Assembly (NCBI GenBank): GCA_036172245.1
Contig: JAYWIR010000022.1
Location: 1,054,001-1,118,000, forward strand
Direction: 5' to 3'
Length of the DNA: 64,000 nucleotides
Origin: Raillietiella orientalis
Lineage: Eukaryota
Part shown: positions 1 through 64,000 of the stretch, piece by piece
How positions within the stretch are numbered: the first letter of the stretch is position 1
How the letters are laid out: every line of letters begins with the position of its first letter
The notes under the pieces: generated by a model
Databases searched by the model: none
What the model saw: only the letters and a program-made list of their open reading frames with translations
What the model was told of the DNA's origin: nothing
Made by a program: the position numbers and the translations under genes

Positions 1-13199: not shown

Positions 13200-14950
13200 T
13201 AGTTGTATCTTTTCGAAGTGTCCTAATGAGTTTGCAGAATGATGGAAGCTCTGATTCATTCACTGCCTCCCACGTCCTTCCAGCTTTTTTTTTTTTTTTC
13301 TCTTTCTCTTTCGTTTTCTTTCTGTTTTCGTGTTCTCTTTGTTTTGGTTTGCTAAGTACTCAAGAAGCGTTTCCTCGCTCCGTAGGGTTATCGGAGCGGC
13401 TCGATAGCGACGCCACATGGGAACTCACAAGGCTCTTCCACTGTCGCGCACCCCAGGCGCTCGCAGAGCAGGGAGGGGGGTTATCCAGAAGGGGCAACAC
13501 TGTGCTCCCTGGGAAGGACCCAATGGTTCCCGACCAGCTCAGCGGGGCATTCGTCCGCGAGCAGCCTCCTACAGATGCACGGCCCGAAGCGTGAGAGATC
13601 CCTGCTTCACCACCCGAAAACTCGAGGCCCACGACCCATGCAACTGGGCATCGATCCTTTCTGTGTATTCGAACCCGCGGCGCTCGGTGTCGCGCGCGGA
13701 CTCACGGCCGGCGCCGCCGGAGGGCTGGAATTTCCTAGAATCAGTGCGCATGTTTGATTACTTCACGACTTTTATGACGTCTTCATATTCTTATCAATCT
13801 TGTGGGGATCTCGTTCTTGTAGGAATCTTGCAGAGAGCTTGGTATAAATGGGTCTTGGGATGAAGTTCGTTGTCGGAGAACAAAGAACGCAACAGGCATA
13901 TGATCGAATTTGATCTCTTTGGGTGTTTGGAGTTTGCAGTGCATGGCAGATGAGGAGTCTGGGAACCGAACTCTTAAAGAAACATGGGGGGAAATAATCA
14001 GTAAAGTCCGAGGTGAGGCAGCAAATCAGTAGCTGCAAAAGATCTGCTCGCACAACCGCATTTTTCTTGGCTCCGAGGCGGCAGCGATTTTCGAATGCCG
14101 ATGCGCTTTGCCAGGTCGACTGCTGCAGGGACCATGTGTGATATGCAGGTATCCCCATTCGGAACTTTTCTTATTCACATATGACCTATTCAGAATCACC
14201 TTATGTGTTACGAGTACTTCGAGAAGAACGCTTCTAATCTGATCGCTACTCGTGCGGCAAACCTCTAAGGAGGCTGGAGGAACGGATCTACAGGATCGTG
14301 CCCCCCAGGCCGAACGCGTTCCGATGTAGCGCGGCCCAAGTCAAGAGCTCTTCATTTCCAAAGGCTCCAAGATCACTTGTGGGGATTCCAAATTATAGGC
14401 AAAATGTTTCGAACGAGGCGCGCGGAATTGACCTTCCGCAAAGATGACTTCTCCATTTGTTCCATTTTTCCGGCTTGCCGAAGAGCAACACTGTTTCTCG
14501 GATTCGATCCGCAATCCGCGAAATCCTTCTACTGCATCCTGGCAGTTGTCCTCGACATCGGCCAGAGGAGTGCCGAGGAGGGAAAGAAATTCCAAGTTCA
14601 AGATTATTATTAATTAATAGGGCATAGTCGACCTAGTGCATGGAAGCAGATGCAGCGATTATTAATTCTCATGAGATGATGTGCGCATGAAAGCCAGGAA
14701 AGTTTTCGACCTCCGAGTTTTCGCATCTGCGAGGCAGGCACGGAAGGCGGCGATGCCCACTTTCCTGTGCCTGCAACAGGCTGAAGCCGGGACTTTGCAT
14801 ACAGCGCAGCAGAGGAACTTCCATTCCTGGACGAGATGCCACTCGAGCCACTTGAGGAGTGCCGCGTGAGTAACGGAAGGCAAGGCACGGATTCTCTAGA
14901 GACGTAAGCGAAGGATGAGGTTACCTGGATTCGGTCATGCTTCGGGCAAG
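13200..14950 (+). pseudogene. Arrestin-like copy 10, interrupted by a SINE-like insertion
   Basis: IFSKCPNE before the insertion. After it: GDLVLVG, KFVVGEQ, LGTELLKKHGG, and RAELTFRKDDF ~ copy 16 RTELGLEKNEF. Confidence 0.65.
13275..13733 (-). mobile_element. tRNA-related SINE-like element (divergent subfamily)
   Basis: Minus-strand B-box GGGTTCGAATAC near 13665-13677; the A-rich tail and flanking sequence are shared with the 44.5 kb copy. Confidence 0.6.
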
Positions 14951-15419
14951 GGGGGTGGGGTGGCTCTACGCTTTCCAAATAGCAGCAGATTGACTTTGCT
15001 CACTGTGGTATCGCTTCAGATAATGCACCATCTGCAATGGAAACAAACGTTAATCCTTTATGCAAATAGCTGAAAAAATACATCGCGTCGCCGCGGGGAA
15101 ACCCAAAATGACCGCAGCACAGAGTGACACTCCTACGGTTTACTGAAGCACAAGAACGCTGATTGAGGATTAGTTGTTCGAAAGCACACCTGTTGACGTT
15201 ATGGACATAAAGGACTTAAAGTGTTGACATTTGAAATACTGTTAATTTTGCTACGACGCCTGAGATGTCATCTCAAGCACTCCTTAAGCGTTTGGTTGTT
15301 TTACTGCTGATCTGCCGTCGGCAAGTGATATCACAAAAGTGCTTCCTTTGATCTCATGCAGTGTAAAAATTATGAAGAAGACACAAAAATAAAGCGGTTG
15401 GCGAAAGGAGCACAAAACA

Positions 15420-16760
15420 TACGGTGGACGGATTGTACCAAGTTGCATCGCCGTCGGGTTACATGGGTTTCTGGATTCTTCATGACAACTTTGAGTGAAG
15501 AGCTGAACCCAAGCTGAACACCGCACGTTGACTCCACCTTGACCATTTCCAGAAAATACGAAACAACGATGGACAATTATACTCCTTTCCGTGACCACGA
15601 CTTTGCATTCAGAGTGTCGCCATGACCTATTCTATGAGAAAGCGTAGAGGGGGGCAAGCTGTGCTTCGCACTGACAGTTAAAAATCTACGCCTCATCTTG
15701 CCAAGGTTCCCTATCGGGTGCAGAGAAGACTCGGATGAGGTTGAGTTCTCCCCTGGAGGAAGCGCTACCACTCTTTCCCAAGATCCGAAGATTCCTCCAG
15801 AGGACTAAACGAGAACCTGTGGATGCGCGATAACCATTAGTGATGCGTTTTTTGCTCAAGGAGACCACTGTGCGGATATTCGAAGCTCCTCAAAAGGCAT
15901 CGTATCGAAGGATGCTGGGTTGAGTGCCAACAGAGTAATGTGCTAAAAGAGTTATGTCATCCACAGGGTGCGATTTCAGCTCCCGATGAGGTCATCGCGT
16001 TGCCCTCAGTTGTGGGCTCTCAGGTTCTCCATTAATGCAGATCCGATTACGTTCTTTGTTCCTTCGGTATCCTCCTGTCGCCATTGCAAGCAGTTCGAAC
16101 AAAGGACCATTGGGATTGCAGGCTCAAGTTCGCGTCACACGTGACCCATCATCGTGATTTGCAAGGCACTCACGTGCTCACTGACCTCTATGGAGCTTGC
16201 GAGAAACCATCTGCCGCTCCCTACTTTCCGTGTTACTGCTAGAATTCTGCAGGAACACGTCTAGTGATCTTGCAGGATTTGCTTTGTTTGCGATTCGCTT
16301 GTTTCAGATTCCCGGATCGGGATTGCTAAGCACCGCATCGTCCCGTGTCCATCGCGCTTGTTGATTCATGCAAAGTGCAGAGCAGATTCAGGGCAACAGG
16401 CACAGGAGGTCAGGATAAATCAACGCAAGGAAGCTGGGATAAAGACCGGACTGCGGAGATCCGGATGTCGAAAAATGTGGGCTTGTCAGTAACCTCACCA
16501 CGGTAACGAAGACACTGACTGCCCAGCCTCCAGCATGGGGGTATCCTTTTCGAGTTGCGCCCACGGCTGGGGTGAAGCATTCTCCGAGTGCTCCTCGACA
16601 GAATTGCACCAGCAGGTGGACAAGAGGTTGGCTTGCGGGATGATCGATGTTCGGCGCGACTTCCCCCTCTACCCTCCCGTCCACGTGCGATGAGAAGAGC
16701 CACCTCCGGCAGCTGTCTTCGCGGGAGATTTCCTCGAGGAGCGCCCCACCGCGGCAGCGC
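15420..16760 (-). pseudogene. Arrestin-like copy 11
   Basis: RVEGEVAP...LVHLLVQFCRG ~ PVDGVVLV...YVTLTCAFRYG; SLPPSTL...GV*LSIVVSYFLEM ~ NLASSTL...REILGIIVSYKVKV. Stops at 15805-15807 and 15577-15579. Confidence 0.7.
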
Positions 16761-17239
16761 GTCCTTCCGAAGAGTCGTCTGGATGGCAGAGCAAACTCTG
16801 GCGCCGGCTCCGCGGCACTGCAATTCGCCGGCTCCTATTTGGACAGCCGCTCTCCCGGTGCACGTCAGACATTTCATTCCGCCGCTGTTGACAAAAGAAT
16901 GGGTGTTTCCGCGACGAGCCTTATGAATTATTCAAGCCAGAATGGATCCAGAGCGCTCCGCTGACACGAGTTTTGTAAAATCAACGCAGGTGACAACATA
17001 TGGGCACAAAGATGTTTGCGGAGGGAAAAAGGATTAGCGAGATTCGACGGAAACCCGCGTTTCAAATCCATCTTAAACGATGGTATCCTACCAGCATCTC
17101 GAAATTCCAACGGAAAAAAAAAAAGAAGAGAGGAAGGAAGGAAGAATGGAATTAAAATAAGATGGAAAGAAATAAACTCGGTCCGATAGGAATAACAATA
17201 ATGAAAAGGATGATCTCCTGAAGGCCGAAAGCGATTTAA

Positions 17240-18300
17240 TTTTAGAAAAGGGATACATTTCAAGCCTCTTCACGTTTCTTCGTCCTACGCCGTTTCCATC
17301 TGCGCGCGTTCGCCCCGAACCTTCCCGCTTACGTTCGGCGGATCGAGGCAATCTTCAAGGTGCTTTTCTGCAGCCGAAGAAACTGCGGCAGGAGAAGGTC
17401 CGAGGAACAGCAAAGCGAAGGGAAGCAAACAGAGAAACAAAGGGAAAGGCGAGGATTTCCGAAGAGGAGGAGGAGGCGGTTCCAGCTTCCGATGTGTCTC
17501 AGGGATCGACGGATCGGCATCCGTCGGCCAGTGAGCTGGAGGTGGCAGGGACGCTAAACGATGCGTGTGTGATGGAGGGTCCCTCTCTCCCCCACGCGTG
17601 GTGCGCGCTCTTTTCGGGAAGGAAGCTCCGTCCCTTCGCGGCGGGCTGAGATCCCAGAAGTCCCCCCTCCCCTCCCCCCTGTGGCAGCGGAGGAGGGAAA
17701 CCCGGCCTCACCCGGCGCTCGGGCTGGCGCACGTCGCGCGAGAGAGCTCCCCCTTTTCGCGAGCGAGAGGACGAGCGGGCCGCTGCGAGGGCTGCTGGAC
17801 GTCTTTTCCGGGGAGAAGGGGTGGGGAGGAATAGGCAGCGTTTCCCGATCAGGAACTTGAGAATGGGCGGCACGCTTCCCGGGGAACGCCGTGCCGAACG
17901 GTCGAACAGGGAGCCGACGGCGGCTGCGACCGCAACCCGGGGGCGTCCCTCTGCCACGGACGGCGGTCAGGAAGACGCCAAGCGCCGGACGGAGCACAAG
18001 ACGAGGATCCCACCTCCATCCTCTTATCCCACCCTTTTCCTTGGGCACGACCAAAAGAACTAACCTTGCTTGCAAGCGGGCGCTTGCATCGGAACCACGC
18101 CCGGCGCCACCTCTTGGGAGAACGGGGACGAGACGCGCACACACGCAGCGGTGACCCGCAAGGGAGGCTATCGGCGTTTCGCACGCGCTGGGCAGGAGGC
18201 ACCGTGCGGGAGGATCCCGAGGGCGATCCGGCGAGAGCGGACTCCGCATCAGCACTGGGAGACTCTCCTGCCGACGGATACACTCGAAACCGGGGCGAAT
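17240..18300 (+). pseudogene. Arrestin-like copy 12 (3' extent uncertain)
   Basis: FRKG...PLHV and LQGAFLQPKKLRQEKVRG ~ FKKA...KLTV and VDGVVLVDPEYLKERRVYV. Confidence 0.5.
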
Positions 18301-19500
18301 TAAGCAGACGTGCGGGGGCGGAGGCAGCCGGACCCGATGGGAGAGGGGGGAGATTCTCCGATCGCATGCAATCTCAGTACCTGGAGACGAGGCATCCCAC
18401 TCCTCCACCTCCTCCCTTCCTCCTCCTCCTCCTCCTCCCTGCTCCCTCCTCCTCCTCCTCCACCTCCTCCCGATAGCGGACCTGCCGCCGAGGAAGGCAC
18501 GTTTGCGGAAGCAGTCTTCTTCTTCCCAGACGAGAGGGGAAGAGCTCCCGCCGCCACGGAAGCGCGCCAACGAACACACCGCGCGCCTTCGCGGAGCTGA
18601 GACAAAAATCCGCTCCACGCCTTGTCTTCGGAGACGTCGCGCAGGACTCCTGCAAACGGAGGAGGAGCGCGCACTCCAGACGGGTGCGAGGAAGGCGGGG
18701 GAGGTGTCGCGAGATCGACCCTTGGCACTTCTTGGAGGGGAATGCGCCCCCCCAAAGAAGTCGCCTTTCTTCCCCTGGCTCCCATCAGCGAGGCCGCTGT
18801 GCACCCTCCTTCCTTTTCCGCCTCCTCTCTCCCCCCCCCCCCCTCCCTTTAATCTCTCCCTTCCTGCCCGACCCGACTATTGGGCTCGCTCGCGACCACC
18901 TTCGTAGCCCCACGAGGAAGGAAAAGAAGGGAAAATCCCAACCATCCCGATTTCTCGTTCCCGGAGTTTCGCGAGAACGGCGGATGGTTTCCGTCGGTCC
19001 GGTGACGGTAACGCGTCGCGCGAAAGGGGGTGAGGAGAGGGCGCGTGGACTGATGCTCTGGAGGAGACGCGCTCTCGCGAATGCAGGAAAGGAAGGGAAG
19101 GCGAGCTCGTTCACAGGCCGCAGCGTAGCCGGCGTCCACCTCTTCGGATCGCTCCACCGCGGTGCGCCTCTCTGCTCCGACTCGACGTGCGGACGCCCCT
19201 TCCTCGGCGGGACTCCGGTCAGTCTGAGGAGCAAGAAGCGCGCGCGCGCTTTCCAGAAGGCACAGAGGTGACCACGTTGTCCGTCCTTTCACCCACTGGA
19301 TCCCCTGGACTCCCCTTCCCGCTCTTCCGAGCGCTCAACCGGCCTCTCGAATCTCCACGAGTGGGTGAGGTGGACCAGGGCAGACTGCAACACGGTGCCC
19401 GCTGCATCGTGTGGCATCGGTGAAACCACGACCGTTCCCCACGAAGGGGGGGAAGGGGGTGTCTGGGGCTGTCGAGAAGCCAGTAGTTTTTTTTTCGTTT
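17350..19500. other. GC/CpG-rich island with (CCT)n tract at about 18403-18470
   Basis: Visibly the most GC- and CpG-rich stretch apart from the minisatellite; many overlapping low-complexity ORFs. Confidence 0.7.
18960..19500 (+). pseudogene. Possible arrestin N-domain fragment (copy 13)
   Basis: VSVG...ARGLMLW...GRSVAGVHLFGSLHRG ~ VYLG...VDGVVLV...RRVYVTLTCAFRYG. Confidence 0.35.
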
Positions 19501-19739
19501 CCGGCACGACCTCGACGACGGTCAGGTCACTCGAAAAAAAAAAAAAAAAAAAATTCCCCAATGAACTTCGCCTTCCGCAAGTGATGGACCGTAACTCAAT
19601 AAGCCAAATATTGGGGTCGCAATTAGTGTCAAGAGGCGCTCTTCAGGAACCTCCGCGCTAACGGTAAGCAGGTACGAGTGGTACGAACGTGGCTCGCCCT
19701 GCTAAAATGAGATTACGTGCTGTGAAGGATTCGACCACG

Positions 19740-20395
19740 GAGCGTTCCCGCAAGTGAAAGTCTTCCTCGTCGGAAGGATGGCTTTCTCCGCACTCGATGC
19801 CCCGGCAGGAGAAAGATCTGGAATCAGGCGGGCAGGCACGCTTGACCAAAGGCTTCCCGTCTTGCAGCCTGGAAAGCCTGGTGCAAGCGACGGCATACGT
19901 GCCTGGTCGCCTCCGACAGCGCGAGGGGTGTGTGTTCGGAAAAGAACTTTCTCTCCCGCGTCCTGGTGCTTCAGCAGCTATCAGATGAGCTTGCCCGCCC
20001 ACTCAGCGTCTCCTCGCATGCAGCTCTTTCTCAATCCGTGGCGGCCAGCATACCGGTAGTCGCGCATTTCCCAAATGGAAACCCGTCACCCCCTGCTGTC
20101 TGCATCACACGCCTTGCTGGCACGGATCCACTCTGCTCGCCTGAGCTCCCGGATTAGTCAGTGTGCCCCCTACAAAAGCGCTTTTGTGGAGGCAATGGAA
20201 TGCCCACACCCGGTCGAGCTGGACAGCTCCAGCTCCGTGCCGTCTCCACTAATGGAGGTGGGAAGCTGGAAGGCAACCGTCTTTCGAAACTCCCAGATTC
20301 TCCGTGACGGCGAGGGAAGCCATGCTGCGCGAGTTCGGCGGGCTCCCGAAAGCCTCCTGCTGCGGCTCTGCAGGTGTCATGGATGCTCCGACTGA
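19740..20395 (+). pseudogene. Arrestin-like copy 14 (N-domain)
   Basis: VKVFLVGR ~ LTVYLGKR; TFSPASWCFSSYQMSLP ~ TFRKDLFVANVQSFP. ORFs 19754-20059 and 20075-20395 share a frame across a TAG. Confidence 0.45.
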
Positions 20396-20399
20396 AAAC

Positions 20400-21345
20400 T
20401 TTTCCTTCTCTTCTCGAGAGCAGCTGATTTCTGGTCCGCCTGAGCCGTTTCCGAATGAAAGCGTTCGGTTCTCGATGCACCTGCATCTTGGCAGACTCCT
20501 GAGAAGGGCTCCCTAGCGGAGATCAAAAAAATACACGCAACCGAAGGATCGCACAACACAATGGTCATTTCGATAAGGCTGTGGAAGAATAGTGGCTGCG
20601 GCAAGAATCGTTCGGTCCTTGTTGCATCCCCGGAGGAAGAGACAGCGGAGACTTCTTCAAAGTTCCTGATTTGTGGCTGTTTTATGTGCTTTCCTTCCCA
20701 GGTCCAGATAGATAGCTCTTGGACTGCTCTGCGCAAGGGGTTGGAATCAATATCGAGGCCTAGACCACAGCATCCCGGATACAGAAGGATGACAATGTAA
20801 TTAGAAAATGTGGAGTGCGCATGCAATCGATAGCTCGAACTGCAAACAGGTTTTGAAGATTGAAAGTTGAGTTGCCCTTCTACAAGATTTGGCAGTATTC
20901 TTAAGGGAGAAGCAGAAGCCAACTCTTTCATCTCTGAGTTTCTTTCCTCTAAATAAGTCTTCCTTACCACGAAGAGGAGCTGCCAACGACGATGCTTTTT
21001 TCAGACTTCTTTAGCCTTTTTCTTTAGCCTAATGTCAAAGATGTCAAAGACTTCCAGGATCTGTCCGCTGCGAGATCTTGGAGAGAGATACAAAGAGAAG
21101 GCCATGAAGTACTCCTCTGTGGTAGAGATCCATTCATCACTATCCCTGTGGAGGTAAAGTGGATGCTGCAGAAAGGCCTCTAAAAACAATTCCCTCGATG
21201 CATACCTGGGTCCGATATCAGAAATCCATGCGTCCGGACCACTGAATCTCGCCAATGAAGAGTTTTCTTTGTTCATGGGAAAAGGCTCCAGAAAATAAGA
21301 AACCCCCCCAAAAAAATGGCACATGGAATTTTTTAAACAGTTCTT
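20400..21345 (-). pseudogene. Arrestin-like copy 15
   Basis: LFKK; YASRELFLEA; YLHRDSDEWISTT ~ RYGREDLDVLGLT; FDIRLKKK ~ LQERLIKK; GKHIKQPQI ~ NKTVKKIKI. Confidence 0.65.
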
Positions 21346-21418
21346 TGTCAGATGATCAGTAGCCTGCAGGGGAAACTTGCAGTCCTTGTCGAGCCAGAGG
21401 TCATAACAATATCACAGG

Positions 21419-23720
21419 TCAAGGAGACACTTCTTTCACTTCATAAGTGCTCAGGAGGCTGAGAATGTCGGTTTCCATGAGGTCCTCAACCGTATTCACA
21501 GAATCGCTGATTATTTTGAACGGCACTCGGATGTCCGAGGCTCCGAGGAACGTACCGGTGGTCGTATTCGCCTGCACGTAGTAGCTGACTCGGAGGGGCT
21601 TAAGCTTACCCACAGTGGACTTGACTTCTGTGGTGTCTGAGAGGCGTAGGTCTTTCATTTTTTTCGGGATCGTTTGCACCGCCAACCACTTTCTCCATCT
21701 TGAGACCATCAGTTTGATTTCGAACCACATGTCGAAATCCTTCCCAGATTTGACGACCTGATAGAGGAGCGAGGAAGCGACACCGACGACGTTTTTTATT
21801 GTCTTCCTCGGGAAGGGCATACCAATTTCCTGAACGGCGAATATCTGGAAATGGATAAATCTAAACCTCTTAGATGACTGCCATGGCACATCGAAAGAAG
21901 AGCTGTCGCGTGGGCAGTGGACCCACGCAGGTGGAATGTGCAAGAGGGGGGCGCGCACACTAAAATCAAGACAGGATTTCGTCTTATCCTCTAGGGAGTT
22001 GCAAGGCATATGGGGGGAAGGGCTGGGATAGAACAGCGGAAGGGTTCACGAAAACGGGGTAGCAGCAGCGAGCAAGTACCGCAGAGGGGGTTCTCTCTTA
22101 CCAGCAGTGAGAATAAAAAAAATTCCCCCATCCCACCAGCACAGAACATGGTACGTCTTTTCTTGCCCACAGCACCGAGAGGTTCCTATGACAGCCTCTA
22201 CCACTTCGAAGTCTCATTAACTCTGCGTTGCTATCGCGAGTTCTTGTCGATGAACTCCGTGCACCTCGCTCCGGGAGCACCGGGAAGGAACAAAAGCCAC
22301 TTTCTTCCGTGACACGGAAACGGTCTTTGCTTCGAAGTAAGTACCCGCGGACCGATGGACCTGGAAGCGACGTGGAGCGAATGTCAAAAATCTAACGAAG
22401 GTTCTCGAGAAAGCGCCGTTGTGCAGCTCGCCGAGCTCTCGATCTTTTTTCGCGGCGAGAGCACGATATGCGCCACATCGTCGAAAGCAGGAAGGCAACA
22501 GGAAACCATTCTGGCTTGCTGATCTCATCGCCTCGTGAGCAAACCTGGGACGCTGAAAGCGCTTGTGAGGGAGACGAACTTTGTGATGATTCTTCACAAC
22601 TTGTTAATCTTTTACAAGTTCCGCCACTTACTCTTAAGACGTACACGTCCTTCGAGCAGCGGTTCACAATCCTCAACCGCACGTTAATGGTTTCGTCCAG
22701 CAGAAACTCATTTTTCTCCAGTCCCAGTTCTGTTCTGATCGTGCCTTTGTACAGGCAGACGCTTTTCATCTGGACCGTCGGTGGGAGAGCACTAGGGTAG
22801 GAATGCAGTTGGATGATCTCTATGGGGAAGTGCAAGATGATACTCCTGCGCCTCACCATCGGCAATACCGGAGGTTTGGACTCTGGAAAAGATTCCAGAA
22901 AGATTGTCGAACTCTGAAGCCATAGCAGAGAATGCCTGTCTGCCAATCAGTGAACAGTCAAAGATGCAACTGAAGGAAATGAGAGAAGGAAGAGAGAGAG
23001 AGAGAAGAGTGAACAATTGAAGAGTGAAGACAATCCATCCTTAGATCGCCAGTAGATTAATTCGATGTGGCATCCAGGAAGGAAAAAGGGAAGATAAAAC
23101 GAGAATAGGGAAAGAGGCGATCGGCGCCTAGAAACCAACACCTTCGTCTTCCACGAGGAGTCAACCCGAGTGAGTACACTGTCATCTTTGAACTTACGTA
23201 AGTATGCCTTGATGATGTACGATACTCCCATGTATGGGTACTGGAACTGCTCGCTTGAAATCAAGCACACGCTGAAAGGTATGGAGTCATCTATGAAAAA
23301 CGAGAAAGGGAGAACCATGTCTGAAAAAATCTTCTTCAGTAGGGTCTGAAACGAGAGTTCATCACTGAGTGGTAGGTTCGCGAGATAATGCGGGATCTTT
23401 CCCAGGTATAAAGGGAAAGGCGCGAAAGTCAAAGGATCACAGGAAGGCCTTAATTGACAAGGCGCTGCTTCGTCTCGACAGATTGAGCATGTAAGGATGT
23501 TTCCCACGATTTTGCCTGATCTTCACCGAAGCGAGCTCTCGCGGGCAGATTTCAAAACGATCCCCACCGAATCTCGCTATCAGTTCTGAACCCAGTTTTC
23601 CTCCCTGGTTAGTTGTGATGGAGAATCTCACTTCCTGAACGAGGGCATGTTCCTCCAGGACGCTGCCAAATTCCAACTTTCATCAACCGTTTTCCAAAAG
23701 ACGCTCCTCCACTCGAGAAG
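21419..23720 (-). pseudogene. Best-preserved spliced beta-arrestin-like gene (copy 16); probable 5' frameshift
   Basis: Stop-free exons: SFQTLLKKIFSDMVLPFSFFIDDSIPFSVCL...MGVSYIIKAY; RRSIILH...TELGLEKNEFLLDETINVRLRIVNRCSKDV; IFAVQ...LAVQTIPKKMKDLRLSDTT...LRVSYYVQ...DIRVPFKI, then TGA at 21419. Phase-0 GTAAGT...TTCCAG intron 22631-21845. SVFWK and LVQEV...KLGSELIARF lie in different frames near 23680. Confidence 0.85.
22110..22600 (+). pseudogene. Arrestin-like copy 17, nested antisense in the intron of copy 16
   Basis: ORF 22010-22312: KKNSP...NMVRLFL...YDSLYHFE...REFLSMNSVHL ~ KKASP NGKLTVYL...IDLVDPVD...PEYLKERRVYV. Confidence 0.55.
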
Positions 23721-24299
23721 AGGATCCACATTCTGCATGTGTTGTTCCTCGTCGGAACTACCGTCACGCGTCTTCGTGGGGTAGGAGAGAGTAGTAGTAG
23801 TGTAAGAAACGGCGCACCGCGAATCTCTGATGGCCGAATCATTATCCTCCCTCGAATGATTAAGACTAGCTGGCAAATCAATCTTTTCGGCTCAAAGGAG
23901 CGCCAATGTTTCTCAAGGAGGAGAGGGTGAGGTGGCTCAGGTGCTCTCGGAAGGCCGAAGACTTATCTTCACGAAAAGGTTTCTTTTCTCTGTCAAGCTT
24001 TTTTTTTGAAAAAAAAGAAAAAAAGAAAAGGAAAACATGGGCCTTTTGTGAAGGGCAACATGGAGAGGAAGAGAATTAAGCGAGAGGGACCGGGAAAAAC
24101 GACCGGAAGAAGGAACTCGCATGGCACATTAATAATGCTCGCCCTCCCAATCAATTAGCTCAGCAAATTCGTTATGCTTTAGCAGAGCAGCTATTTGCAC
24201 GGATCCCAGGGATCACGGAGGCAGCTGTTCAAGCACGAAAATAGAAGACGGGAGTCCCGTGGAGGAGCAGCCAGAAAATTCTTCCGAAAGATCCCTAGA

Positions 24300-25060
24300 A
24301 AGGAAAGTGAAGGGCTGAGGAGGAGCGAGGGAACGTTTTCTTCGGCTCCAGCTGAAGAAGTCGCTTCAGCCTGGGCTCCGGAGAAACCACAGAATCTCCG
24401 AGAGCTCTGAAAAGTGCTTCTCGATGCAACCATGATCCTCAGTTGGGCATGAACGATGCGCATTGCCAGCCACCAGCGTCCCCTGATGATGCTGTCTGAA
24501 CGCGGTCAGTTTAAAAATTTCAGGAAGAATCCTTAGGGGGAAACGATCAAGGAGATGCTACGACAGAATGAAATCTCTGAGGATGTCTTGCAGTTCACCA
24601 CTGCAACACCGATCTCGCTTTTTTGCGTGATTCAGAAATTGGATCAAATCCTTATGAGCTTTTCTTCCTTTAAATCTAGCCTGTAGCCCACGTGCAACTT
24701 CTTCCCTCTTAGTTCATGCATCCAGGTTTCTTCTCTGATGGAAAAACTTTCACACGATCAAGCGACTCTGCTGCTTCGAGCTTCTTTACCATCTTCGCGG
24801 GGGAAAAGGCCTTGAAGACCTCTTCCAGGATGCAACTAGCGAGCAGTAAGCCATAATCCCTTCACTACTAAACAGTGGGAGAAGCTGAAACGTTGTATCC
24901 AGGGAACGAATATTCGCAGGGAAAGATAGAAGGGATCAAGTGTAGGTGGAAGGATCTTCGAGATGGAAGCGAATCCGCACAGCTCCGCAGTCTCTGACGA
25001 ACTGCTGCGAGCTTATCACGGAGCTTGAAAGAGCTTTTATAGACTGACGAGCATTCCGTG
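24300..25060 (-). pseudogene. Arrestin-like copy 18
   Basis: SVYKSSFKLRDKLAAV...CADSL ~ RVFKKASPNGKLTVY...FVDHI; AKMVKKLE ~ ERLIKKLG. Confidence 0.5.
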
Positions 25061-25127
25061 CGTGTCATCGAGGTGACCAGAGAGCGAGAGCAAGATTCAC
25101 AGGACCCCGCGGTTGCGGACACTTACT

Positions 25128-27400
25128 TCACTCAATTACGATCACGCCCCTGAGAGCTTTTCTTCCCCAAGCGGGAAGGGGGGACGGAAACGTTTTCAGT
25201 GGGCACTTTGGCCGGCATTGACCGTCGAGCTGCTCGAGTGCTTCCCGAGGTGCTCTGGTCACCCCTGCTGCGATAACGTTCCTGCGAGCGTTCGGAACTT
25301 GGCTCACCGTGGTATCTGATTTCTTAAGAGCCAGGTGTTCGGTTCGAGGTCTCCAATGGCTCCGAGCACGAATCTTCTCCTCTGCTTTGGAGAGGGGAAA
25401 GATCTGTGCTCGGAGCACATTTTTACAACCGGAGGGGAACTCCGAGGGCTTCTTGATTCCTGGAAGGACCATGGAGGTTCAAGTTCCAATACCGACCAGT
25501 CAACGGAGAGCACAAGGTGTTTAAACCCCACCGGCGCCTCACCCTCGCGGGTGTTCTGGGGAACACTCATTCCACGGAAAATCCTGCATGATTGGAAACG
25601 TTGATCTGTAGCCCCATCCTCCTCAGCTCCGCTCTACCCAGAAGTCCTCTCTCGCGGAAGTCTGTTTTAACATGTTGCTGAGGAAAATGGGACCTCCAGG
25701 GAATCCAAGATGGGAAGTGGGAGCGAAAGCACCTCCAACAGGAGCAATCTGTTCCATCGGCTGGCGCTTCCCCAGCGTCTGTACTCTATGTGAGGATACC
25801 CCACAGACGTTATAGTCAACGCAATTTTGAGGTCGTTCCCTAAGCAAACCAACCAACCAGTTTACCAGGTTTAAGGGGATCTTCCAACGGTTTTTCTTGC
25901 ACGCTCTGCATGCTGAACCCAAGGAGCTGCGAGCCAGTCCATCCTGGAGGAGATGGGCTGGTCCGTAGCTCCTGACGTCTGGATAGTGACGATGACGATA
26001 TGAGCTGGAAGAATGAGTAGAACCTCTTGCTTGGACTCAGGTTATGGCGGTGCACCCTCTTGGAAGAAAAGCGGGGTTCCTCATGAACGTCGGAGGATGC
26101 GTGTAGCACGCTGAGTGGGATTCTGAAGAGCTTTAGGAGATTCTTCCCTTTTTCCATCCTCTTGAAGGCCTTCCTGCTGAGCGAAAACTTTGCCTCCCTC
26201 CCGGGTCTCCAGAGAATCATCTTCGGTCAACAGAATGCTACGGCCGCGGGAACTCTCTGCTTGCGGCAGTTCCGGATGCTGAGCAGCGAGCAGAGGGGGA
26301 TGCTCCAGGCTGGATGCTTAGGATCATGGGCACGCGTTCGGATAGATTAGAGCTGGTGCGTTCCCGCGAGCCGAGAACACCACACGGCAGGGCTTCCTGG
26401 CTCGCGAAGGATCTCCGGAAACCATCCGTTCACGGAAGGGAGGAAACTCCGTGCACCCTACGCTCCGCTCCTCGCGCCCGCTGCAAACCGGATGCGCTTC
26501 AGGACTCACCTGACGTCTGGATAGTGCTACAGCATCTTGAGGACGGTTCGGGAACAGCTCTATGCACTTCACTGTTTCCTCGTAAACCCTCCCTCCTTCT
26601 TCCCCAGGGTGACGTCGAGGGCGCCGGTAGACGTGTATGAGCTGGAAGAATGGATAGGACCTCTTGCTTGGGCTCTCCGAGGAAGGGAGGAGGACAATTG
26701 TGCCGGTATGCACCGGAGGGAGGGAGTGTGCTCGAAGACATCTGCGGGAGCTTCGTGAAGATCCCCGCGGGAAGCTTCCTCCACTGCCACCCGGCCCACG
26801 CAAGCGATTCTCTGCGGGCGACGGGAGAGAAAGGAGAGGGGAAGGGTGGTCTCCTGTAGGGGTCAGCTGATCATCACCTCTTGGCGAGGTTCAGAGGAAG
26901 TCGCGCTCCCAGACCCTCTTCCTCCACCATTCCTTTCAGGGTCCTCCCTACATCCCTGAAAGGCCGATTTCCCAAGAAAAAGGAGTTCAGCCACTCAGGG
27001 GGGCAAAGTGGGGCGTTGGAGGAAGGAAGAGGAAGAAAAAGAGTTCTCAAGCAGCCCAGAACGAAAAAAAATAGAGAAAAGTGAGGACAATGCGAGAAGA
27101 AAGCTAAGCACGCTCGTACAGCAAATCGCTCTGGAAAGCGAGGAGGGAAGGACCGGACAGAGGAGGCGGGGGGAGGGATTCAGAGAAGGGGGCGAGAAAG
27201 GGAACATTCCAGTATCCGTCGGCGGGACCCCTGCTTACGTCAATGTACAGCCTGAGTGAGCATCCCAGCACGGCATTGCTAATCTTCACCGCGCCATCGA
27301 TCCGCGTCATCGTGTTTTTTTTCACTACGTACTTGAAGTTCCACATGTACAGGCTCAAGAGGTGGAAGGTGTCGGTCTTCTTCTTGATTCTGGAACACAT
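25128..27400 (-). pseudogene. Spliced arrestin-like copy 19 with internal duplication
   Basis: IKKKTDTFHLLSLYMWNFKYV...TRIDGAVKI matches the N-terminal block, followed by a GTAAGC donor near 27238; LGNDLKIALTIT ~ HGEPISVNVHVT; SDTT shared with copy 16. Confidence 0.7.
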
Positions 27401-28605
27401 AGGCAGGGAAAGAGAAGAGGAACGCTCTCCGACGCGCCCCTGATGCACACAGAATGACATCCCTTTCTTTCCCCAACGGGAAGACTTCCCTTCTCGTCCT
27501 TGCTCTACACAACAGGCTGGAAAGAGCTCCCGGGATGCTTCCGGTCTGCAGTGGTTTCGCATTCGTCCCCCTCGCCCTCCCGTGGGAGTCGGGGAAAGCA
27601 ACGAAAAGAACCGAGCGAAAGGGAAGGCACCGCAGCTTCTGGGCCAGGGGCACCACCCGAAAGAAGAGGAGCAAAGAATGTGGAAAAGGAGTCCACGCCT
27701 TCTGCGACCCTGCGGTGCTCTCAACGTGAGAAAGACGTTTCAGCAAAGCAGTCGTCTTCAGGGATTGCGGAGGTAGCTCCTTAAATCCCCCTGAGGATGT
27801 CAGCACTCCTTCCGGAGAGACTATCATCATCCTGCTAGTTCTTCCTCTTCCTCGTCCTCTGGTGATCTGTGTAGGATGAATCCTTGCCTACCGACTTCAT
27901 CGGCAGCTACTGCCATTCCCGATGTCTTCGGAGCAGGTCCAGACCTTCCCTAGGAAGCAGGAAAATGGTCCAACCTCTTCTTCACTCTCGAGTTCCCAAC
28001 CCGTGTCCGAAAGGGGTTCCAGAGCACAAGAGAGAAGGAAGGGGAAGAGCGAGGACTCCCGTTTCTGGATCTGCTGGTCAGGAGAGGAACGGCTGCAGGA
28101 CGGGGCACGCGGTAAAGAAGTGCGTGCTTGGGAGGAGGAGCTGGGACAAGGGCTCTGCTTCGGTTCTCCTATCAGGCTGGAGTGTCCGAAAAAGCTTTTC
28201 CCTGGAAGAACGCTTTCGTCTGGAGGAAAATGGCGACGGCAGGATCCGTTGCTCCTCCGACAGGGAAGAGAGAACAATTCGCGAACAAGCATGTCCCACT
28301 CGGCCCGATTCTCCTGCACAAAAAAGAGGGACGTAGGGAAACGGTTGGTCTTCGAGAGGAGCAACTGCAAAGGTGCACGAGAGAGGGTGGAGCCCTCTCA
28401 CAGAAGGGCACAGCCATGGACGCGGATCGAGCGAGACCAGTCGCGGCACCTCAGGAGGGGGATGCCTGCAGATGAAGAAATCCCTTTGGGGGAATATACG
28501 GAAGCTGCTCCCGGCCGGAAATCTCAAAGGGTGGGTAGAGAAAGGTCAAAAAACAAGCAGATCTGACAAAAAAAAAAAAAAAACACGCATCTTGGGAAAA
28601 AAAAA

Positions 28606-30357
28606 TTACCCCAAACCCCTGAGGACATCCTCGTCTACTTTTTTGAACCGCAGCAGGGACTCCACCATGGATTCCGGGAGGCCACTCTTCTCTAGGTGGC
28701 CACGGTGCTGGAGGGACGGTGAATCGCACCATAACAGGGGAGCCACCAGTCCTTCATCTCCTTCGGGTTCTATGTACGTGTGATCCAGGTCATACGTCGA
28801 GGCGTACCCTGTCCACAGATACAGTTGCACGGGAGGGCACACTTGGTCCTTACCCGAGCCTCCCAGCGAAGGGCAGACCTCTGCTCCCCTCGCAGGCGTT
28901 AGCCGGTGAGAAGGGCCTCCCTCTGCTCCCCTCGCAGCCGTTAGCTCGTGAGAAGGGCCTCCCTCTGCTCCCCTCGCAGCCGTTAGCTCGTGAGAAGGGC
29001 CGGCCTCTGCTCCCCTCGCAGCCGTTAGCTCGTGAGAACGGCCGGCCTCTGCTCCCCTCGTAACAGCCCAGACGTGTGGAGGGCCGGCCTTCGCTCCTCT
29101 CGCGGGCACCCGCCCGTGTCCAGGGCCGGCCCCCGCCCCTCTCGCGGGCGTCCGCCCGTGTGGAAGGCCGGCCTCCGCCCCTCTCGCGGGCGTCCGCCTG
29201 TGTGGAAGGCCGGCCTCCGCTCCTCTCGCGGGCGTCCGCCCGTGTGGAAGGCCGGCCCCCGCTCCTCTCGCGGGCGTCCGCCCGTGTGGAAGGCCGACCT
29301 CCGCTTCCTCCGCGGGCGTCCGCCCGTGTGCAGGGCCGGCCTCCGCTCCTCTCGCGGGCGTCCGCCCGTGTGGAAGGTCGGCCTCCTCTCCTCTCGCGGG
29401 CGTCCGCCCGTGTGCAGGGCCGGCCCCCGCTCCTCTCGTGGGCGTCCGCCCGTGTGGAAGGTCGGCCTCCTCTCCTCTCGCGGGCGTCCGCCCGTGTGGA
29501 GGACCGGCTTCCTCTCTCGCGGGCGTCCGCCCGTGTGGAAGGCCGGCCTCCGCTCCTCTCGCGGGCGTCCGCCCGTGTGGAAGGCCGGCCTCCGCTCTTC
29601 TCGCGGGAGTCTGCCCGTGAGAAGGGCCGGCCTCCTCTCCTCTCGCGATCTGTCGTGCTTTCAATTCCTGTCTCCAAGTTTCCATTTCTTTCAGCTCCTC
29701 TGGAGTCCATTCGCTTTCCGGCGTGAACGAGATTTCCGGCAACTGGGATCCTTTGGTGTCACCGCCCCAGCGACTTTGAGGAGAAAAGCTTGTTGTTTCC
29801 GGTTCCACCGCCTCTTGATCACCTCCCTTTTCCACCGAGAATGTAGTTTCGCCCATATACTGTAGCGACCACACAGTCTCCGTACTGCTGACAGAGGGTA
29901 AACTCGTAGTTGTCGAGCTGCTTCCCGTGGGGCAGATGGGTCGCAGTTCCGATCCAAACTCCTCAACCACTTTCTGTCGACTAAGATCCTTCTTCGAGGG
30001 AAATTTCTGGATCTTTTTCATGAGTTTGCGCAAGGCATCTCCGAACTTGGGATTCTTGAGGTGTTTCCTACGCGGCAGTACAAGACTGCAGATGTTATCC
30101 CAGGATTTCCTCAGGTCGCTCGCATGGAAGATGACCTTCCTATCTTTTGCAAACTCTCCTGCTAGTACTTCAAGATGGAAGCACCTTGTAGTCACAAGCT
30201 TCTCACCTTTTTGCCGAGCGACAGCACCTGCAGCAGCTCCCTCTCGGTCAGATCTTCCCGGAGAAAGAGGCGCAAGGCTGGAATCCATCTCTTGCATCTC
30301 TATTTCTTCCTCTTCTACTCTCTCCAGACACTCCAAAGTTTCCTTCAGCAAGCTCAT
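28606..30357 (-). CDS. 583-aa exon: charged region, 18 x 14-aa repeats, then start of an arrestin N-domain
   Basis: Longest ORF in the window. Ends VQLYLW...IEPEGDEGLV...CDSPSLQHR...RFKKVDEDVLRGLG ~ LTVYLG...VDPVDGVV..VDPEYLKER...AFRYGREDLDVLG. The terminal TAA lies in a G|GTAATT donor-like site. Confidence 0.65.
   Translation of the reverse strand: MSLLKETLECLERVEEEEIEMQEMDSSLAPLSPGRSDREGAAAGAVARQKGEKLVTTRCFHLEVLAGEFAKDRKVIFHASDLRKSWDNICSLVLPRRKHLKNPKFGDALRKLMKKIQKFPSKKDLSRQKVVEEFGSELRPICPTGSSSTTTSLPSVSSTETVWSLQYMGETTFSVEKGGDQEAVEPETTSFSPQSRWGGDTKGSQLPEISFTPESEWTPEELKEMETWRQELKARQIARGEEAGPSHGQTPARRAEAGLPHGRTPARGAEAGLPHGRTPAREEAGPPHGRTPARGEEADLPHGRTPTRGAGAGPAHGRTPARGEEADLPHGRTPARGAEAGPAHGRTPAEEAEVGLPHGRTPARGAGAGLPHGRTPARGAEAGLPHRRTPARGAEAGLPHGRTPARGAGAGPGHGRVPARGAKAGPPHVWAVTRGAEAGRSHELTAARGAEAGPSHELTAARGAEGGPSHELTAARGAEGGPSHRLTPARGAEVCPSLGGSGKDQVCPPVQLYLWTGYASTYDLDHTYIEPEGDEGLVAPLLWCDSPSLQHRGHLEKSGLPESMVESLLRFKKVDEDVLRGLG
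28868..29647. repeat. 42-bp GC-rich coding minisatellite, about 18 units in two subtypes
   Basis: Unit ggcctccgctcctctcgcgggcgtccgcccgtgtggaaggcc (HGRTPARGAEAGLP) and a variant encoding SHELTAARGAEAGP; one unit is 39 bp. Confidence 0.95.
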
Positions 30358-30506
30358 CTGCAGAACAGTTTCCGTCTCTTTTTTCTTTTTTGACGCCCTT
30401 CGACTCCCGGAACTCGTTTTCTGGACAGACCCTTGTGCTCAGATAGCTCTTCGACCATTTACCTTTACCTCGGAGGATCCTGTAGAATGCGCACCGCCGT
30501 CTAGCG

Positions 30507-30569
30507 CTTTGTTCTCATCGTCTTGTGTTTTGTTCCCATCGTCCTGTGTTTTGTTCCCATCGTCCTGTC
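30507..30569. repeat. 21-bp tandem repeat, about 3 units
   Basis: catcgtc(c/t)tgtgttttgttcc units encoding QDDGNKT on the minus strand. Confidence 0.85.
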
Positions 30570-31246
30570 CAAGGGTTAGCTCCCGCTCATCTGCTATCTG
30601 ACCTATTTCCGCCAGATTAGTAGATCCGGCATTCTCGTCCCCTTCTCTTACGTGTTCTGTACGGGTACCCTTCATCCGGGGCTAGAACCGCAGCGGCTTC
30701 GAAAACTTGGAAGCTCCACGTTTCTGAGCTCGATTCCCCAAGAGGATCTTTTCCGTCGTCTTTTGAAGTCATGCTTTCCTGATCCTCGTATCTGATCTGC
30801 AATACCAAAGAGCTGGTGAGGACGTCGAGCTCCGGGTGCAGGGAGTTTCAAAAAAGTCTGCACGTGAGCAATCGCGGAAACGCAGCGAAGAGCAACCCTT
30901 GTCTGAAGGCAACCACCGACTGTCCCTTCCCTGCCCGGTTGACCGAGGGTTCGCATCCTTGGCTAGACGTTTCTTGTCTTCGCGGATGCGGGACGAGGAA
31001 ATCGAGCCTGAGAAGAGCCCAAAATTACGCCGATTCTCTTCGAATCACCGTCCGTCTCTCTCCACGGGAAAGAACGCTCTCCCTCATATCCCTCCGACAG
31101 TCTTACCTTCTCACTAGGGCCCGCTTGACCCTACGAGATCACAGCGCCTCGAGATGGGTTCCCCGGTGCAGAGACACACGTCAGACCGATGACTTCACGG
31201 TGACCTTGCACGCCACCGCATGGTGCGCGTTAGGCCAACAGAGCTC

Positions 31247-31253
31247 TTTTATA
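31247..31253 (-). promoter_or_regulatory. TATA box upstream of copy 20
   Basis: TATAAAA on the minus strand; AG|GTAAGA donor near 31106 downstream. Confidence 0.4.
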
Positions 31254-32049
31254 GCCTTTTGGGTTATTCAGGTTCATAGCGAAGGCTTCTGGAACTCACG
31301 TTCAAAGCGTGGAATACTTCTGGCGTTTCTGTCCCCCAGAAAAAAAAAAAAAAAAATCTAAAAAACGTTCTGCTTTTATGGGGTGGATAGGTCCATTGTA
31401 GATCACAGTTGCTGGAAAGGCAAAAAAAAAAAAAAAAAACGAAGGCATCTGCTACGTTTTTACTGTTCAGCAGTGTTGTTATGGCCACAAAATAGAGCCT
31501 GCTGAGAAGCAGGGCCGCCATGATTCTCGGAAGCGTCTGAGAAGTGAAATTTCTAGCCGAGAGTCTGCGAAGGCTGACTTCTGCCGAGTTGGTGGTCGAC
31601 GAGATGTTCGAGGCAACGGAGCTTCTGAAAACAGCACGCAGCCTTCCCTAGGCAGCTGGAGGGCGGGGAGGAGGAGGGAGATTCGAGCCGAACAAAGTGG
31701 GAATCTGCGGCTCTTGCGCATCGAAGAACAAGCTGTTCGGCAGGTCCCGTCTTTTCCACTCTTCGATGTCTGGTTTGAGTTAGCTTCTCGCCCCCCCCCC
31801 CCCCCATTTCCCCCTCCACCTCCTGCTTTACCCAGCTATTGAGGGGCGGCATTACAAAAAAGCCACTGCATGCCCCAAGCGTGCCGCAGCCGCACCGACA
31901 GGTTGTAGACCTCCACCATCGCTGTTCCCCTCGAGGGCGCGCAGCCACACGCCCTTGGAACCGAGGGAACCCGCTTACGGGAACTTTCGAGAGGCCTGAG
32001 TACTCTCGCGCGACTTGCCGCTGAGCTGAGCTCTAGTGGCATCAGAAGA

Positions 32050-34305
32050 GCCAGTGGTTGAATTTCGAACGTCCGATCCTCGTTTCTAAAGTTCCCGGAA
32101 CCTGGATAACGTGTTTCGTGGCTGGCGATGAAGAACTGGAGGCATTCGAAGGCATTCACGTATAATGCAAGCACGAGAACAGGAGAGGCAGTGAGCTCTG
32201 GACGCAAGAGTTCTCTGGATGTCGGGAAAATGGGCAGGTGGCTGACGTAAGGGAGCAGACTTCCTGCTGGATAAGCGGGCTCGAGGGAAGCGAACTAAGA
32301 ATGAAGAATTGCGACAACAGGGAGATGAGCTAATGGGATGCAGAAACCAGAAAGGTGAGAAAGACAGATAAGCGGAAGGAGTGTCGGAGCTGAGGGTTCT
32401 TCGTCAAACATGGATTCCCTGCTAGCAATGCGCAAAGCTCACTGTTGGGAGTGACGTCACTGAAATTCCCATATTTCACACTTCTCTCGATGCCAAGAAA
32501 GCGGTTTGTAGCCGCGTGCTTGAATCGTTGCAGATATCAAATCCTGCAACTTTCCTTGCGTCTTGTTTCCAAGGCAAATGCAAAATGAGCCTTGCTTTCT
32601 TTCTTCTGCCTTGCTCCCACGTCTTAGCGATTTCTTCTGATCTTTTGAAAAGACAGTAAGCTGTCCGCTTGCTTCTCAGTGAGTAAGGGCATCCCTTCTA
32701 CCTTGTTTGAAAGACCCATGTGCGTATCCGTGTAGTTGCCAAGAGCACCTTCGTTGTTAGCATCCCGTCTAAGTCAAAATTGCAAGTTGATGGCTGTTCG
32801 CAAATGCAGGTAAAGGAATGCTTCAAGAGATACTCCGAAGAATATTACAGAACCAATGCACTGGCAAGCAAAGATGTACGGGGAGGTGAGATGAGGAGAT
32901 CAGAGAGCATCGGCACATTGCATTTGATTTTGCATTCTTTATATGCCCACCTGCTTAAGCATAGTATCAAGAACTCTGAAGTCCTTAAAGTCAGGAGGTG
33001 CAGACCGAAATCCGAAAAGGAAATTCAAGAATCAAACTTCAGGTTCGCCTAAGAATTGCAGCACCTGGAATGAAAAAAAAAAAAAAATGGAGGCATCCGG
33101 ACATCTGGAAGCTTATTCGCAAACTCAGATTTTGGGATGGTTGCTAACAAGGGGATACATCGGAAAAGCAACAGGTTCAGGAAGAAGAGACAGCCAGATG
33201 GATTTTCGCGTTGGGTCTCCCCTTGTACCGCAACGGAACGGGATGCTAGGGAAAGACTCCGTTGGCCCTTAAGACCATTATGTGCCAAAAGAATGTTGCA
33301 AAAGCAAGAAAGAGAGTAGCCGATAAGCGGTAACTAGAGGATCTCGAAGTTTTAGTAGTGAAGATTACGTTCATATGGAGACAACATCAAAACGGAACTG
33401 AGACAGGTTGAAAATCTACATGGATGTTCCTTCTTAAAAACACACAGAAAAAAATCATTGAAATGCTAAATAATTTTTGATTCTTTTGTAGCTATAGATT
33501 TCTTTTGAAGAAATTTAGGGAAATCCTTATGCAGAGGCTAAGTCTTCACAGTTAAGTCTGGCTCAATGAGCGATCTCATGTACTATGTACTCATGGATTG
33601 CTGATCCTTGATGAGCATTTTCATCGAAGTCTGCCTTTAATTCTCTTTTTCAGAAACATTTTTTTGAGAGTCAGCTGCTGACAAGAGCTGGATAGAACCT
33701 CCCTATAGCACTTCTCAAGATCTTCTCTAAGCATTTCTCTTAAGGATGCATCCAATCCATAGGACACCTTGGAGAAATTATGGTAGGCAACAGTTACGTC
33801 ATCCGAACTGCTGATCGTCTCGGCGCCACCTTAGGGGATGGTTGCAGACAAAGGCCCTGTCCTGACCTTTCTCTGCAGTGACTGGAGATAATGACATGGC
33901 AACAAATGCGGAAGCTCAGGGAAGCATTAGAGTGAAAGACAAGTTTGCTTCAAAGCAGATCGAAACACTTCTAGGAAATCTATCTCTTATGGGATTGATT
34001 TCCGTAGAAAATTCAAAAGTGGAACACCAGTTGACAAACCTTTAGTCGTCGAAGGCCTTTAAAACTTTTAGAGGCTCGGATCTTGCTCTCTAGGATTGTC
34101 ACTTCTAGGAGTTTTCTTACAAGCACTTCCAGAGAATGCAACTGAAGGAAGTGAATCACAAGATGAACGCAAGAAGAAGAAAAAAAAAACTTGAAAGCTT
34201 CAGTTTTCCCAGAGAACTGAAAGAGAATATTCTCTTTTGGATAAAGGCCAAAACAAATAGAATAATTATTTCAGAATGGATCAAGAAATGCTACGCAATG
34301 TCTGA
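32050..34305 (+). pseudogene. Arrestin-like copy 21 (probably spliced)
   Basis: PGTWITCFV...LEAFEGIHV; FALGLPLYRNG ~ ASLDKEIYYHG; KNVAKAR ~ KTVKKIK; KVEHQLTNL*SS ~ KLKHEDTNLASS; FSYK ~ VSYK. Confidence 0.7.
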
Positions 34306-34449
34306 ATAGGATGGGAGATGTTAAAGGATGTATTGGGGAATGTCTCTGTTCAAGGATGAATGTTTTTTTTTTTTTGTATCGATATGCAGGAAACGTCTGA
34401 AAACTCCCCTTAAACATACATCTGGATATCTGTAGCAATCCCGTCTTTG

Positions 34450-35470
34450 TTCTGGGAATCCTTGTAGAGGTTCCCCGCTCCCCTAACTCACGTGTATGAA
34501 CCGATTTCTGATTCTTTTTGAAGTTGCCTCCCTCTACTTCCAGCTCTTGCTTGAGAATTTTGATTTTTCTTCTGTTAGAACCCCCCCCAAAGCCAAGCGA
34601 CTCTTCCAGTTTTGCATATTTTACTCATCCGGCTATCGTGGATGCTGCTGTGTTTTGCGGGATCCCCAGCATACAGCCTCTTTGAAGTGGTTCAGAGCAC
34701 CAGCTGCGGAGGTCAGTTCGTCCTTTCGAGATTACTCATCAATTTTTCGTCTTCCATACAGAACTTTAAAGCGAAATCCAACAAATTTCCAAACACAACG
34801 AACAGGCACGTCAGCTGTTTTTCGTGAAAAAGGAAAACAGGAGCATTCTCCTCCTCTACCCACGTACATGGGAAGTACTTAAAACAATTTCCAATAGAAT
34901 GTAGGAGCGGCTGATAACAAGTCGAGTGCTTCGCGTTTTGTTTTTGGCTGGATTAAAAGGGCTGATTTGCATCTGTAGATTTTGTAGCCTCCTATGCGAC
35001 GGAGGAGCAGCTGCACAGGTAATGGAAATATCTGCTCGCGTCCTCAACATCCCAAAGTCTTTCAGACTCCATCCATAGCCATGCACGTGTCATAGGACTG
35101 TTTACTCAACGTACAGCAAGTACATCTAAAAGTTGTTGTTTTTTTAATTCCAAACAGTTAGCCATACAGGATGCTCCATCCGGCTGAGTTTCCATACATC
35201 AGTTCGAATTGGGATGAATGCTCGGATCATGAGAAGGAAAAGGTGAGAGTGTATGCTTGCGAGCACGGTTTGCAAAGATGGGTCAGGTGGAAAACTCGAA
35301 AGAGAGGCCTTTTTCAGCAACACAAAGGGGTATGTGCACTTCCCATCCACGATTGCTCTTTGCACCACCACGAGCTTGGAATCACTGAGCTTCTTTCTTC
35401 CTCGGAGGAAGAGTTCTGTCCCGCCACTCTCGTAGTCGCCCTTCCTGGATTTTTGCAGCAGGAATCTCGA
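34450..35470 (-). pseudogene. Arrestin-like copy 22
   Basis: LFLRGRKKLSD...IVDG; TRSTRLVISR ~ RNSVRLVIRK (ORF 34856-35086). Confidence 0.7.
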
Positions 35471-35599
35471 TCGTTCATCCGATCAATGACGAACTGATGA
35501 CTGAGTAATCAGGGAACAGGTAAGGGCATGAGGGAGGTCGCAAATGGGAACGGCAGTAACGATCGGAAAGTGCCATGATAGCGTGTTTCCACGGAACAC

Positions 35600-36720
35600 T
35601 TATTAACCATAGAGATCAATGGATGAGATCAGGAGAGGTGCATCGTGCGTAGAAACAGCATCCGGATTTTTGCTCGTCCCTCGCTCCCAGTCTAAGTGAA
35701 CCGGCCGCTGCCGAAAACCTCGAAAGGACGCGGTTTCGCCTCCTCTTCTTGACATCGTACCTGCTCTGGAGGAACGGTTTCACGACGTCCTGCAAGGCGC
35801 TGCTCTCCTACGAACTGTGCCGAGTGAGAAGGCGAAGAATTTCACGTGTCAGAAAGTCCTCCACGTGAGAAACCGTCGGGAAAACTAAGATCGGAGACCT
35901 TGTGCACCGATCAGGAACGCAAGGTGCCATCTGTCCCTCTCCCACAATTCCCAAGAATCTTCTCGTTGCAGAAGGCAGCAGGCCTTCGTGTGCCTGCGTA
36001 GATCCCTGCTCTCCATCTGTCTTCAAAGGCAATTTTTAACGCGCACTAAGAGCAAGAAGGAGCTGTGAATAAGTGAAGCCATCGCCCCAGGGCTTCCTTG
36101 ACTTTGCTGGTCATCTGCTGTCCTTCCGTTCTTCTTGCGATATTCCCTCGTTGACTCATTTCGCTTTTGCAATTTCCCATGCTGCTCTCCAGGACCAACC
36201 TCCACGGTTCATCGCATCTCTCAACAGTAGCGTGCAGCCTATGCCTCCACATGTTTAAGGTATTTCATTTGCACCCTAGCATCCTTAGTCTGATTTCCAC
36301 TCCGAAAGATCAAAGGCATCCCAGGATTACAGAGTGCTCCCAGCTTCCACATAGAATGCTTTTGCTTTTTGAATGGGATTTTCCAGATGTGATTTCATCT
36401 CCGAGTGACACTGCTGGAGAGGAAATGTAAATCGCAGCGATCCGATTTGCATATCTAAAAAGACAAAAAGGATGGAAAGAAGGGGTGCTTTCAATCTCAG
36501 GAAAAGTGGCTGCTGAGAGCTTCACGGCGAATGCCGACGCCATATCGGCGAAGGTCATCTCCGATTAGCGATCGATTGCAACCCTAGGAAGACCTGATCG
36601 TAATGACCTGATCTTCCGGGTATGTGAACTTGGAAACTGGTGAAGTAGTAAAGATTTGCATTTATTCCTGCGGGAGTTTTGGGACTACGAGAGCGAACGC
36701 GGCTTGTTGCGGAGCAATCC
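35600..36720 (-). pseudogene. Arrestin-like copy 23
   Basis: KTPAGINANLY...VHI; SFHPF; FLLLVRVKNCL*RQM ~ ISVNVHVTNNTNKTV. Confidence 0.5.
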
Positions 36721-37254
36721 TTTTCGGGGAAACACCAAGTGGCTTTTGAAACGAAACACCGTTGGACGCTTCGATCTCGGTTTTGTTGGTGAGCGCAGCT
36801 GCCAAGCACATGCCTGAAGACAAAAGCCGCTCGTGCTGGAAGTGGGTCGTCCTGAGCCTTCTACTTCTTCCTCCTGGTAATCACAATAACACGAATCCTG
36901 CAGTAGAACAAAAAAGTTGAGAAGTGCAAGCGAGGAACCATCTCGGGGAAACTTCGGAAAGATGAATCAACGACGAACGGTTAGACTACTTTGATGTCGT
37001 TGTCATGGCACCGTTCCTTTCGTGGACCATGGGGAAGGATTGCAGAAGTGGGAGCAAAAATAAATGCATAAAAGGTGCCGGCAGTTCGTAGCGTATTCAA
37101 ACCCGACTCTGAGAAGTGCAGCCTTTCGAAAATGACCAGCTGATTCTAATTGCTATTCACATCGCTCTTTTAAAGTCAAATTCGTTTCTAGAGTGCCCTC
37201 GAGACCTCTTTTTGTGTGTGTGTGTTTGGTTTTTTTTTATTTTTTTGAGCTGCT

Positions 37255-37261
37255 TTTTATA
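37255..37261 (-). promoter_or_regulatory. TATA box upstream of copy 23
   Basis: TATAAAA on the minus strand next to the AT-rich island. Confidence 0.3.
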
Positions 37262-37469
37262 GGCGAGGAACCTCCGTAGGCACAATCCAGTTCTTAAGCA
37301 GTGTCGCAACATCTACCAAATGGGTGGAATCACGAATCTGGAACGTGCCCACACCCTATTCTATAGAACTGCAGCCATGCCGTGTCAATAGAGGGAGTCC
37401 TCGACTTACGACAGAGTTCCATTCCAACGTCTTCGTCGTAAGTCGGTGCTGATGTTGAGTCGGGAACTT

Positions 37470-37800
37470 TTTTTCAATTCCTGATTTGTTTGATTTCTAT
37501 TATAACATTTTCATCGCTAGTATTTAATTTACTTAAAATCTTTAAAAAATGCGGAAACCCACATAAACATTTATGAATTATTTGTTAGCGTAAATACATA
37601 AATATGTATCAAATTAAGAAGGAAAAATTTAAGAAAAAATACATACACACATATCAAAAATGGTGCAAACATAAACAAATTCATTAACGGTGTTTAATTC
37701 AATGATCTTTAATTTGGGCGATACGATTATTTTTCGCAATCGGGAGTGTTTTTTTTCTAATTAAAAAAATGATGTTGATGTTCCTTCGTGCATTTCGTGA
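37470..37800. other. AT-rich island
   Basis: Abruptly AT-rich relative to both flanks, with no arrestin similarity seen. Confidence 0.7.
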
Positions 37801-37899
37801 TAACATCTAATTGCTTCCCGAATTTGCTTTTCCGCCTTGGCGAAGCGATCCGTGTCCTGATCCATATTTTCGGGTAGCTGAAGTCCTTGATTTCGTTTA

Positions 37900-38560
37900 G
37901 AAGATAATCCATCTACGGAAATTTTCTTCTTCTTAACGATTTCTCTTTTCCATCTTCCTCATTCTTTCTTTCTTTCTTCTTCAGCCCTTCCGTTTTAGAA
38001 GTGAATTGATGGGTGGCTTCACCTTCTTCGTGCTCTACCAATTCTTCTACGTGGGTAATGGCAGCTGGAGAGTTGGCAGTCGTAAGGTAAGTGCGAATCG
38101 TCGTGAGCCGAGTCGTCGCAAGTCGAGGACCACACGTGGTTAAGATGATACTGGCGATCACGTAAAACGTAGGCGCATCTTAAGATCCTTTTTTTGATGC
38201 TGCAATTCCTCTAACCATTTGACTTTTCACGTGCGGGTCTCTTTTGAAGAAATCGGGTATGTACAACTCGAGAAATCTGTACGTCAGGTGTGATTAACGC
38301 ATTTCGCACTCATTGCGCGTACGCATGAGGGTTAACGGGCAATAGGGGGAAGGGGAGGGGAAAGGGGGAGGTGAACACAAGGTAGCAAGCATATGCGAAG
38401 CGTGAAAACTCACGTGCACTCGAAGTAAGCGCGTTCGATGAGAAGGAAAGCTGCCGTGCTCGTAGCTAATGATCTCCCGAAAAGTATCTTCTTTTGAATG
38501 ATCCATGTAGCCGTTTCGCAAAGCCCTCTCTCTCTTTTTTCTTTTCGGCCTGCAAATTCA
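37900..38560 (-). pseudogene. Arrestin-like copy 24 (N-domain)
   Basis: YMDHSKEDTFREII ~ FVDHIDLVDPVDGVV; ASIILTTCGP...TIRTYL ~ CSVTLQPGP...EVKAF. Confidence 0.5.
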
Positions 38561-38584
38561 AGAAAGGTCCGGCGTCAGTACAAA

Positions 38585-39900
38585 CTCGTTCGCATTCTCA
38601 AGCGATCCTCAGGTTCGAAACGCACCCAAGTGGACGTGCTCCGCGAGGCATATGAAAACAAGAATTCTTTAGAAAGTCTAAGAGAAACTCCGAGGGAACC
38701 ATGCGTTGGTCCAATGAATCTTTGAATTCGGAATGCATCCTGCTCGTTCGGGCCGCATCTGCCTCATCATGCTGCAATGAGTGAATCATGAAAGGATGCG
38801 CTGGAATCAGTGTATCCGCCGGTGTATCCGCTTCTCGGCAACGTCTTCTTGCAGGGAGTGATCCCAAGTTCTCGCTCTGGCGTGTTTTTTTTGATGCAAA
38901 ATTTGATTGTTCCCGTGGCATTTGCCGCTTGTCGAAAGTTTCATAGGAAATAGAGGAAAAGCTGGAAAGCACGTCCCAGTGATCGACTCGTCAGGTGGAT
39001 AGGGATGGCGGAAGATGCTGAAAAGGGAAACAGGTATCGAAACCCCGTTCAGAGTGCATTGCAAGAGTTTCTAAGAAACGCTGTTCCGGAATCCGTTTCT
39101 TGGAAACGGATTCCGGAACCTCCTCCGCACTGTGAAAGGAGAGACAACGGAGCAACGACATCACTCCCCGGTCAGCTCGAATTAGTGGACTTCAATCCGA
39201 TTCCAGGGAACACATGAACATGGATCAATGGGATCCTCAAGAAAGAACGGATGTCAGCAATAGCTTACTCGTGGATGCTTACTCGGAAATAATGATACAT
39301 TGTGTCTGGCTTCAGTTTACCAATCATCCTCTTTTATGGATGCCGCTATATTTAGAGAAAATACGGAGAAACCTATGCACACGAACTGCATCGTAGATCG
39401 ACTCTTGCACCAAGATTTTGGGGAGTTTCCCTGGCCGCTTTCGTCTACTCTTCTCAAAAACTCTTGGGATCCATGAATTGCTGCTCCACGGAAGAGAACT
39501 TGTTTGCAGTAAGCTCACGAAGCTGTTCCTCAAGCCGAACCTTTTCGGAAATCGGAATGAAGGTTCGAAGAATAGCAACCGTATCCGTGTGATTGAGAGT
39601 GTGATTAAACGTGACTCTTACAGAAAGTAATTCATCATCATTGACGAGGTCGGTAAAAAGTAGATCGTTCACCAGATCGAGCAGCTTCTGAAAATGGTGG
39701 AGGATGCAAAGAGAATTAGCAAACACACAGATGAACGGACTCGGAAAATAATTGCATTTAGGAAGGAGATGCTGAGCTTTCGTGCTAGGCATGGATATGT
39801 ACCTGGATACTGAGAAGGGAGCTGTTTGCAACTCCCGTTCGATACTCCCTCAAATCTTCGACAACCCTGAATTTGTCTTTCCTCCGGTCAAAACTTTTGG
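38585..39900 (+). pseudogene. Arrestin-like copy 25
   Basis: RILKRSS ~ RVFKKAS; PGRFRL...ELLLHGREL ~ KPLHL...EIYYHGEPI; KNSNRIRVI ~ NNTNKTVKKI. One frame 39214 to about 39812 with three internal stops. Confidence 0.7.
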
Positions 39901-40269
39901 CTCTCTCGGAAACCATTCCCAAGCCGAGGCCATACTTCCTTTAATAGTTTTATTTGTGCATTTCCTCTGCATATACAAGTGGATTTGCGTTTTTACACAA
40001 AGTCTGACATCATCGAAGAAAGATTCTCTTATGATCGGAGACGAATGCTCCATGAGTTGGTTACTGGGTATGAAAGGAAAGGAAAGGGGAGGATAGGATG
40101 GGGAGGGAAGCCTTTTCGAACATTTGTTCTTTCAAAGGATTGCAAGTTACGAAAAGTACAGGATGTAAAAATTAATGCAAATGACTGAAAGAGTTCGTGA
40201 ATCGCTAGAAGAGAGGATTGAGGAGGAGAGGCTCTCCTTGAATTTTTTAATGATCGCAGTACCTATGTA

Positions 40270-41400
40270 TTCTTCGATGAGGCTGTTTATCCGTTCTTGT
40301 AGTGCTGGCAGCGCTGTTTTGAAGTACCGGGCGACCGTACTTCAAATCCCAGTTTTGATTTTGCAGTACATTTCTCATGGAAGCAAGTACAATGGCCGCC
40401 GAGTTTGGAACACCTGTTCGCGGTTTGGCGCAACTCCTCCCAAATCCCTGTTTCTCCCTTAAAGTTGCTTCTCTCTACTTTTCTAATAATGCTGCTCAAA
40501 TGCGGATTGGAAGGAGCTGAGTTAATGATTCTGAACATGTGATTACGCGTTACAGCATCTCTTAATGGATCTTGCAAATAATGCAGATGCTGCTAAGCAG
40601 AAGGATGAAGTCAATACGAGGGTGATTTATTTTCGCGATGAATGCAAATTTCGTAAACACATTCCACGCGAGCAAATTATAGCAATGAAGTAGAGTGGTC
40701 CCATCTGGCAGTAGCAAAACAGCCTAGAGGAATCTAAATTTCCAATGGCATGTATTGCTCCAGTTATCTGGAAGTAAATGGTTTTTCGTAATGCTGAACT
40801 TTCTGGAGTACAGTATTACGAAAATGATGGAGGTGTAATCAGTAGGATGTTGGTGAAAAGGCAGTACCGAGCCCCCAAGTTGCGAGGGACATGAATGGAA
40901 TTCCGTATGGAATTGGCATCCATATGATGTTTTTTCTCATGAAGACGGTGTTAAATTGACTATGGCTTTAGGATGGATTACGACCTCTGAACACGGTACG
41001 TATCTTGGAGGATCTATGCAAGAAAGGCACAGTCTGAAGTGGGAAACGGTTTCTGGTGTCCAGTGGCGTGTAATTTGCTTTCAGGAAACCCAATTACATG
41101 GGAAAGCAGTTGGAATTTGTCTTCTGGCTACAAGTGGAGGATTGAAAAGGGTAAGTCGAAAGAAAGGAAGTACAAATAACATTCAGCTTTTCCAGGACAC
41201 CAAGCCGTTTACATTTTAAGTTCGTGTTAAGCGAATCAACCCAATGGAGTGAATCAACCAATCAGATTGGAGACTACCTCTATCTTTTTTGGTCTTAAGA
41301 TCATTGAGATCAGTAATACTCGGCATAATATATTTGTGAAACCTGGTCGTTTCAAAACCGGGAGAAATCACTAGCAATTTTCTGTAAGAAACAAGAAACT
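40270..41400 (+). pseudogene. Arrestin-like copy 26
   Basis: RLFIRS; YNGRRVWNTCSRFG ~ YLKERRVYVTLTCAFRYG; ILGIIYL*NLVVS ~ ILGIIVSYKVKVKLVVS near 41315. Confidence 0.75.
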
Positions 41401-41659
41401 TGGTGAAGCAAGACCGGGCATAGTTTAAAGAACTCTGTACGTTGTATAGTGATAACTTAATGTAGAGGAACTTAGGTCTGCCTGAATAATAGTACATGTC
41501 CGTGGATATCTCTGCTATCATGTTAAAGGCGCAGTGTAATAATTGACTAGTTAGTCCTCAGTAGGGCACAAAGATTGGGTTTATTAAACCAGTTTACTGC
41601 GTAACAAGTGAATGTTTCCATCTGAAAAATTTTTGACCGTGGGTCTAGGGAATCAATAG

Positions 41660-42900
41660 GCTTCAAAAACAAAATTAAAAGACTCGGCCTCCGCTGGAGG
41701 AGTGAGAGCACCTTTCTGGCGGTGAAAGAACGGTGAGCAGCCGTTTCCGTGCCGTGCACATCTTTTCGCTTAGAAAGCCAGAGGAGTTTGGGCCGGAGAA
41801 AAACTGATCTAAAGAACAAAACAAAGTTTGGCAATAAAACTTGCTTTGATTTGAGTTTTAAATCACTCATTCGTGAAGAGAGCAGAGAAGTTCACCTGAG
41901 TAGTCGATCCTACACGTAAGGTTTCGTACCGTGGCAACCGTGCAAGATTTGAATCTGCGCCAAAGAAGCAACATGATTTCTCCGAGCTGGACGCGATGCT
42001 CTTAGGGAATGGACGGAGGAAGAGCTTCTCGTGCACAAAAGTTTCCAAATGTGTAAAAGCGTGGTGCAGCGAGTGGTGGCTGTTGTGTACGTGAAGTGGG
42101 CTGCATGTGCAACGTCGGTTCAAAGAGGCGATTCCGACTCGGCAGCGAGTAGGTACAGTGTACCATGCCTAGGATGGCAACACCTGAAAGTGTATTTACT
42201 GTAGGACTTGTCATAGGGTTACGGAGCAGTTTTGCGGACATTCTGTTAAAGGAGTGAATGGGAGATTTGATTATAAATTTTGGATTGACATGCAGGCCAT
42301 CTTTGATTTTCTGTTTGTTTTTTGCTAAAACTCCGAACCAAAAATGCTTGATGGAACTTTCATCATTTTCACTTTTCCTGTTTTTCCGACTGAGTTGCTT
42401 TCATGAACCGGAAAAGTCCGTTGAAAATCAAATTACCAGCGGGTTTATGGATTGAACATCTCGAATCGTGTTTTATGTTTCTGGATTGCGTTTTTACTGA
42501 GCGAGAGCAAAAGACGATGAAGAGATGGATAAGGCCAAGTGAAGAAGGTACTGGCTGACGTTCTTGGTAACGATGCTGAAGTGATAAAATCCACTGCCAT
42601 CCTGCCCAAGTTTGGAAATGACATTATAAGAATAGATGAGAAGATTTTCTGCAGAGAAAAACTGAAGTAACTCCAGAACGGAAGACCTTGGTAATGACCC
42701 CAGACCTGGTAATGACGCCTCAGGCTTGCTGAACAAGCATCACTCAAGAGAAGGACGCCATCCTGTTTTATTAAGAAATGGTGAGGTGGGGATTAGAAGA
42801 GGAAAAGTGATCTTGATGGAACATGCTTATGCAAAAATTGGAGAAGAGAAATCGAGATCAAAATGTACCATGGCTCACTAGATAGTATTGTAGCTGTGCT
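41660..42900 (+). pseudogene. Arrestin-like copy 27
   Basis: KFG...FDLSFKSLI ~ RYG...LGLTFRKDL; GQVKKVLA ~ AQYKCPVA; KLK* ~ KLKH. Confidence 0.5.
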
Positions 42901-43149
42901 ACGGAAATGAATGGGAAGGCATGATTTTGTACACGGCAGTTGCGTGCACTGTCGCGAATGACGAAAAGCAGAGACGAGAGGGGCACTCAGGCTGTAGTCA
43001 ATATGAAAAGCCAAAAAAAAAAATGAAAACCAGGAGAAGGTGGAATAGAAAAAAGCCTTTTTATAGAAAGGCTGTGATGTGGATGTCAATCAACAGAAGA
43101 TTGACAAATTAATAATAACCGTGATGGTTCAGAATAGTATCTGATTTCA

Positions 43150-44300
43150 GGGAAGCAGATATCCCTGGAACAGGTTGTTATTAGAAAAGCGGGAAGTATG
43201 AGGCGGGGTAACTGAGGCGTAGTTGGGAAAGTAGTAAGTTGAGTACGAAATCCCAAGGCGGTTTCGTGAGGAGAAGAGGAAGGACACGTATCAGAGGGTG
43301 ACGGGGGAAACAACACCAATGAACAGTGCCAACGTCGTTTTTCGATGCTGGCACCGTGCATGAGACTGATGGCGCACAGAATGAGCTTCTTTATTCTGAT
43401 GAGGCAAACTACGAAACGATGAGCACGTGTTTATCCGAGTGATACAGAATTTCTGAGCCTCCGTAGAGGCACTTTTTGTAGGGCATGAGTAGGCAAGTTG
43501 AGTGCTACGTTACTTTACTTGCCTTTAGTTTCATTGGATTCTCTGGAATCCCTGCTGTTGAGGATCTACGGGTAGCTACTCGAAGAGTAATGGCGGAGTA
43601 GTGCGTGATGCAAATAGCAAAAAAAAAATATTGGGAACAGGAAGATGGAAATATTCGTGAAGCTCAAAGGAACTTTGGAGACAGATGTTCCTAGGCTGGG
43701 ACTAGGAGCGTGATTCATCAGAATAGGTCGCAGTGGCTCGAGAAGAAACATTTCCAGACGGGCTGTCGGGGTCTCTCTCGTTCCTGGCGGTGACTGCGAA
43801 CACAAGAAGACGCAGGGATTCTTCCAAAGCGCAGGAGGAATGGGGGGATTTCTTGGGGAGAAAGGGAACGCCTAAGAGAAATGAGGGAAGGGAGAGGAGG
43901 GAAGCTGCTAAGGGAGTCAAGAAAATAGGAACACAACACGGATCATGGTGCCACTTGGAACTTGAAATGCTTTTCACCATTTTGGTTCCTCATTTTTGAC
44001 TACGAAATTCAAAGTGGAGCCATCTGAGGAAAATTAGTGATCATGAGTTTCTAGAACCGATTTTTTGTGTGAGGCTAGCAGTACGCTGGTTCTTGAATGC
44101 TAAAGTGGAATTGCAGAAGTGGGGTTGGACCCTGAATTCTCGTGGACATCGAGAAATCTTCGACTAGATGAGGTTTGTTCCTTGGGATACCGGTACCGTA
44201 AATGATGGGGTTTATGATTATTTAACAGAGCATGTGGTCCCTGTTATGAAGAACATTTATAATACTTACAAGATATTCATTTTGAATGCGCGGCGAGTGC
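43150..44300 (+). pseudogene. Arrestin-like copy 28
   Basis: LLLEKRE ~ VYLGKRD; KGVKKI ~ KTVKKI; VRLAVRWFLNAKVEL ~ LGIIVSYKVKVKLVV. Confidence 0.55.
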
Positions 44301-44490
44301 AGTGAGGGATGGATAAGCGTGTGGTTTAAGTGAGGCTGAACAGTTATTATTCGTTTCTTGTGTGCCTTATTGGACATCAAAAAGTCTTTGGTTTTAAAAG
44401 GAGTCTTGTCATTAGCATGAGTTTCAGGAAATTTATTTGGAAAGGTGATGATGGAAATCCTTTTGGGTTCTTTTGCTGTCTTTACTGTTT

Positions 44491-45030
44491 TCCTTCCAGC
44501 TTTTTTTTTTTTTTTTCTTTCTGGTTTTCTTTTTTTTCTGGTTCGCTGAGTACCTCAAGAGCTGTCGCGCTCCTGGCAACTCACGCAGCTGTTTCACACT
44601 GTTCCACGCCCCCCAGGGTGCGTGTAATTCTTCAAGAAAGGGGTCACCTTGGGAGGGGACCGCCCTATGAATCCAGGAAGGGTTTGGAGTCCGTTCCTCT
44701 CACGCCTGAGGGGGAATCCCCGAAGGGAATCTCCTTCCTTATTCTCTAGGAAGGCATCCTCAGGGGGGTCCGCTCCATTTTTTCTTCTCTGAAGGGGACC
44801 CGGAAAGGATCCCCTATCAGGAATTTCTTCTCCGAAGAGAACCCGCAAGGGAACTGCTCCTGTTTGCTCCTCTGAAGAGAACCCTGAAGGAACGCTTCCG
44901 AAATTCGGAAGGACGCTGCTTCCCCGAAGGGAACGTCTCGCTTCTCTGCACTCACTGGAGAGGTGGCGACACACCTACTCCACGGAGCCCCCCCCCTCCA
45001 GAATGGGGGAGGGTCCTCTCCTTCAGCTGC
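44491..45030 (-). mobile_element. SINE copy lacking the tRNA head, with A-rich tail
   Basis: Body matches 52560-52900 and the reverse complement of 60880-61290 (e.g. gaagggaatctccttcct, ctctgaagagaacc, cttccgaaattc); poly-T at 44501-44517. Confidence 0.85.
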
Positions 45031-45149
45031 TGTGCCCAAGCCGGTCAGAGTTATCTTGGGGAGAATGAAATACAAGGAAGGTATAATAGAGGAAGGAACG
45101 CCTGGCAATTAATGTTTATGATCATACAAAATAGGCTTAGTATTCGGAC

Positions 45150-45440
45150 TGAAGTGTTCATACATGAGTATCGTAAGATGGAAAGCACTGATGATTCTTA
45201 ATCGTTAAATGGATGATTTTTACATGGACCGCCCTTTTTTTAAGAAAAGAATGATTTCTGCAATGTTTCCGCCTGAGGATACGAGAAGGTATGTTTCCGG
45301 GCTGTTTGAAGCCTTGAAAGAGCGTTTAAAAAGTCGTTGAGGCTGCACGCTGTTCTTAGCAGATGTTATTTTCATGAATTTGAATTCGTGCTGAAGTCGA
45401 GAGCTGCTGGGACTGCTCGAGAGCTTGTAGTATGTCAAAA
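45150..45440 (-). pseudogene. Possible arrestin N-terminal fragment (copy 29)
   Basis: YKLSSSP...RL...NSVQP ~ FKKASP..KL...DLVDP. Confidence 0.3.
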
Positions 45441-45699
45441 GCGAATTTCTGCTCTAGAGAAGCCGTGTTTGTACAAAAAGGTGTACTGAGGCTCGTTTCG
45501 TGCACTTTCTCGAAACAGTTATTTCCTGTCAAGGCGAAGTAGAAATGAAGGACCGTGGATCAGCAATGTGGTTTGGGACGAATAGCTGGGAGCTGAGAGT
45601 CAGCGACAGTAAGTTAAATTTGATGTTTTTTTTTCCATTAGAGATGTTTTTTTTTTTCTTTTTCATTCCATGTTTCTATTGGAGGCGGGTCATCAGAAG

Positions 45700-46800
45700 G
45701 AGGCAAAGCGCAATCGCGGATGAGATGCTGGGAAGAAAACGAGCTGTTCTTATTCTATATTTCAATGGCACCATTTAACGGATCCATGTCACCTGGTTAG
45801 TTTTCCGTGCGTGGTATAATGGTATTGATTAACAAGATGTTACATTTATTTGGACGAGAGGTAGTGCTGGATTAGGGGAAGCCATAATGTCGATTATTGG
45901 ATTACATCCACCCATGCATTCCTCTCGCTGACGTGGGATTTTATTTATTCATGAGATTATTTACGCGTATTGAGTCAGTGGAGAGCAGTATGAACTTGTT
46001 CCACGGTGTTAAAGTTTTAGGGTGCATATAATAGCACGCAAAATTGCCCAATTAGTAGCCGGAGAGTTTGCTTTACTGACAGCAATTATTTCATTGTTTT
46101 ATATTTGTGGGTGAGGGTTGTCTGGAAGCAGATTCCTATGATCTACATAGAATGGTACCCATGGAGTTTAAAAAGGATACTGATCTTTACGGCCGATGAT
46201 AAAGATGCTTGACTTGGGTGTACACGACGGCGTCTTTTCGCTCGTAATGTGTTCGTGATTTGGTCATGCGGTATATGCAGTGAGGTTGTCATGGAGCGGA
46301 AAACTTCAATATCGATGCTATGGACTCTGATCCTTATAACTGGGATCAGAAGTCCTAGCATTCTTTTTCCTTCTTCTTCAGTTTCCAGCTCGTTTCATGC
46401 TGGTGATTGATTTCACAATGAGTAAAACGTATTCTGCGAATAAAAAAAGGCGATTCTGTTTTGGTACAACAGTTGGAGATGAGAATGCTTCAGGGAATGA
46501 TGAAAAAACTGAGCTTTGCTCTGGATGAACCGAGACGAAATGGATTTTGTTTCATTTCGTCTACAGGCTGATTCAAGCAATAAAACTGCAGTCGCCATCT
46601 TAAGCGGTGGTAATGCAGACAACTTTTATCAACTGGATCAGATTTGCAGGGATTGTGGAGGATTGGTAAAAACGTCTCAATGCTCCATGTGATTTATATT
46701 CTTATAATGGTGGCAAGGATGACTCAGAAAACTAATTTGCAGTTTGAGGCTTCGCTGTCATGACCTAGTCCTTGAGGATTAATTATGGTAGAGCTCATCA
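45700..46800 (+). pseudogene. Arrestin-like copy 30
   Basis: LTDPCHLV and SVRGIMVLI...LFGREVV ~ FVDHIDLV and PVDGVVLV...LKERRVY; ILIFTADD ~ VKAFCAEN. Confidence 0.5.
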
Positions 46801-47009
46801 TTAGTTCCTTTTTCGACCAGTTGTAATGTGGACCCATACACGAAGCTGCTTTTTCAGGACTGATGTGATGACAGTGGTGACATTAACTGAGAGTGATTAA
46901 TGCAATTTACTCTTAAAAATAGAGAAGTCCATGTACTCCTTTGCAGTGAGCTGAAATGGATACAAAAATATAACTGGTTAATCATACCAACCAACATAAC
47001 ACCGAATAA

Positions 47010-47730
47010 AGACCGAAAGATGTATAAGGATCGTCTATTTACTAGTTTTACCATCTCATTAACCAATGCCTTTATTTACCATATTATTTTCTTTTTAGAG
47101 GCATTACAGTATTGCTTGGATTAAAGCCTTAAAGTCGAATTGTCTTTCTTAGAAATTGTTTTCAATAAAGAATAATGGGACTCTTGAGGATAATGGGATT
47201 TATTCTACTGAAAGTCCAGCAAAAGTTGGACGATGGTATGAATTCGGTTTCCATGGTTCTCAGAAATAAGGGCGAAGATCCTTATGGTGCTTCAGTTTCA
47301 GATTGTATCAATAAATATGGAATGGCTATGATAAGTAAGGTGCTGCTTGAGTTTTAGAGAGCGAGGAACAAACGAAAGTCAAAGCTGCCTGCCGTTTCTG
47401 TACGTGTGAGTAATCATTGAGAGATCGTCATCGCAAAGATTATGTTGCCATATTTAGAAAACAGTTAATATCATGAATTGCCACTGAGCATCGCAGTTCA
47501 TTTCACAGAAGGGACGCAGTTGGATTCTGATTTTGATCAATAGTTGCCACTCGATGAGGCACTGGAGAGTGCTTGGTATAAAAAGATACCAACAGAAATG
47601 AGTTGCAGCTCTCTGGAACTACAGTTCAAAGAGTGCCTGACTAACTCTGAACTGCCAAATTGGAAAGCAGTCCATGAGAATTTTTTTCAAATGACGAATA
47701 AGGGTTGCAGAATTCTGGTTTCCTGATCCT
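47010..47730 (+). pseudogene. Arrestin-like copy 31 (N-domain)
   Basis: KMYK; RIMGFILL ~ PVDGVVLV; ELPLSIAVH ~ NLPCSVTLQ. Confidence 0.4.
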
Positions 47731-47749
47731 TCTACACGTGGCAACAGGA

Positions 47750-48190
47750 ATAGCTTTTATGGCATCCATAGAAAGTTTGTAAGCACCTTGATCCCTCGCA
47801 TGCAATCATAAAATGAGTACGTAAATCTTTACGAAACAGGTCCATGTCCTGTGTCTTCATAAAGGAGGAGCTGATAAGCCGACTTGGTCATTTACATGCA
47901 GTGGAAATTTCGTTACTGCCGAACGTAAGCAGAAGTAAAAGCCGTAAACAGAGGTCAGACGAGTTGCGATATCACGAAAGAACACGGATTCCAGCACACG
48001 GCTTTTCTAGATGCCCCCCTCCGAGCTCGGGTCACGCTAATTCACTAGGTGGAGTCAAGTCAAGTTCTTGGCACGAAGATGCACGCACCAGCGTGAAGGT
48101 CTGATTCCGTCCAGCGTCCATGTATTGAACGTGTCTGCTCCAATGACTGCATCCGGCCACCGACCATAAATACACGCAGCTACACATTTC
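47750..48190 (-). pseudogene. Arrestin N-domain fragment (copy 32)
   Basis: LRVFMVGGR ~ LTVYLGKR; TLDGI...HLRAKNL ~ PVDGV...YLKERRV. Confidence 0.4.
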
Positions 48191-48389
48191 ACTGTTTTTT
48201 TTTAATTAATTTATTATTATCATTTGAGCATTTTTCTTTTAATCGAACTCAAACTGTCATCTAATTCTCCCATGAAGTAATCATTAAAAAGCGACCAATA
48301 ACCAGCAGCCCACTAGAGCAGTCGATACTTCACGTTGATCAGCTGCCTGACTTGTCGAATAACCGATGGCATTGACACGTGCCCTGTGC

Positions 48390-48600
48390 ATTCCTTTAAC
48401 TTCCTTTCTGCGTGAAAGAAAGAAATATCATCCTGCTGTTCCTGAGAAACAGAAAGCGGAAACCACCAAAGTAAGCGGTGAGCAAAAATCTAATGTGTTA
48501 GAGATGGCAATAAGCCCTGCCTCAGCCTCGGTCTCTTGGGGGGGGGGGAAAAAAAAGGAAAGATCTACGGACTAGTTCTATGATCTTAGGTACTAGTAAT
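48390..48600 (+). pseudogene. Possible arrestin N-terminal fragment (copy 33)
   Basis: LTSFLRER ~ LTVYLGKR; KVSG ~ PVDG. Confidence 0.3.
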
Positions 48601-48841
48601 AATGGAAAAAGGACATCAGCTTGACTTGAACGGAATCTCGACTGCATTCCAGTATGAAAAATGTATTTTAAGGCAGTGCAATGAAGACTGTTTCGTACAG
48701 GCCTTCAGCTGCTAGAAAAGTAGAAATTAGATAGCAGAGATGTGCCATGCTTGCCGAGATTCTCGTAGAATAAAGGCTTGATTGAATCGGGGAGGTTTTA
48801 GAAACAAACCGTACTGAACTCTGGGGACTGAATTGGTCCTG

Positions 48842-48922
48842 TGAGAATTGATGCCGAAGCTCTTTTGAGTTCAAAGACTCAAAAGAGCTTCGAACTCAAA
48901 AGAGTGTCGGCATCGATTCTCA
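48842..48922. repeat. Compound inverted repeat / hairpin
   Basis: tgagaattgatgccgaagctcttttgagttc...gaactcaaaagagtgtcggcatcgattctca, with an extra internal actcaaaagagcttc arm. Confidence 0.85.
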
Positions 48923-49169
48923 GTCGTTTTTTCTAGTGGCAATGATGTTTCCTCATTCAGTCTGATTGCTTACGTCTGGCAAAATAAAGGGTTATCCACC
49001 TGGTGATGAAAGGACTGTTGGGAGCTCAAGTAAAATTCAGGAAAATGAAGGATGGGGGGATTAAAAATTGTGCCTCGAGGCAATAGTGGGACTCGGAAAA
49101 TATGGGAATATCTTTCAGATTGCTGGAAAGATAATTACCACTCGCCTGCAGTATGGAGCTGGTGTTCTA

Positions 49170-50260
49170 TCCCTTACTTTGACGGCAGCGCAAAGATCTC
49201 ACGGTGCTCAACTTTTTCGATTCATGTAAGACATGCACAAAAGGTTGACTGTCTAGATGATCTCCTGTGCTTAGATTCCAGATTGAATCCATATAGTCCC
49301 ACCGTTGTAATACTGCATAGGCGGTAGAGAATCGGAATTCGGAAGTTCGTAGAGAGTAGCAAGGCAACTAAAAGATCGCTGCCGGTAACCAGATGTGCTC
49401 TTTCAAAGTTTCCTTTTGCCCATCTCCAAGCTGCAAAAGTACTACCGTCCCAGCTATATCTAAGCTTGGAAGGAGGCAAACCGTGAACTTTATCACGCGA
49501 AGGGGCTTCTAAGTGCTGCACCTCTCTACGAATTCCGAGCAGAGACCGGAACTGAACGTAACCGTTGGCGTGCCGAGTTTCGTTGGTCATCACGAGGCAG
49601 CCTACGGACTGAGTGCGAACGCAGCAGTAAAATTCGTTTTCCTCTTTCGCTGTCCAAACAGCCTCATTCGGTGCACAGCATCACGATGTTCCTGTATCAA
49701 CCTCCCACAGCCTCCGTCTTGAACGATCAAAATTTGCATCTCGGGGAAAGCGCTTCTCTGAGAACACATCTGCGGACCTTCATGAGAAACCAAGCATACT
49801 TTGTGCCAAATTACTCCTGTTGCTACGTGCTCCTGACTTTGTCGCAAAACACAGGGAAGAATGATAGCAAAGACAAATGGATGCAATGCGGTCGGGAATC
49901 ATGAAGGCAGTTCTTCTGCTTTCCCCGAAAATCGCCATCTTTCCCACTTGAGAGATTTGGAATTGGGGGGGGGGGGGGGGGGGAAACACGCACACACACA
50001 TTTAGTGGATTCTTTTGTTTTTGAAAATGTTGAATCCCAAAATTATTCCAGGAAGAAAATCGACTGTTACAAGCCATATCTCCCCATGCTCACGGAAAAA
50101 TGATTGCAAGTCATACAAATCATTGCCATCTTATATCAAAACACAAAAACAGTCCTAACCTCTAGTTCTAATCAGCTTAATATCTAAATTGGAGTAGATG
50201 TTTATTATCCTGTGCAACCTACGTGAGTGAATCGGGATTTCGTTTCGCCTATACACCCCA
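49170..50260 (+). pseudogene. Arrestin-like copy 34 (near full length, apparently intronless)
   Basis: HVRHAQKVDCLDDLLCLD ~ FVDHIDLVDPVDGVVLVD; PPTASV...THLRTFMRNQAYF...LTLSQNTGK ~ QPTAET...LHLEASLDKEIYY...VHVTNNTNK; IGVDVYYPVQ ~ LGIIVSYKVK. Confidence 0.75.
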
Positions 50261-50599
50261 AAAGAGGGAAACTGTGCTCACAGCAGTTGCTTTGTGTTTC
50301 CGTCTGACAGCCAATTTCGAAAGCCAGTCAGCCGCATCAGTTGCTTGTGATACATGATTTCAAGCATTTCATAATCCTTGCCTCTGTACCGCATGTTACA
50401 AATTTATGGAGCCCACAATTTCATTTTTTTTTTTTTTTTCATCATCTTTTTTTTTGAGTGATTCGCTTTTTACTTGGTAGAGATGAATAACATTGGTTTG
50501 CAGCACAAAAAAAAAACGATAGCAGCAAAGTTGGGAAACTTCCCGGCATAAACAAGATAAACAGGGATTCTAAAAGACTGAGTCATAAAAAACATCTCC

Positions 50600-52450
50600 A
50601 CATCAGAACCAAGCAGCTGGATGACTGAGTGGAAAGCCACAACACCAAGGATGCGAAACATAAACAGCGGATTGCTTACACATTTATCTTCACTAGGCAA
50701 CGGTAGGTTTTCTTCCATGTAGGAATGTGCAAAAAGTGTCTGTGAAAACTGTTATTTGGAACTTGGTGAAATACCTAAGGGAGTATGACCAAGATTTGGA
50801 AATATTCGAGATGAAGAGAAGAAGTGTGCATCTTCCACTCAAGACAAGAGGACAAGTGGCAGATCGTAGGTTTCCCTAGAATGCATTCAACATGGGAATG
50901 ATAAAAAAAAAATCATCCCAACATCAACTTTACCGCCTTTGCATTCCTCTGCACCTAAACTCTCTATCTCTTCATTCACTGCTTCGGACTTTCGATGTGA
51001 ACGAATCAATGCCTGCGAGATCTCAGCTGTGCACGTGAAAGAGTGAGCTGCGGATCACGAAACTGTGATTGTGAGCTGCGATTAGAGAGCTCTATTCGTG
51101 GTAAATCCATGTTTGAGACCATCCCGAAACTCCGAAAATCAATCAATCTCATTCTTCGAAAGAATGCCCACCTGTTTCAAAAGTCGTTCGTACCCGAGAA
51201 TCTTTTTTAGTACGTTTATACCTTATTTTCCACTCCTAACGCAATACGTAATCAAAAATGCAAACGTTGTGTCGTTGCTTTTCTCAAGCCATTTTTCCCC
51301 CTTTCCCCCCAACTTTGTACAAACGCTTATGGTATGCGACGATGAGGGAACGCAGCAGATTAGCTACAAGTTTCATCCCGAAAATCGTAACTTCCCTACC
51401 AAGTGGAAATTCTGTTGAACCTTCTGAAACAGGTGGACATTCTTTCGAAGAATTCGTCTCCACGAAGAAAAGGGATGTGTACTCAGACGCTGCAATTCGA
51501 TGCCGTGCTCCGAATCCACTAATGAGCAATTTTTTTTGCAAGTGCGAGAAGCAGTGTATCTTCGGTTGAAAAGTCGTTTGGGGATATTCTTTTCCAGGAG
51601 TTTTAATGAAACCCCGGGAAATGAATGCTCCTGATGACCTACTGTCTGACTCCTTAGCACTGCATTCGGCGATCTTTATTTGCTTATCTCCCCCCCTCCC
51701 GCCCGCGTTTCTGGGAGACAATAAGGCAAAGCAAATGTAAGTGATACACTGACACGACCCCTTTCAACGCATTTTCGTCGTCTCCAGACGGCATGGCAAC
51801 CGTTTTCCTAGGCGCCAGTTCATTCAAAGTTTGATTCTGCTTCTACTCACGCGGAAACTCTATTCCACTTCTGCTTTTCCCTTGTTTTCCTCTATTTCCA
51901 TCAGTAGCAGCCACCTTCAATTTTTTTTTTTTTATAGGAGTTGGACATTTCCGGACGGGCGCGAATTGCTTCTCTTATGACGATCAAAACACGAAAGTGA
52001 ATCAAAAAGCGAAGACACAAATGATGAAAGTCCTACACAAACAAGCAAGCGAACCATAATGTCCCCATTTGTTTGCCACGCCCTTGGCCTAGCCTATCAT
52101 CTGTGTGGGATCCGGCGCTGCTTCATAGTGTCGCGTCTCCATGAAGACCTTGAAAAATGACCTCCCATTTTTCAAGAAGAGAAACGGGCAGTCCTCCGTG
52201 TGAACTCACAGGAGAATGGAAACGGCACAACACGAGGAGAGTTTTTTGAATCACCAGTGATGAGCTTGAAAACGTCAACGAGTGCAAGAACCATTGGAGA
52301 AATGTATGAATAGGTCCGACGAATGAAAGTCTTACTGATGTCCAGAACTGGAAACAATATTGCGTTAACGACAGACACTATAGGGACATGACCATGAGCA
52401 ACAAATGTGCCGTCACTACTAATATAGCTTATTCGAAACTCGGTATTAGT
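50600..52450 (-). pseudogene. Arrestin-like copy 35
   Basis: SSDGTF...HVPIVSVVNAILF...RRTYSYI; SHLQKKLL ~ TRLQERLI; PLGREVTIF ~ ACGVDYEVKAF. Confidence 0.6.
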
Positions 52451-52559
52451 TGCGAATAAGCAAAGCAATAATTTGGAACCAAACGATTGGACTCTCGCTG
52501 GAGACGACCACAAGGAAATGTGCAAGAGATAGTTGTGAAAACATCACTGGAACACACAC

Positions 52560-53256
52560 CAAATCCAGGAAGGGCTCGGAGTCCGTTCCTCTCACGCTTG
52601 GGGAGGGGGATCGCACCTCCCACCCTGGTTGTCTCCGAGGGAGAACCCCGAAGGGAATCTCCTTCCTCATTCTCTCCGGAGGGACCCCCCCAATGGGGGG
52701 GTGGTCCTCTCCATTTCAACTTCTCCGGAGGGAACTCTCAAGGGAACTGCTCCTGTTCAATCCTCTGAAGAGAACCCCGAAGGGACGCTTCCGAAATTCA
52801 GAAGGGGCTCTGTAGCTTCCCGCAGGGGAATCGCTCTCTCTCTTGCTTCCTTGCACTCTTCTGAAGCGGCGGCGACTCGGAGGGTCCCCCCTGCATCAGG
52901 GGGGTCCGCTCCTTTGAACAACTGGAGAAGTGCCTGTGAAGGCTCCTGCTCCATCTTGAAACCGGAGGCGGTCCCCCGGTGACGGGGGTCCTCTGTCCGT
53001 TGCACACCGGATGGGGAACTCCCCACTCCTTGATTCCTGGACCCAAGGTCGACTCCCACTGTTACGGCCTTCATCGGGGGCCTCCAGCTTAATCCACCGC
53101 CGGTGCCACGCCCGAATGTCTCGGCCAACCAGCGCCATTGCAGGAGAAACTCGGAACTCGACGACGCAGTGGCGTCAGAGTTTCTGCCGAAGTATTCGAA
53201 CCCGCGACGCATGGTGGCACACGCGCAAGCCTTAACCACAAGGCCTCCGACGCGGG
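52560..53256 (-). mobile_element. tRNA-derived SINE, head plus body
   Basis: Minus strand: CCCGCGTCGGAGGCC, A-box-like TGGTTAAGG, B-box GGGTTCGAATACT (53191-53203); colinear with 60557-61292. Confidence 0.85.
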
Positions 53257-53296
53257 CACAACACATGCATGCCTATGGGACACGTGGAATACTACA

Positions 53297-54290
53297 GAAC
53301 TGAAGAGGATAACCACTGGCTGCAAGATATGAATGTAACGTGCGGAGACAGAAAGCAAGCTAAGAACAGTCGATGGATCGCAGATACGTGTAATCGCTGA
53401 GGGGTTCCAAAAGTCAAGTTCCCCCGGTGTCGGTTACCTAATGTTAGCCATCTTCTGGGAATCTGACCAATCAACTTATTTTCCTCAGTGAGGGGAAGAG
53501 AAAGTATAAAGTTGAAAAATATGTGGTTGAAGGAAGAAAGAAAGAAAAAACAGGGCAGAAAGGGGAGGAAAGCAGTACTTCCGGATACACAGTAGTGTGA
53601 CGGAACATGAGAAAGTGGCTATGCCAGTTTCCCTGATCCGGGTAAAAAAAAAAAAACTATCAAACGACGAGCTGGTGCTCAAGTCCAGTCTGCAAACACA
53701 ACAAGCACTTGGTGATTTTTATTTATGGTGGCTGATAAATCTAGGTTGATGTTGATGAAACCATTAGTCTGTTGCAGATAACTGCGAAGTATTCTGTACG
53801 TTGCTAAGGGTGGACTCAAGACTCCGTTGAATGCTCTGCTCTGAAAAGGTAGCAGTATATTTTCTCCAGCACAACAGCTGGACTTCGGAGCAACTCAAGT
53901 GACGATGCCAAGAACTGTCGCAATGAAAGTGAATCGTAAAATCTGGAAGCGCGTTAGAAAAAACATAAGCAAAAGATGTACATCTTGAGTCCAAAAGTTG
54001 TCGACTAGAAATTCCAATATCGAATATTGGATGACTGGTCTCCAAAAAAGGAAAAGAGAGTTTCTCAATTAGCATTAATTATTTTTGCAAACATGATCAG
54101 CTTTGGGAACAAGGAGCTGAATTGATGGTGCATTGTCAGCATCCTTGTTGAAAAGTAACTCCAAAGAAAATACCGAAGGAGTTGTCTAGAAAGCAACAGC
54201 GACCATTGACACTCTTCTGTTGCTTTGTTCACAGTACTTTTAGCTCCTAGAGTTGGGTTTTCAAGTCCCTATTGTACTTGGCATTTCCAT
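53297..54290 (+). pseudogene. Arrestin-like copy 36
   Basis: LKRITTGCKI*M*; TVDG; IVKSGSALEKT* ~ copy 16 VVKSGKDFDMWF; FQVPIVL ~ VELPFTL. Confidence 0.55.
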
Positions 54291-54949
54291 TCTGATCGAT
54301 TCGAAATTGTCCTCGATGAACTAGGAGGGCCTATCTTTATTACGTGACATACAGATGATAATTGGTACACACAGATGGTAATTGCAATAGCATTTCTTAA
54401 GGTAAAGATCAGGAAGGCTATGATGTTCTAAAGGATGCAAGGTAGCAGTGATGTCTCCGTCACGCGTCTCTGAACTGTCGGCTGAAGCAACTCACCAATG
54501 ATGCGTAATAGTCAGATACTCTTTTAGACGAAATATTATGTCCTTATATGGATCCTGTGCTGCAACCTCACCAAAAAACTGACATCCACGAGCGATTGGA
54601 AAACCTGCTTCCCTGAAAGAAGGGAGACAAACCCCCTTGTTTTGGTGTTTCTACAAATGTGACGGCTTATAATCGATGGCTGCCATTTTCCTACCATGTC
54701 ACTAGATTAGAGTGAAGCGCGTTACTTATTTCAGGCATTACAGCTCATTAGTTTGGGAGAAAACGAGACCTTATTTTGTCGATCCTGCCGATCTAGCCCG
54801 GTTGCCATGCCCCGTGATTTCTGTTACTTTGATAACAACAGTAATAGAATAAGTGTCGTCATTTTTTTGTTTCTAAACAGGACATGCATGGAAAACTTTT
54901 TTTTTTCTTCTTGATCAGCGATTGATATTAGATGGTAAATGTCTTCACA

Positions 54950-56220
54950 GTTGAGTCTCAAGTTGCAGAATTATCATCTTCAGGCATGCAGCTGATTTCA
55001 GATGCATCATTACGCATTCCATCATTTGAGTGTGCACAGTCAAAGCACAACAAATCATCTAGCCCTTTCCGATGGCATGCGTTGCTGGTTGTTTCAGATA
55101 TATGGTTGGATATTCCCCTCCGAACTACTTTGGCTTTTGCTGTCTATCCTCAGTTCCATTATTTATTTCGAGCTTCCCCTAATTCCACAAGAAGACTCTT
55201 AGTGCAGGAATTCATATGGATGGAAAATTTTATTGGCCTTTCTGAGGAATGGCCAAAAAGAGGAAGGTCCCCACACAGCTTAACAAGCCCTCTCGCTAGA
55301 CAAGGTTGAGAAAGATTCGCACACTACTCTGGACCACTGCATTTTGCAGAGCAAACCACAGGTTAATTTCTGCCAGAGAAATCAGGCCAGGTACTGAATG
55401 TAAAGGAAGGGTGAACAGATGATCTTTTTCAAGTGAGCATCCCATGGTCCATTTCAGTTTGTTCCAGAGGGAAGAGCTTCTGGTAATCTGTGTTTTGAGG
55501 GGAGAGTTTGTCAGACAGTTTTTAAACGGACTGCTAATCGTGAGACATGGCTCACCACCCTATTGAAGAATGGCGTTGAGATAGTTGGCTTTTCCGACAG
55601 AAGTAACCGGTCGTGCCTACATCTTTCCATCTAGAAATAGTGGTGCATGAAACATTTCCCACGTGTTACTACACTTACTATCGGAAGTGGTGAGCAATAA
55701 CCTAGAAGTAGAGACACGAATAAAATTGCTCTTCCTATCCATGAATCTGTTCTGTCCCCTATGAGGAATTGGGTTTTACGACCGCCTCTATGGGACAAGG
55801 AGATATAGGGGAAAACAGCACGCTGTGGTATGATGAAATCGAAGTTCAAAGGTACTAGCTCAAGAACAAGATCAAATAGTTGTCTCCTTAGAGAACAACC
55901 TTATCTGGCTGTCTTACCGGAAACAAAGTTGGTGTCAAGTTTACAACGATCATTATGTGGGAGTTCACACAGAAACCTGTTTAACTCAGAAATCTTATTT
56001 CCTTCTGTGGCAAGCACTACATGACTCATTAAGAAGAAGAATATTTGAATGGCTTTAAAATGAATTTTCCAACCTCAGTGCTCGAAACCTTATATAGGAA
56101 GGCTGTACGTGCAGAGATGCATGGAAGTATCAGGGCATGCAAGGTCAAATGCTCTTCCGGGAAGGTCGATGACAGTTAAGCAACTTCACTCATTCGCATA
56201 TCAATTTCTAAAATTGTTCG
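54950..56220 (+). pseudogene. Arrestin-like copy 37 with C-tail remnant
   Basis: ALLVVSDIWL...QFHY; VSNNL...RIKL ~ VTNNT...KIKI; ETKLVSS ~ DTNLASS; SFAYQFLK ~ DFARQRLK. Confidence 0.65.
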
Positions 56221-56349
56221 CTCGAAATTGGAAACAAGATATTTCAATCACATTGATAGAAAAAAAAAAAGGGGGGTTCAAGAACCATGAAAAAAAATTT
56301 GGATTTGATTTTTTTTTTTGTTTGCATTATCTCTGAAAGTGAACATGAT

Positions 56350-57680
56350 GCACATCTAGTTCGAGATGTGACACTGCATTAACTCGAAAACTTCATCAAA
56401 TCAAACTGAAAAATGTCAAAGGATGTGTTTCCTTGGTGTCATTTAAGAGCCAAAGATTCTTGCTTTGTCTGAGCTATGTTCGAAAAGAAGAATAAAAGCA
56501 AACTCAACGAACCAATCACTGACGCATGTTTGATGTTTCCACTGACGGTTATTTCAAGCAATCCCTGGAACGCACATTGACGATGTGCAGCACACGAAGT
56601 CCTTTTATGTAGCCCAAAGACTTTCTTGAAATTTGAATCAACCCCCTCTCTACGAAGTTTGCTAACATAAATGCACCAACTTCCAAGTTGATGTACTACC
56701 TCTTAATGTACCGAAGGTAACCAACCTAACAGTTGGTTAGGAGGAATAGAAGACCTTCACATATCGTAGGAGAAGCATATACATAAAACAAATAGCTCCT
56801 GTACATTTTAATTCAAAAATAATTAATTCATTTAACTGGTATTCGTTGTCTCTGAAATTGTCATTTGCAGTACATTTCTGGAACGGACAGCAGCCTGTTG
56901 CGACAGAAAGATTTCCCATGGCTGCTCCAGGAAGTGAAAGTCCTGCGGCAGCCCAATCACTGTTTACACTCTAGCCAGTCTTTTGAAACCAATGATTCTT
57001 CTCAGACTATTCAATGTTTGGAAGGGTCCAAATACGAAGGCGAAATGAATTGACGTGATTTCACTAGAATATGGCCGCATTACAGACGTCTAAAGTTTGA
57101 TATTTTGCAGAAGTTATGTGCTAATCTGGAGGGAACATCCCACAGCCGTTGGGAAGAGGACTGGTGTTCGAGGGAAGCCACTGAACGGTGAGAAACAAGT
57201 TTTGTCGATGAAAGAATAGGAAAATTTTCAACAGGGCAGAAAATCTTCCGGTTTCCAACCTTGAAAGCAGTTCTAGACAAATCTGCAAACATCAACTGAA
57301 CAGCACTTGCACCTAAGGATTTGCTAAGTTTATCCATACATCTTCAAGTATCAACTCTGAGATACCTGAAACAAGTTCTATTCATGTTAATATTTCTGGC
57401 CAACAGCTGAACTCTAGCAAGTGACTATTACATGGAAAGAAAAGAAGAAAAAAAAAAAGCCTCAAAATATCAGTTCCAGTTGCAAGACGAAATCAAGGAA
57501 AATTTCCAATGATTGCAAGGTACATGCAGCCTTCAAATTTGCGTTGCGTATGGTTTCAGAATGTTTATGTTGCGACTACCTCAAAAACACCGTCGACACT
57601 TCTGACATATTGGCGACAACTCCCTCTGCAAGTCAAGTGGAAAATCTGAAACTCTCAAGGCAATTCCTACTGCTGAGAAC
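56350..57680 (-). pseudogene. Arrestin-like copy 38
   Basis: SVDGVFEV; DKLSKSLGASAVQLMF ~ ERLIKKLGEHAYPFTF; NEYQLNELIIFELK ~ copy 16 NEFLLDETINVRLR. Confidence 0.7.
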
Positions 57681-57799
57681 TCAATGACTGGAACTTAATT
57701 AATTGGTTTGCTCGATTCTCGAGTGTACAGACACAGTGAATCGTTTGCTCAACTGGACTCTGGTAGATGACTCAGAAGTTCCCATTTCAAAATAACGGC

Positions 57800-58880
57800 C
57801 TCTCTAAGACGGAGCTACATAAGGAATACAATGAGGTTGACCGAAATCCCAGCTCTCCTGGATTTTTTTTCCTTCTCAATTCACTGCTTTTACTTATAGC
57901 ACTTCCTCCTGTCGATTCTACCATTTTATTCCACTGTAGATTTGACTTCTACCTGTCCATGATGTGCCCACTTGATGTGTTTTGTCTCCAGTTCGGTTGA
58001 TGTTAAGTACGGTTAATGTAACAAACGCTTCTAAGCACATTATATGTTTTGGAAAATCTTTCGTGCACACATTCAGCACAGTACGCGTACTGATTCACTG
58101 TATCTTCTCATGTAGACTTGCCATTCTCACCCGAACTAAACATAAATTTGCCGAGGTACTTACACTGAAATGATATTCCTTGACTGACTGCGTCTGTTGC
58201 TTTCGGAAATATCTAGTTCCTCCTAATCACATGCTTTTTTGTTAATGATTCCATTCTTATGTATAATAATGTGCATTTGTGATTATAAGTATGCACGTTA
58301 ACACGGGGAGTACGATAACAGTAAGAAGGTATCAGTATCGTGCCATTAGCTGCCGTGAGTTATTTTTACGAGTTCAGCAACATTACTCAAGGATAAGATG
58401 TAACCAACGAATTGGAACTGGTTTCGAAAGCATCTTCTCTGTTCTTCCGCGCTAAAACTGGTAGCACCACTTTTACATTGGTGTTATTAGTTGTGACCAT
58501 GGTCCCAAATCGAAGGTGGAGCGCAGCTTCTGTATCACAGCTTTTCATCTCAAGGAAAAAGCCCTAAACTTTGACAGGAAGTTAGATGCTGAACTGATTG
58601 CTTTTTGATTAGGGAGGGAGTCTGTACCGTTTATGGAGGCGCAATATGCTGTTGCCCAAATACGTGGTCAAGCAGATTAGCCGTGCCACACAGCAAGAAA
58701 GCACATATCTGAATGATGGATTCTCTGGCTCATTTGTTTTTCACAGACAATTTGCTGACGTTACTGATCAAGTTTCGACACACTTGGCAGTTTCTTTTTT
58801 TTTTTTTATGCACGCATTCATCGTATTCCTCGTTACGGAGCAATGCATTGCCATCTTTCACTAATTTTATAAACACTTGC
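57800..58880 (-). pseudogene. Arrestin-like copy 39
   Basis: QVFIKLVKDGN ~ RVFKKASPNGK; RVNVHTYN ~ SVNVHVTN near 58290. Confidence 0.6.
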
Positions 58881-58999
58881 TATAAAGAACTTTCATCCTA
58901 TATCTAGAAATTGCAGACTGAATTGGCATTTGAAACGCTTTTGAATTTGCGTATTTCTGAAACTCAAGTGAACTTTAGAAGGCAAAAAGACGTCAATAA

Positions 59000-60290
59000 A
59001 TGCCAATAAAATTTAGTCCTTTAAAGAACTGTACCGTTCTTAATGAATTTATGACACAATTACTAGAGACTGTTTGATCACAAATACCATCAGGATTAAT
59101 CGAATCATATTGACTTCCATAAATTTCATTGTGTCCCTGTTTACTCGTTTTCTTTCCATATAAATTCCCAAGTGATGGGATGCGAAGCATGAACTTCTAA
59201 AGCTTGATTGATCGTTGGTATCATCTGACTCATAGTTTACTGTTTCCACCATAAATTCAAGAGACGCATCAGACAGCTTACGAAATGTATAATTAACATC
59301 AGAAAGTTTAACATGATGCACTAGAATGATGATTCTATGAGTACCAGGTGCAGCCAATATCACATGGATTCAAAGACACATATCTCTATGTCGGATAACA
59401 GATGAAAGATGAGAAATCCATATTTGAGAAGGTTCGGCAGTTTGCTGTCATCTTTTAGGAGAAGCTCTCGGCTAATCATTCATTCAAGACCGCTAAGGAA
59501 TGCTTACTTTTGAAGAGCTTTCCATCTATTTCCACAGATCCATTATTTTACAATGCTCCAGACAGAAGATTTAAAAACCGATTTTGTCTGGTGATATTCA
59601 CAGCTACTACTGACACTCTATCTACCGCTCATGTTTGCGGTCGCCACTCACTAACAAACGACTCGGTTGGGCCTGAAGAGTCGCCCGTACCGGGCTCGGT
59701 TTGGGCTACCACGCGGGGGTGCAAGTGCCTATTTGTAAAACCCTATACCTTAACAACATATGACATTAAATAATGACATATACTTATCAAAACTGTCAGC
59801 ACATTTTTTAATATCTCTTTACAGTGTGATAGCGCTCATAACGACCACCTTCATGTAACGGAACATTTCAGTATGGGAATCCATCAGTGGGGAGTTCCCC
59901 ATCCGGTGCTGTGTGGCACGGCTAATCATCCATCGTAAACGGTCGAAATTTTTGAATTTGTAAAGATATGGAGACATTATTGTACAGTTACTTACTAGTC
60001 GGCGTAAAATGTGAATGTTTTACTAAGAATTCAACAGATCCTCCTCGCGGATAGACCTCGTCAATCGAAGAGCCTAAAAATTGGCTATCGGTTCAATAAG
60101 CGTTTGCATCGGAAAGCGTAATTATCAGTTTTCCGTTAAAAAAATGTGTCAAGACAGAATGCAACGAGAAAAAGAGATCAGACTCCAGTGAGAACATTTT
60201 TATTTCTTTGCAGATGATCTGATGACTTTGAAGATCCGTTCTTGGAAATAGCAGATCAGCTGCAACCCACTCCAGCACATTCTCAACTTA
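59000..60290 (-). pseudogene. Arrestin-like copy 40
   Basis: SDLFFS ~ KDLFVA; KLIITLSDANAY ~ RLIKKLGEHAY; DDTNDQSS...HLGIY ~ EDTNLASS...ILGII. Confidence 0.7.
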
Positions 60291-60344
60291 TGGTCCCGTT
60301 ATTGGCCTGTTGTATCCACTGGATCACCCGTGCCACCAAAAATC

Positions 60345-60530
60345 GGAAATCTTCCCGGAAGGGATCCGCTCCTGTTTTACTCCTTTGAAGAGAACCCGGA
60401 AGGGACGTTTCCGAAACTCAGAAGGACGCAGCTTCCTCGAAGGGATGGGCTCGCTTCTCTGCACTCTCTGGAGAGGTGGTGGAGAAACACCTACTCCATC
60501 ATTCCGACGTGGAGGGTTCCCCCCCCCGGA
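60345..60530 (-). mobile_element. SINE body fragment, inverted relative to the adjacent copy
   Basis: 60359-60478 is the near-identical reverse complement of 60878-60998. Confidence 0.85.
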
Positions 60531-60556
60531 ATAAGGGATCCACCGTAACCTCACGA

Positions 60557-61292
60557 CCCGCGTCGGAGGCCGTGCGTTTACGGTGGTCTCCGCTCGTGGC
60601 ACCATGCGTCGTGGGTTTGAATACTCCGATGGAATCGACGCCGTGCGTCGTGGGTTTCGAGTTCACCTCACAGGATGACGCTGGTTGACCTACATTCATC
60701 CGGGTGAGGCACTGGTAGCGGTTCAAACCGGATGATCCCCGATGAGGGCCGGGACAAATGGGAGTCGACCTCCGGGTCCTTCCAGGAATCACGGAGTGGG
60801 AGCTCCCCTCCGGTTGTGAAGGAGCGGACCCCCATTCCGGAGACACCCTCTGGAATGGGCATTACGTATGTCGTCATCACCTCTCCAGAGAGTGCAGAGA
60901 AGCGAGCCCATCCCTTCGAGGAAGCAGCGTCCTTCTGAGTTTCGGAAACGTCCCTTCCGGGTGCTCTTCAGAGGAGTAAAAACAGGAGCGGATCCCTTGC
61001 GGAGGATCCCTCCGGAAAAGAAATTCCAGGATCGGATCCTTTCCGGGTTCCCTTTAGAGAATAAAAAATGGAGTGGACTCCCCGGGGGTCCTCCGGAGAG
61101 AATAAGGAAGGAGGATTCCCTTCGGGATTCCCCTTCAGAGACAACCAGGGTGGAGGTCATCTCCATTTCTGGGGATCCCTCCCCAGGAGTGAGAGGAACA
61201 GAATCAGAGTCCTTCCTAGATTCATACGGCGGACCCCGTATCTTGAAGAATTACCCACTCTCATGTGGCGTGGAACCGTGTCGAAGAACTGC
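60557..61292 (+). mobile_element. tRNA-derived SINE, head plus body (tail missing)
   Basis: Starts CCCGCGTCGGAGGCC; B-box-like GGGTTTGAATACT at 60613; body matches the 44.5 kb and 52.6 kb copies. Confidence 0.85.
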
Positions 61293-61609
61293 GAAGATAG
61301 AAAAGAAGGATTTCCATCATCCTAGGCCAATAGATAGTAAGATCACTACTAGCCTTAGAAAAAAAAAAAAAACGGGAAAGCAAATCAAGTGGGAAGTAAT
61401 GAAGCAAGCATTTTCTTGTAGACAAATATGTAGCCATACAAGAAGTAAACGATTCGCCGCTACGGAGAGCGTTTGAAGAAACACGTTTAGAAATCTCGTT
61501 AGGAAGTCTTTGTTATTGTTCTTTCAGATTTTCTCCCGAGATTCTTCCAGTAAGCTGAACACTTTACTCGACAAAAGAAAATCCATGACAAAATGGAGGA
61601 GAAGTTATC

Positions 61610-62700
61610 TGAGACAATAAAACGAATACCAATAGGTAATAACGAAAAACTACATTAGGCCCATACAAGACAGTTCGTTACGATGAACGTCATGAAAGTG
61701 ACTCCGTGTGAACTCCATGCTATGCCGGATCTGGGCTACCAAATTCAAACACAACAAGTTTCGGAATTTCCGTCAATATGCTGAAGTACCTTTTTACTTA
61801 ATCCGACAAGCATGATTGAATTTCTCACACTAATCTAAACTTGTGGGTCATTTCAGCCCTTTTCTGTTACTCCAAGGGTCTGCATCAGTCATTTGCAAAC
61901 ACAAAGTTGTTGTTGAGGAAGACGGAAGTGCCGGATGCATATTTTCCGTTTCAAACTGGTAAGCGTTCTTTAATAATCCATCTCGAGTTTTCTCCAGCCT
62001 TATTTGGCCCACCTAACGAAACCAAATGCCAAGCAGGGAATCCACAATGAAATTTCCCCTCCTGACTGCAGAGAAAATTCGATTGCAATGAACCCAGCTC
62101 TAGATGTCTCAGGAGTAGTATCCAAGGAGATCAGCGCATTGACAATCATTGTTTTTCTTATTCCCTTTCCAAATGACTATCCCCTTATGTTGATTTTCGT
62201 TATTCAAATGGTTTTGTAATCTCTCGTAGACTTTTATACTGTGGAGCGTATTTTGCATACTTTGCCAAACAAAATGCATGTATCTTTTCGTTTTTTTTCC
62301 TTCTTCTTCTTTACTCTGAGTTTCTTGAGCTGCTTTTATTCAGTTCGTGAAGTGCCTCATATTGGATTCCACAGTTTCGTTGTAGCAATGAAAGAAGAAT
62401 TACAACTTCCTATCTTGCAGGAGTCAGCTTTGGATTATTTGGTTGAGTCGCTGTTCGAAATGAAATCTTTTCAGAAAGTGATATCTAACCCAGAAATCGC
62501 GGAGGATATTTGCAAAACAGGATTCAATGGGATGTTTTAAGAGATGATCAACAAGACTAATAACGCTCTTAGTCTTCGTGGAATTCCCTCAAAAATCAAT
62601 TGAATTTTTAGCGATTCCCTCGCTTCCTGAGTGGAAACTTTCCAAAGTGCTGGATATGATGAGCTGTATTTCTTTTTTTTTTCCAGCGATTTTCCTCAAG
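61610..62700 (+). pseudogene. Arrestin-like copy 41
   Basis: NEKLH*AHTRQFV...KVTP ~ NGKLTVYLGKRDFV...LVDP; LLLRK...DAYFPF; VVAMKE ~ PVAMEE. Confidence 0.65.
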
Positions 62701-62799
62701 ATGGAATTCACACATCGTTACTGTATGAGCTGGTAAAAACGGGTCATGCACATGCAGTGGAAACAGAACTATGAATGGTGTCCATATTACGTGCTATTC

Positions 62800-63920
62800 G
62801 ATGCTATCATTTACCTCTTACACCTCACAAACAAACAGCACACATATTTAGAAGGAATGGAACTCAACAAGAAGGAAACCCCAAAAGGTTCATTGATGAT
62901 CACAATATCAAGGAAATAAAAACCCGTCAGAAGTGAAAAATTTTTGTAGTAACGATAATAGTCGTTTATCACAAAAACAGCAACTAGAATAAGTACCACT
63001 GAATGTTAGCCGAGCTCTGTTTCTTTCACGTACAGTGATTCTATGCGAAAATGAGTTACTCCCAACAGCTTCAATTGCTGCCTGAGGCACCTGAAAGGCG
63101 AAAATTGCACAAGACCAAGAAACCTTCTTAAATTTGTTGTCCAAAAAAAATTCGAAGCAAAAAATCCTCTGAAATAGATGGTAGTGGAAGTATACTGTCC
63201 TGTAGTGCTTTGCAGAAAACAGGTGCCTCATTTGCCTAGATTTTCGTACGGTTCTTCCACATGGAAAACTCCTCTGGAGAAATATCTAAGAATGGAAACG
63301 GTTCTTATCATATCAAGGTGACTGACTAGAACATGCAGACTGCTTAAATTACATTAGCATTTCGTTTAAAATTATCAAAAAGAGATTCACATCAAACACT
63401 TAAGGCTATACCAGTTCTGTTGCTGGTCAATAGATTGACATCAGTATCAGTTGACGAATAGTCTCCTAAATGAATTTTTAGTTTGCATATAAAAAAAATC
63501 TCAAGACCCAATTCAGGAGATGTTGCTGTGCACCAACTAATGAGATGACTCTGAATGACCAAGTCTTGAAACGACGCTATAAAGTTTCAGCTTCAATGAT
63601 CACGAAGAGCGAACACTGAGAAAGTCGACAACTGCCTCGAGATAGTAGTTTCATGATTAAAGCAAGCAATTTTGGTGAAAAACAATGGGAAAGTGATTAC
63701 TAACTAATTTTATAAAAATAATGGGTTTTGCAATCATTTGTCCTCGAATTGATCGCTAATCAAGGCATCTTTGAAGCCAGAAATCATTCCTCAATAAACA
63801 AATTTCGTAACGTGGAACCGTTCGGAAGGACACTTGGTCGTTGCCACTGGTCACACCCTTCGGCTACGAAATCGAATGAGCCGGGCATCGCCTTTTTAAA
63901 AATATCAACCTCAGATCTCA
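62800..63920 (-). pseudogene. Arrestin-like copy 42
   Basis: DIFKKAMP ~ RVFKKASP; LFIEE*FL ~ VLVDPEYL; FSRGVFHVEEP ~ LDKEIYYHGEP. Confidence 0.65.
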
Positions 63921-64000
63921 TGTACGCTTTAATTCTCAGCATCGACTTCTACAGGTACCGAACTAATAAGTAAAGCCGAGTATATATTATGATGGTATCC

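Follow-up and report, generated by a model that had tools for sequence, protein, structure and literature searches.

The longest stop-to-stop frame in the 64-kb window, by which we mean the whole stretch of 64,000 nucleotides analysed, lies on the minus strand at 28606..30438 and spans 610 codons. Within this frame we recovered, at 28609-30357, the 583-residue ORF reported by the first-pass annotation, and its product can be divided into a putatively helical, acidic N-terminal region, a 251-residue array that is predicted to be disordered and a non-repetitive tail of 86 residues. The features of the ORF and its immediate surroundings are as follows, with a slash marking the exon border of a donor site:

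30439..30681, minus strand: upstream open stretch of 80 codons in the same frame as the ORF, with an ATG at 30675, ending at TGA 30439-30441
28606..30357, minus strand: candidate large first coding exon, comprising the ATG ORF (583 codons; 28609-30357 proper) and its TAA stop
29620..30357, minus strand: residues 1-246, an E/S/L/K-rich, non-repetitive N-terminal region, predicted with low confidence to be helical at 2-138 and 219-238
28867..29619, minus strand: residues 247-497, the array of 18 units in tandem (42 bp in 17 of them, 39 bp in one) with 12 TPxR motifs, predicted to be disordered
28609..28866, minus strand: residues 498-583, the non-repetitive, Leu-rich tail of 86 residues, whose codon score (+0.072 bits per codon) exceeds that of the other five frames
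28852..28853, minus strand: alternative consensus-like donor CGG/GTAAGG directly 3' of the repeats, in phase 1, which fits the acceptor of exon E4 only
28608..28609, minus strand: phase-2 candidate GT donor GGG/GTAATT, overlapping both the final Gly codon and the TAA stop; the last exon base would be 28610 if spliced

The in-frame TGA remarked on earlier is indeed present at 30439-30441. The 80-codon stretch that it closes includes, at 30508-30568, 2.9 copies of a 21-bp repeat, and judging from its sequence this stretch could be joined to the ORF only by removal of a 48-nt GT...AG segment (30421-30468). Such a mini-intron would compare with lengths of 181-4947 nt for the remaining introns of the gene model described below.

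Tandem Repeats Finder detected a 42-bp unit in 18.4 copies at 28878-29647 (87% matches, score 894), and in the ORF frame we counted the same 18 units, 17 of 14 residues and one of 13, and the same 12 TPxR motifs as had been described originally. The units are of two types, HGRTPARGAEAGLP and HELTAARGAE(A/G)GPS. The GC content of the array reaches 0.77 at 29001-29500, A, G, P and R account for 65% of its residues, and its net charge is +10 over 251 residues. No unit occurs elsewhere in the window, all 11 matches with up to three mismatches falling inside the array (0 expected). At the DNA level 15 of the 18 units are distinct and there are three exact duplicate pairs, which points to a recent expansion. 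It had been stressed that the repeats keep the frame, and the unit sizes of 42 and 39 bp do so; as evidence of coding, however, this observation fails, since none of the six frames is interrupted by a stop within the array and its openness is consequently uninformative. Differences from the unit consensus, read in the ORF frame, comprise 14 synonymous and 75 non-synonymous changes, where about 30% synonymous would be expected, and they are distributed 23/34/32 over the three codon positions without a third-position excess. The codon score of the repeats, using a table derived from the downstream exons E2-E5, is -0.77 bits per codon, the worst of any frame tested. The repeat peptide thus shows no sign of selection, and the pattern of unit differences together with the six open frames leads us to regard the 12 TPxR motifs as copies of one amplified unit. 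In the entire ORF [ST]Px[KR] occurs 13 times, 12 of them in the array, where the motif reads TPAR or TPTR with a single basic residue after the proline; in the last five units it is largely lost, being kept in only one. Most likely, the array arose when a 42-bp coding minisatellite underwent a recent expansion.

A single-sequence AlphaFold2 model of the ORF reached an overall pLDDT of 44.3 and, at low confidence, left residues 240-548 without secondary structure. Database matches to the ORF were confined to other repeat-rich proteins and arose via the repeat region: 38 matches were obtained with the whole ORF against 1.84 billion representative proteins, the best stretch of every one lay inside residues 177-497, and none involved residues 1-176 or 498-583. 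In protein databases that do not cover the lineage of this organism, word-based searches found no homologue of residues 1-240 among proteins of 320-1021 aa or 1022-2915 aa, and none of exon E5 among proteins of 365-2000 aa. Neither the N-terminal region nor E5 had relatives among metagenome contigs, and the best ESM Atlas score for residues 1-240 (0.78) was below the meaningful level. Across the window, Pfam returned no family at E<=0.001 for 150 of the 175 ORFs of at least 95 aa, the other 25 being scanned separately, and none for the 150 best-scoring of 796 ORFs of 40-94 aa, a set that excludes minus-strand ORFs overlapping 19-33 kb, where those of at least 45 aa were scanned separately; Rfam gave no matches in the window. 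Plus-strand frames over the repeat matched Toxin_24, APC_r and VbhA and were rejected, because these were summed matches of tiny profiles to the repeat and no single stretch passed alone.

Between 4.9 and 7.2 kb downstream of the ORF, on the same strand, we identified four intact exons that are bounded by GT-AG introns and join in frame:

23527..23662, minus strand: E2, 45 codons and one leading base, N-lobe-like, with no ATG and needing an upstream phase-2 donor
23198..23345, minus strand: E3, 49 codons and one base, with sequence (LPFSFF...GVSYIIKAYL) like that at the end of an arrestin N lobe
22632..22882, minus strand: E4, two bases and 83 codons, a linker and the putative start of an arrestin C lobe, with a sub-threshold Pfam Arrestin_C match
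21419..21844, minus strand: E5, 141 codons closed by TGA, completing the C-lobe-like region and adding a short tail in which DILSLL occurs once

The distal exons had previously been described as degraded; we read the stops as intronic, and the exons themselves are intact. A sub-threshold match of E4 to Arrestin_C and the likeness of E3 to the end of an arrestin N lobe, which we take to be a motif-level resemblance, weakly suggest that these exons belong to an arrestin. The match, the best that Pfam gave for E4, has an E value of 0.03 and 15.1 bits relative to a cut-off of 27.7, and covers profile positions 2-37 of 137, ending at the end of the exon; the domain would be split by the 787-nt intron, and E4 and E5 were scored separately. 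A scan of 100 minus-strand ORFs at 19-33 kb yielded five matches at E<=0.06, four of them to unrelated families, so that Arrestin_C at E 0.03-0.06 is at noise level; in the same scan Arrestin_N gave no match at E up to 1. Scored individually against Pfam, E2, E3, E5 and the ORF tail matched no family. Arrestin_N was not detected at E up to 10 in the ORF, its last 86 residues, E2 or E3, which is a weak test for fragments of 45-86 aa scored singly. Among PDB sequences E4 and E5 had no match, including to any solved arrestin chain, and no usable match to E5 was obtained from the ESM Atlas. The single-sequence AlphaFold2 model of E5 (pLDDT 35.9), like that of the ORF, was too poor to show a fold, and a three-chain complex prediction of the ORF tail, E2 and E3, designed as a fragment complementation, gave a score of 0.02 and a mark of 0.34 and counts neither way. 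Of separate note, the first-pass annotation had arrived at arrestin independently of the Arrestin_C match.

That annotation placed an arrestin-like N-terminal block at the end of the ORF itself, and took an HMM search or structure prediction without Arrestin_N similarity there as counting against its proposal. This is what we found: at E up to 10 Pfam gave no family, whether for the entire ORF, the last 86 residues or the read-through, a PDB sequence search with the ORF returned nothing relevant, and AlphaFold2 modelled the tail with short helices and no strands (pLDDT ~30-55). The donor-like site that had been described at the same place does exist, as GG/GTAATT overlapping the stop. What may survive of the idea that the ORF runs into an arrestin is an in-frame splice to the arrestin-like exons downstream, and not an arrestin within the ORF; if that splice is made, the N lobe may take its first strands from the tail.

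Joining the ORF to E2, E3, E4 and E5 yields a reading frame of 2709 nt (902 codons) whose only stop is the terminal one, with GT-AG at all junctions and introns of 4947, 181, 315 and 787 nt, the first being 6 to 27 times as long as the remaining three. As E2 lacks an ATG, an exon that ends in a phase-2 donor must precede it, and the donor at the end of the ORF has the fitting phase. Using the pattern GTRA[GAT][TGA], which was written to admit GTAATT too, we found ten phase-2 sites in the interval 23663-30700, and only the ORF-end donor among them has a positive upstream codon score (+4.4 over 60 codons and +2.7 over 30, the latter at the 96th percentile among stop-free windows). Among all 123 phase-2 GT sites at 23700-28900 it ranks only 6th by codon score. 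At the seven variable positions of the usual donor consensus, MAG/GTRAGT, the ORF-end donor agrees in 4 and the three internal donors of the model in 3 to 5; of the four acceptors in the model, that of E2 (…GGAATTTGGCAG/) is the weakest. We tentatively favor, at somewhat less than an even chance, the reading in which the ORF is a large first exon spliced to E2-E5, so that a lineage-specific disordered repeat extension would be carried by an adaptor of 902 residues. The fused protein would probably be alpha-arrestin-like. As a whole, this amounts to a fairly ordinary and unproven gene model.

Its starting point, that the ORF encodes protein at all, can be questioned, as a GC-rich minisatellite may have arisen in non-coding or decayed sequence, with open flanks that are remnants of a former exon or a product of chance. 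Besides the six open frames of the array, a codon usage in the repeats unlike that of the nearby exons and unit differences that bear no coding signature, the flanks lack relatives among the 1.84 billion representative proteins and in the word-based searches, and the 95 open codons that follow the repeats, comprising the end of the final unit and the tail (P 0.03), are not significant alone. Against this stand the 263 open, non-repetitive codons of the N-terminal side at 50% GC, for which chance gives P ~7e-7 from base composition and which stayed open in none of 20000 shuffles. Both flanks also score best in one and the same frame of six, that of the ORF, when the codon table is derived from E2-E5 alone: at -0.037 bits per codon the N-terminal region, like the tail, falls inside the leave-one-out range of E2-E5 themselves (-0.073 to +0.168). 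The sense frame moreover has a protein-like composition, whereas the antisense frame is S/F/L-rich. We regard a non-functional ORF as unlikely and consider the ORF most likely to be a genuine coding exon, restricted to its lineage, of a eukaryotic gene that has spliceosomal introns. A more serious competitor accepts the ORF as an orphan gene that ends at the TAA at 28606 and posits a separate arrestin-like gene with its own promoter and a short first exon somewhere within 23.7-28.6 kb, for which one candidate is:

27249..27310, minus strand: ATG-containing open stretch leading to a phase-2 GT (GCT/GTACAT), with the top codon score and a poor donor

We consider two genes nearly as likely as the fusion, a possibility to be taken seriously at slightly more than one chance in three. 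The ORF has a proper stop, after which the sequence is T-rich, its tail has no arrestin likeness in Pfam or AlphaFold2, the remaining arrestin-like introns are short (181-787 nt), and the 27249-27310 candidate has the highest arrestin-trained codon score (8.5) of the 123 phase-2 GT sites. That score, however, may merely mirror local AT-richness within a GC-rich interval, and the donor of the candidate matches the consensus at only 2 of 7 variable positions as compared to 4 of 7 for the ORF-end donor. Two genes would also require that a stop overlapping a GT in the exact phase of E2 is a coincidence, the chance of which we estimate, rather than compute, at roughly 0.1-0.3. The CpG observed/expected ratio (0.86 window-wide) revealed no promoter-marking island.

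The first-pass annotation went further and proposed either that a CDK-phosphorylated TPxR array docks on its own arrestin N lobe in cis, or that it belongs to an arrestin derivative associated with sperm or chromatin. In beta-arrestins the N lobe binds receptor tails phosphorylated at multiple sites and, in the basal state, retains the C-tail of the protein itself, and 13 [ST]Px[KR] motifs in a region modelled without structure, possibly fused to an arrestin-like domain, would be compatible with a kinase-writable pseudo-ligand that occupies its own N lobe when multiply phosphorylated. In such a 902-residue adaptor the switch would operate in cis, driven by cell-cycle or MAP kinases and not by a phosphorylated receptor tail. 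This depends, however, on a fusion and an arrestin fold that are both putative, and alpha-arrestin-like proteins are in general not known to have the phosphate sensor that beta-arrestins possess. The motifs, moreover, are identical by descent and show no constraint, and four of the final five units do without TPxR. SPKK-type motifs of sperm histones consist of S/T-P and two basic residues repeated in a basic tail; the TPAR of the array has one basic residue after the proline, and a charge of +10 over 251 residues, and the resemblance that was seen to SPKK finds no support. We therefore hold the cis switch to be very improbable, and the sperm or chromatin role to be equally remote.

Returning to the fusion as the favored reading, the ORF-end GT would be spliced across a 4.9-kb intron to E2, and E2-E5 would encode a divergent, two-lobed, alpha-arrestin-like domain, giving an arrestin-type adaptor of 902 residues with a long disordered N-terminal extension. 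Alpha-arrestins (yeast Art1 and Rim8/Art9, animal ARRDC/TXNIP) appear to be the closest comparison, in that E2-E5 read as two-lobed and the weak Arrestin_C match falls at the expected place, although with Pfam below threshold and no orthologue found membership is tentative. Alpha-arrestin ubiquitin-ligase adaptors (ART/ARRDC) recruit Nedd4/Rsp5-type ligases through PPxY or [LP]PxY, and some family members lack these motifs; the 902-residue model has none of either. The Arrestin_C family covers visual and beta-arrestins too, from which the model differs in having no clathrin-box motif by regular expression and, for the ORF, E4 and E5, no sequence match to any solved arrestin chain. In yeast alpha-arrestins, as reported in PMC4472021, PMC6400557 and bioRxiv 10.1101/553677, multisite phosphorylation of long disordered regions regulates activity, which is a likeness to the repeat extension. 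The disordered part here is a near-perfect 14-residue tandem array and not unique sequence. In our literature search on arrestins with tandem repeats, proline-directed sites and intrinsic disorder, and on arrestin domains in Apicomplexa, nothing relevant was found.

For the array itself, the best-fitting category is that of coding minisatellites or low-complexity tandem repeats in lineage-specific eukaryotic proteins, with which it shares unit lengths in multiples of three, recent expansion and predicted disorder. [S/T]-P-x-[K/R] is the full CDK consensus, and T-P-x-R, present 12 times in a segment predicted with low confidence to be disordered, fits it as in multisite CDK substrate clusters; the sites here, unlike those of such clusters, are one unit copied rather than independently maintained, and neither of the two loose RxL-like matches in the 902-residue model lies in the array. 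On this reading, the TPxR motifs are a by-product of the amplification of one unit. If they are functional, they would by analogy most likely serve as a multisite target of proline-directed kinases that tune the localization or activity of the adaptor.

As it stands, the main value of the analysis is corrective, in that the arrestin similarity lies outside the ORF, the distal exons are intact and the 12 sites are one motif copied. If the fusion is true, it would add a divergent arrestin-type adaptor with an unusually regular, recently expanded disordered extension, and it would lend itself to the question of how an adaptor is tuned by the number of its repeats.

The longest stop-to-stop frame in the window lies at 28606..30438 on the minus strand (610 codons) and, counted from its first ATG at 30357, comprises 583 residues (P0001, hereafter the ORF). 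Tandem Repeats Finder places 18.4 copies of a 42-bp unit within it, at 28878-29647 (87% matches, score 894); cut in the ORF frame, this array spans residues 247-497 and comprises 18 units, 17 of 14 and one of 13 amino acids:

Units 1-13: HGRTPARGAEAGLP type
One unit: degenerate
Three units: HELTAARGAE(A/G)GPS
One unit: HRLTPARGAEVCPS

The motif TPxR is present in 12 of the 18 units and gone from four of the five distal ones, and alanine, glycine, proline and arginine together make up 65% of the array residues. Allowing at most 3 mismatches, a 37-nt core of the unit occurs 11 times, always inside the array (0 expected by chance). Reading-frame and repeat analysis thereby bore out the 583-residue ORF, the 18 repeats and the 12 TPxR sites of the first-pass annotation, and its in-frame TGA (30439-30441) and upstream ATG (30675) are likewise present. 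Just 5' of this TGA, an 80-codon open stretch in the same frame as the ORF contains another tandem repeat (21 bp x 2.9, 30508-30568, minus strand, 95% matches) encoding QDDGNKT-like units.

The array itself is uninformative on coding, because all six reading frames are open, the 17 full-length units depart from their consensus 23, 34 and 32 times at codon positions 1, 2 and 3, synonymous changes are deficient (14 synonymous versus 75 non-synonymous in the ORF frame, where random change would give ~30% synonymous, with differences shared by descent entering these counts more than once), and its codon usage is the least similar to the neighbouring exons among the frames tested (-0.77 bits per codon). 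The argument for coding rests on the flanks of the ORF, not on the array. Upstream of the array, 263 non-repetitive codons form an open stretch of 50% GC (P ~7e-7 from composition) that none of 20000 shuffles kept open. With a codon table derived only from E2-E5, four candidate exons downstream, the ORF frame scores best of six for the N-terminal region as well as for the tail of 86 residues (498-583), the scores falling inside the E2-E5 leave-one-out range. The 95 open codons 3' of the repeats (the tail together with the final part of the last unit) give P 0.03, which is not significant alone. Consensus-like donors are absent 5' of the array, except for one at ~30203 (AAAG/GTGAGA). The protein collections searched gave no relatives of the ORF flanks or of E5, and metagenome contigs none of the N-terminal region or of E5. 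We conclude that the ORF is probably coding and a non-functional ORF unlikely; the repeat would be translated simply because it is placed between two coding flanks.

An arrestin N-domain had initially been proposed at the end of the ORF. Pfam, at E values up to 10, returned no family for the ORF, for its 86-residue tail or for a read-through extended by the 80 codons upstream; a PDB sequence search with the ORF gave two matches only, both irrelevant (E 0.4 and 0.74); and the single-sequence AlphaFold2 model (mean pLDDT 44.3) has helices at residues 2-138 and 219-238, nothing at 240-548 and three short low-confidence helices in the tail. All three approaches are without arrestin signal, and the claim fails by the refuting condition given in the first-pass annotation, a lack of Arrestin_N similarity at the ORF end, although a divergent-domain piece of 25-86 residues would hardly score anyway. 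A plausible, weakly supported arrestin link lies outside the ORF, in the candidate exons E2-E5, whose GT-AG borders were read from the DNA:

23662-23527, minus strand: E2
23345-23198, minus strand: E3
22882-22632, minus strand: E4
21844-21422, minus strand: E5, followed by a TGA stop at 21419-21421

A Pfam scan of 100 ORFs (>=45 aa, minus strand, 19-33 kb) gave one Arrestin_C match, on 22395-22946 (E 0.06); scored alone, E4 reaches 15.1 bits (E 0.03) over profile positions 2-37 of 137, where the exon end cuts the match off. The same ORFs yielded five Pfam matches at E<=0.06, four of them to unrelated families, and taken alone the Arrestin_C match is at noise level. We believe it because the first-pass annotation named arrestin independently and because the match stands at a co-linear position. 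The end of E3 (LPFSFF...GVSYIIKAYL) and the E5 pattern ...LRVSYYVQA...IRVPFKII are what we take to be typical ends of alpha-arrestin N lobes and of C lobes, respectively. Scored singly, E2, E3 and E5 had no Pfam match; E4 and E5 had none in the PDB sequence search and E5 none in the Atlas search, and the AlphaFold2 model of E5 alone (pLDDT 35.9) is useless for the fold. E2-E5 are likely to be arrestin-like. The distal exons had been described as degraded; the stops fall in the modelled introns, and E2-E5 themselves are intact. Directly 3' of the arrestin-like stop codon, 20380-21411 (minus strand) holds two long same-frame open stretches split by a single stop (21001-21003), with no Pfam match, which may be 3' UTR or part of an adjoining gene.

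Because E2 lacks an ATG and its reading frame closes 18 nt upstream, it needs an exon 5' of itself, and its acceptor at 23664/23663 dictates that the feeding exon end in phase 2. The ORF could be this exon: its last Gly codon and TAA form a phase-2 donor (GG/GTAATT), the split codon GG+C restores Gly, and the five-exon join, 2709 nt long, reads through 902 codons to a single stop at its end (introns of 4947, 181, 315 and 787 nt). Among 10 phase-2 GTRA[GAT][TGA] sites at 23663-30700, a pattern deliberately written to admit the GTAATT of the ORF end too, a positive upstream codon score is confined to the ORF-end donor. However, it ranks only 6th by codon score among 123 phase-2 GT sites when donor quality is ignored, the first intron would far exceed the others in length, and the other three acceptors are all stronger than that of E2. 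We put fusion of the ORF with E2-E5 somewhat short of an even chance. That the ORF and a stand-alone arrestin-like gene are separate is only slightly less probable; the top codon score of the 123 belongs to a stretch with an ATG that ends at 27249, though its donor is poor (GCT/GTACAT). Another possibility is splicing from a stronger donor just past the repeats (CGG/GTAAGG, last exon base 28854), which is in phase 1 and compatible with the E4 acceptor only; such splicing to E4 would leave the N lobe out.

Two short GT...AG segments on the minus strand, 30421-30468 (48 nt) and 23663-23712 (50 nt), would as mini-introns join upstream open stretches in frame to the ORF and E2, respectively, and are doubtful as such since the other modelled introns span 181-4947 nt. 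The GC-rich interval separating the ORF from the arrestin-like exons carries a 40-nt direct repeat (25999-26038 and 26636-26675, 90% identity, 637 nt apart) with similar surrounding translations; a local duplication or a dispersed element may account for this.

Outside the repeat, Pfam at E<=0.001 returned no family for 155 of the 175 ORFs of at least 95 aa or for 150 ORFs of 40-94 aa, and Rfam had no match across the window; evidently its exons are short and the lineage is poorly covered by databases. CpG observed/expected is 0.86. A block of 62-65% GC at 17.2-19.3 kb contains a 440-codon frame (17557-18876, minus strand), overlapping open frames on both strands and a (CTC)n run at 18400-18470, with no Pfam family; it is a low-complexity exon of high GC content or else an artefact of frames kept open by composition. 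Unlike in the remaining window, GC skew is persistently positive across 40001-48000 (+0.13 to +0.26 per 2-kb window), a region of 40-45% GC.

The array is probably a recently expanded coding minisatellite giving a disordered segment. Its 12 TPxR motifs fit [S/T]-P-x-[K/R], the full CDK consensus, and are one motif copied many times, without constraint. The earlier sperm-chromatin reading finds no support, TPAR not being SPKK-like and the net charge of the array being only +10 over 251 residues; this role and that of a cis-ligand switch are speculation. Neither a PPxY motif nor a clathrin box is present in the protein of the 902-codon model, which carries one acidic dileucine-like DILSLL close to its C terminus. 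Should the fusion be real, the closest analogy would be the yeast alpha-arrestins, in which multisite phosphorylation of disordered regions is reported to control activity (PMC4472021; PMC6400557; bioRxiv 10.1101/553677).
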